Origin: a virus
Taxonomy: Duplodnaviria > Caudoviricetes
DNA length: 64,000 nt
Strand: one strand, 5' to 3'
IMG/VR virus record: IMGVR_UViG_3300027708_000013
The notes below the pieces were generated by a model. That model searched no databases and was not told the origin of the DNA. It saw only the letters and a list, made by a program, of their open reading frames with translations. This document shows positions 1-64,000 of this stretch, one piece after another. The translations under genes and the position numbers were made by a program. The first letter of the stretch is position 1. The number at the start of each line of letters is the position of its first letter.

Positions 1-1478
1 TCAGTTTTACCTGTGCCGGTGGGCCCTAAAAACAAAAAGTTGCCAATGGGCTTGTTGATTGATTTCAATCCAGCACGGCTGACATAGATCTTTTCCAATA
101 CAGTGTCCACTACCGATTCTTGTCCGTATAGGCGATTTTTAATATTGCTTTCTAAACTGTCAAGATTTTTAATTGACTCGGTGCCGATTTGATCCACTGG
201 GATTTTGGTAAATCTACTGATGACATCTACAATGTCACCGCGTTGTACACACCAATCAGTTTCACGTATTTTTAATCTAGCACAGGCTGAATCAATCAAA
301 TCAATGGCCTTGTCCGGCAATCGTTTATCTGTTTGATAACGTACACTCAAGTCCACAGCAGCATCAATAGCTGAGTCGTCAATGACGCCGCCATGAAATG
401 TTTCGAAGTGTGTGCGTAGGCCACGCAGTATATCTTTGGCCACAGCAGGTGTTGGTTCTTCCACTGTTAATCTATGGAAGCGACGCATGAGAGCACGATC
501 TTTTTCAAAACTTTGACTGTATTCTTCCCATGTGGTTGACGCAATAACTTTGATTTGACCTTTGGCCAAGGCTGGCTTGATCATGTTAGAAAAGTCTACA
601 TTGCTTTGGCTTCCGGCTCCGGCACCACGCATTTGATGTGCTTCATCAATAAACAATATGCATTTGCCTTGAGCAATCAAAGCGGCAACGACATCTTTGA
701 GCTTTTCCTCAAAGTCTCCGCGATACTTGCTGCCGGCCAATAGACTTCCAATGTCCAGGTTATAAACTGTATGGTCCCGCAAATAGTCAGGAACTGCTCC
801 ATCCACTATGTTTTTTGCCAAGCCTTCGGCAATGGCAGTTTTACCAACACCGGGATCACCAATTAGTAATATGTTTGATTTATTGCGTTTGGCCAACACC
901 TGTGCTATTTCATCAATCTCGTAATCTCTACCAATCACAGGATCAATTTTGCCCGCACGTGCCTGTGCATTCAAGTCGGTACAGTACTGTTCTAATGTTT
1001 CAGTAGATTTGATATTGACAGCACGGGCCTTACCACGCTTGGTGGAATAATTGTCATTGTAATAATCCAATACATCTTGACGATTGTCAAGTCCATATTT
1101 TAATAAAAAATAATGTGCGTAACTGTTGTGTTCGGCAAACACACTGATGTATAAATCAATCACCTGCATGGTGGATCTGCCACTGAACAGCACTTGAGTA
1201 AATGCACGATTAAACACACGTTCCAGTGCATTGGTTTTCTTGGGTTCTGTGAACTCCACAGCACTGACTAAGAATACCTGGTCGGATAGATAATTATCTA
1301 AATCGTTTTGTAATCCCTCAACATCTACGCCGTAACTATCTAAAAATTCACCAAACGGCTCATATGCGACTAGACTTTTTAGCAAGTGTTCCAAAGTCAC
1401 ATATTCGTGATTCAGTGCCCTGGCAGTGTCGCTGGCATTTTTAATAATTACTTCTATTTCAGGATTGGGTTGTATCAT
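1..1478 (-). CDS. clpA: ClpA-like AAA+ protease/chaperone ATPase subunit (3' end truncated by window edge)
   Basis: Manual translation from ATG at 1478: MIQPNPEIEVIIKNA...HEYVTLEHLL (Clp N domain), NBD1 Walker A GDPGVGKT, Walker B IDEAH, NBD2 Walker A FLGPTGTGKTE at the window edge. No ClpB middle domain is apparent. Confidence 0.9.
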   Translation of the reverse strand, partial: MIQPNPEIEVIIKNASDTARALNHEYVTLEHLLKSLVAYEPFGEFLDSYGVDVEGLQNDLDNYLSDQVFLVSAVEFTEPKKTNALERVFNRAFTQVLFSGRSTMQVIDLYISVFAEHNSYAHYFLLKYGLDNRQDVLDYYNDNYSTKRGKARAVNIKSTETLEQYCTDLNAQARAGKIDPVIGRDYEIDEIAQVLAKRNKSNILLIGDPGVGKTAIAEGLAKNIVDGAVPDYLRDHTVYNLDIGSLLAGSKYRGDFEEKLKDVVAALIAQGKCILFIDEAHQMRGAGAGSQSNVDFSNMIKPALAKGQIKVIASTTWEEYSQSFEKDRALMRRFHRLTVEEPTPAVAKDILRGLRTHFETFHGGVIDDSAIDAAVDLSVRYQTDKRLPDKAIDLIDSACARLKIRETDWCVQRGDIVDVISRFTKIPVDQIGTESIKNLDSLESNIKNRLYGQESVVDTVLEKIYVSRAGLKSINKPIGNFLFLGPTGTGKT

Positions 1479-1511
1479 CCGGTCTTCCAAGTTAGTGCCT
1501 CGTAAAGATAT

Positions 1512-2360
1512 TTATTGAGAGATCTTAATTTGTTTAATTAAGTCTAGTTGAGCAGTTGAAAGATTTCTTGGAACTGTAATCATTATTTTAACAAGTAAAT
1601 TGCCTCTTTGCGAGCTGTTTAATTGCCAGACTCCGTTGTTGGGTATTCTGAATAAATTATCGTGCTGTGCACCTGGGGGTACGGTAAGTAAAAATTTACT
1701 GCCATCGATACCGACAACTTCGGTTTCTGTACCAGTGACAGCGTCTAAACAATCAACTTCCACAGCAGTGACCACATCTAGGTCATGCAGTTCAAACCCT
1801 GGTGGAACAGCCACAGCAAATACCACATATAAATCGCCCCTGGGTAATGAATTGAAAAAATTATCTCCCAGTCCAGAATACTTGATTTGTGTACCATGAG
1901 TCACACCTCTGGGTATGGTGACTTCCACTGTTTCTCTGTGTCCGTTTGTGGTTTGAACGCTGATTGTTCGAGTTTGATCCGCCAAGGTGCTGGCCAAATC
2001 CACAGTGATTTCTATACGTAGATCTTTGTTGCGTCTTGGCTGTTGGTGTGCATGCCAGGGAGCACCACCCCCAAAGTTAAATCCAAACTGTTGAAAAATA
2101 CTTTCCATCCCTGGTGGAACACCTGAAAATGGTTGTCCATTGAAATTGAATCTGATGCCACCGGGATTGGCTTGTTCGTGATCATACTGGGCTCTGCGAT
2201 CTGCATCACTGATGACATCATAGGCTGCTTGTAATGTTTGGAATGTGGCGGTGTCTCCTCCACGGTCAGGATGATGCTGACTGGCTAATTTTCTATAAGC
2301 TCGTTTGATTTCTTCTGGGGTAGCTGATTCGTCAACCCCCAGTGTAGCGTAGTGTGTCAT
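1512..2360 (-). CDS. dnaJ: J-domain co-chaperone (class II, CbpA-like, no zinc finger)
   Basis: N-terminal J domain with HPD, G/F-rich linker, DnaJ C-terminal domains (RGDLYV, RGNLLV). Confidence 0.92.
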   Translation of the reverse strand: MTHYATLGVDESATPEEIKRAYRKLASQHHPDRGGDTATFQTLQAAYDVISDADRRAQYDHEQANPGGIRFNFNGQPFSGVPPGMESIFQQFGFNFGGGAPWHAHQQPRRNKDLRIEITVDLASTLADQTRTISVQTTNGHRETVEVTIPRGVTHGTQIKYSGLGDNFFNSLPRGDLYVVFAVAVPPGFELHDLDVVTAVEVDCLDAVTGTETEVVGIDGSKFLLTVPPGAQHDNLFRIPNNGVWQLNSSQRGNLLVKIMITVPRNLSTAQLDLIKQIKISQ

Positions 2361-2366
2361 ACTGCT

Positions 2367-2395
2367 AGTGTAAACGAAAACTCGGTTACAGTCAA
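2367..2395 (-). promoter_or_regulatory. sigma70-type promoter, probably giving a leaderless dnaJ mRNA
   Basis: TTGACT-17-TACACT, then 6 nt, then the ATG at 2360. Confidence 0.65.
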
Positions 2396-2399
2396 GTGG

Positions 2400-2939
2400 T
2401 TAGGCCTTACCGGCTATCTTTTCTTGGCTACGTCCATAAGCAGCTAATCCCAACACAGCACCCATGGCAATGTGATACAATCCTGCACCTTGCAGTGTCA
2501 GTGGGCTCCACTGACTGGTCACTGATCCATGAAATACAGCCTGCAATAAACTCCATAATATTGGAAATACCACAAAGTCAGTGGTACAGGTAATCATGTA
2601 TATAACTGCCATCATGGGGCGCCATTTACTGTTGATAAAGTTGCCAAACCCATGGCTGGTTTCAATTGCAGAGGTGCCACCTTCTTGCATGGCCCCACCG
2701 GTACTGGCTAAATTGCTGTTGGCCTGTCCAGTGCCTGAGTAGTTATTGGTTTGAGTCATTGCACTGGAACTGGCACCAAACCCACTGCCAAAACCAGATG
2801 GAGTACTGCCAAATGACGAAGGAGCAACACTCATGCTGTTACCCATTGGCACACTTCCAAAGGCTGGAGCTGGTGTAGCGGGTACAGGTGCTACGGCTGT
2901 AGCGGCTGAGTTTGAATCTGATGGGTCTAGTTTTGGCAT
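2400..2939 (-). CDS. Putative holin (C-terminal transmembrane helices, long low-complexity N-terminus)
   Basis: KWRPMMAVIY...LGLAAYGRSQEK resembles the GTA-type 3TM holin family; last gene of the lysis cassette. Confidence 0.7.
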   Translation of the reverse strand: MPKLDPSDSNSAATAVAPVPATPAPAFGSVPMGNSMSVAPSSFGSTPSGFGSGFGASSSAMTQTNNYSGTGQANSNLASTGGAMQEGGTSAIETSHGFGNFINSKWRPMMAVIYMITCTTDFVVFPILWSLLQAVFHGSVTSQWSPLTLQGAGLYHIAMGAVLGLAAYGRSQEKIAGKA

Positions 2940-2955
2940 ATTTTTCCTTTTATTT

Positions 2956-3255
2956 TTATTTTACGGCATCCCAAATTTGTTTTTGTTCCCGATACCACTG
3001 TTGCCAAGATTCGTATTTTTGTTTTAGTATGTAGTACTCACCAAAATTGGCATTGGCATTTTCTAACAGATCGGTTAAGGTTTTTTTGTCTGCGGGCAAA
3101 GGAGTTAAATCATTTGCTGGTGCTGAGAGCTCTGCTGGAACCTTGGGCCACTGCATTTTTTGTGGACTGGTTGTAGAGCATCCAAGCAGTGTCAGACAAC
3201 CGACACTCAGCGTTAATACTGTCACGCTGTGCTTCAATTGCTTGATTGTTGGCAT
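2956..3255 (-). CDS. Putative o-spanin (Rz1-like lipoprotein)
   Basis: Lipobox LLGC, Pro-rich mature region, overlaps the 3' end of the upstream membrane gene. Confidence 0.7.
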   Translation of the reverse strand: MPTIKQLKHSVTVLTLSVGCLTLLGCSTTSPQKMQWPKVPAELSAPANDLTPLPADKKTLTDLLENANANFGEYYILKQKYESWQQWYREQKQIWDAVK

Positions 3256-3601
3256 TTGTGTTCTCCTTGATTATTTTTACTTCTTTGACAATTTTTTCTT
3301 TGATCACTGTGTTGACTTTCCCCGACTTGACTTCAGCCTCGGCCACTTTCTCTGCCATCGCTTCCAGTTCATGTTTCCAAACAGCAGTGACACCGGCGCT
3401 GCCCAACATAAAAACACCAAACAGCATAGTGGCAAATCCTAGATATTTAACAGCAACACCGGTGAGTTTTGCCTGCACAAAAGGAACAGCAGAAAGAAAT
3501 CCGCTGAAAAAATATGCAACAGCACCCAGTCCAGCAATTAACGCCCAGAACTCAGCGGGTATGTTGCCAATTATGTGTTGGATTATCCAGCCAAACATCA
3601 T
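3110..3601 (-). CDS. Putative i-spanin (Rz-like)
   Basis: N-terminal TM segments, coiled-coil periplasmic part, lies between endolysin and lipoprotein. Confidence 0.65.
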   Translation of the reverse strand: MMFGWIIQHIIGNIPAEFWALIAGLGAVAYFFSGFLSAVPFVQAKLTGVAVKYLGFATMLFGVFMLGSAGVTAVWKHELEAMAEKVAEAEVKSGKVNTVIKEKIVKEVKIIKENTNANNQAIEAQRDSINAECRLSDTAWMLYNQSTKNAVAQGSSRALSTSK

Positions 3602-4221
3602 GCACTCAATACTTGAACAGCGTGATGAAAACGTGCTGTGCGATCATCTAATCCCAATAATCCACCATTGATGACTCGAGTGGCATGTGCAACATCTCCA
3701 GCATCACTGATGGCATTTAATCCATGATGTTCCCAAAAGAAACAGGCCGATTCCACAGCACCTTCGGGTGTTTCACAATACTTTACACACTCGTCAAGTG
3801 CCATACCAATTTCTTTGGCAAACGCCACATAGTTGCTTTTGCCTGTAAGTTGTATCAAGCCACGACCGTGAAACTTCCAACCATCGCCCGATGCTTCGGG
3901 ACCATTGCCCATTCTATCACAGTAGGCACGATTGGCAATCTTTTCTGGATTGTGTTCGTATAATTTTGCTATGTCTGGGGGGAAACGCTTGGGCCATGTA
4001 CCGGTTAATCCAGAGGCACGATAGTTTAAATTTTCAGTAAGTGCTGTGTAGCCACCTGATTCATGTGCTGTTTGTGCAATAAACATGGCCACACGTGAAA
4101 CAGAAGTTATATTATATTTGGGGAGTTCTTTACTCAAGGCATTGTACCACTCGGTGATGTGTGGATTGTGTGGTAATAATTGAGCTAATTGATTGGCTGT
4201 AAATGTAAATTCAAAACTCAT
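3598..4221 (-). CDS. Endolysin, glycoside hydrolase family 19
   Basis: FIAQTAHESGG, ENLNY, RGRGLIQLTG-like (HGRGLIQLTGKSNY), TRVINGG motifs. Confidence 0.92.
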   Translation of the reverse strand: MSFEFTFTANQLAQLLPHNPHITEWYNALSKELPKYNITSVSRVAMFIAQTAHESGGYTALTENLNYRASGLTGTWPKRFPPDIAKLYEHNPEKIANRAYCDRMGNGPEASGDGWKFHGRGLIQLTGKSNYVAFAKEIGMALDECVKYCETPEGAVESACFFWEHHGLNAISDAGDVAHATRVINGGLLGLDDRTARFHHAVQVLSA

Positions 4222-4289
4222 CGAAATCTCCTAAACAGTGTTGATAAAACTATTTATCAAAATTTGAATTTTAATTTGTTACAGGTTTG

Positions 4290-4835
4290 TTATTTTAAGC
4301 CGGCTGCAATGCGTAAGCTTTCGGTGAAATCGTTGACCGGTGCTCGTGTGGTAATTTGTACTCCCGCCACAGCTCGCATTTCGTCCAAGGCCTCGCTACC
4401 AAATCTACGATGATATTCCTCACTGGTGGTGGGGATTAATTTTTTTAAACTATCAACAGTCAATGGATTATCTGTATGATCTTTGTAGTAACGAACACGC
4501 CATTGTTCCAACTGTTGACCAGTTAGATTCATTATATCCTGCATCATCTCAATGATGTGTTCAGGCACTGTGGAATTGCGTTCACATTCAACAAACACAA
4601 TGTAATCACCGTCGTCCATTTCTCCGGAACTGACATCAGCATCAATAATCCAATCGTAACCTTTTTCAATGAAGTTTACCAAGTCAGTGGCTGGTTCTTT
4701 ACCCACAACTTTAAAGCTGATCACAACAACATCTTCGTCGCGACCCAGTTTGCTCTTGAACTCGTCACAATGCAATTCTGTGTGTACTAGACGTTTTAAA
4801 TCGCCCTGTTCTAAACCTTCGTGTAATTGTGTCAT
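4290..4835 (-). CDS. Hypothetical phage protein
   Basis: 181 aa ORF, translationally coupled to the upstream gene. Confidence 0.6.
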   Translation of the reverse strand: MTQLHEGLEQGDLKRLVHTELHCDEFKSKLGRDEDVVVISFKVVGKEPATDLVNFIEKGYDWIIDADVSSGEMDDGDYIVFVECERNSTVPEHIIEMMQDIMNLTGQQLEQWRVRYYKDHTDNPLTVDSLKKLIPTTSEEYHRRFGSEALDEMRAVAGVQITTRAPVNDFTESLRIAAGLK

Positions 4836-5425
4836 TGTGCAGGTGCTCCTGTAGGGGCTGGTGCTGGTGCACCCGAGGCTTGTGCGTTTTCTTGATCAGC
4901 CTGTTCGCCGCTTTGGTACATTTCATCGTCCAAGCCTTCCTCGTAACTGGCTTCCACGTCTTCACTGTTGAGTGTTTCGTTGTCTAATTCTAAACTGCCT
5001 TGATGTATGTCTTGCATGAGTTTTTTAGGAACTGTGATCTCTACCAGCCAAATTGGTGCTTTGGCCATTTTTGCCAGTTTAGTACCAGGCTGAAAATCCA
5101 TGGGGCTTTTGAGTTTGATGGGATAACTTATGGTGTCTCGATGATACTTGACCACACATCCGTAGTCAGCTAAACGTTTGGCACCACGTGTGTCGGGCTT
5201 GGTTTTGTACGGCCACATAAAAGTGCAGGTGACAAAATATTTTTCGTAAACAGGCCCTTCTACTAGCTCGCCCTGTTTCCAGTGATCAAATGTGTATATG
5301 TCCAGTTCATCAATGATACGTTCAAAATCTAACAACGTATTGAGACTGCTGTCGGTCATGTAGATATCTTTGGTGTTTTCTATAACATCAGAAATACTAC
5401 GAGATTTGCGGGATAATTCAGTCAT
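4832..5425 (-). CDS. Hypothetical phage protein with acidic C-terminus
   Basis: 197 aa ORF preceded by a TAAATA motif. Confidence 0.6.
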   Translation of the reverse strand: MTELSRKSRSISDVIENTKDIYMTDSSLNTLLDFERIIDELDIYTFDHWKQGELVEGPVYEKYFVTCTFMWPYKTKPDTRGAKRLADYGCVVKYHRDTISYPIKLKSPMDFQPGTKLAKMAKAPIWLVEITVPKKLMQDIHQGSLELDNETLNSEDVEASYEEGLDDEMYQSGEQADQENAQASGAPAPAPTGAPAQ

Positions 5426-5464
5426 ATTAGTATAAGTTTATACTTTATTTATCTGTATCAAACG

Positions 5465-6127
5465 TTATACCGTTATAGAATCAGCTCGTGCCAATAGTTC
5501 TAAAAACGCATCGGTAGCAGGTGTGCGTACACCTGTTACTTGTAAGGTAACTCTTGGCGTATGTCCAGCGTTGGCAGTTGAGTGTGGAACATTTTGCCAG
5601 TCAAATGTAGTAACATCTCCGGCTCGCCAACCAGAATGTGTGTAGTTTCCGTAACTCCAAAAATGCCCGGGTTGCCAATTGGTTAGTTGTATTTGTACCC
5701 GTAATACACTATCGGGACTGTTGGGATTCCATTTTTCCAACTTGTCTAGATGTAAGTTCCATACTTCTCCGGGCTGTTGTATATGAATTCTGGTCATAGC
5801 ATCTTCCATGGCAAACCGATCAGCCATGCGTTGAAACTTATCGGGTATATTCCAGTTCAAGTGTGTGATTATGTAATCTCGACCGTAGCCTTCACGCTCA
5901 AGATCGTATTCTTCTGCGGCTAATTCCTCTTCGGGTCTAGTGTTGCTTGCCTGCCCACGAGTACGCCAAGTTGCCGGTTTGGCAGTGGCAATGACTTCGG
6001 CAAGTTCTTTATCCCAATTGGCCTCAAACTGCCCGAGACGAATCACTGTGTCGTATTGTGGATCTATTTTTGTTGGATCAAAATGATACCGGCTTCTTGT
6101 TTTTGTTGTGTCCCATGAACTGATCAT
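5465..6127 (-). CDS. 2OG-Fe(II) oxygenase / cupin-fold hydroxylase-like protein
   Basis: HLD...H facial triad (WNLHLDK ... VPHSTAN) and RVTLQVTG strand. Confidence 0.7.
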   Translation of the reverse strand: MISSWDTTKTRSRYHFDPTKIDPQYDTVIRLGQFEANWDKELAEVIATAKPATWRTRGQASNTRPEEELAAEEYDLEREGYGRDYIITHLNWNIPDKFQRMADRFAMEDAMTRIHIQQPGEVWNLHLDKLEKWNPNSPDSVLRVQIQLTNWQPGHFWSYGNYTHSGWRAGDVTTFDWQNVPHSTANAGHTPRVTLQVTGVRTPATDAFLELLARADSITV

Positions 6128-6744
6128 ATCACTGTTACCTTTATGTCTGACGCTACATAGTCTTGATAATACTCTTTTGCAGGTGTTGCAATGCCCAACG
6201 TTCTTGCCAGTTGCCTATTGGTTTCCATGATTTTTGCTGGATATTCCCTTGCGGCTGCTCTATTACCTGCATTTTCTCTCGCAATGGCCGCGGCCATGGA
6301 TCTTAGATCTTTGTAGTAATCCCTATAGGCAGGATAGCTAATTTTAAACTCGCCACACTTGACCCACCAGCCTAGGCAAGCATCATCTGATCTATCAATC
6401 AGCACAACAGGGCAGTCAGGCCAGGTTCTTTTGATATAGTCAATGTGATATCCAAACACATGGCTTTTGATAATACGTACCCCGGTGCCTGAGAACGGGC
6501 GATCAAACTCAGCTTCACATTCTTCTTTGGAGTATTCATTTAAACGTTCAAACCCATCGCCAAACTCCATGGCTGGACCCCAATATACTCCCAGGTGCAT
6601 TAAATCATATGTGCCCGAAGCATCGTGCCAATAGGTACGCTGATCACTGTAATCTGTGCTGTCAACGTCGGCACTGTAGTAGATGTTTTTAACCACACTG
6701 CTCCACTTGGAGCCAGGAGCTCCACTGACAAAAATATATTTCAT
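6124..6744 (-). CDS. P-loop / sulfotransferase-like protein
   Basis: N-terminal IFVSGAPGSKWS and IIKSH motifs. Confidence 0.5.
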   Translation of the reverse strand: MKYIFVSGAPGSKWSSVVKNIYYSADVDSTDYSDQRTYWHDASGTYDLMHLGVYWGPAMEFGDGFERLNEYSKEECEAEFDRPFSGTGVRIIKSHVFGYHIDYIKRTWPDCPVVLIDRSDDACLGWWVKCGEFKISYPAYRDYYKDLRSMAAAIARENAGNRAAAREYPAKIMETNRQLARTLGIATPAKEYYQDYVASDIKVTVI

Positions 6745-6745
6745 A

Positions 6746-7330
6746 TTAAATTTTCTTAAACCATTTTTTATGTAGAGATAAACAAAAATCTAGATCTAAA
6801 TTTAAGTTTAAATTGTTGTTAATTGCTGTTAAAAAATCTGTAATATCTGATTTAAATAAATCATTGGGATTAATATTATACATGTTATCTTTCGTTGTTT
6901 CAAAAATTGTTGAAACAACGTTACCACTGTACGCCCACCTAGTTAATGTAGTATCATTAAAATTTATTCTTTGATTTATTGTATCAGTTAATGTTTGCCA
7001 TTCAAAATATATAAACAAAAATTGTGATAAATCCCGTATTGTTTGAAAAACATAATAAGTTTCATCAATATGTCCAACTATAATAAACGGTTTATCTGCT
7101 TTTTTAATAATTTGATAAACTTCAGTGGGATTAAAATGAGTGAATCCTACATGGGCATTTTTAATAGGAGACGAATAGTACTCATCTAAAATTATTTTAT
7201 ATTTATCATCACTTTCTTTAAGCAATCTATTGTTTATTTTTGGAGATGTAGAAATCATGTTGGCGAGATGATTCCCGCCCATTCCGGGAGGAAATAAAAC
7301 TATTATTGTTTTATAATTTTTGATATCCAT
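6746..7330 (-). CDS. AT-rich hypothetical protein, sulfotransferase-like N-terminus
   Basis: Likely start MDIKNYK at 7330; IIVLFPPGMGGNHLANMI motif; visibly more AT-rich than neighbours. Confidence 0.45.
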   Translation of the reverse strand: MDIKNYKTIIVLFPPGMGGNHLANMISTSPKINNRLLKESDDKYKIILDEYYSSPIKNAHVGFTHFNPTEVYQIIKKADKPFIIVGHIDETYYVFQTIRDLSQFLFIYFEWQTLTDTINQRINFNDTTLTRWAYSGNVVSTIFETTKDNMYNINPNDLFKSDITDFLTAINNNLNLNLDLDFCLSLHKKWFKKI

Positions 7331-7346
7331 TACTAATCGATATATT

Positions 7347-8300
7347 TCATTCAGGTTTGATCTTTCTAGCAACAGGTTGCCACACAGAGCGTAAACGTAA
7401 CATGCTGGCTCTAACACCGGCGGGTGAGTGTTCGGCGGGTGTGATAAACATCAAGTTTTCTGCAAATTTCGCTCCGGCTTCAGTACTTCTAATTGCTGGT
7501 ACAAACTGGTCTCGATACCAGGCCTGCACATCAGCAGGTGTGCCCCGGGGTAACACAATATTCCAGCATCCATGTATCGATAATCCTGGAGCAACTGTTT
7601 GCATCAATGGTGCTGATTCTAATCCTTTTAGTGGCTGTTCATTGGCAATACCAATTAATTTTAATTTACCTGCTTGTGCATGTGGCCATCCAACTGCCAC
7701 AGGTGTAACTCCGAATTCAACATGTCCTGCTACGACGTCTAACAGGGCTTGAGCCGGTCCTTTGTACATGGGAGTCACTACTGAATCGGTGGGCATTTGC
7801 AGACTATCAACAAGATATTGTACTGCCAGTCTGTGTCCACCACCACCAATGGCAATATTAACTGGTCTCTTTTGACTCTGTATCAATTTGACCAAGTCTT
7901 GAGGGGTGTTGACAGGGCTACCGGGTGCAGCCCAAAATGCCAAGGGACTGCGGGCAATGTTGGCCACTGGTTCAAATTCCTGTGCATCATAACGAACCAT
8001 ATTGCTGTACCATACGTCCGCAGTGACCCAGTTGCTTTGACAAGCAGGCACAGCAACAGTGTATCCATCTGCAGGCACTGTGGCAAAGTGATTCATGGCA
8101 ATGTTGCCATCGGCACCGGGTCTATATTCACTAACAAATGTGGCACTGGTTCGCTTTTCCACTATACTGGCCACAAATCTAAAACTGATTTCATTGCCGG
8201 CACCGGGGCCATTGGGAAATATCACAGTGATGGGTCGTTGTGGTTCCCAGGCAAAAGCCAGCACGGGTATCAATAATAATACTGCTAATAATTTTTTCAT
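7347..8300 (-). CDS. Bug/TctC family tripartite tricarboxylate transporter substrate-binding protein
   Basis: Signal peptide, RPITVIFPNGPGAG, EYRPGADGNIA, PADGYT, YKGPAQALLDVVAGHV motifs. Confidence 0.88.
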   Translation of the reverse strand: MKKLLAVLLLIPVLAFAWEPQRPITVIFPNGPGAGNEISFRFVASIVEKRTSATFVSEYRPGADGNIAMNHFATVPADGYTVAVPACQSNWVTADVWYSNMVRYDAQEFEPVANIARSPLAFWAAPGSPVNTPQDLVKLIQSQKRPVNIAIGGGGHRLAVQYLVDSLQMPTDSVVTPMYKGPAQALLDVVAGHVEFGVTPVAVGWPHAQAGKLKLIGIANEQPLKGLESAPLMQTVAPGLSIHGCWNIVLPRGTPADVQAWYRDQFVPAIRSTEAGAKFAENLMFITPAEHSPAGVRASMLRLRSVWQPVARKIKPE

Positions 8301-8346
8301 ATGCGTTCCTTGCGTTAAATACTACTATTATATTATACTATTAATT

Positions 8347-8913
8347 ATGTTAGATCAACAACACTTAAACAATTATTTTGGAAAAATCTGGAGCCAGCGT
8401 GAACGAAGCCTGGATCAATATCAATACTCGGGCTACGGCCTAGTGGACAAGATACTGCCCGGACAACGAGTACTTGATGTGGGTTGCGGTGTGAATCCTT
8501 TTAAAAACTACATACCAAACCTAACCGGTGTTGATCCGGCATTTGATCAAGCAGACTTTTGCATGACCATAGAAGACTATGCACAAGTTCATTACATACA
8601 GAAATTTCACGTGGCATTTTGCCTGGGCAGTATAAACTTTGGAACTAGAGAAGATATAGAACATCAAATTGCCTGTGTGATCAAATTGCTACATCGCAGA
8701 GATGCCAAGATCTTTTGGCGTTGTAATCCTGCACTGGCAGATCACGGCAATACCGAGTGCGAAACAATACCCTTTTATCCCTGGAGTTTTGATGAGCAAG
8801 TACGCTTGGCTGAACTGTTTGGGTTCAACATTGTGGAAATGGACTGGGACAACGGTAATAGAATCTATGCTGAATGGAACAGCAAAAACATCAGTCAAAA
8901 TGCTGTAGTCTAG
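8347..8913 (+). CDS. Class I SAM-dependent methyltransferase
   Basis: VLDVGCG motif I; likely start ATG 8347 (the upstream extension is a shadow of the Bug gene). Confidence 0.75.
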   Translation: MLDQQHLNNYFGKIWSQRERSLDQYQYSGYGLVDKILPGQRVLDVGCGVNPFKNYIPNLTGVDPAFDQADFCMTIEDYAQVHYIQKFHVAFCLGSINFGTREDIEHQIACVIKLLHRRDAKIFWRCNPALADHGNTECETIPFYPWSFDEQVRLAELFGFNIVEMDWDNGNRIYAEWNSKNISQNAVV

Positions 8914-8966
8914 TTTAATACTTAGCTGAATTTTTACAAGTTATAAACGCAGTTAAATCATCACAC

Positions 8967-9027
8967 AGTATCTCCTTAAATATTTTTGTGAAACACAGTT
9001 CACACAACTAAAACTCAAGGAGATACT
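8967..9027 (+). promoter_or_regulatory. RBS-sequestering hairpin with embedded TAAATA late promoter upstream of phoH
   Basis: Perfect 11 bp inverted repeat AGTATCTCCTT / AAGGAGATACT covering the AAGGAG SD; TAAATA at 8977-8982; inner TGTGAA/TTCACA stem. Confidence 0.6.
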
Positions 9028-9028
9028 T

Positions 9029-9805
9029 TTGGCCAAACGTCGAAACAGAGCAGTAGAAACAACACAATATTATCAAACCAACCTTTCCCGTAACAAACAA
9101 AAAACACCTGATATAAAACTAGTAACCGACGATTACTTTAAACACCAAAATCAGCGACGAAAAGTAGAATTAATACCCAAAAGTCTAAATCAAGAATCAT
9201 ACATAGACTTGCTTACAGATGAATCCAAATTAATTATATTTGCCACAGGCCCAGCCGGCACAGGTAAAACCATGTTGGCAGTTATGGCCGCAATACAAGC
9301 GTACCAAAGAGGAGATTGTAGTAAAATAGTAATCACACGTCCAGCAGTGGGAGTGGACGACGAACAGCATGGCTTCTTACCGGGCGATATCAATGCCAAA
9401 ATGGCACCATGGACTAGACCAATAATGGATGTATTTGCAGAGTACTATCGACAAAGTGAAATAACCTGTATGCTGGATGAAGGCACAATTGAAGTATCAC
9501 CCTTGGCCTACATGAGGGGTAGAACTTTTAAAAATGCCTGGATCATAGCAGACGAAATGCAAAATGCGACACCAAGTCAAATGAAAATGTTGCTCACACG
9601 TCTAGGCGATAACAGTAAGATGGTGGTAACCGGAGATACACAACAGGCAGATCGCCGGGAGTCAGAAAACGGTTTAATTGACGTCAAGCGTCTAGTAGAC
9701 GGATTTGGTGCTAGCAAGTTTATTGCTGGTATAGAGTTTGCGGGACGTGATATACAACGACATGCGGCTGTTGCAGAAGTATTAAAAATTTACGGAGAAA
9801 TTTAA
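9029..9805 (+). CDS. phoH: PhoH-like ATPase
   Basis: GPAGTGKT, GFLPGDI, LAYMRGRTF, ADEMQN, VVTGDTQQAD. Confidence 0.95.
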   Translation: MAKRRNRAVETTQYYQTNLSRNKQKTPDIKLVTDDYFKHQNQRRKVELIPKSLNQESYIDLLTDESKLIIFATGPAGTGKTMLAVMAAIQAYQRGDCSKIVITRPAVGVDDEQHGFLPGDINAKMAPWTRPIMDVFAEYYRQSEITCMLDEGTIEVSPLAYMRGRTFKNAWIIADEMQNATPSQMKMLLTRLGDNSKMVVTGDTQQADRRESENGLIDVKRLVDGFGASKFIAGIEFAGRDIQRHAAVAEVLKIYGEI

Positions 9806-9824
9806 TCAACCACAGCAGTAGAGA

Positions 9825-10481
9825 TTACTGCTGGTTGACTTCTTTTATATAATTCAAAACTGTAAATCTTGCGTCGCTGTAGTGCGGATCTCGACGATGA
9901 CTTTTTACACGGGCAGTGATTTTCACAGGGGCATTGAATCTGTGTTTGTTCCAAAAACTTATCAAGTTGCCTGCACCATCGTGTCCCACATGCACAAACA
10001 TGTTGTAATTTTTTACGTAAGAACAACTCAAGGGCTCAAAATCAACAGATACTTTTTTGCCCATGACACCGATAAAGGTGCTGTTGGCACTCTTGGACAG
10101 TACTGTTTCTCGTGTGACATCGGCTCGTACAGTGTCGTGATACAATTTTGGTGCCCAGGCCAACAATCCAAAACTGTCGCTGGAGACAGAATCCTTGGTT
10201 ATTAGCTCAACCACTTCTCTGAGAAATCCACCCGAGTCTCTACCAGCCAAGGCGTTCATCATCACACGTTGCATCAAGCTGTTGACAATTTCATCAGCGT
10301 GATCTTGTAATTCTGAATCAGAAAATCCCTGCATGGCAGTGCCAGTGAAGTGTTGATAGATCAATTGTTTGTTGTTGCTACACCCATTGCGAATGATAGA
10401 TTGATTGTTTATACGAAAAGCCATGATTGCGGCTTTTACAGCATCTTGAGTTGCTACTTTGATTTTTGGTATTTTTGCCAT
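9825..10481 (-). CDS. Hypothetical protein
   Basis: 218 aa ORF downstream of a sigma70 promoter. Confidence 0.6.
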   Translation of the reverse strand: MAKIPKIKVATQDAVKAAIMAFRINNQSIIRNGCSNNKQLIYQHFTGTAMQGFSDSELQDHADEIVNSLMQRVMMNALAGRDSGGFLREVVELITKDSVSSDSFGLLAWAPKLYHDTVRADVTRETVLSKSANSTFIGVMGKKVSVDFEPLSCSYVKNYNMFVHVGHDGAGNLISFWNKHRFNAPVKITARVKSHRRDPHYSDARFTVLNYIKEVNQQ

Positions 10482-10510
10482 TTTTCACTCACAGTGTTTA
10501 CTATGTTACT

Positions 10511-10539
10511 ATTATAGCAAAAAGTGAATTTCTGGTCAA
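10511..10539 (-). promoter_or_regulatory. sigma70-type early promoter
   Basis: TTGACC-17-TATAAT. Confidence 0.75.
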
Positions 10540-10781
10540 CCGCGACCCCGAGCATTGATTGATTGGTGTAGGGCTTGTAAGTACTGGGTTTGACGTATCA
10601 TCTTACCTTCTAAATCCTCTAAACGACTGGCAAGTTGACGGTTTTGCTCCTGTAACTGCTCTATGGTTGTTTGTGTTTCTCTAATGGTTTTATCGTGGCT
10701 CAACAAGTTTGGACGTGGTGGTGCATCAGGGTCCACTGCACGTTTTTTCTTGGCCTGCATACTTTTAAAAAATGGTGTCAT
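10536..10781 (-). CDS. Small coiled-coil hypothetical protein
   Basis: Likely start MTPFFKSM at 10781, 4 nt after TAAATA. Confidence 0.55.
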   Translation of the reverse strand: MTPFFKSMQAKKKRAVDPDAPPRPNLLSHDKTIRETQTTIEQLQEQNRQLASRLEDLEGKMIRQTQYLQALHQSINARGRG

Positions 10782-10788
10782 GTTGTAT

Positions 10789-11160
10789 TTATTCAGCAGG
10801 TTGAACAGTTTTACTGTCCTCTTCCGCCTGCATTGCATCCAACATGCTATTAAAATATTCAAGATCTAACTTACTCATCACTGCTGTGATATATTGATGA
10901 TATCCTTTGAAAAAATATTTAAATTTATCATCAAATGTTTCAGCCGGAACCGAACGATCTTTTAACACTGTTTTAGCACTGAGATTTAAAACAATACTGC
11001 TACTGGTGACAGCATCATGTTTTAAACCACGGGTAATTTCCACACGTTCATCGTAGTAGAAATTCTTGGGATCTTTTTGCCAGCCGGCCCGTTGTGTTTG
11101 TACTCCCGGGCGTGGTTTTGCATAATGAAATGCCACTAGATAAATTTCTTTGTTTTTCAT
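10789..11160 (-). CDS. Hypothetical protein
   Basis: 123 aa ORF coupled to the clamp loader stop. Confidence 0.6.
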   Translation of the reverse strand: MKNKEIYLVAFHYAKPRPGVQTQRAGWQKDPKNFYYDERVEITRGLKHDAVTSSSIVLNLSAKTVLKDRSVPAETFDDKFKYFFKGYHQYITAVMSKLDLEYFNSMLDAMQAEEDSKTVQPAE

Positions 11161-12086
11161 TATTGTCCTATTTGTGTTAATTCGCAGAGTGTGGCGCTCA
11201 AATTGATTTCCGGGTCTGCCACTTGACTGTGACTTACTAGACCTTTTCTAATTATTAATATGGCTTCGTCTTGCCCTTCGGGAGTTGAGCTCCAAATTCC
11301 AAGGTTGTCGTACATCCATCTGAACACAGCATCCATGTCATCCACAGAAGCTTGACCGCAAATCAATGTTCTTGCCTCACGAATCCTGCCGGCTCGGAAC
11401 ATGCTCACAGCATCCAATTTCCAGTCGTTAACACTGGTGTCATTTTCACCAGGAGCAATCAAAGTACCTTTGAAGGAGTTGCTCTGTAACAATTTTAAAC
11501 AACTACGCAGGTCAGGATAGGTGGCTTTGACATAAAGATCCAGAGTATCTAAATCAAATTCTATATTTTCTTTAACTAACACAGTTGCGGCACGGGCAGT
11601 AAATTCTGTTAAATCGGTTTTGTCAATGTGGAATCTCAAAAAGCGACTGTGTAGTGCCGGCATGATCTTGTTTGGATAATTACACGTTGCAATAAACCTC
11701 ACCGACTGGCTGTAGTCTTCCATTAGGTTACGCAAGGCTGGTTGTACACTTTGTATGTTCATTTGATCTGCCTCGTCGATCAGGACAACTTTAAAATCAC
11801 CGTATGGCATGGTTTGGCAGAAGTTAATTAACCGGTCAATCCATTCAATTTTACGTGCTTCCTTACTACCATTGGCATACATGATGTCATACTCATCGAC
11901 CGCCAACTCATGTATCAACATTTTGGCCAATGTTGTTTTACCTGTGCCCGGTGATCCACTCAACATCAAATGCGGAATACTTTTGTCTCGAACCCAACTT
12001 TCAACCTGTTCACGTTGATATTCATTTGTAAACACATATCCATCCAGTGTGTTTGGCCTAAATTTTTCTACCCATAGTTCTTTCAT
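11160..12086 (-). CDS. Sliding clamp loader ATPase subunit (RFC small subunit / T4 gp44-like)
   Basis: LWVEKFRP, GSPGTGKT, VVLIDEAD, ALRNLME, SRF arginine-finger region. Confidence 0.92.
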   Translation of the reverse strand: MKELWVEKFRPNTLDGYVFTNEYQREQVESWVRDKSIPHLMLSGSPGTGKTTLAKMLIHELAVDEYDIMYANGSKEARKIEWIDRLINFCQTMPYGDFKVVLIDEADQMNIQSVQPALRNLMEDYSQSVRFIATCNYPNKIMPALHSRFLRFHIDKTDLTEFTARAATVLVKENIEFDLDTLDLYVKATYPDLRSCLKLLQSNSFKGTLIAPGENDTSVNDWKLDAVSMFRAGRIREARTLICGQASVDDMDAVFRWMYDNLGIWSSTPEGQDEAILIIRKGLVSHSQVADPEINLSATLCELTQIGQ

Positions 12087-12265
12087 GCTAGATCCTTAAA
12101 CATTGTCTTACGTCCCGCTTCACCTATGTGAAGATCAAATACTTCTTTTACTCGTTGCATCATGGCACAGGCCATCATGAGTTGTTCGTTTCTGTCATCG
12201 CACATCAACAGTTGTTGATCCACTGGCTCCATCAATTCTGCCATTCTTCGTTCTATTCGACTCAT
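12083..12265 (-). CDS. Small hypothetical protein
   Basis: 60 aa ORF with RBS, coupled to the clamp loader start. Confidence 0.55.
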   Translation of the reverse strand: MSRIERRMAELMEPVDQQLLMCDDRNEQLMMACAMMQRVKEVFDLHIGEAGRKTMFKDLA

Positions 12266-12363
12266 TTCTCACTCGCTTTCTTTACCTACTAGAATAAACA
12301 ATCATTAAAATAGCTATCAAGATTAAAAACTCACCAATAGTCATTTCTCACTCGCTTTCTTTA
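12262..12363. repeat. 23 bp direct repeat
   Basis: tcatttctcactcgctttcttta at 12262-12284 and 12341-12363. Confidence 0.9.
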
Positions 12364-12435
12364 TCACTGCTTCTGTCAATATTTCGGAAATTATAATATC
12401 AAATATTTCAAATGCTTGTTGTAACAGTTGATCAA

Positions 12436-12603
12436 TCATTTCAATCCTCTCCATCCCAATAAAAATGCTGCTGTGGTTAATTCTCGTAATCTTGGACTAC
12501 GTCTAAACTCAATCCAAAGATCTAAATAAACTGCAGGAAAATACGCAATCCAGATCAACTGCCTCAACCAGTCCGGCTTGAGTCTTGCTAGGTATGCTGT
12601 CAT
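12436..12603 (-). CDS. Small hypothetical membrane-associated protein
   Basis: MTAYLARL... 55 aa, overlapping start/stop with neighbours. Confidence 0.5.
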   Translation of the reverse strand: MTAYLARLKPDWLRQLIWIAYFPAVYLDLWIEFRRSPRLRELTTAAFLLGWRGLK

Positions 12604-12776
12604 AACAGTTTCTTGATTGCTTGAACAAGATTGTAAAAGCGACTCCTGTACGAGTCCGCCAGTGTTTGCTCTAGAAATGATTTGCCATGCGGGCAACGTC
12701 CCTGTCGCCATGTGCAGTTATTGTGTACAGTTTCACCGCAATAAACACATTTTACTTGTGTTTGAGTCGTTGCCAT
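12600..12776 (-). CDS. Small Cys/His-rich protein
   Basis: CVYC...HNNC...CPH motif. Confidence 0.5.
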   Translation of the reverse strand: MATTQTQVKCVYCGETVHNNCTWRQGRCPHGKSFLEQTLADSYRSRFYNLVQAIKKLL

Positions 12777-12976
12777 ATTCGATCCGCTTCCCATTGTTCT
12801 TCTCCGCTAAATTTTGGTAGACTATTATATTCGTCTTCTAACCAACATTTTAACAGATATAAATCTCGTTTGCAACTGGAACTGGTGAAACCGTCGTTGT
12901 AGGGACTGGTGATTTCGCCCAAACTTTTCATTATGGCCACACGAGCAACATGTAGATTGGGCTGTTGAAATCCCAT
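12752..12976 (-). CDS. Hypothetical protein
   Basis: 74 aa ORF coupled to the groES stop. Confidence 0.55.
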   Translation of the reverse strand: MGFQQPNLHVARVAIMKSLGEITSPYNDGFTSSSCKRDLYLLKCWLEDEYNSLPKFSGEEQWEADRIWQRLKHK

Positions 12977-13359
12977 TAGTCTCGGAATTTTTGTTGCGAT
13001 TGCACTGCTGTGGAGATTGTGTCATCGGCTGGGGGTTCTTCATCTGACACAAATATAATATCCTTGGGATCAACACGTCGTATAGTGATTTCTTCATCCG
13101 CAATAGAAATTTTTGAACCACGTGTCCAACGACCGTGTTCGACTAGAACCCATTGTCCTGGCGCTACATCTACTTGATCTGGACCCACACGAAATACCTG
13201 TGCCCAACGTGGACGAATTCCTGCTGTTCGACTGTCGTCGCCCAGTAATACAATTCCACTACTGAGTGTGCGACCTGAAAAGTTCATGTCTCTAACTATC
13301 ACTGTGTCCTTGATGGCAGTGATATCCGTTACTGGGGTACTTTCAAATGTTGATGGCAT
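12976..13359 (-). CDS. groES: GroES/Cpn10-like co-chaperonin
   Basis: AIKDTVIV, mobile loop TLSSGIVL, VFRVGP, GQWVLV. Confidence 0.8.
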   Translation of the reverse strand: MPSTFESTPVTDITAIKDTVIVRDMNFSGRTLSSGIVLLGDDSRTAGIRPRWAQVFRVGPDQVDVAPGQWVLVEHGRWTRGSKISIADEEITIRRVDPKDIIFVSDEEPPADDTISTAVQSQQKFRD

Positions 13360-13368
13360 GTGTTTCCT

Positions 13369-13842
13369 TTAGATGCGTTGAGGGCCTTTTGGGGCTGTGG
13401 GTCTTGGATCAAGTAATTCTTGAGTCACTGTTACTGATTTGGCAATTGAATCAGCCAAACTTCCACGTAACTGTGGTTCTGCATGCGGGTCTGTTACAGA
13501 CTCCGCTGGCGGGTCAAACGACACTCCATTGGGATCTACCTCGGGAATCGCTGGAGCTGGATTCTGTTGTTGTGGTACAGCCTGTCCTTGAGCCGATGGC
13601 ACACCCTGTCGTGCCTGTGCTTGCTCGGTGTGAAACGCTCGTTGATCGTGTGATCTGTTGTTGATTTGATACTGTTGATCCATTGCCTGATTGCGTCCGC
13701 GAACCACAGCACCACCGGATCCCAATTGATCCCCCGCGGCGTTGACTCTCATATTACCAATGGCAATGGTTTTTTCGTTGACCAAACGGATACTGTCCAT
13801 ATCTATGGCCTTGCCTTGTGTTGTTTTGTATATTCTACCCAT
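13369..13842 (-). CDS. Hypothetical late protein
   Basis: 157 aa ORF with AGGAG RBS, downstream of TATAAATA. Confidence 0.6.
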   Translation of the reverse strand: MGRIYKTTQGKAIDMDSIRLVNEKTIAIGNMRVNAAGDQLGSGGAVVRGRNQAMDQQYQINNRSHDQRAFHTEQAQARQGVPSAQGQAVPQQQNPAPAIPEVDPNGVSFDPPAESVTDPHAEPQLRGSLADSIAKSVTVTQELLDPRPTAPKGPQRI

Positions 13843-13884
13843 GATTGACTCCTGTCTTGTAGTGATATTTATAAGCTGCTGTTG

Positions 13885-14403
13885 CTATTTTAAAAATTCT
13901 CGAATATCTAAATCGTAATACATGCTATTGATTCTGTGTACACCCATGAGATACAGCACATATGATGCCACACTGGACCCACGACCCAGGCCCCATAATA
14001 CTGAATTCTTTCGCATGACATCTACAAAATATTTTAAGTATCTCAGTAGGTCAAATAAATCACGCTCTTGAAATAATATTAATTCTTCGCCCACACGTTG
14101 CAACTCTGCCTGTGTTGAACATAAATTTAAAACATATTCTGCTATGTCTAACTTTTTATATTCTTCGGGCATGAGCCAACAGCTCTGTCGTGATTGATGG
14201 AACATATCAACATCATAGTTATCGGGATACGGATGATATTCCTGTACCTGCGGTAACTCACTATAGGTTGTTGTAACTGCTGTGTTGTATTGTACATAAT
14301 CCTCAACAGAAAACTTACTCAAATCCAAATTGGGATTTTGATACAACAACTCACAAAGTTCGTCCTCTGTGGTATACGCTTGCCCAAATTTATCGTAGTT
14401 CAT
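13885..14403 (-). CDS. Stand-alone fragment homologous to DNA polymerase III alpha (DnaE) palm-proximal region
   Basis: ELQRVGEELILF...LRYLKYFVD...LWGLGRGSSVASYVLYLMGVHRIN resembles DnaE GxGRGS; ends before the PDxDxD catalytic motif. Confidence 0.75.
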   Translation of the reverse strand: MNYDKFGQAYTTEDELCELLYQNPNLDLSKFSVEDYVQYNTAVTTTYSELPQVQEYHPYPDNYDVDMFHQSRQSCWLMPEEYKKLDIAEYVLNLCSTQAELQRVGEELILFQERDLFDLLRYLKYFVDVMRKNSVLWGLGRGSSVASYVLYLMGVHRINSMYYDLDIREFLK

Positions 14404-14642
14404 TGTATGTCAATGATACCTTTGAGTCCAGCGTCGTTGACCTTTTTATTCATTTCGTCCATGATCTTACGATTTCTATAACTGATCTCGGTTTGATAAT
14501 CCGCAAGTAACATTTGTATCTGTGGAATGGCACTGACCGGGCCCGATCGATAACACTGACCCAGTCGTTTTTGCAAGTCAGCAAACTTTTGATTCAGTTC
14601 TTCGTCTTTTAAACTGCTTAAATTTTGTGTCAATGGATGCAT
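14400..14642 (-). CDS. Hypothetical helical protein
   Basis: 80 aa ORF downstream of the promoter at 14667-14695. Confidence 0.6.
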   Translation of the reverse strand: MHPLTQNLSSLKDEELNQKFADLQKRLGQCYRSGPVSAIPQIQMLLADYQTEISYRNRKIMDEMNKKVNDAGLKGIIDIQ

Positions 14643-14666
14643 AAAAGAAAACTCCTGATTTTATAT

Positions 14667-14695
14667 AGTGTATACTATTTTCCACCAGGAGTCAA
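14667..14695 (-). promoter_or_regulatory. sigma70-type promoter
   Basis: TTGACT-17-TACACT. Confidence 0.6.
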
Positions 14696-14711
14696 TGATT
14701 TTATTGATTGA

Positions 14712-15929
14712 TTAGAACGTGGACAGTGTGACTTTTTTCCAATTTCCTGATGCAATACAAATATACATACTGGTTCCATCAAAACTAAATTGTCCAGCTA
14801 CTCCGCCCACAGTGGTAGAACTTGAGGGAACAAATGTATTACTGGTAATCAAGTTACCATATAGTTTGGTACTTTGGTCGTTTTCTATGCCCACTGCTTG
14901 GCGTACAAAACTTACAGCATCTGTGCCACCGTCTCTTGCAGTGAGAAAAGCAATATTGCCGCCCAAACCATAAGTTACATTGGAACCAGTTGCGTAAAAT
15001 GCTATAGAACTCACTTGCTGGAATACGTTGCCAGATCCGTTACCAGTAAATGTCACAGCATTGTGGAAACCTAAATAGTCATTGCTGTTGGCCGGAAGGA
15101 TGCTGGGAGTTTGTAAATTCCCTCTACTACTTGTAACAGTATAACCAGACAAGTAACCTGTGTCAATTTTGGAATTGGTTAAATTGGCCAAAGTCAAGTT
15201 GCCCACAGCACTGGTGTTAATAGTTCCTGCGGCAGTAATAATACTTTGTCCAGAATCGTATGCAATGGCAGTGGTGATAGCTGGGCCATATCCTACAAAT
15301 ACAGTGTTGGCCACTGTGTCGTTAAAGTATAAATTTTTGTCACGGATCGAAGCATAGTTGCGATTGCGTTCTGCAATCATTACAGTGACGCCAGCATCTG
15401 TGGTAATAAATTCTAACAGATAATTGCCCGCAGTGTCAAAAGTAATGACGCCGGTGTTGGCATCAGCACCAGCAATGTCAGTTAAGTTAGTATAGGTTGT
15501 GCCCACAGTTACAGTGTGTGCAACATTGGTTATGTTTAACCAAACCACCATACTGCCCAATGTACCTGTTGCAGGCCAATTACTAAAGCCCAGTGTCAAT
15601 GACCCTCCACTGACAATCTTTTGAAAGTTTCCGGTACTAAAGTCCAGTGTAACTGCTCCACTTAATGTACCGCGATTGTTAAATGTGTAGCTGGCACCTG
15701 TCAGTGCCAAGCCAGCAATGGCCGCACCGCCCATGCTGTTGTTTAAAGCCTGTCCAGTCAATGCCGATTTTAGTAAAACTTTAGATTGCAAGTCACTGAT
15801 TTCTGTGTATGCTGTGCTAAAATTAGTACTAGTATTGGTAAAATTGTCTCTGAAACCTTGACTGTCGTTGTCTTGTCCGGCCACAGGGTATGTGCCGTCA
15901 ATGTTAAAAGGATTAATGTTTGATGCCAT
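14712..15929 (-). CDS. Virion structural protein (tail/baseplate-associated)
   Basis: N-terminal YPVAGQDNDSQGFRDNF, Thr/Gly/Asn-rich beta structure, fibre-like C-terminus; within the structural block. Confidence 0.65.
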   Translation of the reverse strand: MASNINPFNIDGTYPVAGQDNDSQGFRDNFTNTSTNFSTAYTEISDLQSKVLLKSALTGQALNNSMGGAAIAGLALTGASYTFNNRGTLSGAVTLDFSTGNFQKIVSGGSLTLGFSNWPATGTLGSMVVWLNITNVAHTVTVGTTYTNLTDIAGADANTGVITFDTAGNYLLEFITTDAGVTVMIAERNRNYASIRDKNLYFNDTVANTVFVGYGPAITTAIAYDSGQSIITAAGTINTSAVGNLTLANLTNSKIDTGYLSGYTVTSSRGNLQTPSILPANSNDYLGFHNAVTFTGNGSGNVFQQVSSIAFYATGSNVTYGLGGNIAFLTARDGGTDAVSFVRQAVGIENDQSTKLYGNLITSNTFVPSSSTTVGGVAGQFSFDGTSMYICIASGNWKKVTLSTF

Positions 15930-15986
15930 TGTGTGAATGCTCCAGTATTAGTTTTATTTAGCTTGTTTTACAAGGGTGTTGCATAT

Positions 15987-18782
15987 TTATTGCAATATTG
16001 TGGTTTTGGGAAATTTTAAATAACTGTCGCCGGTTTCGGGGTCGGCATAACTGTCGCGTCGAGCAATAAATTTAGTATAACTCTTGTCAAACACAGTGGG
16101 CGATGCAATTCCATTATTAACAGCACTGTAAGATGGAACTCCAGTGCCTGGCTTTAAAGTGGGATCATACAACACAATACTGCTGGCATGAGTTGACCCT
16201 AAATTTACCTGTATTTTTTGTCCCAATTCAACAGTGTTTACAAAAGTTAAAGTTATGATATCAGTGGCAGAATCGATGTTGATTCGCCAAATGCCAGCTC
16301 GTTGATTTGGTACACTGGAATTATAAGTATGTTCCAGATAGCCGGTTACCAATGATCCGTTGGCATACAACCATCCATCGTTGGCTGTTGCTGGGACAAA
16401 ATTTTCTTGTTGGAAGAAAATCATACTTTGTCCATCTAAGATTCTTACGACTCCATCAAGGCCGCCCAAGGCCTGTACTGACGCTAGGGTACTGTTGTTT
16501 ATTTTATTAAACGGTATTCCCGACACAGCGTAGTCCACTGTGCCAGCTGTTGTGCCCACTCTTCGTATGGTATCAAATGTAGTATTCTTTATACTGAATG
16601 TTATTCCGTAATAAACATCATTGGCAATGTCAAAGTTTTTACTTAACAAGTTATCCAGGTCATATCTATCAGCTACAAAATTAATACTGTTAAATGTTAT
16701 GCCATTGGCCCGTAGTCTATAAGCAATTAAATCACTGGCTCCGGGCACAGTGTAGGCCAGCACTATGGCATTGGTAAATCCCAATACCTTCTGGTCGGCC
16801 TGCGGACTGGTCATCCACGCAGGCAAAGCTCCTTGATGTGAATACCCTAGGTTGCTGGATACAGCTGATTGCATGTTTTTAAAGCTGTTGGGATACACGT
16901 TGCCAGAAAAATTAGTGTAGTTTAAATAGGCAACATCGGCGGGACTGGCACCATTGTAAGTATTGAGATCTATCAATGGTACATAAACCACTTCGTACTT
17001 GACATTGAAATTTGCATCTACAGCTCTAGCAGTACGCACATCTCCAAACTCAATACGTTTGTTAAAGTGATTGGTTCCCATGGCTGTTATGTATTCTGAC
17101 AGAGTACTGGGAGATATGCCGGCCAATGCCAACGATCTGATATCACTGGCACGACCAAACCATGGATCCTGCGATCTATAAATTAAATTATCCGGGAATA
17201 TGTTTTTATTATTAACCACACTCAAGAATGTATTGCGTTGATCCAAGGTAGGCAATGCTTTTAAATATAAATTTTCGTAAGGTTTTTTATTGTAGTTGTT
17301 TAATCTAACTGTAAATGTTTGAGTACTGCTAACAGTGCCATCTGTGGCGGAGGCCAGCACTGTGAATGTACAGGTGTTGTCAAATGTTGTAGTGACACCG
17401 TCAACCGTGGTAGCACCGGCATCTAACGAAAAATATTCAAAAGTGGTTCTACCTGATATCAATCCTGTTGATAATAATTTTAAACCCTGAGGTAAACGAC
17501 TGATAGCTGTGTCATCTGTTACTCCATAATTTCTAATAGTTCTTAAACTATACGGAGCCAAGCTGTATACTAATTTTTTGCCCAAGGAACTAACAGCCGA
17601 AACTGCCAGTTCACTAACAGCACCATTGTCAATGACGCCAAGATCCTGGGCTGTGGTCCAAGTTATATTATTTGTTACATCACCCAACACAGTTAAACTA
17701 TATGATATCAAGGCACTGGCATAAGAGGAATTAGAGGCCTTGTAAGCAGACACACTAAATTGATACGTTAAGGAATTTTCAGTCTGTACAGGTATAGAAC
17801 CCGACAACCAACCAGTTAAACTATCCATGATTAATCCTGGTGGCAGACTTAAAGATTGTTGATCAAATCCCGTAGAATCAAATGCCGCCACTGTGGGCAC
17901 ATCTTGATCAAAACTGCTGGTGCCTTGTGTGGTTAATAAAAATAAAATATCATCGCCATTGGCATCAAATGCCGAAAACTGGAATGCAAATTTACTATTA
18001 GATCTAGTGCTGGGTAAAGCTCCAGGAGTAGTAAGCACAACCGGATTATAAATGTTATCGTGATCAATGGTGAGATATCCGTCACTGACAAAATCTAAAT
18101 CATCATCGGCTGTCCAACTGCCTTTGGCAGTGACTCGAAACAAGTAGGAAAAACTGTCATAGTTGGATCCATCAAATACTGTAACTGTGAATTCATAATT
18201 TTGATTGCTGTATACGGGTGCATTGTTATACCCAAATTCATTATACGGTGCATTGCTGTAGCCCAACAATCCAGCGTCACCTGACACAGGAATAGGATAT
18301 ATGTAACCTGATATTAATCCCGAACTGGACAAGCTCAACCCAACGGGTAATGCACCATTGGTCAAGGTCCACGTCAGCGGAGCAGAGGGATTAACTCTAG
18401 TGGCATTTAATTGTATTCCTGACACCAAGGTACCATCAAAATAATCACCAAGATAAGTGGTTCTTGGAATAATCTGTGGCGGCACAACATTGCTGACCGT
18501 CATGTTAAAGGTTCTGTCAGCAACTCGATTTTGTGTGTTTTTAGCACGTACAGTGAATTCATAACTGCGATTCTGTGGCCCGGTGGCATTGACTATCACC
18601 GGCACACCTTGCAGTAGTCCCCCACTGGTAACTCGCATTCCAGGTGGAGTTTGCCCAGATATTAAAGTGTAAGCAATGGCAGACCCGCCTGGATCAGTGG
18701 CACTGAGCACAAATTCAGTGAAGTTGTTTTCAGGAACTATTCCTAAACTTCCTGCTGAGGTATTCCAAACGGGATATGCCAT
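15987..18782 (-). CDS. Baseplate wedge-like protein with repeated Ig/cadherin-like domains
   Basis: Repeated LPxGL.LSS.GLISG / Y.FTV motifs; 931 aa. Confidence 0.7.
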   Translation of the reverse strand: MAYPVWNTSAGSLGIVPENNFTEFVLSATDPGGSAIAYTLISGQTPPGMRVTSGGLLQGVPVIVNATGPQNRSYEFTVRAKNTQNRVADRTFNMTVSNVVPPQIIPRTTYLGDYFDGTLVSGIQLNATRVNPSAPLTWTLTNGALPVGLSLSSSGLISGYIYPIPVSGDAGLLGYSNAPYNEFGYNNAPVYSNQNYEFTVTVFDGSNYDSFSYLFRVTAKGSWTADDDLDFVSDGYLTIDHDNIYNPVVLTTPGALPSTRSNSKFAFQFSAFDANGDDILFLLTTQGTSSFDQDVPTVAAFDSTGFDQQSLSLPPGLIMDSLTGWLSGSIPVQTENSLTYQFSVSAYKASNSSYASALISYSLTVLGDVTNNITWTTAQDLGVIDNGAVSELAVSAVSSLGKKLVYSLAPYSLRTIRNYGVTDDTAISRLPQGLKLLSTGLISGRTTFEYFSLDAGATTVDGVTTTFDNTCTFTVLASATDGTVSSTQTFTVRLNNYNKKPYENLYLKALPTLDQRNTFLSVVNNKNIFPDNLIYRSQDPWFGRASDIRSLALAGISPSTLSEYITAMGTNHFNKRIEFGDVRTARAVDANFNVKYEVVYVPLIDLNTYNGASPADVAYLNYTNFSGNVYPNSFKNMQSAVSSNLGYSHQGALPAWMTSPQADQKVLGFTNAIVLAYTVPGASDLIAYRLRANGITFNSINFVADRYDLDNLLSKNFDIANDVYYGITFSIKNTTFDTIRRVGTTAGTVDYAVSGIPFNKINNSTLASVQALGGLDGVVRILDGQSMIFFQQENFVPATANDGWLYANGSLVTGYLEHTYNSSVPNQRAGIWRINIDSATDIITLTFVNTVELGQKIQVNLGSTHASSIVLYDPTLKPGTGVPSYSAVNNGIASPTVFDKSYTKFIARRDSYADPETGDSYLKFPKTTILQ

Positions 18783-18790
18783 TGTGGGCC

Positions 18791-20191
18791 TTAAAGTATC
18801 ACAGCTTCGACCAACTTAACACCCGAGTCGGCATTGGTTTCCAATGCCACAGCAAACACTGTGTTTGAGTGTGCAACATCAACCACAGCACACCCATTGC
18901 TGGATGCAATTAATCGTTGTCCTTTGCGAACAGCACCGGTGACCGATACCGGAACACGACCTTTCAGTGCTATGTAAGTACCGCCCGCCAGCTCGGAATT
19001 CATCATGTAGGCTGGATTGGCAGAAACAACACCAATGGCCAAGTCTCCCGAGCTACATGCAGTCACTTCTGCGTCGCCACCTACAGCAACTACAGTGCCC
19101 ACAGGATACTCTTGATCTGCTAGATATTTTTCTGCCAAGTCAGCATATTGTGCCTGTACCGCTTTACCGTATATTGTTGCCCACCAAGCAGTGGTACTTC
19201 CTAAATTAATTGACGCATTGGCACTGGGTAATATTGTGCCCGACACAGTTAATCCGGTCAGTGTGCCGACTGAAGTTATGTTTGTTTGTGCGGCGGTACT
19301 TATGTTACCAGTTAACGTTGCACCTGAGTTACCAATGGTAGCGGCGTTTACTGTTGCGGCTATGACAGTACCAGATGCTGTGAATGATGATCCAGTTACC
19401 GTAGCACCTGCATTACCAATTGTGGCAGCATTTACAGTTGCGGCAATAACAGTACCCGATGTTGTTAACCCTGTCAATGTACCAACCGAAGTTAAACTTG
19501 ATGCAACTACATTAGAAGCCAGGGTCGTGCCAGTCAATGTACCAGCTGGTGCTACCACAGCGGCAGTGCCGCTGTAAACAACACGACCATATACATCAGT
19601 GGTAATTACAGGAATAGCAGTACTGGAGCCCACTGATGCGGATCCAGGACCTGTGGGAGTTAAACTTAAGCTAGTGCCAGTCACAGTGATGTTGCCGGCG
19701 CCAGAGCTGTAATAAGCAGTGGCGTAGGCAACACCGTTGCCGGACCAATATAGTCCAGTTGTGATTACTACTGAATTTGAATAGGCTGAGCCATTGGCAT
19801 AAATGTTTCCACCCACGCCCATGCCACCTGTGATGACCACTGCACCTGTGGTAGTAGATGTACTGGAAGTTGCTGCTTGGAAATTGGCTTGACTGGGAAC
19901 ATTACCACCAGTAAAACTTGCCGCCGCTGTGGCCACTGGGCTACCGTCAACATACAAGCCACCACCGGCAGTGGTGTAAGCATCCAGTCGCCCAATCACT
20001 CGATTTGTCACTGCAATATTAGCAAACACTCCGTACGCAGTGTTGGCATAGGTAGCATTAATATTGTCAACCACAGTGGCCAAGTTGCTGGTGTTGTTGT
20101 TGACTTTATTAAATGCTGCGTAAATACTATCGCCGGTACCGCTGTTGGGGTTTCCTAAGCTGGTGTTGATTGTGGTAATTGCTACGCCCAT
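18791..20191 (-). CDS. Tail fibre / structural protein
   Basis: N-terminal GTGDSIYAAFNKVN anchor, TSVGTLTGL repeats, C-terminal ADLAEKY..D..Y..GTVV..GG..EVT domain. Confidence 0.75.
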   Translation of the reverse strand: MGVAITTINTSLGNPNSGTGDSIYAAFNKVNNNTSNLATVVDNINATYANTAYGVFANIAVTNRVIGRLDAYTTAGGGLYVDGSPVATAAASFTGGNVPSQANFQAATSSTSTTTGAVVITGGMGVGGNIYANGSAYSNSVVITTGLYWSGNGVAYATAYYSSGAGNITVTGTSLSLTPTGPGSASVGSSTAIPVITTDVYGRVVYSGTAAVVAPAGTLTGTTLASNVVASSLTSVGTLTGLTTSGTVIAATVNAATIGNAGATVTGSSFTASGTVIAATVNAATIGNSGATLTGNISTAAQTNITSVGTLTGLTVSGTILPSANASINLGSTTAWWATIYGKAVQAQYADLAEKYLADQEYPVGTVVAVGGDAEVTACSSGDLAIGVVSANPAYMMNSELAGGTYIALKGRVPVSVTGAVRKGQRLIASSNGCAVVDVAHSNTVFAVALETNADSGVKLVEAVIL

Positions 20192-20259
20192 AGTGTCTTT
20201 TCCAAATATTATTAGTATTTAGCCTGATAGATTAGTTAGAGCTCGCAGTGATTCGTGTA

Positions 20260-21006
20260 TTAATAGCCAAATCTTGTTTTGTAAGTGGCATGTTCTGCCT
20301 GTATCTGTGCCAAGGTCAATTCTCCGTTCCACACTTTGACAAATCCCACATCCGCATCCACTTGTTCTGTGCTGGTAGTGGCATTTAAATATCTTCCAAA
20401 CAATCTCAATCCGTTGAATCCGTTGTTGGTAGTGCCAGTACCGTATGTGGCGCTGGGGGCTGTGTTGGTTGCTATGTAACTTTTTGCTTTGCTTGCACCA
20501 GCAGATCCACTATTAGTGAACCATATAAAATGCCAAGCAGTGTCTGCTGTGGTAGTGGTGCCGACAAAAGCATCACCATAGGCAACGTTCATTGATCCGC
20601 CATTGCCACTCCACAGGCCCATTAAAAAATCAGGTGTTGCTGAGTTAGCATTAAGTAACCTATTGATGGTACTTCCATTCCACTTGTAGGCCATACCCAC
20701 AGTAAATGCTTGTGTGCCACTGCTGTAGTCGGGACCAAAAGTCAAGAAGTCAGCGGTGCTGGCAGTGGTGACTCTAAACACACCACCATTGGCACTGTTC
20801 CACGAAATTCTAGGTGTGGGATTCACCACATTGATGGTGTAGGCACCTGTGCCTGCTATGGTACTGCCATTGACAGGAACAGCACTATAGTTGGCTGCAT
20901 CCAAATTAAGTACTAGGTTAGGTGCCGCTGATGTTGCTACTACCGCAGGAGTTTTGTAAATACGCCCGAGTGGAGATTGATACGCAGTAAATCTCGCTAG
21001 TTTCAT
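20260..21006 (-). CDS. LamG / concanavalin A-like virion protein
   Basis: Likely start MKLARF at 21006 (TAATG overlap); LVLNLDAANY...VGFVKVWNGELTLAQIQ motif. Confidence 0.7.
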   Translation of the reverse strand: MKLARFTAYQSPLGRIYKTPAVVATSAAPNLVLNLDAANYSAVPVNGSTIAGTGAYTINVVNPTPRISWNSANGGVFRVTTASTADFLTFGPDYSSGTQAFTVGMAYKWNGSTINRLLNANSATPDFLMGLWSGNGGSMNVAYGDAFVGTTTTADTAWHFIWFTNSGSAGASKAKSYIATNTAPSATYGTGTTNNGFNGLRLFGRYLNATTSTEQVDADVGFVKVWNGELTLAQIQAEHATYKTRFGY

Positions 21007-24000
21007 TATGCGTAGTTGCTCTGCTGTCCCAATATACGGTAGGAGCCGTTGTTTAGATTGATTAAACTGATGCTGATGACATCGGTGTTGCTGGCAGTGC
21101 CAGTGGGCACTGTGGCCCCGGCCCATCGTATGTTGCTGACTGTGCCGCCGGCAAACTGTATGTTGGCAATACGGTAGGGAGTAGCACCTTGGTCAACTAT
21201 CACAGTAAAGCCGGCAGTGGTAAAGGCCGTATTGCTGATGTTAACAATATTTGCTGTGACATTGGCAGTGAGTGTGGCATAGTACACTCCACCGTTGATG
21301 AAGTTAAGTGTTAGGTTACCACCTGTGTTGCTTACGTTGCTGTAAGTTTCGTAGTAAGAACCTTGTTGGAATGTGTTGCCCACCAATGTAGTAGTACCGG
21401 TATGGTATGTGTTTGCATTTACATTTAAATTACCACCAACTGCCAAGTTACCAGCAACACCGGCACCACCTGCCACATACAATGCACCTGCAGTTCCTAT
21501 AGTAGTTCCAGTTCCCACGGTTGTGTTACTCAACACCAAGCTACCCAGCTGAGCATTGCCAAATGTACCTGTGACATTGCTATTTGTTTCTGTGGCACTT
21601 ATCAAATATTGCAGTGTTCTTGTAGAGTTTTCCAATCCCAAGAATGCCAAACTGTCTACACCATTGTAGTAGTGCATACGTAGGCCCACGTCCTTACCAT
21701 CATCCACTGCCCAAGCGGCCAAGTTACCATAGGTGTGTAAATCTAATATGCTATCGTAAATTGTAACCTGTCCTGCATCAACAGCAAGGTTGCCAGTTAA
21801 AGAAGTAACACCGTTGACAGTGACATTACCTGTGTATGTTGCTGTGGTGCCAATTGCGTTACCGTAGTGTGCGCCGATTAAGTTACCGGCTGTGATGTTG
21901 GCTGTGGTTGATATAGTTGCTGTTGTCAAATAGGCACTGACATTGGTATTGCTATACGTTCCACTGCCAGCAGCAATGGTGGTTAAAATATTAACACCAT
22001 TGGCAAACAAGTAATTTGGAGCAATAACATTGCCGCCAATGGTGATGTTGCCAGCCACACCAGCTCCGCCTTTGACAACCAATGCACCAGAGTTAACGTT
22101 GGCACTAGTTGTAGTAGCTGGAATTACAATATTTCCTTCACTACCAATTCTTAAAGATTCAACAGCAACATTTGAACTATTTCTTATAGTAGTAACTGTG
22201 GCGTAAACTCCGGTTGAACTGTTGGTAAAATTCTCATCTGCGTATACATTTAATCCAGCACCGGAGTTGGCATTATATCCCGATAATCCATATCCTTTGA
22301 CAACAAAAAATCCCAATCTATCTCCCAACTGAACAGCCGATGGGACAGCGGTGGTTCCTCTGGCATGTCTAAGACTGATACCAGATGCTGTGGCTGTACC
22401 AAAACTATCTATACCTAGAACAGCATTTACAGCAGTGGCACCATTTATATGTAGAATAGCATTATTGTTAGATATAGGAGCATCAGTGGTTGCGTTGAGA
22501 GTAAGTATACTGTCAGCTGAAGCCAATGCATTGCCTAAACCCAATAATAAGTTGCCACGAATAGTGTGTAATGAATAATTATATGATCCAACATTGATAT
22601 TGCCCAGCACACCCATGCCACCATTCACCACCAATGCGCCGGTGGTGTTGTTGACCGGAGCAGTTCCTGGATTGTAAATGCTTACTGCAACGTTGGCAGT
22701 ATTGGCCCCACCAGCGATAAATTTGATATTGGTTCCCGGGGTAGCAGTACCAATGACTAAATTACCTCCAGGCGATCCACCGGTGATGTTGCCCTGTGCA
22801 TAAAGATAAGCATCATTGATGTTGAGCACTGTGCCCAAGCTGTTGTTGGGATTCAATCCGTTGTAATTGCTACCAGCAATGCCTAAATCAACAAAGTATG
22901 TGGTATCTGAGCCATTGTTGGCAGTGGCTATGTAATCAGTAGTGCTTTGATTTCCCAAACTGATATTTTGTATGTTTAGTTGAGAATAACTGTTGGAGTT
23001 GGTGGTAAATTGAGCTAGGTAGTAGGGAACTACAGAGTATCCAGACTGTAATCCAGCTGTGATGGGCTTAAAACCGGTCACCGGATCGCCCGACGGTGTG
23101 ATGTGATTGGCTGAAATATTACCTGTGTACACAGGCAAATAACTTGCCACTGTTGCGTTACTGTATCCGCTTACACTGTAAGTTGCATTGGCGTAGGTAT
23201 AAAAACTTCCAACATTGGCATCTAGGGTTTGAATACGTGTGTTGGCCGCAGTGACTTGTGAAGTTAAGGTGCCGGTTGCACTTTGCCAGTTTTGTGTATC
23301 AGCAGCGTTTACTTGATCCACATAATTTTTTAATGCTGTGTTGGCAGTGACTATTGCGGCATTGGCACCTTGTATCTGACTCAGTTGGGAAACAGCATTG
23401 GCATCAACATAGCTCTTCATTGCTGTGTTGGCTGTTACAATAGCGGCGTTAGCACCACTGATGCTCAAGTTGGCAGCAACAATGTTTGAACTCATTGCAA
23501 CATTCAGTGTGTTGACATAACTAACCACAGCCGAGTTAGCAGACACAATAGCGGCGTTGGCACCAGCAATGGCGTCACTTTGAACCCCGGCATTGGCAAA
23601 CAAGGTGGCAAGGTTACCGGCTTGAACAGCGGCATTGGCTGTCCATGCAGAAACAATGGCACTATCTCGTGCATCAACGTAAACTGTCATTGAAGAATTA
23701 GAACTATACACCTGCGAGTCAGTATAGGCTCTCAGTGTGACGTTGGCAGTGGAGATCTGTGTGTCTGTGTAGGATTTAAGTGCGGCATTGGCTGACACAA
23801 TAGCACTATTGGCACCAGAGACATTGCTGGCCATAGCAGAATTTAGTGTGTTGACATAGGCAACTACAGAGGAATTGGCAGTGACTATGGCACTGTTGGC
23901 AGCGGTAATTTGTGCCAACTGTGCAACTGCGTTGGCTGTCCACGCGGCAGTAACTGATGAAATTTGATCATTCACATAAGACGTTGTAGCAGTGTTGGCA

Positions 24001-24581
24001 TTGATGATGGCGCCATTGGCCCCTGTAATGCTGGCCTGTAATGCATTTATGTTTGATTGTTGACTGATGGCATTGCTGAATAGCGTGGCTGTGTTATTTT
24101 GCAAAGTATTGACATAAGTTTGCAAAGTGCTGATATTGGTAGTGGCCACACCTAAATTGGCATCCAATCTGGATATTTGTGCATTGGCCGCTGTGACATT
24201 GGCATTGACCGGTGCCAATGTTGTGCTGTTGATGTTGGCAGTGACTTGAGCAACAATAATATTGGAAATATTAGTGGCCAAATTGGCAGATACTTGATTG
24301 TAAACTGTGGTAGTGATGTTGGCCACGGCAGCGTTGGTATAGGTGTTGGCACCAATCAATCCACTGATCACATAACCATAAGGTACAGCACCCGACACAT
24401 CGCTGATGGTGAGTGATATGTTACCGGTTCTGTTTGCAACTGTTTGAACCGGAGTAGTTACCGGAGCACTGCCATTGGCAATGTTGGCAAAATTTAAGTT
24501 TATCTTTGTAAATGCGGTGCGTAGTGGATCACCTGTACCGTCGTCGGCTGTAGATCCGATATTAACATTAGCAAAAGCCAT
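21006..24581 (-). CDS. Long tail fibre protein with Ala/Asn-rich coiled-coil repeats
   Basis: DDGTGDPLRTAFTKIN N-terminal anchor, repeated GANAAIV(T/S)AN units, GALVVxGGxGV repeats. Confidence 0.8.
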   Translation of the reverse strand: MAFANVNIGSTADDGTGDPLRTAFTKINLNFANIANGSAPVTTPVQTVANRTGNISLTISDVSGAVPYGYVISGLIGANTYTNAAVANITTTVYNQVSANLATNISNIIVAQVTANINSTTLAPVNANVTAANAQISRLDANLGVATTNISTLQTYVNTLQNNTATLFSNAISQQSNINALQASITGANGAIINANTATTSYVNDQISSVTAAWTANAVAQLAQITAANSAIVTANSSVVAYVNTLNSAMASNVSGANSAIVSANAALKSYTDTQISTANVTLRAYTDSQVYSSNSSMTVYVDARDSAIVSAWTANAAVQAGNLATLFANAGVQSDAIAGANAAIVSANSAVVSYVNTLNVAMSSNIVAANLSISGANAAIVTANTAMKSYVDANAVSQLSQIQGANAAIVTANTALKNYVDQVNAADTQNWQSATGTLTSQVTAANTRIQTLDANVGSFYTYANATYSVSGYSNATVASYLPVYTGNISANHITPSGDPVTGFKPITAGLQSGYSVVPYYLAQFTTNSNSYSQLNIQNISLGNQSTTDYIATANNGSDTTYFVDLGIAGSNYNGLNPNNSLGTVLNINDAYLYAQGNITGGSPGGNLVIGTATPGTNIKFIAGGANTANVAVSIYNPGTAPVNNTTGALVVNGGMGVLGNINVGSYNYSLHTIRGNLLLGLGNALASADSILTLNATTDAPISNNNAILHINGATAVNAVLGIDSFGTATASGISLRHARGTTAVPSAVQLGDRLGFFVVKGYGLSGYNANSGAGLNVYADENFTNSSTGVYATVTTIRNSSNVAVESLRIGSEGNIVIPATTTSANVNSGALVVKGGAGVAGNITIGGNVIAPNYLFANGVNILTTIAAGSGTYSNTNVSAYLTTATISTTANITAGNLIGAHYGNAIGTTATYTGNVTVNGVTSLTGNLAVDAGQVTIYDSILDLHTYGNLAAWAVDDGKDVGLRMHYYNGVDSLAFLGLENSTRTLQYLISATETNSNVTGTFGNAQLGSLVLSNTTVGTGTTIGTAGALYVAGGAGVAGNLAVGGNLNVNANTYHTGTTTLVGNTFQQGSYYETYSNVSNTGGNLTLNFINGGVYYATLTANVTANIVNISNTAFTTAGFTVIVDQGATPYRIANIQFAGGTVSNIRWAGATVPTGTASNTDVISISLINLNNGSYRILGQQSNYA

Positions 24582-24638
24582 AGAAATCTGTCCTCGTATG
24601 CTGTATTTAGCATATTCAACTAGATCTGTTTACAGGAG

Positions 24639-24965
24639 TTAAAAGGGATTGAAGCTGGAACCGCAACCACAAGTGGTTTGTGCTTGGGGATTGTCAATGC
24701 TGAATGTGGCGCCCATGATGTCATCTCGAAAGTCTATTCTGGCACCTTGTAAATACTGCCCGCTCATGCTGTCTACCAACACAGTGACGCCATTTACATC
24801 CAAGCTCCAGTCATCTTCGCCTACTGCTTCATCCAGGGTGAACCCATAACTCATGCCTGAACAGCCACCACCTTGTACAAACACACGCAGTTTTAATCCA
24901 GGAGTATTTTCTTCGGCCAGTATTTCGCGAATTCTTACTTCGGCTGCTGGGGTAATGGTTATCAT
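24639..24965 (-). CDS. A-type Fe-S cluster carrier (ErpA/IscA/HesB family)
   Basis: [22 protein letters not shown]. Confidence 0.95.
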
Positions 24966-26080
24966 GTTAAAGATCTTTCTAATTCTGTTAGTATACCAAA
25001 TTGTTGTTGAATTACATCAGATGATAATTTTCTATGTTTGACGATTTGCTTCATTTTAGTAACAAATTCATTTCGTAACAATGTATTATATTGAGTACTT
25101 ATTATAGTTTGACCCAACTCAGCTACGAATTTTTTTTGAGTGTTAGTAATGACATATTGATTTATCTGTTGTGTTAGTAGTTCAACTATACTGTGTTTTT
25201 CTTGTTCATTCAATATAAACCAAGATAACCAACTTGGCCCCACTAGGTTAGTTATTCTAGTTTTTATTTTATATCGATTTAGATATTCCAGTGTGGGTAC
25301 AAGATTTTGTATATTTAAAGTTTGAACAACGTAATTAAAATTAGTACGTGATGGTCGTAATTCTTTTAATAATACTTTTACATTTGATTCAAATGTGTGC
25401 CATTTTGCAGGATACCGCATAAACTCGTAACTTGAGCCTATGCCGTCCGCACTGATTTGTAATTCTAGTTTGGATATTTTTTTTAATTTTTCAATATGCG
25501 AGGACAAAATAACAGTGCTGTTGGTGACTACTCGAAATGGAATATTTTTTTCAATAACAAAATCCATAATTTTTAAATTTCCTTTTGTTAGAAAAAATTC
25601 GCCTCCTATTACACTGATTGATTCTATATTATCTGCTGATTTGAGTATATCAATACAATCTTCGGCAATATTAAATTCTTTGATGCTATCAAACCCAATT
25701 TTTTCAATAGCATATCTTTCTTGTGCCAATGCTGTACTGGAATTTGGGCCGCACATAAAACATTTTAAATTGCAAACATTTGAAGGAAAAAGTTCAAATC
25801 GTGTTCCGTAATCTTTAGTTGTATCAGGCCACATTATATTAGCATAATTGCGTAAACTAGTTTGATTTTGTTCTTCCTGTTGTTTGCAACTGATGCATCC
25901 TGCAGGCCATTCTGTTGCTTTCTTTAAATTTTGTAATTCTAGGCTAGAATGATATTCTTCCAAGGTTGGGTATATATTGTTTGTTTTGTAAACACAGCAG
26001 GGAAGAATTTTGATACCAGACAAAACATTACCTTCCACTCGGACAGTGTGATGAATAGACGAGCAATAAAAATTAGTCAT
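24962..26080 (-). CDS. Radical SAM protein with N-terminal Cys cluster
   Basis: CNLKCFMC motif, IGGEFF, ISADG; AT-rich. Confidence 0.88.
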
Positions 26081-26109
26081 ATTATGATTGTTTTTTTACA
26101 GTGACTATG

Positions 26110-26655
26110 TTATAGTCTATGGTTCACCACAGTCCAGTCGATGATTCGCCAGATGTTGTTGAGATATTTGCTTTTGTTTGATCCGTAATCAGGTTGGTAA
26201 GCATGCTCCCACATGTCCACCAATACTGCTATGTCAGTTCTTTTTGCGTGGTTGCGTATGGTTCTAATCTTGCCGTTTTTACTAAGATAGCACCAGCCTG
26301 AACCCTGTATCTTCATAGCTTCGGTTTTGAATTCCTGTTTGAACGATATATAGTTATCAAAGTGACGATCAATCAAATCCAACACACGACCAAAAGGTCG
26401 ATTGCTGCCGGGAGATTTAAATTGGCTGAACCAAATATCATGTAGAAAAGCTCCGGCTTCGTTGAAACTTCTATCACCTTCATGATTGTTGAATCTTTCC
26501 ACATATCCGTGATACAGTTTACCGTAATGAATGTCGATGTTTCGCTTGGTCAACACTGGAGCAAGATCTCCAACACCGTAGGGTAATTTTACTTGTTTGA
26601 GCACTACCGGAGCAGTGGCTTCTAATAGGTCAATAGTTTCGCGAATTGTGTTCAT
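26110..26655 (-). CDS. sod: Fe/Mn superoxide dismutase with short N-terminal extension
   Basis: HYGKLY, FLHDIWF, GSGWCYL, DMWEHAY retain all four metal ligands; likely start ATG 26655. Confidence 0.9.
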   Translation of the reverse strand: MNTIRETIDLLEATAPVVLKQVKLPYGVGDLAPVLTKRNIDIHYGKLYHGYVERFNNHEGDRSFNEAGAFLHDIWFSQFKSPGSNRPFGRVLDLIDRHFDNYISFKQEFKTEAMKIQGSGWCYLSKNGKIRTIRNHAKRTDIAVLVDMWEHAYQPDYGSNKSKYLNNIWRIIDWTVVNHRL

Positions 26656-26675
26656 ATAGTATTTATTGCCATTGG

Positions 26676-27005
26676 TTAAGTATCCGGCCAATCTCTATAC
26701 AGTGCATGTTGTATATTACCTTTAACAAACTGGTTGAAACTACGATGTTTATCTTCAAGTTCACCTTCCAACGGTGCTACTCTCTTGAAAGCATTTTCCA
26801 ATTGAGCCATATCTGTAAACTCCATCATAATATGCCATTCTGGTAAATCTTGTATACTACGAAATCCCATTTTACAACGTGTAATCCTATAACTAACCAT
26901 TTTATTTTCTATAATTAAATGATTAAGAAATCCCTTCATATTATTGACCCAAACAGTGTCGGTAATATCGCCTTCTTTGTCTGCCCAAATATGATATATA
27001 TCCAT
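26676..27005 (-). CDS. Small conserved hypothetical protein
   Basis: MDIYHIWAD...LPEWHIMMEF...QLENAF; start overlaps the amidinotransferase end. Confidence 0.6.
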   Translation of the reverse strand: MDIYHIWADKEGDITDTVWVNNMKGFLNHLIIENKMVSYRITRCKMGFRSIQDLPEWHIMMEFTDMAQLENAFKRVAPLEGELEDKHRSFNQFVKGNIQHALYRDWPDT

Positions 27006-28162
27006 TATCTTCTCTCTGGAAAGTAATCTTTTAATGTACCTTCTCTGTGTATATCGCTGGTAATACAATGAAGTCCACCGTCCCAAAAATATCTATGTCT
27101 AAAATTAAGCACATGCGGGGTTATTCCGTGTCGCTCAAACGCATCAAATACATTTTTGTTATAATTATTACATATTACATTGTTTTCATCGATGACTAAC
27201 ATGTTTACATCAAATACAGTTTCTTCTACATAACCAACCCAATGATGTAACCATGATTCTACAAAATTAGTAAAATCATCATTTAATTCTTCCCCTGGTA
27301 CCCACCACTTGCCTCGATTTTTCCCCTTTAATCTTAAAAATGCACCAACTTTGCCCCAACTTTGCCCGGGTAAGTAGACAACTTCCCATCCAGGAAAAGT
27401 ATCGGCATAAGTTGGTATATCTTTAAGACTTACGATTAGTCCCGGTTTTACTGGGCAGTAAGTGCCATCGGAGTGTCCTCCAGTATTAATGATATGACAT
27501 CGATAGTCGGAGAACATATTGGTATATATATCTTTGTTAATATTTTGGTTTGTTATTTTGGTACCCGAGTCAGTACCAAAATATAAATCTTTCCCTATCC
27601 TGGTGATCATTGCTGAATTTATACCTGGTTGATTTTCAATAACTAAATTTGTGCTTTTAATTTTTTCAATTATATCTTTCCATGCATGCATCTCACGTGG
27701 GAGATATTTAAAATTCCTATTAAACATTAATAATTCTTGCTTAATAGTGTCGGGTAACAAATTAAATTCTTTATCTGACGTGCGAGGATTATTTGGCCAA
27801 TCTGCTCCTTTCCACTGATTCCACGAATCTAAGAAAAGTGTATTTGACGTATTATCTATTATATAAAATGTCGACCCAATCATTGCTGAATAATCACGAG
27901 GTGTCATTGGAGGAGGCATAATTTTTCCATCTTCCCCTAGATAGTCTACGTAGTTGTCAGAGACTGATGGTCTCCATACTTCAACTCCAAACAATTCAAG
28001 TAAAGTAATTAATTTTTGAAAATCTTCTTCGGTTTCTTGAGCAATTCTTTCCATTACTGTGCGTACACGATTGTTAGTAATAAATTTATAAAACTCAGGC
28101 CTATAGGTGCGTCCAACTAAACAAACCTTTAATGGATCCCAATGTTGATATACATTATACAT
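27005..28162 (-). CDS. Amidinotransferase (glycine/inosamine-phosphate amidinotransferase-like)
   Basis: WDPLKVCLVG, PRD, GHSDG, FDVNML, WDGGLHCIT catalytic motifs. Confidence 0.88.
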   Translation of the reverse strand: MYNVYQHWDPLKVCLVGRTYRPEFYKFITNNRVRTVMERIAQETEEDFQKLITLLELFGVEVWRPSVSDNYVDYLGEDGKIMPPPMTPRDYSAMIGSTFYIIDNTSNTLFLDSWNQWKGADWPNNPRTSDKEFNLLPDTIKQELLMFNRNFKYLPREMHAWKDIIEKIKSTNLVIENQPGINSAMITRIGKDLYFGTDSGTKITNQNINKDIYTNMFSDYRCHIINTGGHSDGTYCPVKPGLIVSLKDIPTYADTFPGWEVVYLPGQSWGKVGAFLRLKGKNRGKWWVPGEELNDDFTNFVESWLHHWVGYVEETVFDVNMLVIDENNVICNNYNKNVFDAFERHGITPHVLNFRHRYFWDGGLHCITSDIHREGTLKDYFPERR

Positions 28163-28587
28163 TATGCTGGTCCTAATATTTCGAATCCTGTTATTTCTGT
28201 TTTATATTCATCAGCTCCGCCAAGATACAAATAACTATAACCTAAAGATTTGTACAAGGCGCATTCATGTTTCATAGTTTCTATTCCAAGTCTTATTTTT
28301 GGATCAGCATAGTCCCAAGCAAATTGAACACATTCAGCATTATCTTGGTCGTATTTGCGTACAAGGCTAAATGCCACCAATGCATCATTTATATAGTACC
28401 CAAGTATATCTGTGTTGCTGTCTAAATACTGACTATCAAATATAGGCATGACACTTTTAAACTTTTTGTAACGACAATATTTTAAGTATATAATGTTTAA
28501 TTTATCGATATTGGGATCTGTAATATACTTCCAATTATCCAGTTGTTTGTAATTGGTTTTAAATAGATCAATTCTAGCGTATTTCAT
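28162..28587 (-). CDS. GNAT-fold protein resembling the arginyl/leucyl-tRNA protein transferase C-terminal domain
   Basis: YYINDALVAFS...FAWDY...LGIETMKHECALYKSLGYSYLYLG. Confidence 0.55.
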   Translation of the reverse strand: MKYARIDLFKTNYKQLDNWKYITDPNIDKLNIIYLKYCRYKKFKSVMPIFDSQYLDSNTDILGYYINDALVAFSLVRKYDQDNAECVQFAWDYADPKIRLGIETMKHECALYKSLGYSYLYLGGADEYKTEITGFEILGPA

Positions 28588-29083
28588 TGGGTCTCCAATT
28601 TACTACATAATCTAAATTTTCTTTTGACCATGTATGATAATACCCTTTTTCTTTTAGTTGATGTGAGGCTGTATTTAATTTATTTAAGTTTTGTACCAGC
28701 AATAACCCGCACAGGCCAAAATTCATTTTTACATTGTTAACGAATTCTAGTGAATCTGGGTGATCTTCTAATACCACAATATCTTTTTTCATCAAGGCTT
28801 GGTTTATACCATCTACAATAATAGCAAGGGAATCGGTTGCAATTTCATAATGATCAAAGCAGAAAATTATAACATCTTTGTTATTTAATAAATCTATGTT
28901 ATCAACTATGTCAAACAATAAATCCTTTGCTTGACTAAATTTAATTTCTATTTTTTTATTGATTCTGGCTTGTCGTGCATAAGGACACGGGGCCCACTCT
29001 CCCAATGCAGAATTAGGCACTTCTACAAATTCTTGTAGCCAATGGTTTAATTTTTCTGTAATTAATTGATTATCCAATGGCAT
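28574..29083 (-). CDS. Hypothetical protein (DUF1415-like)
   Basis: WLQEFVEVPN...PCPYARQAR N-terminus; HPD motif. Confidence 0.45.
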   Translation of the reverse strand: MPLDNQLITEKLNHWLQEFVEVPNSALGEWAPCPYARQARINKKIEIKFSQAKDLLFDIVDNIDLLNNKDVIIFCFDHYEIATDSLAIIVDGINQALMKKDIVVLEDHPDSLEFVNNVKMNFGLCGLLLVQNLNKLNTASHQLKEKGYYHTWSKENLDYVVNWRPNEIR

Positions 29084-29112
29084 ATTAAACTGTTTTAATT
29101 TAATAATTCTTT

Positions 29113-29331
29113 TTATTTGGTTCTGTAAACAATACGGCCGCGATTTAAATCGTACGGACTCATTTCTACATCAACACCATCACCTAATAATATGCGTATA
29201 TTATTTTGTCTAAGCCTGCCACCTATAGTGGCCAATACAGTGTGATTGTTTTCTAACACTACTCTAAACATGGCATTGGGCAGTACTTCTTCCACTCTAC
29301 CAGTCATTTTGATAATATCTTCTTTTGACAT
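29113..29331 (-). CDS. infA: Translation initiation factor IF-1
   Basis: [22 protein letters not shown]...[26 protein letters not shown]. Confidence 0.97.
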
Positions 29332-29334
29332 GCG

Positions 29335-29535
29335 TTAGTGTAGCTCTACCTGACGCATTCGATCTGTCTCGACATTTTGTAACAGAACTCGATTTCCCTG
29401 TGCCAGTTCTTGTTCAAAAAAACTAGCCAACCCAATGCTTCTGCGTATCACCTCGGCTACATCGGTACCACGAGTCTTTGCCAATTTGGTCACAGTGTCG
29501 CTGAGTTCTTCACTCAATTCCAATTTAATTTTCAT
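29335..29535 (-). CDS. Ribbon-helix-helix DNA-binding protein
   Basis: KIKLELSEEL..TVTKLAK.RG...AEVIRRSI pattern. Confidence 0.65.
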   Translation of the reverse strand: MKIKLELSEELSDTVTKLAKTRGTDVAEVIRRSIGLASFFEQELAQGNRVLLQNVETDRMRQVELH

Positions 29536-29543
29536 GCTTGCTT

Positions 29544-29936
29544 TTATCCTCGTCTCATCTTACTTATGTCAATTGCCTCTTCTTGACTAAAAACAGGAAC
29601 GCCATTGCTTTTGTGCAGTGTGGATATTCCCAGAACTTTTGATCCGGTATAGGTTTGATCTGACTTTTTGGTACAGGCTGTCCATCCTGTGTCTCTACTG
29701 GCAATGTAAGGAGTTTCTCTGCCGGGAGGAATCTTGGGACCACTGGTTAAAACTCCTGAGGTCATGGCACGTTGACGTCGACGTGCTTGATCTGCGATGC
29801 CCTGTTGTTTTAGGAAAGCCTGCCAGTCTCGGTCACGCTGTTCTGCTTCACGTTTTTGTTCGGCACTGGCCCATTTGCGTGGACCTTTTTTCCTACCGGT
29901 GGTTGTGAGTGCTGGGTGTGCTAGGTGCATGGTCAT
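29544..29936 (-). CDS. Basic hypothetical protein
   Basis: Likely start MTMHLAHP, 6 nt after a -10 box; C-terminal TLHKSNGVPV. Confidence 0.6.
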   Translation of the reverse strand: MTMHLAHPALTTTGRKKGPRKWASAEQKREAEQRDRDWQAFLKQQGIADQARRRQRAMTSGVLTSGPKIPPGRETPYIASRDTGWTACTKKSDQTYTGSKVLGISTLHKSNGVPVFSQEEAIDISKMRRG

Positions 29937-29942
29937 AAGTGT

Positions 29943-29971
29943 AGTATAGTTGAAGTTGAATAAAAAGTCAA
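29943..29971 (-). promoter_or_regulatory. sigma70-type promoter
   Basis: TTGACT-17-TATACT. Confidence 0.7.
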
Positions 29972-30330
29972 GTTGTTTTTTCAGCAATCTTGACTGGTTG
30001 AAAATCTGGTCCCATGAACAAGATTTGTTGATCTTCTATCAGGAATACGTGTCGTTGCCAACGCATGCACAACACCGTTCGTATTTCTTCCAGTGTGCGT
30101 CCCTGTGCAATAAATGTATTGTCACTGGTATCGTACCAAAAATAAACACCATCCAAGTGCTCAACAGTGACAGCATGCACATGGTCTTGAATCTTTTTTA
30201 TTGCATCACTGTCTTGCTGAATTGAGTCAACCAATTTCACATGTACAAAAGTGGCTAAAATGCGAAACATAACATACCAAACTGCCACCTTCAATAGAAA
30301 CACTACAAATTCTTGTAAAAAGTCCAGCAT
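29968..30330 (-). CDS. Hypothetical protein with N-terminal TM segment
   Basis: 120 aa ORF with AGGATGG RBS. Confidence 0.6.
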   Translation of the reverse strand: MLDFLQEFVVFLLKVAVWYVMFRILATFVHVKLVDSIQQDSDAIKKIQDHVHAVTVEHLDGVYFWYDTSDNTFIAQGRTLEEIRTVLCMRWQRHVFLIEDQQILFMGPDFQPVKIAEKTT

Positions 30331-30358
30331 ACCATCCTTTTAATTGTTGTTAATAGTA

Positions 30359-30387
30359 ATTATACAAGATTGTGATTTTTTGGTCAA
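30359..30387 (-). promoter_or_regulatory. sigma70-type promoter
   Basis: TTGACC-17-TATAAT. Confidence 0.75.
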
Positions 30388-31221
30388 CTAAATGTCAAAT
30401 CCCACAGTGGCATCAAAGGCATCGGCCACTGCTTCGTACCCAAAATAACCACGTGGGTTGCATAGAACTCGAGTAGTGCCAATCATGTAATCAAATGGAT
30501 CATGAGTATGCCCATGTGTCCAAAATTGAATCTGTGGATGACTGATGATAAAATCATCTAAATTACTGCTGTATCCACCATTCATCAAGGTGTCATGTTG
30601 ATACACAGGATGTGTGCTGAGTCTGCTGGGTGCATGGTGTGTGGCCACTACATACTTTTTATCAGGATTGTTTTCCACCACAGCACGAATGTATTCAAGA
30701 CTTTTTCTATGTTGACGTGCAGTGTATTCTGGTGTCAGTTTGTGATAGATATTGCGAACCGGATCCAGCATGGTGATGGCTCGGTAGTCACTCATGTTGA
30801 ATCGCAGATGATGTTCAGTCATGGGGTCACCGCTGTTGCAGTCGGTCCATAGTGTAGCACCCACAAAAGTCACATCGTCAATGGTGCGGCTTTCATTCTC
30901 CAATAAATGCACATTGTCGGGCAACTGATCTAAGATATGGGCTCCAGTTTTGTGAAACTGCATACGATAATGCTCGTGATTGCCCATGATGTAGATCACT
31001 TCTCTATACTTGCGGCTACACTCCTCTTCAATGAATCTATAGAATCTGTCGGGTCTGCGATCAGCACGTTCGTCAGGCATCATGACCATGTTGGGATCGT
31101 ACATATCACGTTTCAAGTTCTTGGCTTCCAAGATATCGCCACCCAGTATCAGCACATCGCCACCAGGCAATGTCAAATCACTGAACTCTAAATGCAGATC
31201 TGAAATTTGTGTCACACGCAT
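30388..31221 (-). CDS. Calcineurin-like metallophosphoesterase
   Basis: SDLHLE, GGDI, GNHE, THHAP, HGHTH. Confidence 0.93.
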   Translation of the reverse strand: MRVTQISDLHLEFSDLTLPGGDVLILGGDILEAKNLKRDMYDPNMVMMPDERADRRPDRFYRFIEEECSRKYREVIYIMGNHEHYRMQFHKTGAHILDQLPDNVHLLENESRTIDDVTFVGATLWTDCNSGDPMTEHHLRFNMSDYRAITMLDPVRNIYHKLTPEYTARQHRKSLEYIRAVVENNPDKKYVVATHHAPSRLSTHPVYQHDTLMNGGYSSNLDDFIISHPQIQFWTHGHTHDPFDYMIGTTRVLCNPRGYFGYEAVADAFDATVGFDI

Positions 31222-31224
31222 AAG

Positions 31225-31875
31225 TTAATCCCAAAGTGCTTGGAAATACAGTCCAAACAGTCTAAATCCATTTTGTTTACGTTGTTGATGTGCAGTTAAT
31301 CCTGCATGATCGACTTTTAATTTTTTCATACTTTCGTTGAAGTCTTTGACGCCGTTGCTCTCACTGTGGTCAAAGAATTCGCTTTCGTCATCATCTCGCA
31401 ACAGTTGTTCAAACGACCAAATCATTTCGTTGAGAACCCAGTCCCATCTGGCATGCCAAAGGCTGTCAGTGTCCCATTCATTTTCTTTGGCATCGGCATT
31501 GACGGACTTCAAAGCATCGGGCACATCCGCATCATCCACGTTGGGTGAGCCATGCTTGGTGTCACGTAACTGCTTCAACATGGGATGGATTATGTGTGCC
31601 AGAGTCGAATCCATGCTCCAGGTGTCGTACCTGTCAATTTTCACATAACGAATAGTTGGATTGATTACCTTACGGACTTTCTGTAATGCTTCACAGACGG
31701 GTGCTAAACGATTCGCCCATGGTTCAACCCAAGCAGGTCTGTCAATGAAATCTTGATCTTCCACAATGCCCTTATCTCTATGGCATCGGCTCCAATCAGT
31801 CCAGAAGAAGGCATAATCTATAACTGTATAAGGGCTCAACCAGTGGTTGGGATACCCATTCATGTACACTTTCAT
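31225..31875 (-). CDS. Hypothetical phage protein
   Basis: 216 aa ORF, coupled to neighbours. Confidence 0.65.
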   Translation of the reverse strand: MKVYMNGYPNHWLSPYTVIDYAFFWTDWSRCHRDKGIVEDQDFIDRPAWVEPWANRLAPVCEALQKVRKVINPTIRYVKIDRYDTWSMDSTLAHIIHPMLKQLRDTKHGSPNVDDADVPDALKSVNADAKENEWDTDSLWHARWDWVLNEMIWSFEQLLRDDDESEFFDHSESNGVKDFNESMKKLKVDHAGLTAHQQRKQNGFRLFGLYFQALWD

Positions 31876-32129
31876 TTTGTTTTATGCTCTTTCAAACGAT
31901 CTTCAAATTCCAATGCACTGGCTCTGATTTGAATCAATTGGTACAGGGCAAACGCCATTAACAATAACCCCAATGCCACCACCGCATCCGCAGAAGTGGG
32001 TTTAAAATAATTCAATGCTGTTATGATGCCAAAAGAAATTGTACCGCCCAACACCATTAGACCTGTTATTTGAACAGTGGCTCTAACTATATATTTGTTC
32101 ATTTTTGACTCCTTTAAATTATTTAACAT
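31872..32129 (-). CDS. Two-TM membrane protein
   Basis: Two hydrophobic helices; start at 32129 (leaderless) or 32102 (GGAG RBS). Confidence 0.6.
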   Translation of the reverse strand: MLNNLKESKMNKYIVRATVQITGLMVLGGTISFGIITALNYFKPTSADAVVALGLLLMAFALYQLIQIRASALEFEDRLKEHKTK

Positions 32130-32135
32130 ACTACT

Positions 32136-32164
32136 ATTATACTGTGATAGTGTTTTCTGGTCAA
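32136..32164 (-). promoter_or_regulatory. sigma70-type promoter
   Basis: TTGACC-17-TATAAT. Confidence 0.75.
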
Positions 32165-32412
32165 CCATTTTTCCTCAATCTATCAATAGCTCGCATCACC
32201 ACACCATCGTCGGTTTCGTAAAACAGTCTCGATTCCAAGGCCACACCCATGGCACCTGCTTCATCATCTATGATTCTTCGCACAGCGGGAAAATGGTTTA
32301 TCAAGGCCTGTCCCAATCTATAGTCGGGTGTTTGTAATTTTTGCCAAGTGTAGATTTGGAAAAACTCTTCCCATTCGGCTTCGGTGATGGTGCCGGGTAT
32401 CCAAGTGCTCAT
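32161..32412 (-). CDS. Small hypothetical protein
   Basis: 83 aa ORF at the end of the small-gene array. Confidence 0.55.
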   Translation of the reverse strand: MSTWIPGTITEAEWEEFFQIYTWQKLQTPDYRLGQALINHFPAVRRIIDDEAGAMGVALESRLFYETDDGVVMRAIDRLRKNG

Positions 32413-32672
32413 TCAGTGTCCTGGTTCAAAATATGCGAATACTTCAGTAGAAAAAATGTATGCTGTGCTTCATCGTAAAAATCCAACATGATTGGGGTTT
32501 CATAATATTGATGCAAATCTCGGTAATCTCGGTGCACACGAGTTGTAAATCCCAAATCTCTTCGCATGCAGGCACGTATCAACAACACACTGGGTGGATG
32601 GTTCTCCGCTATATTCTGCCGGATTTTTTGCCACTGGCTGTGGGTTAGTTCTATGGGTAGACTCAACTCCAC
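32409..32672 (-). CDS. Small paralogue, FxL(K/R)(W/Y) family
   Basis: ...DFYDEAQHTFFLLKYS. Confidence 0.65.
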   Translation of the reverse strand: MELSLPIELTHSQWQKIRQNIAENHPPSVLLIRACMRRDLGFTTRVHRDYRDLHQYYETPIMLDFYDEAQHTFFLLKYSHILNQDTE

Positions 32673-32899
32673 CTCAGGGCAAATAATGTGGCTCGTTTTG
32701 AACAGTCAAATTCCCACCGGGTGGAATATGTGATGTTACGCCAATGTGAACGATTGCCAAACTGTTTCCGACACCAATCAACAATTTCCTGGTGTTCGGC
32801 AACTCTCTCGTTCCAAGTTTGACCCCGCCATGTATGTTCAACAACATAACGCACCTGTCTTCGATTCCGTCTGCGTTGATGACTGTTCATGATGACCAC
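32663..32899 (-). CDS. Small paralogue, FxLRW family
   Basis: IVDWCRKQFG...FDCSKRATLFALRWS*. Confidence 0.7.
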   Translation of the reverse strand: MVIMNSHQRRRNRRQVRYVVEHTWRGQTWNERVAEHQEIVDWCRKQFGNRSHWRNITYSTRWEFDCSKRATLFALRWS

Positions 32900-33183
32900 C
32901 TCAATACGAACATGGTGTACAACTGTTCGTCTAGGATATAAACATGGTTATCAACGAAGTATCCTACTTGACGCCACGACCCCGGTGGGTGTTGTTCAAT
33001 CCACCGGGTAATTTCTTCATCTCGGTATCTCACTCTAACCGCACGGGATTCACCCCGATATGGTCCCAATACAAATCTAGGCCCTGTTTTCTCTAAGACT
33101 TTCTCTAAAACTTCCCGATCAATGTCATTTTTCATTTGTTTTGCCATTGCATTGATTATCGCATCTTCTGTAATCATAGCCAC
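32887..33183 (-). CDS. Small paralogue, FxLRW family
   Basis: ITRWIEQ...DEQLYTMFVLRWSS*. Confidence 0.7.
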   Translation of the reverse strand: MAMITEDAIINAMAKQMKNDIDREVLEKVLEKTGPRFVLGPYRGESRAVRVRYRDEEITRWIEQHPPGSWRQVGYFVDNHVYILDEQLYTMFVLRWSS

Positions 33184-33398
33184 CTCAATCTAAATAGTGT
33201 TGCATCTTCGGCTCGAGCAAAACAGTAAAAAATAGCATAGGGATCATCCTCCAGCCATTCTCGTTTCCAACAACCTTTTGGATTATCCATAGGATCCCAC
33301 GGTTCTCCAAAAATTTCTCTGCACCAGTGCCTTGCCTGTACCCACAGACTGTGCCGGTTGGTTTCTAGTCTTATAGCATGTTGCATCGTCATAGCCAC
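33174..33398 (-). CDS. Small paralogue, FxLRW family
   Basis: ARHWCREIFG...FARAEDATLFRLRWL*. Confidence 0.7.
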   Translation of the reverse strand: MAMTMQHAIRLETNRHSLWVQARHWCREIFGEPWDPMDNPKGCWKREWLEDDPYAIFYCFARAEDATLFRLRWL

Positions 33399-34239
33399 CT
33401 CAATCTAAACATGGTGGCATCTGTGTCTGACAACACTGTAACATACCATTCCGATAGTGGATTTTTTCATATTTTTATATTAATGTAATTATTATTAGTA
33501 TAGTTTAGTATCATTTCTTGCTTGCTCAACAACCAGTCTTTCATTTCCAATGAATCAAATTTTTCGTATACGAGAAACGGTGCGGGGTTTTCTTTTGTGA
33601 TTTCTAAAAAAGCCAGTTGCCAAATTCTAAAAAACTTTTGATTAACATTGATACTAAAATTAAATTTCAAGCAAGTACGTTTATAAGTTGCCAAGAGTTC
33701 TAAAAATCTTTCAAAAGTTATATAATTTTGTTTTTGATTATGCTCTAAGAAGTTACAAATAACTTGCCATGCTGTTTCAGGAGAATAAAATAAATCTTTC
33801 CAGTCAATTTGAAATTTGCCCGGACAATGATATCCCTGTATAAACCTAGACTGTATAAGCAACCACTGGAAGTCGTCCCAAGGATCCGTATACTTTTCGT
33901 ACGGGCATACTACTAATCTTTTTCCGTTGACTCTTTGATAACTCAACTCAAACAAAACTCTTTTATGTACATAAAGTTTCCAAAAATTATATTTGTAGTT
34001 GCCATTGCCGATCGATAATACAGAATCATCGGTATCAACATGATGAAAGGTTTCTATTAATGGCCTGTGCTGAGAGTAGGGGCGGTGAAAATTGGTGTTG
34101 TATTCTTTCCAGGTGGCATTTGGGACAATACAATATTCTAATAAATGACCTAACCATTCTCCGCCTGCTCCATGAGCATATGATACCTTGATCACAGCCA
34201 CCTCAATCTAAACATGGTTAACATGGTGGCATCTGTGTC
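33178..34239. repeat. Three copies of a direct repeat encoding ...FRLRWL*
   Basis: agccacctcaatctaaa at 33178, 33393 and 34196; the latter two extend to catggtggcatctgtgtc (34196 copy has a 9 nt insertion). Confidence 0.9.
33467..34201 (-). CDS. AT-rich hypothetical protein inserted in the paralogue array (sulfotransferase-like N-terminus)
   Basis: VSYAHGAGGEWLGHLL; flanked by the direct repeats. Confidence 0.6.
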   Translation of the reverse strand: MAVIKVSYAHGAGGEWLGHLLEYCIVPNATWKEYNTNFHRPYSQHRPLIETFHHVDTDDSVLSIGNGNYKYNFWKLYVHKRVLFELSYQRVNGKRLVVCPYEKYTDPWDDFQWLLIQSRFIQGYHCPGKFQIDWKDLFYSPETAWQVICNFLEHNQKQNYITFERFLELLATYKRTCLKFNFSINVNQKFFRIWQLAFLEITKENPAPFLVYEKFDSLEMKDWLLSKQEMILNYTNNNYINIKI

Positions 34240-34449
34240 CGATTCAAAATAAAACACCGCCACTCTATCGTAATTGTTTTCGACGAACATCCGTGGTTCC
34301 ATGATTTCGGCCCAGACCAAGCCCGAGCCCGAATCCCAACACCAAGTTTTCATTTCCCGCATGCTGGCCTTGGAATTTGTCAGAGTGACACAATGACAAC
34401 GATCCAGTACTGAATCCTTGGGGCGGAAATTATATGTGTTGTTGTGCAT
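34192..34449 (-). CDS. Small paralogue, FxLRW family
   Basis: MKTWCWD...FESDTDATMLTMFRLRWL*. Confidence 0.7.
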   Translation of the reverse strand: MHNNTYNFRPKDSVLDRCHCVTLTNSKASMREMKTWCWDSGSGLVWAEIMEPRMFVENNYDRVAVFYFESDTDATMLTMFRLRWL

Positions 34450-34693
34450 GTGTGCTGTATTTTAACCTATAGTAAGTCAGTGCTTCGCCTTCAAGTTCAG
34501 CGTAGATGCGTATGACAAACCCCATGGTCATGGCACTTGCATCGCAGTAAAATGTCAACTGTTCTGTACTGTGTGTTTTAACATAGTGGGCTTCCTCTGT
34601 GCGTTCCCATTCGGATATGGGACCTGCTGCATACAGGTAAGGATCTTCACAGTCACCCATGGCGATTTCTTTAACCAAGATGCCCCTACTCAT
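34430..34693 (-). CDS. Small paralogue, (F/Y)xLKY family
   Basis: ISEWERT...LEGEALTYYRLKYS. Confidence 0.6.
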   Translation of the reverse strand: MSRGILVKEIAMGDCEDPYLYAAGPISEWERTEEAHYVKTHSTEQLTFYCDASAMTMGFVIRIYAELEGEALTYYRLKYSTHAQQHI

Positions 34694-34944
34694 CGATTGA
34701 TCAATCCACCAGCAAACGCCACAGTGACTTCCTCGTCTGTTAATCTACGCCCGGCAGTTTTGAGTTGAAACATGAGTGCATCCTGCTCGTCAGGAAAGTG
34801 GAAATTCATATAATTCTCTGTGGGAGTGTAGGCCCATTTATCACCGTTCAAGCCATAAGTTTCCAATGTCCAAGTCAACAACTCGTTCCAAGCTTCGCCG
34901 TGACCATAAGTATTATGCCAAGGCACTTGTATGGTTATAGCCAT
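34690..34944 (-). CDS. Small paralogue, FxLK family
   Basis: LLTWTLETYG...FPDEQDALMFQLK. Confidence 0.65.
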   Translation of the reverse strand: MAITIQVPWHNTYGHGEAWNELLTWTLETYGLNGDKWAYTPTENYMNFHFPDEQDALMFQLKTAGRRLTDEEVTVAFAGGLINR

Positions 34945-35108
34945 CTCAGTCCAAACATTATGGCTGCTGATTCAGTGGGCAAGGAAAAAGTGTATCGAGT
35001 ATTGGGCCATTGATTTTGCCATGCCCAATTGCTGTGATAATGAGTGTTGCACCATTCAATAATGGCATATATGTTTCTGTTTCGACAATCCAAGGTTATA
35101 TCGGTCAT
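34935..35108 (-). CDS. Small paralogue, FxLRW family (57 aa, below the ORF-track cutoff)
   Basis: Manual translation MTDITLDCRNRNIYAIIEWCNTHY...LPTESAAIMFGLRWL*. Confidence 0.7.
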   Translation of the reverse strand: MTDITLDCRNRNIYAIIEWCNTHYHSNWAWQNQWPNTRYTFSLPTESAAIMFGLRWL

Positions 35109-35131
35109 GTCTTATTATAATACAAAATCAA

Positions 35132-35503
35132 TTACCGGTCTGTTGTTTTTAGTATATTCCACATCTTGCGTTTTTCCAAAAACTCCTGTTCACGCTGTTG
35201 GTACAGTTTGCCCAATTCTTCAAGTTCCGCAAATTCTTGTTCCAATTGGGGATTTCGAGTCAAGCGTCCCGGAATCAACAGGGCCGATTCGATGGCTCGG
35301 ATAGACGCCGTGACACTGACATCATTGATTCGAACATCGGCCCGGGGTCCACGGAGATCCAAACGTCCTGATCCCTCCTGATTACTCAGCTCACAGTGGT
35401 CGTTGAGCTGGGTTGACCCCCAAGCGCCGGTGGTGATTGCAGTGGGATTGGACACAGTTATGTTTCCGTAGGTGTAAGTGGGATTGTTGAATGTCATTGC
35501 CAT
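35132..35503 (-). CDS. Hypothetical protein
   Basis: Start MAMTFNN 6 nt after the -10 of TTGACA-18-TATACT (35510-35539). Confidence 0.6.
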   Translation of the reverse strand: MAMTFNNPTYTYGNITVSNPTAITTGAWGSTQLNDHCELSNQEGSGRLDLRGPRADVRINDVSVTASIRAIESALLIPGRLTRNPQLEQEFAELEELGKLYQQREQEFLEKRKMWNILKTTDR

Positions 35504-35547
35504 AGCACAAGTATACACAACTGCTGTACACTATGTCAATACTGATG

Positions 35548-35916
35548 TTACCAAGTGTAGAATCTCGGTGTGACCAGTAGCCAACCTATGTTGTCAAAAT
35601 CCGCAATGATTTCAGCTGTGACAAAACTTTCTTCTACAAATCCACAAAAATCCGTACCTTTGAATCCTGTGCCCGAACAGTACCAATTTATGTAACTGTT
35701 GTCATCGCGAATATCCGCCACCAGGTCCGCAGCATAACGCCAATTGCAATTCCAGGTGAGATTTTTAAGAATAGCCCACATGTCCTTGGGGGCAAAGTTG
35801 TTGTTACAAAGTGCAGCATACAAATTTTGAGCATAGATTTCTTGATCGCGTACCTTGTGTAACAACCACTCGGTACTGCGTATATCGCGTTCTAAGTTAA
35901 ACACTTGTCGAGGCAT
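35548..35916 (-). CDS. Hypothetical protein
   Basis: YAQNLYAALCNN...YINWYCSG; ATG 4 nt after TAAATA. Confidence 0.65.
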   Translation of the reverse strand: MPRQVFNLERDIRSTEWLLHKVRDQEIYAQNLYAALCNNNFAPKDMWAILKNLTWNCNWRYAADLVADIRDDNSYINWYCSGTGFKGTDFCGFVEESFVTAEIIADFDNIGWLLVTPRFYTW

Positions 35917-35987
35917 ACTGTATTTACTTTTATTTTTTAAAAGTCAAATTTGATAAATATTTATAATTACACACAATGGAGTTTTAA

Positions 35988-36413
35988 ATGACAAGTTTAA
36001 CTATAGCAATCACAAGAACTGCTAAACAAGCAGGAACATCAACACCTGATCAATTGATGCAGAACCCAACAGCAGAAATGTTAGCAACACTTCCCACATA
36101 CGGACATGATATCAACGCTGTATTAAGTCAATCTCAAATGGTACTTGCAAGACATGAATTTCTTGTTTCTAGTGTTTTTAAAATACCAGAAAATGGTACT
36201 ACTGAAACCACTGTAGATGGTGTCAAAGTTGTAACAACAACGTTTACAGTAGAAGACGTCAGCACTGTTCCTGGCTTGACTGCGGATAATGCTTATGACA
36301 TGTGTATCAGTACCCGACAAGCAGAAGCTGAATCACTTGGCCTTGGAGATTACTATGATTGGAGACAGAAATATTTTGATGATCATTTTATTACAACTCA
36401 CTCAACAACATAA
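35988..36413 (+). CDS. Hypothetical late protein, paralogue 1
   Basis: TAAATA at about 35954 and GGAG RBS; shares VPGLT.DNAYDMCISTRQ with the next gene. Confidence 0.7.
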   Translation: MTSLTIAITRTAKQAGTSTPDQLMQNPTAEMLATLPTYGHDINAVLSQSQMVLARHEFLVSSVFKIPENGTTETTVDGVKVVTTTFTVEDVSTVPGLTADNAYDMCISTRQAEAESLGLGDYYDWRQKYFDDHFITTHSTT

Positions 36414-36424
36414 AGGAGCTCTAA

Positions 36425-36847
36425 ATGACATCAATGAACATATTAGTTACAAGAACTGCTAAAGAAGTAGACCAGATTAACCCAAATCTTAGTTTGGATA
36501 ATGTCAATTTATCATCAATACCTTCATATGGATATGATCTTGCCAAAGTGATAGATCAACAAAAAATGTGGTCAGTGAGAGATCAGCTAAATTCTGCCAG
36601 TGTTTTTAAAGTGGCTGACTATGGTACTGATACCATTAATAATGAAGGAAAACATGTATTTACATTGACTTACGCCGTAAACGATATCTCAGCTGTGCCG
36701 GGTCTAACTGTGGATAACGCTTATGACATGTGTATCAGTACCAGACAAACCCAGGCCGAGGCATTAGGTGTAGGTGATTTCCAGGGATGGAGGCAAAAGT
36801 ATTTTGATGATCAGTTTACCACCACAGTGGTAGTAACTACCAATTGA
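36425..36847 (+). CDS. Hypothetical late protein, paralogue 2
   Basis: AAGGAG RBS; aligned motifs TRTAK, SVFK, DNAYDMCISTRQ, WRQKYFDD. Confidence 0.7.
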   Translation: MTSMNILVTRTAKEVDQINPNLSLDNVNLSSIPSYGYDLAKVIDQQKMWSVRDQLNSASVFKVADYGTDTINNEGKHVFTLTYAVNDISAVPGLTVDNAYDMCISTRQTQAEALGVGDFQGWRQKYFDDQFTTTVVVTTN

Positions 36848-36864
36848 TACATCAAGTTTCAAAC

Positions 36865-36889
36865 AAAAAGCCCACCGAGGTGGGCTTTT
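36865..36889. terminator. Bidirectional intrinsic terminator
   Basis: aaaaagcccacc-g-aggtgggctttt GC stem flanked by A and T runs, between convergent genes. Confidence 0.85.
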
Positions 36890-36909
36890 CAACAACGGTA
36901 AAATCTAGA

Positions 36910-37194
36910 TCAAACTAAACCTGCTGCCATGGCACGATATGCTGCGGCAACCATTTTACGGCTTGCTTCACCATAACGATACTCAGTTACATGAACACCG
37001 TTGCCAGCCACACGTGGGTTTGCATAGATAGCATAACCACGGTTACGAATAACTGAAATAGTAGCAGTTGGGTTTTTAATACCAAAACGCTTGGCAATAG
37101 CAGACTCGCTCAATGTTTCACGGTCAAGAACCAATGCTTTGAACAACTTACCCTGTTTTGTTTCTAGGTCAAATCTTTTTAAATTAACAGACAT
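36910..37194 (-). CDS. Winged helix-turn-helix protein
   Basis: LSESAIAKRFGIKNPTATISVIRNRGYAI pattern. Confidence 0.65.
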   Translation of the reverse strand: MSVNLKRFDLETKQGKLFKALVLDRETLSESAIAKRFGIKNPTATISVIRNRGYAIYANPRVAGNGVHVTEYRYGEASRKMVAAAYRAMAAGLV

Positions 37195-37276
37195 TTATTT
37201 CTCCTTTTAAGTTTGCTTGATTTCTCAATGCATGATGTTATTATGCACTAACTTATGGTGGATTACAACCTTCAGT

Positions 37277-37588
37277 TTAACCAATTGTATTGTGTTTGCT
37301 CAAAATCTCAATATCAGTTACATTCATTACACGAAAACTGCGCCATTCGTTGTTGTCCAAACAGAACACACTTAGGGTTTCTGGTTTGTACAACCGTGTG
37401 GTTTGATGTTCTTCTGTGACCACACGTGCCGGCATGGCTTCTGTACGCAAAGTGCAAGGCATGGTTCTCACTGATCCATCTATCTTGGTAAAAGTCACTG
37501 CACAATCGTATTCGGTGAGTACTGAACGCAGGTATCTATTTCTGCCATCCACATCTAATAATGCTAAAAACGTTTCTGTTTCTGTCAT
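37277..37588 (-). CDS. WYL-like / SH3 beta-barrel protein
   Basis: VTFTKIDGSVRTMPCTL...VFCLDNNEWRSFR. Confidence 0.75.
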   Translation of the reverse strand: MTETETFLALLDVDGRNRYLRSVLTEYDCAVTFTKIDGSVRTMPCTLRTEAMPARVVTEEHQTTRLYKPETLSVFCLDNNEWRSFRVMNVTDIEILSKHNTIG

Positions 37589-37589
37589 G

Positions 37590-38198
37590 TCATTCCCTTA
37601 TCAATATTGTTCCGTAGTCAGGATTGGCCCGAGTTGTTAAGATTCGATATCCTGAATTTAATAAAAAAGGCACCACTGCCGCCGACTTTCCAAAGAACTG
37701 TGCCCAGCTGGGTTCGTACCAAGTGTCGTCACACACAACCATGCTGTATCTGGCCATTTTGGGCAAGGCCAACATGATCTGTGCCAGGTGTGCTCGTTGA
37801 CTGTTGACATTGGTCATTTCCAGTCCCAGAGCTTGATATCTTGCTTGTTGCTCAAGTACAAAATCCTCGGTACGGTCTGGATGCCAGTCCCAATCAAAAT
37901 TATCCAAGTATAAAAAACTTATTTGATCGTTGATGTTGGCGAAATCATTTGCCAAATACGCTTCTCCGGTTTTATTCACCACCTCAACATTTTCCAATCC
38001 CCAAGACTGTACCAAAGCACAATTGATGGGATCTATGTCCACTGTGGTCAACCCGCCGGTGGAGCTGTATCGGTGAGCCCATTCGGCGATGATCTTTGTA
38101 CTGCCATCATCGCCGTTGCGGCTGGTGCCTATTTCAATATAACGACCGGGTGTCAAAGAATACAGATGTTGTTCGGCCTCTAAGAACACTCTGCCCAT
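37590..38198 (-). CDS. Class I SAM-dependent methyltransferase-like protein
   Basis: YIEIGTSR, TVDIDP, FLYLD, VVCDDT. Confidence 0.6.
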   Translation of the reverse strand: MGRVFLEAEQHLYSLTPGRYIEIGTSRNGDDGSTKIIAEWAHRYSSTGGLTTVDIDPINCALVQSWGLENVEVVNKTGEAYLANDFANINDQISFLYLDNFDWDWHPDRTEDFVLEQQARYQALGLEMTNVNSQRAHLAQIMLALPKMARYSMVVCDDTWYEPSWAQFFGKSAAVVPFLLNSGYRILTTRANPDYGTILIRE

Positions 38199-38366
38199 CA
38201 GTTGGAGCTCTCTTTTCTGTTGCCCTTGGTTCTGTTTCTGAGATTGGCGGACACTGCCTGTGCCAGGCTCTTGTAATGACTTCTCAACAAGGCTCGGTCA
38301 GTGACGCGACTCACTGTTAATTTATCTTCTTTGGTTAATAGCACTGCTCTTGGATCGTATGCCATG

Positions 38367-38552
38367 TTAATTTCCTTTTCTTTGTCTACATTGTTGTTGT
38401 ACTTCTACTGGTATGTCTGGATGCCACCCACCTATCAGCATGCCGCAATTGTATTGTACTGTAACTGTGTTAAGCTCTGCAAGGCGTATGAGCACAATAA
38501 AAACAATCATGATGCCTGCCACCAAAGCAGAAATAGATAACAATAGTTTCAT
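38367..38552 (-). CDS. Small membrane-anchored protein
   Basis: N-terminal TM, YNC...WHPDIP..V..QC. Confidence 0.55.
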   Translation of the reverse strand: MKLLLSISALVAGIMIVFIVLIRLAELNTVTVQYNCGMLIGGWHPDIPVEVQQQCRQRKGN

Positions 38553-38995
38553 CGTGAGTTCTCTGCAAGTTGTTTATATCCACGTGCAGAGGGATGAACA
38601 CCATCAGCACTGACTTCGGGAATGGGTAGCACAGTGTCTCCATACTCCTGTGCAATTTTTCGCACTGTGGCCTGTACATCGGGCTTGATAGCTGGCAAGA
38701 TCCAATACACTCGTTCTGCTTTGGACATTACTCTAACAGTACGCAACTCTGCTTCTGTTTTAATGCCTGCATAGTCATTGCTACCAAGACTGATGATTAT
38801 CGTTCGGGCACGGTAAGGACTGCTGGTGATGTTGCGATTGACCCAGTCTCTACTGTTGATACCACTACGAGCAATCACACTACATTCCGGTCTTGCTTGC
38901 TGTGTGCCCACTGCTATACTATCACCTACAATTAAACATTCTAACATGTTATTGATCCTCATCTCCATTAATTCCATCACTGCCGTATGTAGCAA
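38549..38995 (-). CDS. SGNH/GDSL hydrolase-like protein
   Basis: VGDSI, SLGSND, DGVHP..GY; start probably at the MLECLIVGDS methionine. Confidence 0.8.
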   Translation of the reverse strand: MLHTAVMELMEMRINNMLECLIVGDSIAVGTQQARPECSVIARSGINSRDWVNRNITSSPYRARTIIISLGSNDYAGIKTEAELRTVRVMSKAERVYWILPAIKPDVQATVRKIAQEYGDTVLPIPEVSADGVHPSARGYKQLAENSR

Positions 38996-39055
38996 CTAGA
39001 TATAAAATTAATAGTGCTATGCCAATGATTGTGGCTATCACCTGTTGTTCAATAC

Positions 39056-40366
39056 TCATATCTTTTCTCCAATGTCAAATCCACGGAATCCTTTGAATCT
39101 CGGAAACCTCAAACTGAACGATCCGTCTTGATTTTGCGTAACAGCATCTGCACGTACTTCCACAATATTACCGATAAGGTTATCCCGACCGGCCCAATAA
39201 GCAATGCGATCAGCATCTGTAAGTCCGCTTCCGACATTTGTGCTAATAAGTCTACCATCATCTACTCCTTCTACAATTAATGCACCCAGTCGGCCTAGAT
39301 TCTTACCTGTGCCTTCTTCGGTACCCGTCACTGTTAATGATACTTCAATGTACGGCTTGAGTTTAAGCCAAGCCACTGTGCGTTTGCATTGATATCCTGC
39401 CGCAGGGTCTTTGATCATGATGCCTTCGTAACCGCCTGCCACTGCTGATCTATTGATTTCACGAAAGCGAAGTTGTCCTTGCTCGGTGTCTAAATCCACT
39501 AGTTCCTGTGCCAACGCTGTGACATTGGGCATGTGATCCGCAATGGGTTCAATCCACGCACGAAGTTGATTACTGCGTTGATGCTGAGTGCGAACACTGG
39601 CTCCTGACAGAAATTCTTTCAATGTCAGTATATCAAACAGATTCAATACTGCATCTGCACTTTCAATATTGCTTTTGCGATGTACTTGACGCATGAGGTC
39701 TTGGAAGCTCGAACTCATTACTTCACCATCCAACACCATAGGTTCACGAAATAACTTGGCGTGACGTGCAATTTGTTGGCAAATGTGTGGGAAGTTTACC
39801 AGTTCCTTGCCATTACGGCTATACTGATTAACAACCCCGTCTGGATAAACAATAGAGATAACTCTAACGCCGTCCAATTTAACTTCCACGAGCTTTTGGC
39901 CCGAAACCTTTGATTCGTGATTACTGCTATCATGAGCAAGTTGACAACTGAACACAGGGATAATATAATCGACATACGTTTTCTCCACAACAGAATTGAT
40001 TGTTTTTTCACTTACACCACAGCGTAAGTCCTTGATTAAAATTCTACGGTACCACTGATTCCACTCCTGTTCAGTGGCCTTGAGTCTCATGTGATTCACT
40101 GCTGTGATTGCGGCATTGCCAGTCAATCTACGTTGAGATAAATCTTGTGCTGTTTTCCAAAACACATCTGCATTGAGACCTGGACCTGAATCAGACTTGG
40201 TTTCTACCTTTCGAATACCATAAGTGATCATGCTGTCCAGTGCCGCACGGGCTCCACGAAAGAATTCTGTGTTGCCGGCTTTGGCTTCACGTGCCACAAC
40301 AGATTCTTTAAACAAGCGACTGTTATCGCTTTCTAATTCCCCAACAACTTCCCACGGTTTTAACAT
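39056..40366 (-). CDS. ATP-dependent DNA ligase
   Basis: KLDGVR motif I, LDGEV, FDIL, EGIMIK, WLKLKP, SLRFPRF; start at 40366 after AGGAG. Confidence 0.95.
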   Translation of the reverse strand: MLKPWEVVGELESDNSRLFKESVVAREAKAGNTEFFRGARAALDSMITYGIRKVETKSDSGPGLNADVFWKTAQDLSQRRLTGNAAITAVNHMRLKATEQEWNQWYRRILIKDLRCGVSEKTINSVVEKTYVDYIIPVFSCQLAHDSSNHESKVSGQKLVEVKLDGVRVISIVYPDGVVNQYSRNGKELVNFPHICQQIARHAKLFREPMVLDGEVMSSSFQDLMRQVHRKSNIESADAVLNLFDILTLKEFLSGASVRTQHQRSNQLRAWIEPIADHMPNVTALAQELVDLDTEQGQLRFREINRSAVAGGYEGIMIKDPAAGYQCKRTVAWLKLKPYIEVSLTVTGTEEGTGKNLGRLGALIVEGVDDGRLISTNVGSGLTDADRIAYWAGRDNLIGNIVEVRADAVTQNQDGSFSLRFPRFKGFRGFDIGEKI

Positions 40367-40395
40367 TTCGGCTCCTAACATTTCACTATACAACT

Positions 40396-40424
40396 ATTAT
40401 AGCATGACTTGAATTCTGGGTCAA
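40396..40424 (-). promoter_or_regulatory. sigma70-type promoter
   Basis: TTGACC-17-TATAAT. Confidence 0.78.
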
Positions 40425-40612
40425 CTGTTATTGACCACTGCCTGCACCAGATTTTTAATGCGTAGTTCACGATACCGGCCAATGCGTTCTTCCAACTCCA
40501 TGGCATGACCACGATAGTGTGTCACCAGGTCTTCGGCTAAATCGTCCAGCTCTGACTCGGTTAAATCGGCTATGGTTTCTGCTAGGCCAATAATTTTTAT
40601 ATCATTGCACAT
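40421..40612 (-). CDS. Small acidic hypothetical protein
   Basis: 63 aa ORF with AAGGA RBS. Confidence 0.5.
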   Translation of the reverse strand: MCNDIKIIGLAETIADLTESELDDLAEDLVTHYRGHAMELEERIGRYRELRIKNLVQAVVNNS

Positions 40613-40635
40613 TGTCGTCCTTGCTGTATTTTATG

Positions 40636-40938
40636 TTAATTACCAAGTACTGCCCAGATTGCAGTCTGCTCTAAGTCTGTTTCAAACTCGGGATATATTC
40701 TATCCAATTCTGTTGTGGGTATCTCAGCGTATCCTTTCTTTTGCTTGGCTCTGATCGAATTGTTTATTTGATATGCTTCACCACTGAATGGTTTGGTTTG
40801 CAATTTCTTACCACGCCTGCCCCAAACAGTCGCATAGTTTCCAGCATCTGCCCCGTGCTTGGGTGTTCGCAAACAAATAACTGCCCAAATTTTGTCATGG
40901 TTATCTTCGCGACACCATCCAATCCATTTGTAATTCAT
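40636..40938 (-). CDS. WGR-like domain protein
   Basis: DKIWAV...TVWGRRGK...KQKKGY. Confidence 0.6.
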   Translation of the reverse strand: MNYKWIGWCREDNHDKIWAVICLRTPKHGADAGNYATVWGRRGKKLQTKPFSGEAYQINNSIRAKQKKGYAEIPTTELDRIYPEFETDLEQTAIWAVLGN

Positions 40939-41471
40939 TCAGACTCCTGATAAGGTTTGTGTGGTTCAAGTCCCAATTCCTCAACTCCATCTTTGTACCA
41001 TACTGTGACATCATCTTCCAATTCGGCAATACCTGCACTGATGCCAAATTCCGTATCTAAATCCACAGGAATGGTGTTGGCCACTTCCGCGGCAGTCAAG
41101 TCGCCGATGTTGTAGCAGTCGTCTCCGGTTTCATCAAAGATACCACAAAATGCCATGTTGGGTTCGTAATACCGGGCCGTGACTCGAAAGCCCAGGTCCT
41201 GCAATCGTTCGTATGCGGCAATGGGTGGCGACCAGGCTGAATCAAACGCCAAGTCTAACTCAGTGGGCTTGCAGTTCATAATAAAATTACCGCCACCCAC
41301 GTCCCATTTGGTTCCCCAATTGTTTACACACCAATCATAATCCCACTCACCGTTGGGTAAAGGGATAAATTCTGCCAACAACTCACTGCGAGTGTAGGCC
41401 TTCTTTGCACGGTCAATCATGTCAGGATCACTATGTTGTAATTGTAAACTATTTTCACACCAATTTGGCAT
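40935..41471 (-). CDS. Conserved phage protein (MPNWC-start family, ferredoxin-like fold)
   Basis: MPNWCEN, WYDWCVNNWGTKWD, FDSAWSPP, YYEP. Confidence 0.65.
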   Translation of the reverse strand: MPNWCENSLQLQHSDPDMIDRAKKAYTRSELLAEFIPLPNGEWDYDWCVNNWGTKWDVGGGNFIMNCKPTELDLAFDSAWSPPIAAYERLQDLGFRVTARYYEPNMAFCGIFDETGDDCYNIGDLTAAEVANTIPVDLDTEFGISAGIAELEDDVTVWYKDGVEELGLEPHKPYQESE

Positions 41472-41472
41472 G

Positions 41473-41757
41473 TTATTCTCCTACTTGTAATTGTTTAATT
41501 AATGTATCTTTTTCAATCAATTGAAACTTGAGATCCTGATTCACCTGTGTCAAGACTGAATTTTTCTCTTGTAACAACTGTAGTTCTTCCTGCAACTCCA
41601 GATCCGGTTCAACAAACTGTATGGCCATGTCACAGGCACTGCTGAAACATGTGGGACAAAAACTCACTGGCAACATGCCAAAGTGTCCTTGTACTCCACC
41701 TTCATCGTCGGAATATTCGGTACTGCATATATTACATATCTGTTCCGGCACTATCAA
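41473..41757 (-). CDS. Small zinc-finger plus coiled-coil protein
   Basis: CNIC...CPTC then leucine heptads. Confidence 0.55.
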   Translation of the reverse strand: MIVPEQICNICSTEYSDDEGGVQGHFGMLPVSFCPTCFSSACDMAIQFVEPDLELQEELQLLQEKNSVLTQVNQDLKFQLIEKDTLIKQLQVGE

Positions 41758-42100
41758 TCTCCTTTGTATGACGGCATTGACCTCTAAATGTGTAGCCGGG
41801 ACATGTACATGCTAACACACCGTCCACACGCTGTACAATATATTGACCGCCATTTGATCCTGCCACTGTCCACTGCTGGGTGGATTTGATCTCATTCAAA
41901 TCAATTTCGCCCAGCTCCGGAACTTCCTCAAATGTACGACCACGACTACTGAATTGGTATGGTTTCTTTATCACCACTGGCTCACTGGTGCCTGCTGGCA
42001 AGTAGCCATACATCTTGTCCCGAGACGTGTTCAACAGGTATATGTGATTGGGCACTGTGTAGTCTGTGTCCCAGGCAGTGGTTTCTCTATAAAATTTCAC
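41732..42100 (-). CDS. SWIM-type zinc finger protein
   Basis: CTCPGYTFRGQCRH. Confidence 0.7.
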   Translation of the reverse strand: MKFYRETTAWDTDYTVPNHIYLLNTSRDKMYGYLPAGTSEPVVIKKPYQFSSRGRTFEEVPELGEIDLNEIKSTQQWTVAGSNGGQYIVQRVDGVLACTCPGYTFRGQCRHTKEIDSAGTDM

Positions 42101-42223
42101 ATCTATCCTTGTTAAAAAATAAGTGCTGGTTTTTATTTCAAGTCTAAAACCAGCAAAAGCGACATGCGGGTTTCTGGAGTATCAAGGCTCTCCAAGGAAG
42201 GCATCTCCCCATTACAGCCTGGT

Positions 42224-42541
42224 TTAATCAGCTCGGGAACAAGCATAAGCACGTAAGCCGGCCTGCTGTAATACTCGAGCAAATGCATCGGCACCAGCTT
42301 CTTTGACGTCCATGCTCTGTCCATGATATGCACCTGCTGTCCACAGGCTTAGACATTTGGGTTTGTAACTTTTCTTAAAACCCGCGGCAATCAATTCTCG
42401 GGCTTGCTTGGAGTTGACTCGATCCACATAAACTTCAACCCAACCAAAACCACAGTATGCAGGCTCACCATGTTTAGCAAGAAAATCGTTTTCGGCTTGT
42501 ACTGCGGCTTGTTGTGCATTTTGAACAATTTCTTTTATCAT
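42224..42541 (-). CDS. Early hypothetical protein
   Basis: AGGAG RBS and promoter 42572-42600; YCGFGWV motif. Confidence 0.7.
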   Translation of the reverse strand: MIKEIVQNAQQAAVQAENDFLAKHGEPAYCGFGWVEVYVDRVNSKQARELIAAGFKKSYKPKCLSLWTAGAYHGQSMDVKEAGADAFARVLQQAGLRAYACSRAD

Positions 42542-42571
42542 TTACAGCTCCTTTTGTTTAACTATACTACT

Positions 42572-42607
42572 ATTATACAATATTTGGAATTTTGGGTCAA
42601 CCAAAAT
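42572..42607 (-). promoter_or_regulatory. sigma70 promoter with palindromic operator around -35
   Basis: TTGACC-17-TATAAT; AATTTTGG-GTCAA-CCAAAATT. Confidence 0.8.
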
Positions 42608-42879
42608 TACGCTAGAGTCACTTGTACTTGGAATCCACGCACTGTCATGCCCAGGCCTGTGGGCACATCGGCACCCAAGTGCTGAGCGAAACTGCGTTTG
42701 CGAGCCAACTGCTCCATGACATCCCAAACAGCAACTCTGGCATTTGTTGTGGCAAAATCTTCTGCCATTTGCCGAACAGTCAAGTAAAACCCAATGTCAT
42801 ATTCACTGCCACCTTGACCAAAAATCACACGGAATCTTTGGCTGTTTTTAAAACCTTCTATGATTGTTTTTTTACGCAT
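42607..42879 (-). CDS. Early hypothetical protein
   Basis: AGGAG RBS; promoter 42911-42939. Confidence 0.65.
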   Translation of the reverse strand: MRKKTIIEGFKNSQRFRVIFGQGGSEYDIGFYLTVRQMAEDFATTNARVAVWDVMEQLARKRSFAQHLGADVPTGLGMTVRGFQVQVTLA

Positions 42880-42944
42880 GTTCAGCTCCTTAAAATTTAA
42901 CTATACTAATATTATAACAAATGACCCATTATGGGTCAACCAAA

Positions 42945-43175
42945 TTAAAAGTGTGGATCCAAGTGGTTATGCACTCCCGGAATTAAGTAAACATATCTGC
43001 AACCAGTTTCAGTGTAGATTGTTCTACCATCGTACGACTGTTTTTTAGTGTACTTTTTACCAGTATCAGTGAAAATAAAACGCGGAGTAATACGTGTGAT
43101 TTTACCATCATAGTATCTATCACCGTTGATACCGTAACTTACATCATCGCCTACATTGTATTTTGCTTCTACCAT
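42945..43175 (-). CDS. Early hypothetical protein
   Basis: Start MVEAKY at 43175 after AGGAG; promoter 43206-43234 (TTGCAC-17-TATAAT). Confidence 0.65.
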   Translation of the reverse strand: MVEAKYNVGDDVSYGINGDRYYDGKITRITPRFIFTDTGKKYTKKQSYDGRTIYTETGCRYVYLIPGVHNHLDPHF

Positions 43176-43245
43176 TTCTAACTCCTTTTTATTAACTATA
43201 CATATATTATACGGGTTTTGGATTTCTGGTGCAACCAAAATGTCC

Positions 43246-43275
43246 AAAAAAAAGCCCCTTGTAAACAGGGGCTCT
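43246..43275 (-). terminator. Intrinsic terminator
   Basis: AGAGCCCCT-GTTTACA-AGGGGCT followed by T8 on the minus strand. Confidence 0.8.
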
Positions 43276-43303
43276 CGGCTGTTGTTTTTCTGCAACACAT
43301 GGC

Positions 43304-44269
43304 TTATTCTATGTTTTTGCTCACGTTTTTAAGCAATTTTAAGGTCTGGGATTGGGTGTTTGCCAACTGCTCAAACGTACCGCCCGGGTTTATAATACCA
43401 ATTGCTTTTAATCTTTCAGCATACACTGGATTTTTAAGTTCTTGATTTATTAAATTGTTGATACGTGCTCTGGCCGAAAGAGGTGTATCTGCAGGTGCAT
43501 ACACGCCATACCAAATGTTTAAGCCCAGTTCTGGATGTAAATTGGACAACACTGGTACAGTTACGGCAGGATTCAATTCATGCACCAGTCTAGAACCTTC
43601 AGGTGTCAGCGCCGCAATGATTTTAATTTTACCCGACATCCAAGCCGGACGCATGGTGCTCAACACATCAAAGGCAAAGTCTACATTGCCGCCTATTAGG
43701 TCTGTCAGTTGTGGTGCACCACCTTTGTAATTGATAATCTGTGGCATAGGTAATTTTTCCAACTTGGCCCACAGTGTAAAGAGATTTGCAGTGTTTTTAT
43801 TCCAGTAGGCCACATTGAACCGTTGAGGATTTTTACGCACATAATCTTTTAGTTCTGCATAGGTGTTGACAGCACTGTTGGCTGGAACAGCCAACACCAT
43901 GGTACTGATGCCCAAGGGTACTACAGGATCAAAACTAGATTCTGTATATTCAATGCCGTCTGATCGAGTCTTGAATGCTATGTTGCTGTCCAAGAATCCA
44001 GTGCCGCCCATGAACAAGGTATGTCCATCAGGCTTGGCCCGTGCCACAAAGTTTGCGGCTATGACAGTGTCTGCCCCGGGTCGATTTACAACCACAGCTC
44101 GCCATCCGTTGTTGGCAAACATTTCCTCGACGATACGAGCAACACGATCACTGTTACCACCCGGCGGGTATGCCACCACAATCTCAATGGGTCGCTTGGT
44201 TGGGTCAAACTCAGCCACAGCTGACAGTGATGTCAATAATGCTATGGCGATGATAATTCTTTTAAACAT
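43304..44269 (-). CDS. Bug/TctC family substrate-binding protein (second copy)
   Basis: Signal peptide, RPIEIVVAYPPGG, VVNRPGAD, KPDGHTL, YKGGAPQLTDLIGGNVD. Confidence 0.9.
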   Translation of the reverse strand: MFKRIIIAIALLTSLSAVAEFDPTKRPIEIVVAYPPGGNSDRVARIVEEMFANNGWRAVVVNRPGADTVIAANFVARAKPDGHTLFMGGTGFLDSNIAFKTRSDGIEYTESSFDPVVPLGISTMVLAVPANSAVNTYAELKDYVRKNPQRFNVAYWNKNTANLFTLWAKLEKLPMPQIINYKGGAPQLTDLIGGNVDFAFDVLSTMRPAWMSGKIKIIAALTPEGSRLVHELNPAVTVPVLSNLHPELGLNIWYGVYAPADTPLSARARINNLINQELKNPVYAERLKAIGIINPGGTFEQLANTQSQTLKLLKNVSKNIE

Positions 44270-44270
44270 G

Positions 44271-45404
44271 TTAATCTCCTAGGTAGTATTGTTTTGAATA
44301 AATTTCTTTTAACTTTAATAAAGTATTTTGTTCTTTGAGTGCGTTGCTATTTAGAAAATTAAAAAACTTTTCATCTGCTCGTATATTATACAATCCTTTG
44401 ACATAGTTTCTGGCAACTGAATTGCCCAATTTAAGTTGTGCAATCAACATGGGTTCTCCGTCGGCATCATATTCATTTATATCTGCACCTGGTGTAATTT
44501 TAGCGTTCCACATGGGACTCAGTAATCTCTTTTGAACCCAACTGGCACCAAATGTCAATTCAGGATGACGCCCCACTGCTCTTGCCCATGCAGTGTATTC
44601 TTGTGGACTATCTCTGACTTGAGAATGCGTACCTCTTTCTCTGACATGGTTGCGACTTTGCAATAATTTTAGTGCTTGTTTGGCCAAGTGACTTTGTTTC
44701 AGATTCACCATGGGATCCAAGTAAAAACATTCAATATTGTTATGTCCCATTGCAGTGCGAATAAATTTGTCAACTTGGCTTGCATAGTAGCAACCATTGT
44801 TGAATACTACATTTGGTTTTTCTAATCCCACCACCAGTCCCCAGCGATGCCCGCTGTGATTACGCTCGCAATGCTCTACTGTTAAATCAGAAACACTGGA
44901 CTGTCCTAAGCGTAACAAGTCGCCTTTGTTTTGAAAAATCCAATCCTCATCTTTAACAACATGACTACGCAATTCTAGATCGTATTCGCCCCAGGTTGTA
45001 ATTTTACTGGTTGGATCCCAGTGATGCTTCATCAACCAATCCACATGACTGTCTGGATAAGGATCGCCACCAGAAATTTGATTGGTGTGTTTAACAATGA
45101 ATTCGTCTACATGTATTCTGTTGCGTTTGAATATATTATAAATTGTATGGCTATCCGTGCCACCGGACCACATAAATATCAATCGCTCGTACTTGTTTCT
45201 TAGGTTGACAGCATGAGCTGACATTATGTCGTCAAATGTCGGTTCAGGCTCTTGAGTCCAATCCAAGGCATCGTACTCTCGGTCATGACAATACAACTCC
45301 ACTGTGTTGCCAGACGTCATTGATTCGTACTGTGCAAGATATATGTTATAAAATATTTTATTATTACAGATGTAATAAATTTCGGATGGTGTTGATGCGA
45401 TCAT
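44271..45404 (-). CDS. PP-loop ATPase (adenine nucleotide alpha hydrolase family)
   Basis: FMWSGGTDS motif. Confidence 0.6.
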   Translation of the reverse strand: MIASTPSEIYYICNNKIFYNIYLAQYESMTSGNTVELYCHDREYDALDWTQEPEPTFDDIMSAHAVNLRNKYERLIFMWSGGTDSHTIYNIFKRNRIHVDEFIVKHTNQISGGDPYPDSHVDWLMKHHWDPTSKITTWGEYDLELRSHVVKDEDWIFQNKGDLLRLGQSSVSDLTVEHCERNHSGHRWGLVVGLEKPNVVFNNGCYYASQVDKFIRTAMGHNNIECFYLDPMVNLKQSHLAKQALKLLQSRNHVRERGTHSQVRDSPQEYTAWARAVGRHPELTFGASWVQKRLLSPMWNAKITPGADINEYDADGEPMLIAQLKLGNSVARNYVKGLYNIRADEKFFNFLNSNALKEQNTLLKLKEIYSKQYYLGD

Positions 45405-45411
45405 TGAATAT

Positions 45412-46578
45412 TTAACGATTAAAAAGATTGTAATTACCGGTATCGTATTTTTTATTACATCTGTAAAAACTAAGCATGTGAGTGGAGTAGGTTATTGCAT
45501 CTCGAACTCGAAGCCATTGCGGCGTAGTATCGTCTACAAATTGATTCAACCCTATTTCTAAAGTAAAACGTATTAGATCCAATAGTACTTTTTTACTCAA
45601 CGCATAACCACTATCTTGTATTTGATACACACTGGTGGTTGGCATGACTGGATTAATATCATTGTGTTCTTTGACATTGTCGGAGGAAAGTTGATCTAAC
45701 CCTGATTCCCACATTATTTTTAAGGCAGATATTTCTAATAATATAGACTTTAATTTATACACCAACACAGGATCTTGAACCTCGGGACATTTTGATAATT
45801 CGTCATAGAGACCAATGATGACGCCCAAATGCACAGTGACCCAACATTGTCTTACAAAGTTTCCCCACGGATATGTGGGATCCGAGCGTGGATTTGTTTT
45901 TAATATATAGCAATCATCTGTACCCACTGGCAGTGGTTCATGTAGGGTTAAAATTCCTGGCGCTGCTCCTTTCATTCCCACAGCAGTTGGACTTTCTGTT
46001 CCATCGGTTCTCGAATGTTTGATTTTATTTAAATTTAAATAAACAACATATATTGAAACTTCTGCATTGTGTTGACTGTGTTTATGTGCATAACTGACTT
46101 GCGGAGCACCTGTTTTTGGTACTTCTATCACACAAATGTCAGCGGATTTTAAATTACTTACCCAACATTTTGTTCCAGGAAGTAACATGTTTGTGTCTGT
46201 ATCGTAACGTATAGTATCTGCGGCACGACTACTTGAATAGCAACAAATCGTTTCATGATATGCACAAGATTTCAACAGACGATCGCCGGCTCGGTCGGGT
46301 ACAAGGCTGACAGCTAATCTGGATTTATGATTGTGTTGAACACAGTGTGCCATGGATAAATCGCGTTGGGCAACATACATTAAATTGTAGTAGAAAATTT
46401 TCTTTTCCGCATTAGTTGCTGTTGCAAAATCAAAATCAAAAAACGGAGCTAAAATCTTAAGATTTTTTTGAAAGTCGCTGTTGTCTTGTAAAGATTCTAT
46501 GGGAAGGTTTAATTTTTCTAGAAGTTTGATATTTTTGAGCATGACAAGAAAGAGTATGTAAATGTATTTAGTTTGCAC
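45412..46578 (-). CDS. Acyl-CoA dehydrogenase-like protein
   Basis: GTKCWVSN, AVGMKG motifs resembling ACAD; start uncertain. Confidence 0.5.
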   Translation of the reverse strand: MQTKYIYILFLVMLKNIKLLEKLNLPIESLQDNSDFQKNLKILAPFFDFDFATATNAEKKIFYYNLMYVAQRDLSMAHCVQHNHKSRLAVSLVPDRAGDRLLKSCAYHETICCYSSSRAADTIRYDTDTNMLLPGTKCWVSNLKSADICVIEVPKTGAPQVSYAHKHSQHNAEVSIYVVYLNLNKIKHSRTDGTESPTAVGMKGAAPGILTLHEPLPVGTDDCYILKTNPRSDPTYPWGNFVRQCWVTVHLGVIIGLYDELSKCPEVQDPVLVYKLKSILLEISALKIMWESGLDQLSSDNVKEHNDINPVMPTTSVYQIQDSGYALSKKVLLDLIRFTLEIGLNQFVDDTTPQWLRVRDAITYSTHMLSFYRCNKKYDTGNYNLFNR

Positions 46579-46590
46579 TGTGAGGGTAAC

Positions 46591-46618
46591 AAAAAACCCG
46601 CCGAAGCGGGTTCTGCTA
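46591..46618 (-). terminator. Intrinsic terminator after tmRNA
   Basis: AACCCGC-TTCG-GCGGGTTTTTT. Confidence 0.85.
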
Positions 46619-46921
46619 TTTTTGGTAATAAGGTATAACTACCCCAGAGATCATGCCGCTAGGGCGTAAACCTCATCATTAGATGCGTTTGCATTTATCG
46701 ATTTGCTTGATTTACAGTCATCGCCTACTGTGTTGCCGTCTCCATTACCTACCCCTGTCGAAACCATGGCTGGCCCATCAGAAGAAAACTCAGATCCTTT
46801 CACGGTTGGCTCCATTACTGGTTGGCCGCAGTATGCATCCTGCTGAATTTTCTTTTGGTGGACCAGGCGGGAGTCGAACCCGCGTCCAGAAGTCCTTCAC
46901 TTTGAAGGAATTACAACAATT
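46591..46921 (-). ncRNA. ssrA: Circularly permuted (two-piece) tmRNA
   Basis: T-arm and acceptor 3' end GGGTTCGACTCCC...CTGGTCCACCA (ending 46856) precede the 5' end GGGCCAG (46776). The acceptor stem has a G3-U70 pair. Tag ORF 46691-46650 encodes ANASNDEVYALAA*. Confidence 0.92.
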
Positions 46922-46924
46922 CTT

Positions 46925-47071
46925 TTAATTATAACCACGTATGACATTGTTGTCAATGGGTGGATTTGATCTTGCCAATTCTCGTTTAACAGCTTCTTGA
47001 TGTTGCTGTTCTTTTTTCTGCTTGTTCTGTTCAAACTTCTGAAGTATCACAACTTCTTCTTTGTGTGGCAT
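46925..47071 (-). CDS. Small charged helical protein (48 aa)
   Basis: Manual translation MPHKEEVVILQKFEQNKQKKEQ...GYN*, downstream of TAAATA. Confidence 0.5.
   Translation of the reverse strand: MPHKEEVVILQKFEQNKQKKEQQHQEAVKRELARSNPPIDNNVIRGYN
46928..46956 (-). promoter_or_regulatory. Perfect consensus sigma70 promoter for tmRNA
   Basis: TTGACA-17-TATAAT. Confidence 0.88.
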
Positions 47072-47095
47072 AGTATAACTATTTAGTATAGATAA

Positions 47096-47369
47096 ATGCA
47101 GGAGTGTCGTATTTCGGAGTCTTCCGCTAAGAAGTCCTTAACCATTGACACGGTTATGTCAGGACTGTGTGATGGTCCACTCAGCCCGCCTAGTCAACAC
47201 GTCTGTCAACGATACCCGTAGTTTCCTCTCCTACACTTACCTATACTAGATAGGATCCCGGGGGGTTCGAGTCTCACCGGGGTCGACATGCAAGTTTTGT
47301 AGACGTTGTTTCAAGCGAGCGAATTTCTTCGCCTCTACCGGAAGGCATCTCCCTTTCGCTGATACCGGC
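47096..47369 (-). ncRNA. Candidate structured non-coding RNA of unknown class
   Basis: About 270 nt ORF-free, GC-richer interval with several predicted hairpins and a long-range closing stem. Confidence 0.5.
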
Positions 47370-47705
47370 TTATTCGCCCATTACTTCCTGTGCAATAGCA
47401 CGAGCCTTAATGGCTTCTAAACTTGGCTTGGCAATTTTGGTCTTGGTTGACTTGACCACTGCTGAACCGTTGTACTTTTCATCAGCGGCATCAATCGCGG
47501 CACGATAATCTGCATTGGCATACAACTCAGTACCTTTTAAGAAAGTTACCAACTCGCCTTTGGTCATTGCTGAAGGCAAATCCATAAGATTGATATCGCT
47601 ATCAGTTTTTGCCAAGATTTTAACACGAGTCATGTCATTCGCAAAACGAACTTTGTACTGACCTTGAGTCTTGCTAACACCACCTACTTTGAACTGTTTG
47701 TCCAT
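47370..47705 (-). CDS. Early hypothetical protein
   Basis: AGGAG RBS; promoter TTGACC-17-TACAAT at 47765-47793. Confidence 0.7.
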   Translation of the reverse strand: MDKQFKVGGVSKTQGQYKVRFANDMTRVKILAKTDSDINLMDLPSAMTKGELVTFLKGTELYANADYRAAIDAADEKYNGSAVVKSTKTKIAKPSLEAIKARAIAQEVMGE

Positions 47706-47821
47706 TTTTTACTACTCCTATTTAAAAGTTGAAAATACAATACCAACACACTTGGTATATTCTAATTGTAGTTGATTTTGAATTATTGGTCAACTCGAAT
47801 TGGAATTTGGTTTGTCCGAAA

Positions 47822-47962
47822 TTATCTTAACCAAATATACAACGGACGGTCATCTTGTGATTCTACTGTAACTATTTCTACTTCTGGTTCCAGTTCCGGC
47901 AAATCTTCTTCATCCGCTTCACGCTGGTATTCGGGATCTTCGTAATTGTATGCAAATGTCAT
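47822..47962 (-). CDS. Small highly acidic protein (46 aa)
   Basis: MTFAYNYEDPEYQREADEEDLPELEPEVEIV...; GGAGG RBS. Confidence 0.55.
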   Translation of the reverse strand: MTFAYNYEDPEYQREADEEDLPELEPEVEIVTVESQDDRPLYIWLR

Positions 47963-48083
47963 TTCGATGCCTCCTTGGCCACTGCCTGTACTTTGTTGAC
48001 ACCGTTGTCAAACATTCTAGCAATGCCAGAAAACCCCACTGTGCAGACCACAATGCCCACCACTACACCTAGTATAAATTTAC

Positions 48084-48533
48084 TCACCATGCCTCCTCTG
48101 TATGCAACTTCATTAAAAGTTCTTGTTCTATTGCTTCATGTAACGGTGTAAAATCCCCACCTTGACTCACATACCAAATACCTGCATCATACAGGTAAAA
48201 GTACTCGCAACCGCTGAATTTAGAGATCCAGTCCTGTTCGTTGGGGTGAGTGCAGAATGTGTTTGCTTCATCACCATCTCTATTATAAAAGGTACACTCA
48301 GTACTAAAACCATCACTATCATTACCTGGCTTAAAGGTGAAGTCATGTTGCTCACCTATTGCCACACCTAAACTTGAGACATCGCCCATGCTGATCAACT
48401 TGTTCACCTTGGGACTGGCTTGGTAGTGACGGTCCAACAGTCGCCCCACATAACCTATGTATCCATCCCAATGACAGTACACTGCCTTGATCACTGTGCC
48501 ATGTCGAATGGCAATCGAACTTCTTGTACTCAT
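48084..48533 (-). CDS. Conserved phage hypothetical protein
   Basis: MSTRSSIAI...VYCHWDGY...EYFYLY. Confidence 0.7.
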   Translation of the reverse strand: MSTRSSIAIRHGTVIKAVYCHWDGYIGYVGRLLDRHYQASPKVNKLISMGDVSSLGVAIGEQHDFTFKPGNDSDGFSTECTFYNRDGDEANTFCTHPNEQDWISKFSGCEYFYLYDAGIWYVSQGGDFTPLHEAIEQELLMKLHTEEAW

Positions 48534-48776
48534 TCTTCAATCCTTCCCATGGCCACCACAAGTATCAGCACCAAGGCCGCTATTACAAATCCAAATCCGT
48601 ATACTAAAATTTCACTCATTGCACTGACTCCTGTAATATTAATTCAGCAAATCGAATGTCGGCCCAATGATTGACTGAACCATGATAAGGTTGGCCAGCT
48701 GATTCCAGTTCCTCCAATTTTTCTTGAGCCCAGGCACAGGCCTGAGTCTTGAGATCCCATATTCTTTGATCAAACA

Positions 48777-48962
48777 TTATGCACACTCCTGGTCTATGTC
48801 GTGTTGCACTATTGACATTGCAATGTTTAACTCCCCAGATGCTTTGCCGAGAGTATGCCTCAACGCTGTGTTATAGTGCTGGGGATACTGTCTGGCCAGT
48901 TCCAACCGAAGTGTGTGGAGTTGCTCCTTGACAGCCTCTATCTTGTTGTACATTTCAATCAT
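48777..48962 (-). CDS. Small hypothetical protein
   Basis: 61 aa ORF with GGAGG RBS. Confidence 0.55.
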   Translation of the reverse strand: MIEMYNKIEAVKEQLHTLRLELARQYPQHYNTALRHTLGKASGELNIAMSIVQHDIDQECA

Positions 48963-49234
48963 ACTGCCTCCAACATGTTGCCAGGTACACGGTACACGCC
49001 CATTGGTGTGCGAACGTTGATGTATTTCACTGCAACTTTTTCCACAGTGCCTTGATAAGTTCTGCCGTCTCGGTTGCTGGTAAATTTTACCAAGTCGCCC
49101 CTCATGAATGCACGAACATTTCTACGAGTGAGTTGAGTCCGTGCATATTTCAGTGCTTCAACTATCACATCCAGGTCAGCGTTTTCAAATTGTCCGCTGA
49201 GTAATGCCGATCTAATGTCTGATACTGTTGTCAT
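48959..49234 (-). CDS. Small SH3/KOW-like protein
   Basis: GDLVKF...YQGTVEKV...YRVPGNML. Confidence 0.6.
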   Translation of the reverse strand: MTTVSDIRSALLSGQFENADLDVIVEALKYARTQLTRRNVRAFMRGDLVKFTSNRDGRTYQGTVEKVAVKYINVRTPMGVYRVPGNMLEAV

Positions 49235-49243
49235 ATCTGCTCC

Positions 49244-49516
49244 TTAAGAATAAAAAGATTCATTAAAATTTAATGCTGAATAAACTGCTTCACGTACTGC
49301 TGTGTCTGTGGCTTCGTTGGCTGTTTTAGGATGAGCTTGAGCCAAAAGAATTAAATGACGTTGCACAGTGTTCCAATCCCAGGCTTGTTTTTCTGCCGCC
49401 TGCACCACACCATGTACCAATTGATTGCCACGATGCGAAAACATGGCATAGTCCGGAACAGGGTTGACGCCTAGTGGAGTCATGCCCGATAATGCTGATG
49501 TTTGTGGTGTTTTCAT
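49244..49516 (-). CDS. Hypothetical protein
   Basis: 90 aa ORF with AGGAG RBS. Confidence 0.6.
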   Translation of the reverse strand: MKTPQTSALSGMTPLGVNPVPDYAMFSHRGNQLVHGVVQAAEKQAWDWNTVQRHLILLAQAHPKTANEATDTAVREAVYSALNFNESFYS

Positions 49517-49714
49517 ATTATAACTGCTCCTTGATGTTGGAAATCATGGCACGAATACGTTGATAGTCAGATTCTTCTCTACGTTTGCTGACCAATGCTT
49601 GGTTGGCTAAATCTTCACGCAAGGCCTCTAAAACCAATTCCGCTTGACGCGGGGTTAAATCTAATACAACTCTTTTTGCTATCATTTCAATTCCTTTTTA
49701 TTAACAATACAACT

Positions 49715-49750
49715 AGTATAAACTATAGTGAATTCTGGGTCAACCAAAAA
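49715..49750 (-). promoter_or_regulatory. sigma70 promoter with operator-like palindrome
   Basis: TTGACC-17-TATACT; AATTCTGG-GTCAA-CCAAAAAT. Confidence 0.75.
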
Positions 49751-49761
49751 TTGTTGCGTAT

Positions 49762-49989
49762 TTACAACAGTTTTATCAGTAATCCCACGGTGTAAATCAT
49801 CAATAATCCAGCATTTACTGTGATCATTGCTCTATCACGTATTAAAATGCTCCAGATCAAGAATAAAAAACTGCCCAAATTCAGCACAAGGGCCGAGGCA
49901 GGATAAATGTTTAGACTGGCCAACACAGCACCTGTTAAGGTAACTGCTGTGGCAGTCCATTTGATAGTTGTTGCAATGTTTGATTTCAT
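49762..49989 (-). CDS. Small three-TM membrane protein
   Basis: Hydrophobic 75 aa ORF, ATG 6 nt after -10. Confidence 0.7.
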   Translation of the reverse strand: MKSNIATTIKWTATAVTLTGAVLASLNIYPASALVLNLGSFLFLIWSILIRDRAMITVNAGLLMIYTVGLLIKLL

Positions 49990-49995
49990 ACTGCT

Positions 49996-50032
49996 ATTAT
50001 AGCAGTTGGGGAATTATGGGTCAACCAAAATT
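49996..50032 (-). promoter_or_regulatory. sigma70 promoter with operator-like palindrome
   Basis: TTGACC-17-TATAAT; near-identical to 58016-58050. Confidence 0.8.
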
Positions 50033-52170
50033 TACATTGTAAACAAGGGTCCGGACAGCACACGGGCACTGTCTTCCACACGTAAGTGACGGTTCAAGTT
50101 TTCAATGAACTTGTCTGTCATGTCTCGATTTCTATAGTATCTTGGGAATATGTGTACTTCAACAGCATCATCGCCTTCCAACTGCAACACCGCTGTCATT
50201 CTATTTCTTCCTTCATGCTGACTCACCTGTGCAGGTTCTGAGAAATCGCCCTGACTCCATGCATCGGGAATGTCCACTGTTAAAAATGGCGAAGCAATGG
50301 CTCCACCGTCGGCAATGTATCGCATGATGGTGGATCGATGGAAATCATTCAAGGGAGCTGCTAACTTCAAGAACACACTGGGTCGCATTTTGACACGCAG
50401 GCCAAAATAGTCCACCTCCATGTTGTGTGGTACAACACCGGCGCCACTGTTGTTGTCAATAACAACTTCGTTGACTGTATTGCTTTGTGATATACGAAAT
50501 ATCGAATACAATATGGGATAGTCATCACTGCCTGTTATGCCTTGTTTGATAGGCTGACCACCGTTTTCTCTAGCAACAAAATCGGCAAACACCTGTTGGA
50601 AAACTTTTTCTGGATCTTCTTGGTAATCACTGCTGGTTTGACAGTCATCTGTAAATCCTTCAAAATGCACACGATATTCACCAAATTCTTCAACTCCAAC
50701 GTCATCGGGAGTAAGCTCGCCAATGAACTCTTCAATTTCCTTCCAATCCATGGTGGATTCTGTTATTTCCTCATCTCCATCAACATCTTCTCTACCTGTG
50801 ACATGTATGTCTCTAGCATGGAATGGAATCCAATCTCCCAGTCTGGGATCATGGATGCTGTCGTAGCCTTGTTCGATCAGACTTGCATATTTTTGCAACA
50901 TATCGTTTGGCTCATCTTTGCCCTTGACAATCACATAGGGATTTTTACATGTCAATGTGGCACTGTATACATAACCATCAGCACCACCTTGTGTGGCATA
51001 GTACTCAGCAGTGTCTCGATCTTCGGTCCACCACATGGGTGTGATTAATTCTCTATGTATGCCACCTTGGTTGCCGTGATACACTGTGACCGGGGCAACT
51101 GCTTGTTCGTTCAACTGCATCTGTTTGGCCACCGCAGTAGCCCGTTCCACGTCCTGCATGTCAAAGGGCTTGAGTTCACCACGCCATATCAGTCGTTTGA
51201 TTTCAGCCCAGTCCATGTCAACAAATTGTGTATCTTCCACACCAACCTCATTGGGGCCCACTAGTTGTTGTTCTGAATCAAATCTTCCTCGACAATCGTA
51301 AGCGGCACCATCGGGAGCCACTGCATACACATGGTCAACTCTATAGTCGTCATCGTCTTCGGCATCTTCATCCCAACCTATGTGGGCACGTAGTTGCCAG
51401 TCTGGGTGTATTCTTTTCAATGCCAGAGCCATCACATGGCAGTGACCCCTCATGTAGTCTTGTTTAGATTCCTTCAGGCTCAATGCTGAATCCTGTTGAT
51501 TTAAATAGGCTTGGTTGAGCTGATCTAAATAACCTTGATTGCGTAGTATTTTAAATGCTAGATTCTCAACACCAAATTCTCCTTCACGGTCCAGGCCCGA
51601 TCTACGCATGATGCGAAGTCGATCTCTAATACGTTTTAAATCCGCAGGATCATCTGCTGTGGCAATGGCCACTGTGATTTGTTTGATGAGATCGGTCACT
51701 TTGGCATTCACTGCTGTGTTGTTGATTGTAGGTGGATTGTATTCAGGTTCTTTGATCCAAGCATCGTTGAGTAAACTGTATACTCCGCCCGACACCGGTG
51801 GGGTGGCTGTATCTTCTATGTACAATTCCACTTCATGTCCACGTATGGAGATGTCGTGTTGATTGTTCCAGATATCTTTTTTGGCACGGTATAATGCTTC
51901 TGCAACATCGTCACATTGCAAGTCATTATAGTTGGTGACCACATGCAGGTCAAAGTCCGAATATTGTGTATAGTTGTAGTTGGCCATACTGCCGGTCAAC
52001 ACTATGTCCTGCACTTCAAAGTTGGGTATTTCTAAATAATGTTCAAATATTTCTGCAATCTTCAACAGGTGTTCACGCACTTCGGGTCTTAGATCATTGC
52101 CACGCCAGGCCACTGGGTTCAACTGTTGATGATAGGCTATGTTGCGTTTGACGAAATCTCGAGCTCGCAT
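50032..52170 (-). CDS. Multi-domain (polyvalent) protein: Pol-beta nucleotidyltransferase, Cys/His domain, ADP-ribosyltransferase-like domain, acidic domain, ParB-like domain
   Basis: TGS...SDFDLHV; GHC..MA...HV; VYHG...WWTEDRDTAEYYA...VY; HEGRNRMTA. Confidence 0.7.
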   Translation of the reverse strand: MRARDFVKRNIAYHQQLNPVAWRGNDLRPEVREHLLKIAEIFEHYLEIPNFEVQDIVLTGSMANYNYTQYSDFDLHVVTNYNDLQCDDVAEALYRAKKDIWNNQHDISIRGHEVELYIEDTATPPVSGGVYSLLNDAWIKEPEYNPPTINNTAVNAKVTDLIKQITVAIATADDPADLKRIRDRLRIMRRSGLDREGEFGVENLAFKILRNQGYLDQLNQAYLNQQDSALSLKESKQDYMRGHCHVMALALKRIHPDWQLRAHIGWDEDAEDDDDYRVDHVYAVAPDGAAYDCRGRFDSEQQLVGPNEVGVEDTQFVDMDWAEIKRLIWRGELKPFDMQDVERATAVAKQMQLNEQAVAPVTVYHGNQGGIHRELITPMWWTEDRDTAEYYATQGGADGYVYSATLTCKNPYVIVKGKDEPNDMLQKYASLIEQGYDSIHDPRLGDWIPFHARDIHVTGREDVDGDEEITESTMDWKEIEEFIGELTPDDVGVEEFGEYRVHFEGFTDDCQTSSDYQEDPEKVFQQVFADFVARENGGQPIKQGITGSDDYPILYSIFRISQSNTVNEVVIDNNSGAGVVPHNMEVDYFGLRVKMRPSVFLKLAAPLNDFHRSTIMRYIADGGAIASPFLTVDIPDAWSQGDFSEPAQVSQHEGRNRMTAVLQLEGDDAVEVHIFPRYYRNRDMTDKFIENLNRHLRVEDSARVLSGPLFTM

Positions 52171-52889
52171 TATTGACCTAAATTAAATCGCATGCCAGTG
52201 GCTTGTTCCACTGCAGACACAGGTACTTGATAATTGGGCCAACTGGTTGCTGGAACAATCGGTGCATTTGGCATCAGGTATGCTTGTACCTGGCCGCTGT
52301 TCTTTTCAATGATGATCTTATACAAACGTGTGGGAATTCCTAAGCCATTGCCCACCGTAGGATGATCTTGATCAAATACACCACCGGAGATGATGTAGAA
52401 ATCTGTGCCCGGAGTCATGGCCCATTGGCGTTCAGCTGTTTCCAGCAAGCGCCATCCACCTCTGTTGTTGTTTGCATTTTGAGCCACCATGTTTGATAAG
52501 TTAAAACTCTCTGACATGATGGCATCGTTTTGTGTGTTGTTACCAGCCGGCGCCATGTGTCCTCTATCATGTGTCTTGCCAACCACAGCATAGTCGGCCA
52601 GGCTGGCACTGCATTCCGGAGTCACTGCGGCATCGGGGTGGAAGTTATCTCGACGTTTTGCTGGACCGGTCATTGCGGCTATGGTTAAATGCTCAAACAC
52701 TGCTATGGGGGCCTTGACACTACAACGATGGATCACAGCATAGTTCATGTGGCAAATTTCTTGATCTCCGGGCTGTGCTCGATATTGCGGAGTTCCGTTC
52801 ACAGTGAACTGCGGGCATTGGGCATTGATCTGTGCTTGCGCCAGTCCTGTTGCAACTAGTAAAACAAGTGCTAATAAAAACTTTTTCAT
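52170..52889 (-). CDS. DNA/RNA non-specific endonuclease (NucA type) with signal peptide
   Basis: DRGHMAPA, NMVAQ, NNRGGW, GIPTRLYK. Confidence 0.92.
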   Translation of the reverse strand: MKKFLLALVLLVATGLAQAQINAQCPQFTVNGTPQYRAQPGDQEICHMNYAVIHRCSVKAPIAVFEHLTIAAMTGPAKRRDNFHPDAAVTPECSASLADYAVVGKTHDRGHMAPAGNNTQNDAIMSESFNLSNMVAQNANNNRGGWRLLETAERQWAMTPGTDFYIISGGVFDQDHPTVGNGLGIPTRLYKIIIEKNSGQVQAYLMPNAPIVPATSWPNYQVPVSAVEQATGMRFNLGQ

Positions 52890-52898
52890 TGACGGTCC

Positions 52899-54044
52899 TT
52901 AGTGAAACATTAAAAAACTATTGACGACATCTCGGCGATTTGCAGCTCTGTCACCGTGGCCTGACGGATATATCACCACGTTCCACCGAGGTGTATCTCC
53001 GGGCGGGATCTGTAGCATTTGATCGTAACTGATAATGGTGTCAGCATCAACATGATAGGTGGTGGCCAAGCGTTGTTTTAATGTCGCCCAACCACCGGGT
53101 TTAAACTGTGTACGACCTTCAGCATCTTTAATAGCCTTGCCCTTGGGGTCAACAACAATTAAATCTCTAAACAAGTCTCTACTAATTGTAGGTGCGTTCT
53201 TTACTGTATTGCCGGCGGCCTTGTGAAACTCCACACGTTTTTCTTCACCGCGTTTGGCTCCGCCTGAGAAGTTGATGATGAAATTGTTGGGTTTATCTCC
53301 AGTGGCCACCGAAGCAATTTTAGTATAGGCATAGAACTTGACTTCAGGATTGCTTCGTGCTACACCGTAGGCCAATTCCAAATATTTTTTACTGAAGAAG
53401 TCGCCGGCATCATGCCAACGTATTACTAGTTGTATGCCAAGCCGGTCAGTTTTGGCTTTGATTGTTTTGATTTCACCGTTGAGCATGTCAGTATAGCCCT
53501 TGGCGTCGTTCACTAGGAAGTTCAAGGCCTGTGCTGCACTCATGCTGGAAGCTGGGAACATGGTGTACCCGCCCTTGCGAGCATAGCAGAACAGCTGACA
53601 AGCACCGGCTCCGGGACAGGTGTTGATTTCTACAAAGTCTCCAGTCTCCTCGTTCACTACAATACCGCTTAGTGCCGGTAGTGTGAGATCATAAACAATC
53701 TCGCCTTCGGTGGCGGATTTTTTCATTTTGTAATTGGTGCCCAGGATGGCTTTGGGCCTACGTGTGATCTGTTGTGCTAGATCATCCAAGTCCCATTCAG
53801 TACCAGCTTCGTCTTTGGTAATAGCCTTGATGTTGCTGGCATGAATAGTGGGTTTGAATTTGTCTTGTTTGGTTTTAGTACCTGTTTTAATTCTGTCAGC
53901 GTAGCCTTGTAGCTCACTGCGTGGTATCACCTTGTGTGGAGCATCAAGCCCTATGGCTTCATCAACTTCGTTGTCAACATGCACTACCCGAACTGGAAAT
54001 CCACCCAGTGTGGTGGATTCAGTAACAAATTCATATAATCTCAT
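52899..54044 (-). CDS. Phage gp88-like protein (Cys cluster, radical-SAM-related)
   Basis: TCPGAGACQLFCYA, IRWHDAGDF, YAYTK. Confidence 0.7.
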   Translation of the reverse strand: MRLYEFVTESTTLGGFPVRVVHVDNEVDEAIGLDAPHKVIPRSELQGYADRIKTGTKTKQDKFKPTIHASNIKAITKDEAGTEWDLDDLAQQITRRPKAILGTNYKMKKSATEGEIVYDLTLPALSGIVVNEETGDFVEINTCPGAGACQLFCYARKGGYTMFPASSMSAAQALNFLVNDAKGYTDMLNGEIKTIKAKTDRLGIQLVIRWHDAGDFFSKKYLELAYGVARSNPEVKFYAYTKIASVATGDKPNNFIINFSGGAKRGEEKRVEFHKAAGNTVKNAPTISRDLFRDLIVVDPKGKAIKDAEGRTQFKPGGWATLKQRLATTYHVDADTIISYDQMLQIPPGDTPRWNVVIYPSGHGDRAANRRDVVNSFLMFH

Positions 54045-54255
54045 TGCAATCGTTCCTAAATATATTAGTATTTAGTTGATTGCACACAACTGAGGATTGA
54101 TATTACCGTCGGAATTGGCCCGGATAGTTTAGACGTTGCCACTCTTCATCAGTGACAGGCCACCAGTTATTTGACACGATATTTTTTTGTAAGTTCATAG
54201 TCGACTCTTGCACGGCGAGCTTCTCTAATAGCAGAGAATAAAATAGTTAAAAATT

Positions 54256-54414
54256 TCATAATTTTAATCCTCCTGAACGATTTTCGTATTCACGTGTCCA
54301 ACGTTCAATGTCGGCGGTTGAGTTGGGGTTTTTGCTGATTATAAATGTTTCTAATGCTGATTTAGATTGGCCCGTGCTTAACAAGCGATCTAACCATTTC
54401 AATAATTGTGTCAT
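54256..54414 (-). CDS. Small hypothetical protein
   Basis: MTQLLKWLDRLL...DIERWTREYE; AAAGG RBS. Confidence 0.55.
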   Translation of the reverse strand: MTQLLKWLDRLLSTGQSKSALETFIISKNPNSTADIERWTREYENRSGGLKL

Positions 54415-54475
54415 TGCTTTTCCTTTGTTGGTAGTTGTATTTATCTCAGTAGAAACCATGAGATATATTACACGT

Positions 54476-54970
54476 TTAACATTTGGAAAAGTCTTGATGT
54501 CGAAACCAACGTTTTTGTCCAAAGCTGGTTTTCAGAGTGAGACCGTAGTGTGCAAACTGCTCACGCCAGGCAAAAAAGCTGGGTCCATGTCCGCCTGACA
54601 GTTGATACATCTCTCTACCATGCGAGTCTAAATGTTCCCATCGATATACGTCCCACTGATATTGGTGCACCATTTCGTGTGCCAGAGTATTCATGAACCA
54701 CTGCTGGCAAAACCATTTGTCACTGATTTCTATCTTGCAATAACTACCCGACGGCTGTTGGTCCAGCCACTCGCAACAGCCCCAGATTTTTTTAACTCTG
54801 TGTTGTATTATCTCGGGTCTAGTCAATTGATTGTCAAAGCAGTATCTGTTGAGTATTCTATAGGCATACAACACGTCTTCATCTGTGGGACGAAAACTTT
54901 TACGCCGTTGGTAGGTGATACCAGGAAGTGGTTGTTCCATTATACGTCGTATGGGATTGGGTCTTGCCAT
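54476..54970 (-). CDS. SprT-like zinc metalloprotease
   Basis: LAHEMVHQYQ and HGPSF motifs. Confidence 0.85.
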   Translation of the reverse strand: MARPNPIRRIMEQPLPGITYQRRKSFRPTDEDVLYAYRILNRYCFDNQLTRPEIIQHRVKKIWGCCEWLDQQPSGSYCKIEISDKWFCQQWFMNTLAHEMVHQYQWDVYRWEHLDSHGREMYQLSGGHGPSFFAWREQFAHYGLTLKTSFGQKRWFRHQDFSKC

Positions 54971-55038
54971 AGAAATGCCCCTAACAAAGTATTTATTCTA
55001 CACTTTATTAAAGGCAAATTACAGCACAAGCGGCACAA

Positions 55039-55650
55039 TTACTGCTTGTTTTTATCCATTTCTTGGAATTCTGCATCAAATCTAGCAGCAGTTTCTCGAA
55101 CCATTCGAATCTGATCACGGGCTCTGGCACGGTTGTTGGCATCACCCAAGGGCAGTGCTACCAGTACATATTGGTTAAATCTTGCACCGTTGGGTATAGT
55201 TTCAGATTCTACCACTTCTGCACCGGTTATATCCAAACTGGGGCAACGAGTTCTCGTGGCCTTGGTGCTTTGACTGTTGGAATCACCGTTGCGATCAATG
55301 GTGTAGTTTTTGAACTGACTTTCAGTCTGGGCACCGGCTCCCATGCATAGTTGACTGTAGGCTTCGTTTTCTGCAATGCTCATGGCCATCATCATGTTGT
55401 TGCTGGTGGCAAATCCCACGCCATACACCACATCTGCGTTGTTTTTGGGACGTTTAGTGAACCAGCTGGGTGCCTGTCGAATAGTGGTTTTGACTGTTTG
55501 AGCCTGGCGCTCACGCTCTTGGTTGGCACGTTGTTGATATGGATCTACAGAACTGCATGCCGACAACAATAAGGCTATACTGGTTGCTAATACTAATTTT
55601 TTCATACTATACCTTTCGGTTTGGTTAAAGTTAAAAACAGTGTAACACAA
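55039..55650 (-). CDS. Lipoprotein (LPP20-like)
   Basis: MKK...LLSAC lipobox; true start probably MKKLV. Confidence 0.65.
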   Translation of the reverse strand: MCYTVFNFNQTERYSMKKLVLATSIALLLSACSSVDPYQQRANQERERQAQTVKTTIRQAPSWFTKRPKNNADVVYGVGFATSNNMMMAMSIAENEAYSQLCMGAGAQTESQFKNYTIDRNGDSNSQSTKATRTRCPSLDITGAEVVESETIPNGARFNQYVLVALPLGDANNRARARDQIRMVRETAARFDAEFQEMDKNKQ

Positions 55651-56025
55651 TTATCGTTGTTTGTCAAATTCTAATTCCCAACGATTGATATACTGACCGG
55701 GTCTTGTTCCATCATTGCAAACTCGTGCTTGGCTGGCAGTGCCATTGAAGTTTTCCTGCACCACTACACAATCTGCAGGCTTGATGTCTCGCTTGGGGTC
55801 ACAACTGCCACGCAACATCAATAAATCGTTGTGTAATATAGCACGTTTTGGCCTATCCCAAAAAGGAACATTGGCCAACTGTTGGCGGATCGTAGCCTCT
55901 TGTCTGCATCCGGTGCTCATGTAGTTTAAGTCATTAAAATCCATTGTGGTGCTTTTGGGACTGGTTAATCCACAGGCCGTGAGCAACACTGTGGAGGATA
56001 GGATCACAAGTAGTTTCATTGGCAA
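55651..56025 (-). CDS. Putative lipoprotein
   Basis: LLTAC lipobox. Confidence 0.6.
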   Translation of the reverse strand: MPMKLLVILSSTVLLTACGLTSPKSTTMDFNDLNYMSTGCRQEATIRQQLANVPFWDRPKRAILHNDLLMLRGSCDPKRDIKPADCVVVQENFNGTASQARVCNDGTRPGQYINRWELEFDKQR

Positions 56026-56273
56026 TAGTACCTTAATCTTTGTATGTACTGGTCAATGGTGCGATCATACAATTCAAGATCATCACCGGGTTGAACAGGG
56101 TGTTTTTTAAGTTCTGTAAGATATCTCATGTGCATGATTCGGTTGGCACAGTCCGGGTTGGGTCCATATATAGTTCCAAATGTTTCTTCATATGCAGGCC
56201 TGGGTGTAGGCAAAAATTCCGGCAATTGGCAAATCAACGGACTCATTAACATAGCGAGTATTCCGCAGATCAT
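56016..56273 (-). CDS. Hypothetical protein
   Basis: 85 aa ORF with spaced cysteines. Confidence 0.5.
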   Translation of the reverse strand: MICGILAMLMSPLICQLPEFLPTPRPAYEETFGTIYGPNPDCANRIMHMRYLTELKKHPVQPGDDLELYDRTIDQYIQRLRYYCQ

Positions 56274-56460
56274 GACTGCTTATGAAATGTCACAGTTTGA
56301 CGGATCACCTGACGAGCTGTGGGCTCATCTACTCCTGCATTACGTTGCACATATCGCACCGCATCTCTTGTGTTGAACTGCAACTGAAATACTGCTTCAT
56401 TGGCCATGCGTTCCGCTCTACTCATTTTACCGCTCCTTTGGTTCAACTACATTAAAAAAA

Positions 56461-56841
56461 TTATTGTGGTGCTCGTTCTAACCTACGAGCAAGATGTCTT
56501 TGCCAACTGGCATCTAGATCCGGCCTACGCAACATACCGCCTATCGCTCGTTCAGCCGACCCTGTACTTTCCATGGTGTCCGGCAGTTCATAAAAATTGT
56601 ATCGCACACTCCATCTGGGTGCATTGGTTCTAACAGCATCAATTTCATGTAGTACAGGCAGTCGTTGCCATTGAGTCGTCAACTGCTCTAGCACTGTGTC
56701 CCAAAATGTTTGACTCCAAACAGTCTTGGCTCGGCTTCTAGCGGATCTGGCCAAATCTAGTCTATGTCCCAGAGTGTCTAATTCTTGTTCTAAATATCTG
56801 TAGTCTTTGAGATCATGATGCACAATTGTGATAGGAGTCAT
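56461..56841 (-). CDS. Hypothetical protein
   Basis: 126 aa ORF. Confidence 0.6.
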   Translation of the reverse strand: MTPITIVHHDLKDYRYLEQELDTLGHRLDLARSARSRAKTVWSQTFWDTVLEQLTTQWQRLPVLHEIDAVRTNAPRWSVRYNFYELPDTMESTGSAERAIGGMLRRPDLDASWQRHLARRLERAPQ

Positions 56842-56858
56842 ATTACAATTCTAGTAGG

Positions 56859-57119
56859 TTAGTTAACGGGATTATCATTTATAAATTGGGCCTGGGCAAG
56901 GAAATGGTTAATTTCGTGTTGCACCAGCCATACATGCTTTTTCAGTGCTTCTTCCACTGTGGCCCACCGTCCTAGGATTTCTCCTTCGCCGGATTCTGTC
57001 CTAAACACACCGGTTTCGTAGGGCAATCCTGTGTGGAAACTGCCAAGATGTACTGTACTGATCTTGAGTTCACCTATGACTGTAACTGCTACTGGTTTGG
57101 GTAAGGAGTATTCTGACAT
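56859..57119 (-). CDS. Hypothetical protein
   Basis: ISTV...YETGVF motif; AAGGA RBS. Confidence 0.6.
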   Translation of the reverse strand: MSEYSLPKPVAVTVIGELKISTVHLGSFHTGLPYETGVFRTESGEGEILGRWATVEEALKKHVWLVQHEINHFLAQAQFINDNPVN

Positions 57120-57198
57120 ATTATTTCCTTATCGTTTCAAAAAGAGAATGGCTAATACAACACCCAATATTATTTGTAACATTAATTCGTTTGACATA

Positions 57199-57426
57199 TT
57201 AACCCCACGCTTTCTTGGCACCGTGTTTTTCATTCCAGTAATAACCAGAAGTATATGCATAGATTTCTTCTGCTGTCATATCGGCTGCTTCTATCCTATC
57301 GCTAACACCAGTACCTGCGGTGTAATAATGAGGGTCAATGCCACGTCCGTAGTAACTGTCTGCTGAACCACGGTCCCAAGGTCCACCGTGTCTTGTATCA
57401 AATTCTTTAACATCATATCTATACAT
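57199..57426 (-). CDS. Conserved small phage protein
   Basis: RHGGPWDRGSADSYYGR..PHYY; promoter TTGACT-17-TATAAT at 57456-57484. Confidence 0.7.
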   Translation of the reverse strand: MYRYDVKEFDTRHGGPWDRGSADSYYGRGIDPHYYTAGTGVSDRIEAADMTAEEIYAYTSGYYWNEKHGAKKAWG

Positions 57427-57503
57427 ATTTGCTCCCGAAGTTTAACTATACTACTATTATAACCAAAATGTCATTTTGAGTCAACCATTTTCCATTGCCA
57501 GGT

Positions 57504-57746
57504 TCATTTTGTGCCCTTGTTCTTTTCTGGCCTATGATCAGCACCTTTGGCCTGACATTGTTTAATAAATTTGGCATCAAGTTTAACACCTGTTCCTGCC
57601 AAGTTAAATTTGTTCAACGCATAGCCCAACTGAGTTGAGTTGGATAAAACCGAACTCACCAGTGATTCAATTTTGCTTTCTGCAATACCCGACTCTAGCA
57701 ATTCTGGTAAATTCTCTAGGATAAACTGCTTGATGATTGGGTTCAT
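57504..57746 (-). CDS. Hypothetical protein
   Basis: 80 aa ORF with AAGGA RBS. Confidence 0.55.
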   Translation of the reverse strand: MNPIIKQFILENLPELLESGIAESKIESLVSSVLSNSTQLGYALNKFNLAGTGVKLDAKFIKQCQAKGADHRPEKNKGTK

Positions 57747-57755
57747 GCTGTGTCC

Positions 57756-57986
57756 TTAGGCTGTTTGTTTGGCGTCCATAATTTCGCAAAGTATGAACTT
57801 GGCAATGTTGATCTGTTTGCGTACAGCATCTTTACTGGCACCACCCGCCAACATTTCTTGTGCATCGCTTAAAACCGACATCACTACCATATCTAAACCG
57901 CTGAGTCTAGCAGTGATACCGTTCATGTATTCTTCACGGATTTGTGATGCATCAATACCATAACAGTTCTTTTCAAATTCAGTCAT
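57756..57986 (-). CDS. Early hypothetical protein
   Basis: AGGAG RBS; promoter 58016-58044. Confidence 0.65.
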   Translation of the reverse strand: MTEFEKNCYGIDASQIREEYMNGITARLSGLDMVVMSVLSDAQEMLAGGASKDAVRKQINIAKFILCEIMDAKQTA

Positions 57987-58015
57987 TTCAGCTCCTAATT
58001 AATTACTATACTAAT

Positions 58016-58050
58016 ATTATAGCAAATGGGGAATTATGGGTCAACCAAAA
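58016..58050 (-). promoter_or_regulatory. sigma70 promoter with operator-like palindrome
   Basis: TTGACC-17-TATAAT; AATTATGG-GTCAA-CCAAAAT. Confidence 0.8.
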
Positions 58051-58053
58051 TGC

Positions 58054-58080
58054 AAAAACCCCGCGAACGGGGTTTTTTTT
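58054..58080. terminator. Intrinsic terminator (bidirectional)
   Basis: aaaaaccccg-cgaa-cggggtttttttt. Confidence 0.85.
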
Positions 58081-58103
58081 GGGTGTTGCTGATTTACAAC
58101 AGT

Positions 58104-58343
58104 TTATTTGGATTTTTTTGGTGCAAACATCTTGGCAAAATCCCACTGTGCCAAGTCGGTTTTAACGCCTTCCACTGCGGCATCTGCAACCTGTTTACCA
58201 GTGTTGTAAAATGTCTTGGTGAATTCGGCCTGTGCGTCTACCACTGCTTCTAAATCTGCACGAAGTTTATCGTGCTCAACGTATGATAAAAATTGCTTGG
58301 TATTTTTTACTGCTGTGTTAACCACTGTATCGATGCTAAACAT
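58104..58343 (-). CDS. Small amphipathic protein, phasin-like
   Basis: IDTVVNTA..TKQF...VDAQAEFTK pattern; AAGGAG RBS. Confidence 0.4.
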   Translation of the reverse strand: MFSIDTVVNTAVKNTKQFLSYVEHDKLRADLEAVVDAQAEFTKTFYNTGKQVADAAVEGVKTDLAQWDFAKMFAPKKSK

Positions 58344-58471
58344 AGTTTTCTCCTTGATTGTTTAATTACTATTGTAACATATATTTATGTGCGAACGCAC
58401 ATTTTTAATTTATTTTTTAACCATATGTTCCCCGCTAAATAATATTATCTATTCGAATAGGAGATATCAAA

Positions 58472-58792
58472 ATGGAAATCATCATTGCACTAGCAGTAGT
58501 TGTTGGATTTGTAGCCTGGTATTACAACCGTAAACCTGCTGTTAAAACTGCAGAAGCAACATTGGAGGAAACACCACCGGTAGCTGTTGAACCGGCACCT
58601 TTTCCAATGGCCAAGGAAACAACACCTGTAGAAGTCAAGGTTGAAGAAGTTGCCGAAGTAGCAAAGCCAGCAAAAGCAAAAAAGCCAGCAGTACAAAAAG
58701 CCACATCCAAGCCAGCAGTTAAAAAAGCTCCGGCTAAAAATGTCACTGCTAAACGTGCAGCAACCAAAGCAAAAAAGACCACAGCAAAATAA
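58472..58792 (+). CDS. Membrane-anchored protein with Lys/Ala-rich histone H1-like tail
   Basis: N-terminal TM then PAKAKKPA..KKAPAK repeats; TAAATA and AGGAG upstream. Confidence 0.7.
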   Translation: MEIIIALAVVVGFVAWYYNRKPAVKTAEATLEETPPVAVEPAPFPMAKETTPVEVKVEEVAEVAKPAKAKKPAVQKATSKPAVKKAPAKNVTAKRAATKAKKTTAK

Positions 58793-58803
58793 TTTTCAGT
58801 TAA

Positions 58804-59913
58804 ATGAACGTTAGCATCTACACACCTGAGTCCTCGGCTCAGGTGTTTCATTATCATCTCAATCGTTGTGTAGGCATTGCGGCTGGCACTTGGAATTACT
58901 GTCACAACATTGATATTTTTTTATCCCAACCCGGGCCACGCATGGCCTGTTTTCAAATACCTTATCCATACGACAGCACTGTGGAACAACAAATAGATCA
59001 AATATATGATCACGTGGATCAAATCTTAATCTTGGGCGCCGAGCTACATCCTAGAACTGTGGATTTTATTCACCGTTACGATAGATCCAAGATCAGCTGG
59101 TTCATTTGTGGAATGTTGGATCGTCCCCTGCAACACAGTAGAACATATCCATTTTTAGATTGGTTTATATCCACTGTACACTTTTACAAAAATGTCAGAC
59201 CCAGTACACTGTACTCTTTAAATTTTAATTGCTCCAAACCGTTGCAGTTTGATGCCTTGCTGGGACGCAAAAAACCACATAGAGATATTGCCTATCAATA
59301 TTTAATTGATCATGACATGATGGATCAAGGTGTGGTAACGTATCTCAATGATGTTTCGGATCAGTTCAACGGCCGTGACCCCGCACGATGGCAGTGGGAA
59401 TCCAAGGGCCTGGCCGGTCATGCAGGTGTACAATGGACAGTGGAACGAGTTGAGTACTACGGGCATAGGATCAGCCTAAGTCAAATTATTCCCATTGATA
59501 TATACAATCAAACTGCCTACAGCCTGGTATGCGAAACTAATTTTGACAATCACTTTGTATTTTACACAGAAAAAACTGTCAAGCCCATTATAGCTCGACG
59601 CCTGTTCGTCATGCTGGGCAATCGATCAGCTTTGGCCAGATTGAGAGATCTGGGATTCCAAACCTTTGACGGCATCATTGATGAAAGTTATGATGATATG
59701 GAATTAACCACTGAGCGACACACAGCCGCAATGCAACAACTTGAATGGTTGTGCCAACAGCCTCAGGCAGAAATCTTAGCAAAAATACAATCTCGCTTGG
59801 ACCACAATTTTAACTTGATGATGTCTCGAGATTGGTATCAACAATTTGCTGAGCCATTTGCAAGAACATTTGTTGAGATTGATCGTACAGTTGGCCGGAA
59901 CCTAAATTCTTAG
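58804..59913 (+). CDS. Hypothetical protein, possibly glycosyltransferase-like
   Basis: LVCET...FYTEKTVKPI...LG...LRDLGFQTFDGIIDESYD motif. Confidence 0.55.
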   Translation: MNVSIYTPESSAQVFHYHLNRCVGIAAGTWNYCHNIDIFLSQPGPRMACFQIPYPYDSTVEQQIDQIYDHVDQILILGAELHPRTVDFIHRYDRSKISWFICGMLDRPLQHSRTYPFLDWFISTVHFYKNVRPSTLYSLNFNCSKPLQFDALLGRKKPHRDIAYQYLIDHDMMDQGVVTYLNDVSDQFNGRDPARWQWESKGLAGHAGVQWTVERVEYYGHRISLSQIIPIDIYNQTAYSLVCETNFDNHFVFYTEKTVKPIIARRLFVMLGNRSALARLRDLGFQTFDGIIDESYDDMELTTERHTAAMQQLEWLCQQPQAEILAKIQSRLDHNFNLMMSRDWYQQFAEPFARTFVEIDRTVGRNLNS

Positions 59914-60892
59914 ACTTACACTCGCACATGATGTCGGCCCACTGCCAATGAGACAGTGCATATTGATTTGCGGCTTGATTCCACATAAAGTCTGAATGGG
60001 CACGTAGTTTTTGTTTTTTATACCCCGATGTCAGTAAGGTATCGAACTCAGGCAAGACTGCGGGATCATGCCCCACCAAGTAATCTTCTCTGCTTTGACT
60101 GTAGTGTACCACAGGACGAACCCCACGCCACGAATCAATTATACGAGCAATTCTATCGTCGGTGGCTTGAATGTAACTTCCACTATGGAGCCAGTGATGG
60201 TGTACATCAAGCACAAGGGCACAATCGTTGGCAAGCTCAAGGCTTGAATCGATTCCCCAGGTGTTTTCGTCGTTTTCGATTGTGATGCAGTTTCTTGCTT
60301 CGGGTGTGAGTCTTTGTAATGTTGATTTAATGCCGGCGGGGCCGCGCCGGCCAGAGATGTGTACGTTGATCTTAAAGTCTTGGAATTGTAAACCGTAGCC
60401 CATCCATCTCGCCATACTTGCATGATATTCAAACTCCTGTATACTTCTATTTACTATTTCATCGCTTTCACTTGCCAACACACAAAACTGTCCCGGGTGG
60501 AAGCTGAGTCGCACATCTAGACGCCTGGCTGTTTCACCAATGGGTGCAAAAATTCGTTCAAGGTGTCGTTGCACATCTGCCTGTTGCCACCAGCCGATCC
60601 AGTCTGCTTCGGTATAACCCTGTAGCATTTCTGATCCCAGTCGCACCATTCTACGTTCAGCGGGCAATGTAGCCACCCGTTCAATCATTTTAACCGCGGC
60701 CGTGGTATTGTGATTCATGATGTCCCACTGGCGCTGTTCAGCTTCAGCAGGATGTTCACGCAACCAACGCATGGTGGTGCTACGTCCGTTTAATTCTCGG
60801 TTGAGGGCATTCACCTTCATGCCTTTTACTTCGGAGGGGTCATCTAGCCATTTGCAGGCAAATCCTAAACGTGGGGTAGTAAATGTAGTCAT
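59810..60892 (-). CDS. uvsE: UV DNA damage endonuclease
   Basis: LGFAC, RLSFHPGQF, TIENDE, LDVHHH, HYSQSR, AHSD, MCECKSKN; ATG 6 nt after the -10 of the promoter at 60899-60927. Confidence 0.93.
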   Translation of the reverse strand: MTTFTTPRLGFACKWLDDPSEVKGMKVNALNRELNGRSTTMRWLREHPAEAEQRQWDIMNHNTTAAVKMIERVATLPAERRMVRLGSEMLQGYTEADWIGWWQQADVQRHLERIFAPIGETARRLDVRLSFHPGQFCVLASESDEIVNRSIQEFEYHASMARWMGYGLQFQDFKINVHISGRRGPAGIKSTLQRLTPEARNCITIENDENTWGIDSSLELANDCALVLDVHHHWLHSGSYIQATDDRIARIIDSWRGVRPVVHYSQSREDYLVGHDPAVLPEFDTLLTSGYKKQKLRAHSDFMWNQAANQYALSHWQWADIMCECKSKNLGSGQLYDQSQQMFLQMAQQIVDTNLETSSS

Positions 60893-60923
60893 ACCGCTAG
60901 TATAGCAGTATATGAATTTCTGG

Positions 60924-61307
60924 TCAAGCAATAAACCCTTGTCCAGTTATCTCATGATACCAAGGGTAAAATGGACCGGGCATAACAAAATACCACAGCC
61001 CCGGTTGGTCAATCCAAGTGGTAGGGGTGCTGGCAAGATGCAAATAACGTGGTAGTACTTCCAATCCATTTACACTAAATTCAACAATTTCCAATGCACC
61101 ACGACATGGTGCCACTATTTCTACGCCAATGCTGACGGGCTCTAACAGATCAAATTTGAAATCAAATAGATTTTCTCCTGCGCCAGTGTACAGATCCATG
61201 GCGTTAATTCTACAATGACTATAAGGTTTGCCGTGACCGACAATGCGTAAGCGTACCAGCAATTGGTCAGCAGTGTCAATAGCCGTAATGTCTGAGAAAT
61301 TGTTCAT
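60924..61307 (-). CDS. Hypothetical protein
   Basis: ...PFYPWYHEITGQG; overlaps the radical SAM gene end. Confidence 0.55.
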   Translation of the reverse strand: MNNFSDITAIDTADQLLVRLRIVGHGKPYSHCRINAMDLYTGAGENLFDFKFDLLEPVSIGVEIVAPCRGALEIVEFSVNGLEVLPRYLHLASTPTTWIDQPGLWYFVMPGPFYPWYHEITGQGFIA

Positions 61308-62583
61308 ATCTAGGAGCATAATCTAAAATGCTGTTTTGTCTGTTGGTTTCAAAAGTCTTTAAGAATCCGACCAATTGTGTTCGTAATGCATCTACATCAC
61401 TGGGTGTAGAATAAGTGGTTAAAAATTGATAGTAATCCAATACTACATTGGCAATAACATCTGGAATAATATCAGACCTACGTATATTGACCTGTTGTGT
61501 TTTTCTTAGATCATATGTTGCAATTAATTGATCAAGTTTGGCCACTATTTCTTGTCGAATGTCGTTGGGTAATAATTCTATACGCAACACCGCAGGTTCG
61601 AATAATATATTACAACTTTCGGCTATGACACGTTTTTCAATCATGTATTCAAACATTTGATCTATTTCATTAACAGTAAAAATGTTTGGTGTTATTCTAA
61701 GGCTAACGTATAATTGAGAATTGTCTCGCAATGCTAAAAATCGATCAATGTTACCAAGTATATTATCAATCTTACCGGGATAGCGTATATAATCATTCAA
61801 CGGAGTAACAGTTTCAATGCTTATGCCTAAATGAAACTCTTTGAATTCCGTGATTAATCGCTCTACTCTGGCATCGTATACCGTGCCATTGGTAGTAGTT
61901 CCTACAATAATGTTTTTGGCCAACCCAGTCTCTATCAGACGTTCGCATATTGTATAAAATGCTGGATCATACAGTGTTTCGCCACCTAAGAAATGTATGT
62001 ATTTCAAATCGGGTATAGTAATCAGTTCTTTAACAAATCTATCCACAGTGGCAGGGTTTCTAGTCCAAGACTGATATGCCACAGGATTGGCAAATTGTAC
62101 AGAATTAAGTTTGTGTAATTTTTTATACTCGGTATGCAGTTGACTACTGGCAACAGGATCGCACATTATGCAGGCACTGTTGCAGGTATTGCCTAAATCA
62201 ATTTGCAAGTCTGTGGGATAGTAATTGCTGTGTCCTTGATTTTGATAACTGTATACAAATCTTTCGTAGTGTGGGCTACTGCGAGCTGTGAGTGCAAAGT
62301 TGTTTGCTTGTATTCCGCTTTTAAGTAATTGTCTTGTGCGTCCATTTAATTTACCAAATGAATCTTCGTAGTAACAAGTCGCACATCCTGAGGGTTTTTT
62401 GCCAGCTAACAAGTCTTGACGTAGCGATTTCATTCTGTCACTGTTGTAAAATTCCATTATACTGGTGTCAGCTAAGTTTACATCATGAGTTTTTGTTTTG
62501 TACCATCTGCATTCTTCAAAACCGCCATCATAGGAGAGGCGCAGGTGGAACCAGGGACTGGAACAAAAAGAATCTTTTAACAT
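61276..62583 (-). CDS. Radical SAM protein with N-terminal SPASM/twitch-like Cys domain
   Basis: CSSPW..CRW..GCATC, CNSACIMC, LGGET, TTNGT. Confidence 0.9.
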   Translation of the reverse strand: MLKDSFCSSPWFHLRLSYDGGFEECRWYKTKTHDVNLADTSIMEFYNSDRMKSLRQDLLAGKKPSGCATCYYEDSFGKLNGRTRQLLKSGIQANNFALTARSSPHYERFVYSYQNQGHSNYYPTDLQIDLGNTCNSACIMCDPVASSQLHTEYKKLHKLNSVQFANPVAYQSWTRNPATVDRFVKELITIPDLKYIHFLGGETLYDPAFYTICERLIETGLAKNIIVGTTTNGTVYDARVERLITEFKEFHLGISIETVTPLNDYIRYPGKIDNILGNIDRFLALRDNSQLYVSLRITPNIFTVNEIDQMFEYMIEKRVIAESCNILFEPAVLRIELLPNDIRQEIVAKLDQLIATYDLRKTQQVNIRRSDIIPDVIANVVLDYYQFLTTYSTPSDVDALRTQLVGFLKTFETNRQNSILDYAPRYEQFLRHYGY

Positions 62584-62587
62584 TGAA

Positions 62588-63820
62588 TTAATCTATAATG
62601 CCAAAGTTAGCCCATTTAGCGTCACCCAGTGATACCCAACCTAGAGGACCACCCAGGCTGGGGTTTTCGTTGAACACCACTGTGCCTTTGGGCAGATTGT
62701 CTGTGGGCGGAGAAGGTCTAGTCAAGAATTGCATATTACCCAGCTTCAATTGAGTTACTTCAGTTGTACCATCGGATTTCAATGTAACGTTGTTTTTACC
62801 GTTGCTGCTTAAAATCAAGTCATGGTCTCTTCTGGTACCAAATTGTGCAGTGTTTAAACTGATCTTGCCCAGGCCCAACTCGATCTCTTCATCCCAAACA
62901 CTGAGTGCTGTTGAAGGATCCATGGTGTTGATACCCACACGTCGATTGGTGGTGTACAAGGTTTCACTCAACAGTGTTTCTCCTGCTGTTTGTAAATCTC
63001 TCAGCACTCCCACTGACTGTAGCCTACTGTTGAGCACTGCTGTGGTCAAAGTGTTGCCTTCGATTACCACTCGGTTATCAATGGTGAGTTGAGCAATGTC
63101 TAGAGTTTGTGTTTGTAAATAGTTTAGTATACGATCCTGTGTGGCCGACGATATGGAATTGACATCTTCCAGTATGTTCTGATAAGTTTGACTATTCCTG
63201 GGAATGGAACCTTTGATAATCAAATCGCCATCTATCACAGCATTGCCTCGCACTTCAATTTGTGCGGCATACAGGGTATTTTCAAACACTGTGCCGGCAT
63301 CCATAATGGTAAGTTGGCACTGTGTGGCTCTGTCGTCAATGCCGGTACTGGCAAAGTTGGCCACAACACCACCAGAGATGTTATCCCCGGAGATGCGTAA
63401 TGAATTTAAGTCTATGGCAGATGCTGGTATGCAGGACGGGGCTAGACTAAGGTGTTGACCTTGAGTGTTGAGTACATCAGTGATGGCAGTTTTAACCATG
63501 GGTTCCAAGTCTATTCTGCTGATTTTTTGATCAACCACTGTGCCAACACGAGCTGTGTAATCTGCGTCAATGCGTTCTATGATGGTATTACCAGCGTCAA
63601 TTATGCGAGCATCCAGGCCTGATAAATCTGGTTGAAAGCGGGCCACTTGCTGGTGTACTTCGGTGGTGATGATGGAGTTGATGCGATCTTCGGTGACCAA
63701 TTCCGCGATGCGTTGAGCAACAGTGTCAGCGATAGACACACGTACCTGTTCCTGTACCTGCTGTAATACCTGCTGAGTGATGTCGTTTACTAGGTTTCCA
63801 AAACTGTCATTGAGTGCCAT
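62588..63820 (-). CDS. Hypothetical protein (helical N-terminus, fibre-like beta C-terminus)
   Basis: 410 aa ORF; RRVGINT, KGTVVFN..P..GGPLGWV. Confidence 0.6.
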   Translation of the reverse strand: MALNDSFGNLVNDITQQVLQQVQEQVRVSIADTVAQRIAELVTEDRINSIITTEVHQQVARFQPDLSGLDARIIDAGNTIIERIDADYTARVGTVVDQKISRIDLEPMVKTAITDVLNTQGQHLSLAPSCIPASAIDLNSLRISGDNISGGVVANFASTGIDDRATQCQLTIMDAGTVFENTLYAAQIEVRGNAVIDGDLIIKGSIPRNSQTYQNILEDVNSISSATQDRILNYLQTQTLDIAQLTIDNRVVIEGNTLTTAVLNSRLQSVGVLRDLQTAGETLLSETLYTTNRRVGINTMDPSTALSVWDEEIELGLGKISLNTAQFGTRRDHDLILSSNGKNNVTLKSDGTTEVTQLKLGNMQFLTRPSPPTDNLPKGTVVFNENPSLGGPLGWVSLGDAKWANFGIID

Positions 63821-63832
63821 TGATTTCCATTT

Positions 63833-64000
63833 TTAATCGAATTTAATAGTAATTACGTGCTGGTATCCTTTTGATGTCAATCCCTTGTACATGAGATTTT
63901 TATGAACTAAAAAGCTACCGGCTCCAGCATCAGTGCTGAATTTTGCTAACTGTTTAAAATACATTGTTCTACGAGCAAATTCACCAAAACTCTTTAACGA
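63833..64000 (-). CDS. 3' end of a CDS that starts outside the window
   Basis: Open frame ...GAGSFLVHKNLMYKGLTSKGYQHVITIKFD*. Confidence 0.6.
   Translation of the reverse strand, partial: SLKSFGEFARRTMYFKQLAKFSTDAGAGSFLVHKNLMYKGLTSKGYQHVITIKFD

Follow-up and report, generated by a model that had tools for sequence, protein, structure and literature searches.

A 64,000-nucleotide stretch of viral DNA (hereafter, the window) contains a unit of 4 genes on the minus strand, between positions 26676 and 29083, encoding P169, a GNAT-fold transferase (GNAT141), an amidinotransferase homologue (AmT385), and a DUF6614 protein (Table 1). These genes are tightly coupled, their pairing lies far beyond chance, and they recur in many viral contigs with both their order and their flanks changed; their products resemble known proteins in fold or family. 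The constant core consists of P169, GNAT, and DUF6614, while the amidinotransferase is a frequent fourth member or add-on. Our tentative reading, which we consider plausible but somewhat short of an even chance, is that the module encodes a short pathway that tailors a small compound, either aminoacylated or derived from arginine, and that resembles the AglC/AglA pair of argolaphos biosynthesis.

Table 1. Positions in the window of the features discussed in the text.
Feature	Positions	Strand	Description
P169	28574-29083	minus	169 aa; minimal thiolate-haem-oxygenase-like (AglA-like fold, weak DUF6875 similarity)
GNAT141	28162-28587	minus	141 aa; single-domain ATE_C-like (ATE1/Bpt-type) transferase without ATE_N
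AmT385	27005-28162	minus	385 aa; AGAT/StrB1/HsvA/SxtG-type amidinotransferase homologue
DUF6614 protein	26676-27005	minus	109 aa; Pfam PF20319
Fe/Mn superoxide dismutase homologue	26110-26655	minus	181 aa from ATG; neighbour outside the module
Twitch-domain radical SAM protein	24962-26080	minus	NF033640; neighbour outside the module
ErpA-type A-type Fe-S carrier	24639-24965	minus	NF010147; neighbour outside the module
IF-1 homologue	29113-29331		
tmRNA	46591-46970		
ClpA/B-like AAA+ protein	3-1490		

The source of the window is a giant uncultured phage. An earlier note on this DNA had described an AT-rich run of tightly coupled minus-strand open reading frames, and both points were confirmed. 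The GC content of the stretch is 0.36-0.37 versus 0.40-0.47 in its flanks, and reading the junctions from the sequence showed that the P169 and GNAT141 genes overlap by 14 nt, that the GNAT141 and AmT385 genes have 1 nt in common (TAATG), and that the last A of the AmT385 stop codon (TAA) is the first base of the DUF6614 ATG. A scan of positions 24000-30500 found no excess of promoter-like sites over expectation.

The neighbourhoods of the cassette genes were then compared among viral contigs. P169, GNAT, and DUF6614 occurred within 4 genes in approximately 69 of the 79 contigs found via DUF6614, and in approximately 39 of these 79 the amidinotransferase was present too. Searching from the other side, 80 viral loci found via the amidinotransferase contained P169 in 41-46 cases, GNAT in 34-38, and DUF6614 in 25-27. 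The co-occurrence of amidinotransferase and GNAT elsewhere, which the earlier note had set as a check of its reading, was thus borne out in many viral contigs. The note was right to couple these 2 genes, but it left P169 as an unannotated protein and overlooked DUF6614, and its view of the amidinotransferase as the core partner of the GNAT did not hold, since roughly half of the cassettes lack this gene and the constant partners are P169 and DUF6614. The genes were found in the orders P169-GNAT-AmT-DUF6614, P169-GNAT-DUF6614-AmT, DUF6614-AmT-P169-GNAT (the last on the opposite strand), GNAT-DUF6614-P169, and P169-AmT-GNAT-DUF6614, and the genes flanking the cassette also differed between contigs. 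Because both order and flanks vary, adjacency itself seems to be under selection, rather than being inherited synteny. P169-amidinotransferase pairs without GNAT exist in some loci, and in one contig a P169 domain and an amidinotransferase are naturally fused in a single protein (P0200, 50% identical to the amidinotransferase of the window over 409 aligned positions), whose gene comes after a separate P169 gene and a gene for a 148-aa protein. In a phylogenetic tree, amidinotransferases linked to the cassette are interspersed with lone ones. The cassette occurs in hundreds of large, uncultured aquatic phages, DUF6614 alone being encoded by at least 594 viral contigs. In the cultured phages searched, no GNAT or DUF6614 gene was found. 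No transporter, ligase, or carrier gene was found to accompany the cassette.

The 3 genes that follow the cassette encode homologues of known families. The superoxide dismutase (SOD) matched a PDB Fe-SOD with an E-value of 4.8e-27 and keeps the metal-ligand motifs, the radical SAM protein scored 177 bits against NF033640 (cut-off 170), and ErpA scored 144 bits against NF010147 (cut-off 117). The earlier note had counted them as pathway members, and all 7 genes from 29083 to 24639 could in principle form one pathway in which ErpA loads the radical SAM enzyme and SOD protects it. All lie on one strand, the SOD gene (ATG at 26655, stop at 26110, with an open frame that extends to a TTG at 26691) begins 20 nt after the DUF6614 gene, the radical SAM gene follows 29 nt later, and our scan found no terminator-like site on this coding (minus) strand between 24000 and 30500; the 4-nt overlap (ATGA) of the radical SAM and ErpA genes also makes local sense. 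However, the neighbourhood data already contradict this arrangement, which we regard as scarcely credible. SOD was close to the cassette in 8 of the 80 amidinotransferase loci and ErpA in 7, and these loci, in which IF-1 is also found, all belong to close relatives. There the order is cassette-P147-IF1-SOD-ErpA, and SOD and ErpA are not separated by a radical SAM gene. In the window the cassette is on the other side of IF-1, a change in its position with respect to IF-1, SOD, and ErpA. Relatives of the radical SAM protein were present in 4 of the 80 amidinotransferase loci and within the displayed neighbourhood of approximately 12 of 80 DUF6614 loci, at varying positions, and the PHROG family of this radical SAM protein has another weak match elsewhere in the window (61276-62583). 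SOD, radical SAM, and ErpA are therefore ordinary neighbours outside the unit.

The predicted structure of P169 suggests that this protein is probably a haem oxygenase of a minimal thiolate-haem "sandwich" type, which would bind haem. The best structural matches of its AlphaFold model (pLDDT 94.5) were 4 AglA entries (Z 7.7-7.9, rmsd 3.9-4.1, 151-155 of the 169 residues aligned), AglA being its only clear structural match with the next best at Z 4.4-4.7, although a Z of approximately 7.8 is within the range that best matches of unrelated proteins can reach and is not decisive alone. AglA is a thiolate-haem guanidine N-hydroxylase in which Cys44 is the haem ligand (PMC12866846). It is a 243-aa, true member of PF08892 (YqcI_YcgG), whereas P169 is approximately 70 residues shorter and misses this model, which also gave no match with the relatives of P169 or in one complete related phage genome. 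The best profile-profile alignment of P169 with YqcI/YcgG, made with hhalign, placed Cys33 on the cysteine of the FPC motif (FPC/CPF in the JGI annotation, from which the name is taken), as a weak match with a probability of 2.4% and an E-value of 0.019. Residues corresponding to those that anchor the haem propionates in AglA were not identified in P169. Among 63 P169 sequences, W15, C33, P34, and W152 are invariant, and the Cys33-Pro34 pair is followed by Tyr or Phe. The best Pfam match was DUF6875 (PF21780), below threshold for P169 itself (17.3 bits, cut-off 24.5) but obtained with 25 of 35 relatives (best E-value 9.2e-5), in the N-terminal 50 positions only. DUF6875 proteins are cytochromes P422, thiolate-haem tryptophan hydroxylases that contain an RxGxVCP motif and need ferredoxin and ferredoxin reductase (bioRxiv 10.64898/2025.12.11.692455). 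They resemble P169 in their compact sandwich of the alpha/beta type, built on a sheet of 4 strands, and in having a Cys-Pro pair, which in P422 is located in the haem-binding region; the P169 sequence L-G-x-W-x-P-C-P retains this pair but neither the Arg nor the spacing of the P422 motif. Cytochromes P422 differ from P169 in their length (180-300 aa), and the motifs with which they bind their tryptophan substrate were not seen in P169 by eye. The solved P422 structure was absent from the structural matches of P169.

The assignment of AmT385 as an amidinotransferase, made in the earlier note, is supported by sequence comparison with AGAT, StrB1, HsvA, and SxtG. No Pfam or NCBIfam model was reported for AmT385, and its only PHROG match was phrog_25854, a family of unknown function. 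The single sequence matched AGAT by phmmer (E 7e-13), and a family profile found AGAT with an E-value of 1.6e-25, together with HsvA, SxtG, and StrB1. The similarity extends over the whole length of these enzymes, although identity to the solved ones is low. Residues D90, H230, D232, and C366 of AmT385, invariant in 37 relatives, align to AGAT D170, H303, D305, and C407, so that the nucleophilic cysteine (C407), the histidine, and both guanidinium-binding aspartates (D170 and D305) are kept. By contrast, D254 of the AGAT triad aligns to Asn182 of AmT385, a position occupied by Asn in 30 of the 37 relatives and by Asp in 1, and the carboxylate-binding Arg322 of AGAT is not kept, its position being Ile in AmT385. 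Cys-His-Asn triads can function, as in papain, and that of AmT385 could still work.

GNAT141 appears to be an ATE_C-like protein, not an ordinary acetyltransferase, and it probably depends on aminoacyl-tRNA. This agrees with the earlier proposal of an aminoacyl-tRNA-transferase-like GNAT. GNAT141 itself scored 21.3 bits against ATE_C (PF04377; cut-off 25), but ATE_C was the only Pfam family consistently matched by its relatives (29 of 35, best E-value 2e-9), many database relatives bear a precomputed PF04377 match, and ATE1 was the only solved chain that the family profile found below an E-value of 0.1 (E 4.6e-6). The core of the model (pLDDT 95.1) superposes on ATE1, and the top Foldseek matches included KlAte1 (E 2.8e-5, TM 0.67-0.70 by query) and yeast and human ATE1, but A-PGS/MprF and 2 acetyltransferases, WecD and VipF, also among the top matches, score like ATE1. 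The protein is not basic overall (pI 5.8), and its net charge gives no hint on tRNA use. GNAT141 shares with ATE1 and Bpt the ATE_C sequence motifs and the GNAT core fold. However, these enzymes also have an ATE_N domain with conserved cysteines, for which no match was found in GNAT141, a bare 141-aa core; the 222-aa long forms of some phages carry other extensions, including one of 48 aa without CxxC.

ATE1 and Bpt, the only sequence relatives of GNAT141, act on proteins, which raises the possibility that the cassette modifies a protein instead of making a metabolite. The ATE/Bpt-like enzyme would then put a tRNA-borne amino acid on a protein N-terminus or side chain, P169 would oxidise the target before or after this step, the amidinotransferase would turn a protein amine into a guanidine, and DUF6614 would be an adaptor or the target, and a protein of the host or the phage would be altered in its stability (in an N-degron-like manner) or its activity. 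We consider this unlikely, although a serious contender. The DUF6614 protein, a clear member of PF20319 (77.7 bits, cut-off 25), is conserved far more strongly than any other protein of the cassette, and its mean column identity of 81%, versus 38-48% for the other 3 proteins, fits a whole surface constrained by several partners; where the amidinotransferase is absent, the GNAT and DUF6614 genes are directly adjacent and often overlap. Yet stand-alone DUF6614 homologues exist in Alphaproteobacteria, and the conserved N-terminus MDIYH.W is identical in these bacterial proteins, which have no GNAT alongside, so that the motif looks structural rather than like an acceptor site. The known relatives of P169, AglA and P422, use free amino acids or small conjugates, and the solved amidinotransferases all act on small molecules. 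The ClpA/B-like AAA+ gene in the window would be in line with protein modification but is 27 kb away from the cassette.

The tailoring of a small compound, which we favour, has its closest parallel in the argolaphos pathway of Streptomyces monomycini, where AglC carries out an Arg-tRNA-dependent ligation, for which it requires ArgRS and tRNA, and AglA then N-hydroxylates the guanidine of the AglC product (PMC12866846). As predicted for the phage set, this system combines an aminoacyl-tRNA-dependent transferase with a small thiolate-haem sandwich oxygenase, the latter acting on the guanidine of arginine. Unlike the phage set, it is bacterial and phosphonate-linked and has neither an amidinotransferase nor DUF6614, and AglC is probably a GNAT of a type other than ATE_C, since the candidates in the argolaphos cluster match PF13480 or COG3146. 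In the phage pathway, the transferase would form an amide bond between an amino acid from a charged tRNA and an amine, the amidinotransferase would make or move a guanidino group, and P169 would hydroxylate an N-H (or C-H) bond using O2 and electrons from a ferredoxin-type protein of the host. The order of these steps, the substrate, the product, any role of DUF6614, and any benefit to the phage are likewise putative, as is the modification of the virion or host surface that the earlier note suggested.

Large phages often hypermodify their DNA, and GNAT-fold enzymes such as Mom can take part in this. An aminoacyl, guanidino, or N-hydroxy group could accordingly be placed on phage DNA or on tRNA, serving counter-defence or translational takeover, and the translation-related IF-1 homologue and tmRNA of the window would be in line with this idea. 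We nevertheless judge it highly improbable, as no nucleotide-binding, glycosylase, kinase, or DNA-binding domain was found to accompany the cassette, all 4 cassette proteins are acidic overall, and action on nucleic acid is not known for any member of their families. Improbable as well, but less so, is that P169, GNAT, and DUF6614 form a phage-specific machine of a new kind, in which an amino-acid-derived group would be built or edited on DUF6614, or handed over via it. The 3 proteins would then make up a scaffold or effector system, fed by tRNA and tailored by the haem oxygenase, that is directed against a conserved target in the host, and the amidinotransferase would contribute an optional tailoring step.

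If small-compound tailoring is the true function, phages run a tRNA-dependent and haem-dependent tailoring chemistry that until now was known only from bacterial antibiotic pathways. The non-P450 thiolate-haem oxygenases, a recently recognised group, would include P169 as a minimal, 169-aa member, GNAT141 would be a minimal, 141-aa transferase of the ATE type, and DUF6614 would gain its first functional context. Because the cassette proteins are small and confidently modelled, these claims lend themselves to direct testing in vitro.

The open reading frames that an earlier note had assigned to one operon (an amidinotransferase, a GNAT, SOD, radical SAM and ErpA) are all present on the minus strand with the coordinates it reported; its list lacked the gene for a DUF6614 protein that directly follows the amidinotransferase gene. 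The stretch that these genes occupy is AT-rich (GC 0.36-0.37), and upstream of it are genes for an IF-1 homologue and an RHH protein. By the cassette we mean P169 (a 169-aa protein), GNAT141 (a 141-aa GNAT), the DUF6614 protein and, frequently, the AGAT/StrB1-type amidinotransferase AmT. The longest contig with identical proteins is a phage contig of approximately 341 kb that contains the window.

Features of the window, in order along the minus strand
Feature	Coordinates	Strand	Remarks
Second radical SAM protein (weak PHROG match)	61276-62583	-	
UvdE UV endonuclease	59810-60931	-	
tmRNA	46591-46970	-	Betaproteobacterial type, RF01850, 157.8 bits; permuted tmRNA model also matched; tag per ARAGORN ANASNDEVYALAA
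TctC-like solute-binding protein	43304-44269	-	
IF-1 homologue, 72 aa	29113-29331	-	PF01176, 5e-25; immediately upstream of cassette
P169	28574-29083	-	14-nt overlap with GNAT141
GNAT141	28162-28587	-	One base shared with AmT (TAATG)
AmT, 385 aa	27005-28162	-	Last base of stop is first of DUF6614 ATG
DUF6614 protein, 109 aa	26676-27005	-	PF20319, 77.7 bits
Fe/Mn-SOD homologue	26110-26655	-	20 nt past DUF6614; Fe-SOD E 4.8e-27
Twitch-type radical SAM protein	24962-26080	-	29 nt past SOD; NF033640
ErpA	24639-24965	-	NF010147; 4-nt overlap with radical SAM gene
1191-aa protein	21006-24581	-	Immediately downstream of ErpA; no match in Pfam or PHROG
ClpA/B-like AAA+ protein	3-1490	-	Clp_N, AAA, AAA_lid_9; truncated by window end

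To define which genes travel together, we compared 80 viral contigs collected via AmT and 80 collected via DUF6614, the latter from at least 594 contigs encoding DUF6614, and labelled neighbours by tblastn and iterated HMMs. P169 and the GNAT were found within 4 genes in approximately 69 of 79 DUF6614-anchored loci, and AmT was additionally present in approximately 39 of them, so that the proposed pairing of amidinotransferase and GNAT does recur elsewhere. Among the 80 AmT-anchored loci, P169 was present in about half and the GNAT and DUF6614 in somewhat fewer; the remainder carried a lone AmT amid replication/recombination or other unrelated genes, and these neighbours (Mre11/Rad50-like, DnaB-like, UDP-sugar dehydrogenase, 2OG oxygenase) shared no theme. 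In a quick AmT tree, lone and cassette-linked enzymes were intermingled, and some phages carry P169-AmT without the GNAT. The genes occur as P169-GNAT-AmT-DUF6614, P169-GNAT-DUF6614-AmT, GNAT-DUF6614-P169, P169-AmT-GNAT-DUF6614, and DUF6614-AmT-P169 with the GNAT on the opposite strand. Because the order is permuted and the flanks vary, this distribution argues for functional coupling of the cassette genes.

The SOD homologue retains the metal-ligand motifs. SOD, IF-1 and ErpA were found beside the cassette in only 7-8 loci, all close relatives with the order cassette-P147-IF1-SOD-ErpA, and only the phage of the window has a radical SAM gene inserted between the latter two. Radical SAM genes are not more frequent near the cassette than expected for these phages, and we rejected radical SAM as a cassette member. 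The earlier inclusion of SOD, radical SAM and ErpA in the same unit is thus not supported. In the close relatives IF-1 lies downstream of the cassette, adjoining SOD; because the window has the cassette on the other side of IF-1, the cassette moves as a unit. Short segments of the 1191-aa protein reappear after ErpA in close relatives.

Several loci carry additional genes. On a single 6-kb metagenome contig, a P169-like domain and an amidinotransferase, the latter 50% identical to AmT, are naturally fused into one protein of 572 aa (L081:3778-5496); ahead of this gene lie an unfused P169-like gene at 2844-3338 and, at 3335-3781, a gene for 148 aa. In AmT-less cassettes (L090:5330-6352, and likewise L082, L096, L140 and L156), a conserved 320-372-aa protein without match in Pfam or PDB sequences is encoded after DUF6614, with overlapping stop and start, and may be an alternative fourth member; hhalign found no relation to the amidinotransferase, and we discarded the idea that this gene of approximately 340 aa is a divergent one. 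Some phages have a 284-299-aa gene between P169 and GNAT (L082:3665-4564, L096:3713-4576, L144:3697-4551), with weak PrmA and Cons_hypoth95 methyltransferase matches (E ~3e-3) in the single one that scored.

The AmT family profile matched AGAT (E 1.6e-25) as well as HsvA, SxtG and StrB1, and relatives do not vary at the nucleophile Cys, at the His or at either guanidinium-binding Asp. This profile match and the kept catalytic residues support the identification of the 385-aa protein as a probable amidinotransferase. Where AGAT has Asp254, 30 of 37 relatives carry Asn, and AGAT Arg322 is not retained.

ATE_C was the sole family consistently matched by GNAT141 relatives (29/35, best 2e-9), and ATE1 alone among solved chains matched the family profile under E 0.1 (E 4.6e-6). 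GNAT141 lacks ATE_N. Its model (pLDDT 95.1) resembles the aminoacyl-tRNA-dependent A-PGS/MprF, KlAte1, ATE1 and Sbb17, but some acetyltransferases fit about as well. Because the fold suits both kinds of enzyme, the assignment is borne by the sequence; the ATE-like character proposed earlier is thus favoured by the ATE_C and ATE1 matches and left undecided by the fold alone. Long GNAT forms of 222-226 aa (L078:5307-5972, L011:5306-5971, L058:4820-5497, L060:2524-3192, L064:2123-2791), encoded on the strand opposite P169, carry an extra 48-aa N-terminal and 35-aa C-terminal extension compared with GNAT141.

With an E limit of 1e-3, the P169 family comprises 1079 representative clusters. P169 scored below threshold against DUF6875 (17.3 bits), a family matched by 25 of 35 relatives. 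Its profile had no match among PDB sequences, and its model (pLDDT 94.5) retrieved nothing from the PDB by Foldseek and only viral hypothetical proteins in a shape search of the atlas. With an exhaustive aligner, the sole top match was AglA, the argolaphos guanidine N-hydroxylase (Z 7.7, 152/169 residues, next 4.4); in a second comparison all four AglA entries led (Z 7.7-7.9, next 4.7). The YqcI/YcgG enzymes have AglA as their prototype; it N-hydroxylates guanidine, uses Cys44 as thiolate ligand of its haem and adopts a sandwich fold with four strands (PMC12866846). DUF6875 was recently shown to be a further thiolate-haem family, cytochrome P422, whose sandwich is similar and whose motif is RxGxVCP (bioRxiv 10.64898/2025.12.11.692455). 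The Cys33-Pro34 pair of P169 is invariant and positioned after the first helix. By hhalign the P169 profile found nothing against a single YqcI/YcgG sequence and gave a weak colinear alignment with the YqcI/YcgG profile, in which the two cysteines are superposed; JGI labels YcgG proteins 'FPC/CPF motif-containing'. Because of the AglA fold match, the invariant Cys-Pro and the thiolate-haem nature of DUF6875, P169 can be read as a putative minimal relative of AglA/P422-type thiolate-haem oxygenases, predicted to bind haem.

Tentatively, the best-supported mechanism for the cassette is a short tailoring pathway, in which tRNA-dependent amide formation would be one step, amidino transfer another and haem-dependent hydroxylation a further one. 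By analogy, the argolaphos AglC/AglA pair would be the closest known logic. That the cassette instead modifies proteins is less likely, and that it modifies nucleic acids seems quite improbable.

DUF6614 is the most conserved member, with a mean column identity of 81% versus 38-48% for the three enzymes. Its profile had no match in the PDB, and an atlas search by features returned DUF6614 and DUF6974 alone; neither search yielded a relative whose function or structure is known. Stand-alone homologues in Alphaproteobacteria occur in unrelated contexts with an identical N-terminus, and we therefore rejected the N-terminal Asp as an ATE acceptor. A role as basic tRNA adaptor was dismissed because the protein is acidic (pI ~5.3). 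The anti-Druantia protein Druad1 was also set aside as a DUF6614 member: it has 44 aa and no BLAST homologues according to its authors, and the label is probably spurious. One stand-alone homologue (47% identity, L165:6001-6327) lies between rimM and acyl-CoA dehydrogenase genes in cultured Ponticaulis profundi, which has a true YqcI/YcgG gene elsewhere in its genome (L168:1477-2163).

Among 50,697 cultured-phage records, none contained the GNAT or DUF6614 gene and only a few the amidinotransferase, S-SCSM2R among them. In S-SCSM2R, the virion preparation contained a protein that carries a glycine amidinotransferase annotation (PMC12801897).

The tmRNA type hints at a betaproteobacterial host for the phage. 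Bacterial Clp-dependent N-degron pathways are supplied by ATE/Bpt-type transferases, and for this reason the ClpA/B-like gene at the window end is of interest.

Follow-up and report, generated by a model that had tools for sequence, protein, structure and literature searches.

An overlapping array of small phage genes, best explained as recombining cassettes joined by a dual-coding tail

The locus examined here raises the question of why a row of small, divergent phage genes should end in the same short sequence. It is located on the minus strand of a 64,000-nt stretch of viral DNA (hereafter, the window), where ten small genes overlap tightly between positions 32161 and 35108 (Table 1). All of the junctions of the array (10/10) were overlaps of 1 to 20 nt without intergenic DNA, and the ten genes form one early-type operon. 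A sigma-70-like promoter match precedes the operon; the following one was at 32136-32164, and no minus-strand terminator match was found between the two. Strong promoter matches (at least 10/12) were located at the two ends of the array, with a few weak ones (9/12) inside it. Contigs identical to the window were present in two lake metatranscriptome libraries and bridged two junctions; they were not counted as evidence of transcription because they could derive from carried-over DNA, and gaps in the coverage of the stretch by these runs carry no information. A blastn search of the region against deposited phage genomes matched only a metallophosphoesterase of phage GAP32. Our best explanation taken as a whole, which we consider likely, is that a large freshwater phage has its variable region of early genes in this stretch. 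Table 1 includes features that go beyond the first-pass annotation of this DNA, namely a stranded ninth tail, the repeats around the 244-aa gene, and the last cassette.

Table 1. Positions of the array genes and associated sequence features in the window
Feature	Length	Position	Strand	Remarks
Promoter match, sigma-70-like		35510..35539	-	TTGACA, 18 nt, TATACT; upstream of the operon; consensus match only
Member 1	57 aa	34935..35108	-	Minimal domain; tail CTG AGA TGG CTA TAA
Member 2	84 aa	34690..34944	-	Domain, then 22-residue extension; motif F-Q-L-K-T; ATGA overlap with next gene
Co-resident cassette	87 aa	34430..34693	-	Separate conserved family; tail Y-R-L-K-Y
Member 3	85 aa	34192..34449	-	Tail TTG AGG TGG CTG TGA; GTGA overlap with 244-aa gene
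Direct repeat, upstream copy		34192..34242		Tail of member 3, with 9-nt insertion
Inserted AT-rich gene	244 aa	33467..34201	-	Recognized by GC and absence from relatives
Stranded tail	25 codons	33389..33466	-	In frame, directly behind stop of 244-aa gene; ends D-T-D-A-T-M-F-R-L-R-W-L + ATGA; profile E = 1e-5
Direct repeat, downstream copy		33389..33430		Within stranded tail
Member 4	72-74 aa	33174..33398	-	Tail TTG AGG TGG CTA TGA
Member 5	96-98 aa	32887..33183	-	Tail TTG AGG TGG TCA TCA TGA
Member 6	75-78 aa	32663..32899	-	Tail CTG AGG TGG AGT TGA
Partial-match cassette	85-87 aa	32409..32672	-	Only last strand and helix (F-F-L-L-K-Y) common with family
Last cassette	83 aa	32161..32412	-	Tail TTG AGG AAA AAT GGT TGA, holding GAGG and ATG of next gene

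The first-pass annotation had described eight of the small ORFs as paralogues. Their coordinates and tails were as described, and profile comparisons place six of the eight in a very large unnamed phage family, which we defined by two profiles (A2 and A3) and refer to as the F-x-L-R-W tail small proteins. Profile A3, which was built mostly from sequences outside the window, recovered members 1 to 6 by whole-domain matches; window members absent from A3 still scored (E = 6e-10 for member 2 and 9e-5 for member 5). In a leave-one-out search of the window, 6/8 ORFs ranked first among 897 ORFs. The proposed paralogy was not demonstrable for the other two. The co-resident cassette showed no significant profile-profile match to the family, with 14 tail columns at E = 6e-4, and constitutes a well-conserved family of its own (63 clusters at ≥56% identity) with homologues in 13 of 123 array-bearing loci. 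The partial-match cassette was similar to the family over the last 21 columns only (profile-profile E = 2e-5; single sequence P = 0.0017), and its homologues were present in 12 array loci. The last cassette is probably a further cassette of the array and had no significant profile-profile similarity to the family. By these sequence comparisons, none of the three appears to be a demonstrable paralogue.

Member 1, which was missing from the ORF track and had been proposed as a gene nevertheless, had orthologues at 72% and 91% identity and a dN/dS of 0.23, indicating a real gene of 57 aa; public gene calls on an identical contig omit both member 1 and member 3. The dN/dS values were 0.09 for member 2 and 0.19 for member 3, and the range against the relative L005 was 0.07 to 0.33, comparable to that of flanking genes, which points to purifying selection on the orthologues. 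An orthologue of member 4 was present in L134 and orthologues of member 5 in L005 and L136, and none was found for member 6 in five relatives.

The family extended far beyond the window. Profile A2 matched 3173 cluster representatives (50% identity) at E ≤ 1e-3, and the domain was at the extreme C-terminus in nearly all of them. From loci collected by DNA pattern scans, the same profile recovered 618 members across 123 viral loci, with a maximum of 16 per locus. Tandem arrays of at least three members occurred in 98/123 loci, and the next gene was another family member in 169/360 cases. The family is phage-only and is spread widely across unrelated phage types, with very high turnover. The earlier statement that no family name could be recognized was borne out, as the window members showed no significant match to, and no family model in, Pfam, PHROG, or NCBIfam. 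A search of 47 diverse members against the same three libraries returned nothing relevant, only two unrelated single-member matches, and tblastn of two members against 50,697 deposited phage genome records gave no match. A search for longer proteins found no fused longer forms, and two-domain forms of 121 to 172 aa exist in the representative library. No constant neighboring gene was found; neighbors were varied DNA- and RNA-metabolism genes, the commonest being an Rv2179c-like exonuclease (6/60). At one locus, the N-terminus of L003:6455-6931 was considered as a terminase fragment and then dropped, as tblastn and Pfam weakly favored a P-loop segment of a primase/helicase instead (E = 4e-3).

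Next, we examined the fold. A family member is a beta-alpha-beta-beta-alpha domain of about 55 residues (57 aa in its minimal form). The last helix closes with F-x-L-R-W, and a single free residue separates this motif from the stop codon. In the AF2 model of member 1 (pLDDT 90, pTM 0.71), the tail formed the end of the last helix, and its F, L, and W were near-invariant in the 618 members, in agreement with the earlier claim that the tail is a protein motif. In five window members the domain ended no more than 2 residues from the C-terminus, and member 2 carries an extension instead. The model of the co-resident cassette showed the same order of strands and helices as the family. Searches of structure libraries matched uncharacterised phage proteins only, and among solved structures only generic ferredoxin-like neighbors were found (best Z of 6.9 in VIA-align; Foldseek E > 0.2). 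The best of these were ACT, RRM, KH, and secretin-N type domains, all under the stated noise level of the tool. The models suggest a generic ferredoxin-like sandwich. The domain shares the beta-alpha-beta-beta-alpha order and two-layer packing with such alpha/beta sandwiches (ACT, RRM, and the ring-building secretin-N), but it lacks their fourth strand and has no sequence similarity to them. Since Z did not exceed 6.9, these neighbors are uninformative on function.

The tail is also conspicuous at the DNA level. At five window junctions, one or two codons separate (T/C)TG AGG TGG from TGA, and the next start overlaps; the 17-mer TTTAGATTGAGGTGGCT occurred exactly three times, compared with 0.23 matches (≤3 mismatches) expected in shuffles. 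For member 1 the overlap is 10 nt, the ATG of the next gene combining the A of AGA with the TG of TGG. Synonymous codons were counted in 319 independent clusters of members not chosen by DNA pattern, with pattern-matching members excluded. In these clusters, whose loci were fetched via one tail pattern and therefore come from lineages having that pattern, and in which paralogues of one array are not fully independent, the tail Arg was AGG in 72% of cases compared with 7% in the gene bodies (odds ratio 34, p ~1e-97), and the tail Leu was TTG in 59% compared with 23%. Exactly one residue followed the W in 83% of 425 members, and the last sense codon ended in A in 83% of TGA-stop members, thereby producing the ATGA stop/start overlap. 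Among members not selected by DNA pattern, 55% had this overlap and 14% had TAATG or TGATG. The skew was weaker when no start was close downstream, where the tail AGG dropped to 4/15. These counts, which bear out the synonymous conservation around GAGGTG and the coupling role put forward in the first-pass annotation, indicate that the tail DNA is constrained twice, with the codons held as TTG AGG TGG NNA TGA. GAGGTGG is a predicted Shine-Dalgarno sequence located five bases ahead of the ATG that overlaps the stop, and because of this placement a ribosome ending one cassette would be positioned to start the next. This role of GAGGTGG is putative; the phage itself uses AAGGAG-type ribosome-binding sites.

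In addition to its proposed role in translation, the tail had been suggested as a recombination handle, and gene order and count were therefore compared in relatives. The five relatives (L134, L136, L005, L138, and L139) kept the flanks and the first four cassettes in common with the window and carried different cassettes downstream, as mosaics. Elsewhere, whole cassettes were precisely gained or lost between phages of 95 to 99% identity with joints inside the tail; L077, for example, had 3+2 cassettes more than L080, with joints in the tail. Of 31 internal homology endpoints in near-identical phage pairs, 8 fell no more than 3 nt from the stop codon of a family gene (0.13 expected) and 15 no more than 30 nt away (1.1 expected), with some breakpoints drawn from overlapping phage groups and perhaps six independent events represented. 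As the tail is short, some of the breakpoints could reflect microhomology rather than a favored site. Together, the sequence comparisons support the tail as a site where arrays recombine. Because each cassette ends in the same 20 to 40 nt, homologous recombination between tails would insert, delete, or replace whole cassettes, and each exchange product would stay in frame and expressed.

The 244-aa gene provides an instance of such an exchange in the window. Its GC content was 33.6%, compared with 40 to 47% in the array, and it lies between direct tail repeats of about 40 nt. The gene was absent from all five relatives, and in the close relative L134 an empty site aligned across the joint. Contigs from an independent DNA run (X5) joined position 33407 to 34220, the 20 nt at the joint matching either side. 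Upstream, the repeat around the gene continued some 20 nt past the ribosome-binding site, in codons not subject to that constraint. This comparison shows a foreign, AT-rich gene placed between two tail copies, with the stranded tail left behind. The gene is possibly sulfotransferase-like (a lead only, from the atlas); no relatives were found in the viral contigs searched, and its Pfam matches were insignificant.

The array could also consist of ordinary old tandem duplicates, in which the tail has been kept as a helix end and ribosome-binding site, the breakpoints are by-products of microhomology, and the tail has no real role in producing diversity. Constraint on the protein and on the ribosome-binding site could by itself account for much of the nucleotide identity, and the first four cassettes are kept in every relative. 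Against this stand the coming and going of whole cassettes at the tail between nearly identical phages and a repeat around the 244-aa gene that outruns the ribosome-binding site and has an empty counterpart, and we regard this explanation as improbable. Selfish cassettes, spread between phages by the tail with little or no benefit to the phage, would fit the wide distribution across unrelated phage types and the high turnover; however, purifying selection on the orthologues was comparable to that on flanking genes and four cassettes were retained in every relative, which makes this the least probable of the readings considered. A translationally coupled, recombining cassette array with a dual-coding tail is the best explanation, and in our judgment it is probably correct.

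The function of the encoded proteins can be stated with less assurance. They may be early accessory binders with host or defence proteins as targets, in which the core is conserved and the loops and N-terminal extensions vary; we put this forward tentatively and at somewhat less than even chances. The anti-defence or host-takeover label derives only from context, that is, the early-type promoter, the accessory and variable content, and the purifying selection. Alternatively, the proteins could adjust phage or host gene expression as regulators that bind nucleic acids or small ligands (RRM-, ACT-, or KH-like) and not host or defence proteins, which would be in line with the nature of the best structural neighbors. 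However, those matches all fell below the stated noise level, the domain lacks a fourth strand, and conservation falls mainly on core residues, with no RNP-type or ligand motif conserved; this function is considered unlikely, slightly more so than the old duplicates. A broader form of the binder proposal is that the tail marks an integrase-free cassette system across many unrelated large phages, a self-contained joint for expression and recombination at the end of a protein that would give phages access to a shared pool of thousands of small binders. In some cassettes there are copies of the best-conserved part of the T4-type major capsid protein (residues 95 to 128, probably the Gol region), a type of peptide known to be sensed by bacterial abortive-infection systems. 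These copies suggest that part of the pool may serve as decoys or sponges against capsid-sensing immunity, and we consider the broader proposal doubtful, if less so than either the regulators or the old duplicates.

The literature searched offered two analogies only, promoter-early stem-loops (PeSLs) and polymorphic toxins, and no described equivalent. In the hyperplastic regions of T4-type phages, PeSLs are short expression signals located between small non-essential genes, and close relatives differ by genes that have been inserted, deleted, or replaced through recombination between PeSL copies (Arbiol et al. 2010, PMC2839356; Comeau et al. 2014, PMC4122927). In both systems, repeated short conserved signals move small genes by recombination. 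In run X5, a further joint at the 17-mer, recorded as going back 1018, would also fit a circle or a tandem duplication. In contrast, a PeSL is an intergenic sigma-70 promoter with a terminator, whereas the tail is coding sequence, the end of each gene of a protein family, and carries a signal for translation (ribosome-binding site, stop, and start); the gapless junctions and the lack of a minus-strand terminator match inside the array leave no PeSL-type promoter and stem-loop terminator. In orphan cassettes of polymorphic toxin, Rhs, and CDI systems, the coding sequence of a conserved peptide motif is the homology for exchanging variable modules (Zhang et al. 2012, PMC3482391). This use of a conserved motif and the arrays of stand-alone cassettes are similar to those seen here. 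However, in polymorphic toxins the conserved part precedes a variable C-terminal toxin on a large delivery protein, and every toxin is paired with an immunity gene, whereas in the tail array whole small genes end in the conserved part. Scans with Pfam, PHROGs, and NCBIfam found neither toxin nor immunity families in the array.

The array also resembles an integron in its co-directional rows of promoterless cassettes behind one upstream promoter and in the gain and loss of single cassettes. Integrons use attC and an integrase, whereas the array joints look like homologous exchange between 20- to 40-nt repeats; no attC-like element was found at the array junctions, where the only repeated element was the direct-repeat tail, and no integrase domain was found among the large ORFs scanned. 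In classical translational coupling, known from operons and from T4, an ATGA overlap is combined with a ribosome-binding site inside the upstream gene. The tail array has the same overlapping stop and start and a ribosome-binding site in the last codons of the upstream gene, but here the signal is a fixed part of the protein motif throughout the family, in thousands of divergent genes, and the codon bias that goes with it can be measured family-wide.

The profile gives a boundary to a protein family that ranks among the larger unannotated ones in environmental phages and whose members gene callers partly miss. As one sequence appears to be held by protein fold, translation initiation, and recombination together, it may be useful for calibrating tests of synonymous-site selection. 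For large phage genomes, the tail also offers a simple rule for locating accessory-gene islands and the limits of cassettes. The large, fast-turnover pool of early small proteins is a natural place to seek host-takeover and counter-defence functions, and the junction is a natural 'plug-and-play' coupling joint, a candidate for synthetic operons.

Ten consecutive ORFs were found on the minus strand from 35108 to 32161, with overlaps of 1 to 20 nt and zero intergenic DNA. At five junctions, (T/C)TG AGG TGG was followed by one or two codons and TGA, and the stop was overlapped by ATG, GTG, or TTG. At the junction 34935-34944, the ATG of the following gene was formed out of AGA TGG, and the tail at 32161 (TTG AGG AAA AAT GGT TGA) included GAGG and the following ATG. 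The 17-mer TTTAGATTGAGGTGGCT occurred exactly three times in the window, against 0.23 matches in shuffles with up to three mismatches permitted. These results bear out the first-pass annotation of eight ORFs in tandem, with GAGG(TGG) and a start in the tails at multiple overlapping joints. Its view of the eight as paralogues was upheld in part: in leave-one-out profiles, six of the eight ranked first among all 897 window ORFs, but 34430-34693 failed and 34690-34944 was borderline. ORF 34430-34693 is a member of a separate conserved family not significantly similar to the tail family (C-terminal F-x-L-R-W), and its model showed the same element order. ORF 32409-32672 had only the last strand and helix in common with the tail family (hhalign E 2e-5, 12-sequence profile). 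Each of these two families was present in about 10% of array-bearing loci.

Coordinates of the array, its members, and adjoining features in the window
Coordinates	Strand	Feature	Remark
34935-35108	-	array gene	L007 7759-7947
34690-34944	-	array gene	
34430-34693	-	array gene	separate family
34192-34449	-	array gene	L007 8461-8690
33467-34201	-	244-aa gene	GC 33.6% (40-47% elsewhere in array)
33389-33466	-	stranded tail, 25 codons	in frame, follows 244-aa gene
33174-33398	-	array gene	
32887-33183	-	array gene	
32409-32672	-	array gene	
35548-35916		122-aa protein	motif AQNLYAALCN...W.C.WRYA; immediately upstream of array operon
35988-36413	+	140-aa gene	adjoins array, opposite strand
36425-36847	+	140-aa gene	paralogue of the preceding gene
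46560-46948		predicted tmRNA gene	tag peptide ANASNDEVYALAA

The five cassettes common to the window and L005, a syntenic relative at about 70-77% nucleotide identity, showed dN/dS of 0.07-0.33, comparable to flanking genes, and on this evidence these cassettes, including the 57-aa ORF, are real genes. Public gene calls on L007, a 75.6-kb lake-metagenome contig, omit two conserved array genes (34935-35108 and 34192-34449); the first-pass annotation had noted the former as missing from the ORF track. Thus, the small overlapping cassettes of the tail family are under-annotated.

The tail family is a new protein family. A 57-position profile of its C-terminal domain, searched against 1.84 billion representatives, matched 3173 at E <= 1e-3, and the domain ended at the last or second-to-last residue in nearly all. 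A broader profile recovered both window members outside it, 34690-34944 (E 6e-10) and 32887-33183 (E 9e-5). All source-given names were "hypothetical protein"; Pfam, PHROG, and NCBIfam gave no relevant match for 47 diverse members, and tblastn of members against 50,697 phage records was empty, in line with the earlier statement that no family name was recognized. Neither the family nor a coding-tail joint was described in the literature searched. The AlphaFold model of the 57-aa member was beta-alpha-beta-beta-alpha (pLDDT 90). Meaningful scores in structure libraries came from uncharacterized phage proteins only, and solved structures were generic ferredoxin-like, ACT, and RRM neighbors (Z <= 6.9). 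The conserved positions were largely core residues, and length variation was seen at the N-terminus and in the loop that follows helix one. Five proteins (P0009, P0012, P0109, P0116, and P0146) carried a tandem pair of tail domains, the form that loss of the stop between adjacent cassettes would produce. An array member at L003:6455-6931 had an N-terminal piece weakly similar to the P-loop region of cyanopodovirus primase/helicase genes (tblastn E 4e-3; Pfam DnaB_C E 0.04), and a YKFSRAKWY subfamily with this type of extension was recurrent.

Over 120 viral contigs, 4 to 480 kb in length, matched a degenerate tail pattern, and a profile then identified 618 members at 123 loci, with a maximum of 16 at one locus. 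Of the 425 members that remained after removal of all those matching the DNA pattern, 83% had exactly one residue beyond Trp, the tail Arg was AGG in 65% against 7% of Arg codons in the domain bodies of these members, and the tail Leu was TTG in 58% against 23%. The skew was retained in 319 clusters at about 60% identity (AGG, 72% versus 7%, odds ratio 34, p ~1e-97; TTG, 59% versus 23%, p ~4e-26). In 83% of TGA-stop members, the last sense codon ended in A, thereby giving ATGA, and TAA stops often formed TAATG; ATGA accounted for 55% of junctions and an ATG two bases into the stop for 14%. Where no start was nearby, AGG dropped to 4 of 15 (p 0.02 when computed on cluster representatives). Non-junction tails in the window and its relative had L-K-Y or L-K-T or used CGT, and at the single junction where R-W supplied the ATG, AGA and CGA alternated with the third-position A retained. 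GAGGTGG lies five bases upstream of the ATG, a spacing that would suit initiation. Judged from codon usage, the tail DNA is dual-coding, as protein motif and probable translation signal, as the first-pass annotation had proposed.

In genome comparisons, the same tails are the site of array recombination. The 244-aa gene sits between two tail copies of about 40 nt. In L134, the closest relative, the orthologue of 34192-34449 is directly followed by that of 33174-33398, and a three-way alignment placed a common tail at this joint. A contig from an independent DNA sequencing run (X5) joined 33407 to 34220, with 20 nt compatible with either side, and an additional joint going back 1018 lay at the 17-mer. 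In five relatives, the flanks on both sides were retained along with cassettes one to four, beyond which they carried differing sets from a common pool, with five to ten small genes in total. In unrelated phages, L077 had three plus two more cassettes than its near-identical twin L080, with joints within the tail. Among locus pairs of >=90% identity, 8 of 31 internal homology endpoints were <=3 nt from a family stop (0.13 expected) and 15 were <=30 nt away (1.1 expected), with some events of common ancestry and about six independent. The tail repeats, the empty joint in L134, and the endpoint excess corroborate the proposed recombination handle. For the 244-aa protein, the nearest language-model clusters were viral hypothetical proteins, and sulfotransferase-domain clusters scored lower (0.93-0.95), a lead only.

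Among mechanisms already described, the closest is the modular shuffling of T4-type phages by PeSLs (PMC2839356, PMC4122927), in which the joint is an intergenic promoter-terminator, whereas here it is a coding tail with translation signals. In polymorphic toxin cassettes, too, the homology for recombination is provided by DNA that encodes a conserved motif (PMC3482391), but their architecture is unlike that of the array. The array is a real feature that brings together a new protein family and a novel variant of cassette shuffling.

The window has a GC content of about 42%, and its minus strand carries almost every gene. Among the products encoded in the window are a ClpB-like ATPase, an ATP-dependent DNA ligase, radical-SAM enzymes, and a tail-fibre-like protein; ribosome-binding sites of the phage's own genes are mostly AAGGAG type. 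Identical DNA was found in L007 and a Logan assembly (L008), and the sole match among deposited phages was a short metallophosphoesterase stretch of jumbo phage GAP32, which makes the source an uncultured, large freshwater phage. The exact 17-mer matched four viral contigs: one was a 518-kb phage, and the other three, identical in overlaps, belong to a single phage with about twenty such genes in succession.

Upstream of the array operon is a strong sigma-70-like match, and the next is at its end, with no minus-strand terminator match between them, a layout that by consensus match would fit an early operon. Across 60 loci, no gene was a constant partner of the arrays; their neighbors were varied auxiliary genes and genes of DNA and RNA metabolism. 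Because of this fit, the lack of a constant partner, and the conserved core with variable N-terminus and loop, we tentatively favor fast-evolving early binder proteins, a possible reading with less than even confidence. In a recurrent fusion, a segment of roughly 38 residues from the T4-type major capsid protein is joined to the tail domain (L001:2184-2564 [= G001 265816-265929], L131, P0182, P0193, P0194, P0201, P0204, and P0207). In phage RB14, the piece corresponds to residues 95-128 of gp23, the stretch of highest conservation and presumably the Gol region, which triggers Lit. The fusion gene and the genuine capsid gene are 140 kb apart in the complete 518-kb phage, which rules out a local duplication scar.

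Homologues of the 122-aa protein, which has no known family, adjoin arrays in 10 of 123 loci, at times in two copies. The 140-aa gene was present in one or two copies depending on the relative, and a joint going back 407 at this pair in X5 suggests copy-number variation.

Follow-up and report, generated by a model that had tools for sequence, protein, structure and literature searches.

Two Adjacent Structured RNA Genes beside the tmRNA Gene of a Large Phage

The ORF-free stretch that lies upstream of a permuted tmRNA gene in the window, by which we mean the whole 64,000-nucleotide stretch of phage DNA that was analyzed, consists of two structured non-coding RNA genes that adjoin and are independent of each other. 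Both are on the minus strand, with a family B1 gene (47250-47362) preceding a family A gene (47082-47250). The two families are confined to phages, where they occur in contigs of uncultured phages, and they are absent from Rfam. The best explanation of these genes, to which we assign a probability of about 60%, is that they encode stable RNAs, which host RNases would release and which would bind a specific partner in trans.

The locus and its two RNA genes

The window appears to come from a large lake phage with nearly all genes on the minus strand. Read along that strand, a promoter-like site (47793-47765) is followed by a 111-aa ORF, the ORF-free stretch (47369-47072), a 48-aa ORF, the tmRNA gene, and a terminator, and the site scan listed no terminator-like site between 47765 and 46612. 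The initial annotation had called the stretch an ORF-free, GC-richer segment on the minus strand, and this description holds: 47072-47369 contains no minus-strand ORF of ≥30 aa, and its GC content is 0.51 compared to 0.33-0.41 in the flanks. Folding relative to shuffled sequence was better for the minus strand only (z -2.93; plus strand, z -1.13).

The 111-aa ORF belongs to a large group of homologues (621 clusters), in which every name given by the sources is "hypothetical protein", and it is syntenic with the tmRNA gene in 29 phage contigs. L-numbers below denote IMG/VR loci, 29 of which were retrieved with the 111-aa protein, most of them with a permuted tmRNA gene downstream. The 48-aa ORF keeps a C-terminal NPxIDxNxxKGYN motif in L001, L003, L297, and L298, and its A/U-rich leader (ACUAAAUAG..ACUAUG), which is devoid of a Shine-Dalgarno sequence, is conserved in the same four loci; its 3' end overlaps the tmRNA promoter. 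Searches of ten neighboring ORFs against Pfam and PHROGs found no RNA-related partner. Three kb upstream of the RNA locus, a 712-aa ORF (50032-52170, minus strand) has an N-terminal nucleotidyltransferase domain (NTP_transf_2, PHROG 36119) and adjoins a gene for a non-specific DNA/RNA endonuclease (52170-52889).

The stretch had been described as a single structured RNA of about 270 nt. This description fails, and the whole 298 nt can be ruled out as one RNA, because other phages have the two parts apart from each other and in differing orders. Separate modules were suspected first because pieces of the stretch recur in L001, L003, and L005 in different orders; the 5' module, B1, aligns with L003 and L005, and further phages with this module were found by motif scan. 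A scan of both strands against Rfam, which the initial annotation had proposed as a check, gave no match to the RNAs of the stretch above threshold. At gathering thresholds, Rfam 15 matched only the tmRNA in the whole window, and a search of 46900-47500 and of L005 at E up to 10 added a sub-threshold mascRNA match alone. Blastn and megablast searches of 50,697 records of cultured phages left three family A members and the window region unmatched, and scans of 185,579 prokaryote genomes with strict core motifs, which can miss divergent copies, found neither A nor B1. Thus, the earlier proposal of a novel ncRNA stands, in the form of two conserved, covarying families free of Rfam 15 matches, whereas its alternative of a ribozyme finds neither a known family nor a marked cleavage site in its favor.

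Table 1. Coordinates of the two RNA genes, their helices, and the neighboring features in the window
Feature	Position	Strand	Evidence or remark
111-aa ORF, function not assigned	47370..47705	-	Upstream context; promoter-like site outside this span, 47793-47765
Family B1 RNA gene, ~113 nt	47250..47362	-	Model R2, 65.5 bits, E 3.9e-12; 8 nt past stop codon of 111-aa ORF
B1 P1, encloses P2 and P4	AGCGA 47360-47356 with UCGCU 47318-47314 (span 47314..47360)	-	Covariation
B1 P2 hairpin, GGGAG-AUGC-CUUCC	47340..47353	-	100% of cells paired; 3/5 pairs compensatory
B1 P3, candidate pseudoknot, crosses P1	GUAGA(G) 47338-47333 with (G)UCUAC 47304-47299 (span 47299..47338)	-	Conservation
B1 P4 hairpin, GCGAA-GAAA-TTCGC	47319..47332	-	Stem kept, loop not
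B1 P5, 3' hairpin	47254..47284	-	5/7 pairs compensatory
Family A RNA gene, ~165 nt	47082..47250	-	Model R1 (window among its seeds), 167.2 bits, E 4.8e-41
A P1, closing stem	47246-47240 with 47092-47086; 47238-47228 with 47104-47094 (span 47086..47246)	-	18 pairs
A core, P2-P5	47157..47218	-	Conserved core and covariation
A P2	47218-47216 with 47153-47151	-	Core helix
A P3	UAUC with GACA	-	Core helix
A P4 hairpin, GACG loop	47210-47193	-	100% paired; 4/7 pairs compensatory
A P5 hairpin	47187-47162	-	Core hairpin
A pseudoknot	ACCAU 47176-47172 (P5 loop) with AUGGU 47145-47141 (span 47141..47176)	-	Outside model R1
A second domain: P6, P7, P8, UUAGCG loop, then AAAU	47106..47149	-	10/10 pairs compensatory
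48-aa ORF	46925..47071	-	Start 11 nt past end of family A match (47082)
Permuted two-piece tmRNA	46591..46970	-	Rfam beta_tmRNA 157.8 bits, tmRNA_permuted 138.5 bits; also Aragorn
tmRNA's own consensus promoter	46956-46928	-	Site scan
tmRNA terminator	46612-46595	-	Site scan

Covarying folds of families A and B1

A MAFFT alignment of four copies of family A gave a consensus fold of 49 pairs, in which compensatory changes were already present at 20/49 pairs, the long-range stem included. The covariance model built from these four copies (R1) was run on loci fetched by the core motif and gave ~50 full-length matches, with scores of 58-178 bits. On the window, R1 scored 167.2 bits for the minus strand compared to 20.9 bits for the plus strand, but because the window is one of the four seed sequences of R1, these scores express a strand preference and not independent membership. 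Assignment of family A to the minus strand is supported by its many G-U pairs, which would become C-A mismatches on the opposite strand.

Among 44 distinct family A sequences, 95.9% of the pair cells hold standard pairs, compared to 68% in column shuffles and ~40% when partners are slid, and changes on both sides of a pair, which compensate each other, occur at 40/49 pairs; like all pair counts here except those for the pseudoknot and the four-sequence MAFFT alignment, these were made on alignments fitted to the models. Analysis of mutual information put the same helices on top, and the extra contacts it indicated were subfamily-linked signals only. The closing stem P1 has compensatory changes at 18/18 pairs and 97.5% of its cells paired. 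A 9-bp long-range pairing proposed by the initial annotation (47236-47228 with 47104-47096) was correctly seen and lies within this 18-bp stem, which covaries in relatives. The pseudoknot, whose downstream strand is the segment preceding GCU/GUU, shows 94.5% of cells paired and compensatory changes at 4/5 pairs family-wide. The P3 helix of the window contains one A-C mismatch. By contrast to the long-range pairing, the stems CCTAT/ATAGG, GGAC/GTCC, and TAACCG/TGGTTA that had been read from the window have to be given up, because their bases are used otherwise in the covarying fold (P1, P5, P7/P8, P2, and the pseudoknot).

Because members had been fetched through the first core motif, part of the core was bound to appear invariant, and a second anchor, placed in P5/J5-3, was used as well. 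It brought in 35 further distinct members, in which GGUAUCGU and the GACG loop are almost unchanged. The near-invariant core of family A comprises GGUAUCGU, the GACG loop, ACU, CUGAYAYAAC, and AAAU, all of which are present in the window. One copy (L128:3504-3668) carries a one-base deletion and a substitution in GGUAUCGU (GGUAA-GU) and still scores 140 bits. The family numbers at least 79 distinct sequences, all of them from contigs of uncultured phages. We conclude that the fold of family A has a long closing stem and two helical domains that a pseudoknot connects, and that its core is near-invariant.

Family B1 is small and rare, with at least ~15 distinct sequences, of which a metagenome scan added at least two. 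The window was left out of its covariance model (R2), whose sequences come from 8 other phages, and the match in the window spans model positions 1-120. The score of 65.5 bits, compared to 86-127 bits for other members, marks the window as a divergent member, and the B1 copy in L297 scores 65.3 bits. Across 13 B1 sequences, 94.4% of cells are paired, compared to 80.6% in shuffled alignments and ~40% in slid ones, and compensatory changes occur at 15/31 pairs. Variants of P1 in relatives include AGCGGA/UUCGCU, AGUGAG/CUCACU, and AGCAAC/GUUGCU. The GNRA hairpin that the initial annotation had noticed at 47319-47332 is a conserved helix and corresponds to P4 of B1. The gathering of homologues and the covariation analysis that had been suggested as checks on the initial reading yielded relatives in other phages and compensatory pairs in both families.

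Two further contacts in B1 are candidates. The strands of P3 are nearly invariant in the 13 sequences, with 96% of cells paired and one compensatory change, and the window has one G-G mismatch in this helix; a loop-loop contact (AAGU with ACUU) is conserved without covariation and is absent in the window. Both the P3 pseudoknot and the loop-loop contact are possible, as suggested by conservation rather than covariation. The window lacks the typical B1 loops, since its P2 loop reads AUGC and not AAGUGC, and its P5 loop reads UGAGACUCGAACC and is not of the CCCAAAACC type; it shares the short P2 loop with L189. At other sites, B1 lies exactly between two tRNAs (L129) or directly after a stop codon, and it sometimes ends in a U-run. 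Such a U-run after P5, resembling an intrinsic terminator, is found in L127 and L135.

The hairpin at 47254-47284 had attracted attention for the T-loop-like appearance of its plus strand. The helix itself is conserved, as P5 of B1, but its T-loop look is restricted to this phage. A tRNA minihelix or att site on the plus strand was rejected because homologous hairpins have no T-loop on either strand, and the mascRNA score of the plus-strand hairpin (22.4 bits) is below the gathering score of 42.5. The P5 loop of relatives, read on the minus strand, is of the UGAGACUUCCCAAAACC type, which implies that the resemblance to tRNA on the plus strand is a coincidence of this phage. RNase P RNA was likewise rejected: no RNase P model matched at E up to 10, and the GAGGAAAC segment sits in a linker that is absent from most relatives. 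The segment GAGGAAACTACGGG, which had been compared to an RNase P motif, falls in a linker that varies among relatives or is missing from them, and the comparison is withdrawn. On neither strand did an Rfam model of a known self-cleaving ribozyme class match at E up to 10.

Genomic company, gain, and loss

Family A is found mostly inside tRNA arrays, with as many as 23 tRNA genes at distances of 2.5 kb or less. At 40/44 family A loci, tRNA or tmRNA genes lie within 2.5 kb of the RNA, and all 392 of these genes (392/392) are on the strand of the RNA. In 22/44 loci, no more than 10 nt separate the closing stem from the start of the next tRNA, and in 8 loci a tRNA ends within a few nucleotides before the closing stem. 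Each of five long contigs contains one copy of family A. The window, L001, L096, and L106 have family A beside a permuted tmRNA gene instead of a tRNA array, and in the contig of L096 (G004), where family A is beside the tmRNA gene, the tRNA array is ~94 kb away. The window contains no tRNA gene, and its family A gene is 137 nt upstream of the tmRNA gene on the same strand, according to the Aragorn coordinates. No protein gene was found that consistently accompanies RNA A or B1.

A close relative of the window, L297, encodes a 111-aa protein 89% identical to that of the window and has the same B1-plus-A order, and the differences between the two are largely compensatory. From the window to L297, P4 of B1 changes from GCGAA/UUCGC to GCGAU/AUCGC (A-U to U-A), and its GAAA loop is replaced in a GCGAU-CAUAG-AUCGC form. 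In family A, P1 changes from AGG/CCU to UUG/CAA, P4 changes from GAC/GUU to GGC/GCC, and an A-U pair of the pseudoknot becomes G-C (GCCAU/AUGGC). By contrast, L298, which encodes an 88%-identical 111-aa protein, is without both RNAs, while the flanking genes and the leader of the 48-aa ORF are kept. The comparison of L297 and L298 implies that the RNAs are under structural selection where they are present, and yet are accessory cassettes. We conclude that both RNAs behave as cassettes of gain and loss in a cargo hotspot between the conserved 111-aa gene and the tmRNA gene.

In L001-L029, the interval from the 111-aa ORF to the tmRNA gene is hypervariable, ranging from 5 nt (L025-L029) to ~1.9 kb (L004). 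Its cargo includes a GIY-YIG-like 256-aa ORF (L020), membrane- or porin-like ORFs (L006 and L007), small ORFs, and non-coding sequence. Where the RNAs are missing in L298 (2840-2900), there is a terminator-like hairpin together with a tandem TATTGGTAT repeat; this repeat, possibly the scar of a deletion, resembles the 5' strand with which the closing stem of family A begins in L001. Immediately past the stop codon of the 111-aa ORF, a 41-nt element is 88-95% identical among L005:3337-3380, L007:3334-3374, and L096:1391-1431, phages that are otherwise diverged. A third, GC-rich module of ~215 nt, B2, follows B1 in L003 (3660-3885), L005 (3640-3850), and L128 and is not in the window; blastn finds it again at many loci with tRNA arrays (L032, L058, L068, L075, L077, and others), and Rfam gave no hit to it at E up to 10. 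L133, L172, and L182 share a GC-rich element (GCUCCGGAC...GGGGGUAGUGUCC...) directly after B1, which may be another RNA module.

Proposed role and comparison with known systems

Both RNAs would be transcribed from the promoter-like site together with the 111-aa gene, and possibly with the tmRNA too. We infer co-transcription with the 111-aa gene because no terminator-like site was detected until after the tmRNA gene. The RNAs would be excised by the host enzymes responsible for maturing tRNA and tmRNA. In the case of array members, an RNase P cut at the 5' end of the next tRNA would free the RNA. RNase P cannot set the RNA ends in this phage, because its RNAs lie between two protein genes and not between tRNAs; here, a cut at the closing stem, which we assume to be made by RNase III or RNase E, would free the RNA instead. 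Once released, the RNAs would persist and have their effect in trans, each through a specific partner. This partner would most likely belong to the apparatus for translation or RNA processing, whether the host's or the phage's, or else to a host defence aimed at this apparatus; translation, RNA processing, and related defences are proposed because of the tie of the RNAs to tRNA and tmRNA genes.

It is unlikely that the RNAs are instead cis-acting processing or insulator elements, whose closing stems would serve as RNase III or RNase E punctuation that separates and protects the tRNA, tmRNA, and mRNA segments around them in a polycistronic transcript, and whose excised piece would be functionless. 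The closing stem lies 0-10 nt from tRNAs in many loci and, in the window, stops ~10 nt short of the start codon of the 48-aa ORF, a placement consistent with such a role. However, each genome has one copy compared to as many as 23 tRNA genes within 2.5 kb, the near-invariant inner core and covarying pseudoknot would be superfluous for punctuation, and L298 manages without both RNAs while its neighboring protein genes are kept. A riboswitch-like leader that regulates the 48-aa ORF or read-through into the tmRNA in cis seems to us very unlikely. Such a leader would fit the start of the ORF within ~10 nt of the 3' strand of the closing stem in the window and L001, as well as the U-run after the last B1 hairpin in L127 and L135, which has the look of an aptamer with a terminator. 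But the majority of family A members have tRNAs as neighbors and lack a downstream ORF, another RNA and not the ORF comes after family A in L003, the ORF leader is conserved in L298 even though that phage is without the RNAs, and after the B1 copies with a U-run the next gene has its own promoter. Both the cis-processing and the leader readings are disfavored by the single copy number, by the conserved core, and by the prevalence of members flanked by tRNAs.

Phage tRNA genes are thought to counter defences that target tRNA. RNAs A and B1 could be anti-defence decoys that mimic a host or phage RNA or bind a host immune protein, such as a tRNA-targeting nuclease, and so guard the translation supply of the phage. 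We hold this to be quite unlikely, even though the families are restricted to phages, are located beside tRNA or tmRNA genes, and are gained and lost between close relatives in the manner of accessory counter-defence cargo. Neither RNA has a hairpin like an anticodon arm (5-bp stem and 7-nt loop) or a T-arm, no defence-related partner was found, and a decoy would be a special case of the trans-acting reading rather than a separate anatomy. A role of family A as a ribozyme, which would cleave itself or the flanking tRNA or tmRNA precursors, is highly improbable. Its compact, two-domain, pseudoknotted fold with ~25 near-invariant unpaired or junction nucleotides could suit catalysis, and the RNA ends coincide with tRNA ends; yet RNase P and 3' trimming account for these ends equally well, a search at E up to 10 matched no known ribozyme family, and the borders contain no conserved candidate dinucleotide for cleavage. 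A long shot, finally, is that family A may be a new RNA machine attached by large phages to their tRNA or tmRNA genes, either a ribozyme or a high-affinity RNA ligand, which would act directly on the maturation of tRNA or tmRNA or would shield these RNAs from host nucleases. If this were true, family A would be a phage-encoded, RNA-only modulator of the translation apparatus.

We prefer the reading of two genes for stable, trans-acting RNAs, and several aspects of family A make it of wider interest. The purpose of the tRNA arrays of large phages is still debated, and to our knowledge, the long-known passengers of these arrays are only T4 RNAs C and D, GOLLD, and ROOL, with a function assigned to none. 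Family A tracks tRNA and tmRNA genes even when these are far apart, which indicates that phages keep small folded RNAs tied to their translation RNAs. A length of ~165 nt is suitable for structure determination, pull-downs, and ribozyme assays, and the window and L297 compared to L298 provide a natural pair with and without the RNAs. For genome annotation, such "gaps" deserve to be called as RNA genes.

Known systems offer partial parallels. The RNase III processing stems around 16S and 23S rRNA and the early RNase III sites of phage T7 are long duplexes between the distant flanks of a stable RNA that is embedded within a polycistronic transcript. They are a plausible model for the cutting of the A closing stem in this phage, as an analogy for this one step only, and they differ in that the RNAs they enclose have known functions. 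The T4 species 1 and 2 RNAs (rnaC and rnaD) are reportedly co-processed with tRNAs. Like families A and B1, they are small RNAs that accompany phage tRNA genes: in the annotation of AF158101, they are stable RNAs encoded where the tRNA cluster of T4 ends, on the same strand as the tRNAs. Unlike A and B1, which have no T-arm, T4 rnaC ends in a tRNA-like T-arm (GGGTTCGAATCCCGG). Homology to rnaC and rnaD was rejected, as R1 run with filters off gave nothing above 10 bits in the T4 tRNA region.

GOLLD and ROOL are ornate RNAs of phages and prophages that are often beside tRNA islands, with which they may share a transcript (PMC5737381; PMC12286853). Compared to A and B1, they are three to five times larger, they assemble into homo-oligomeric cages, and bacterial chromosomes and prophages encode them too; their Rfam models have no match in the window. 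In Y RNAs (YrlA), some of which are encoded by phages, the two ends of the RNA, 5' and 3', form a long stem around a structured module (PMC4201824). Y RNAs have a tRNA-like module and function together with Ro60/Rsr, whereas family A has neither a T-arm nor a D-arm and no Rfam Y-RNA match, and no Ro60 gene is among the ten neighboring ORFs scanned. The likeness between Y RNAs and family A resides in their architecture, in which the paired ends of the RNA form a long stem that closes a complex module.
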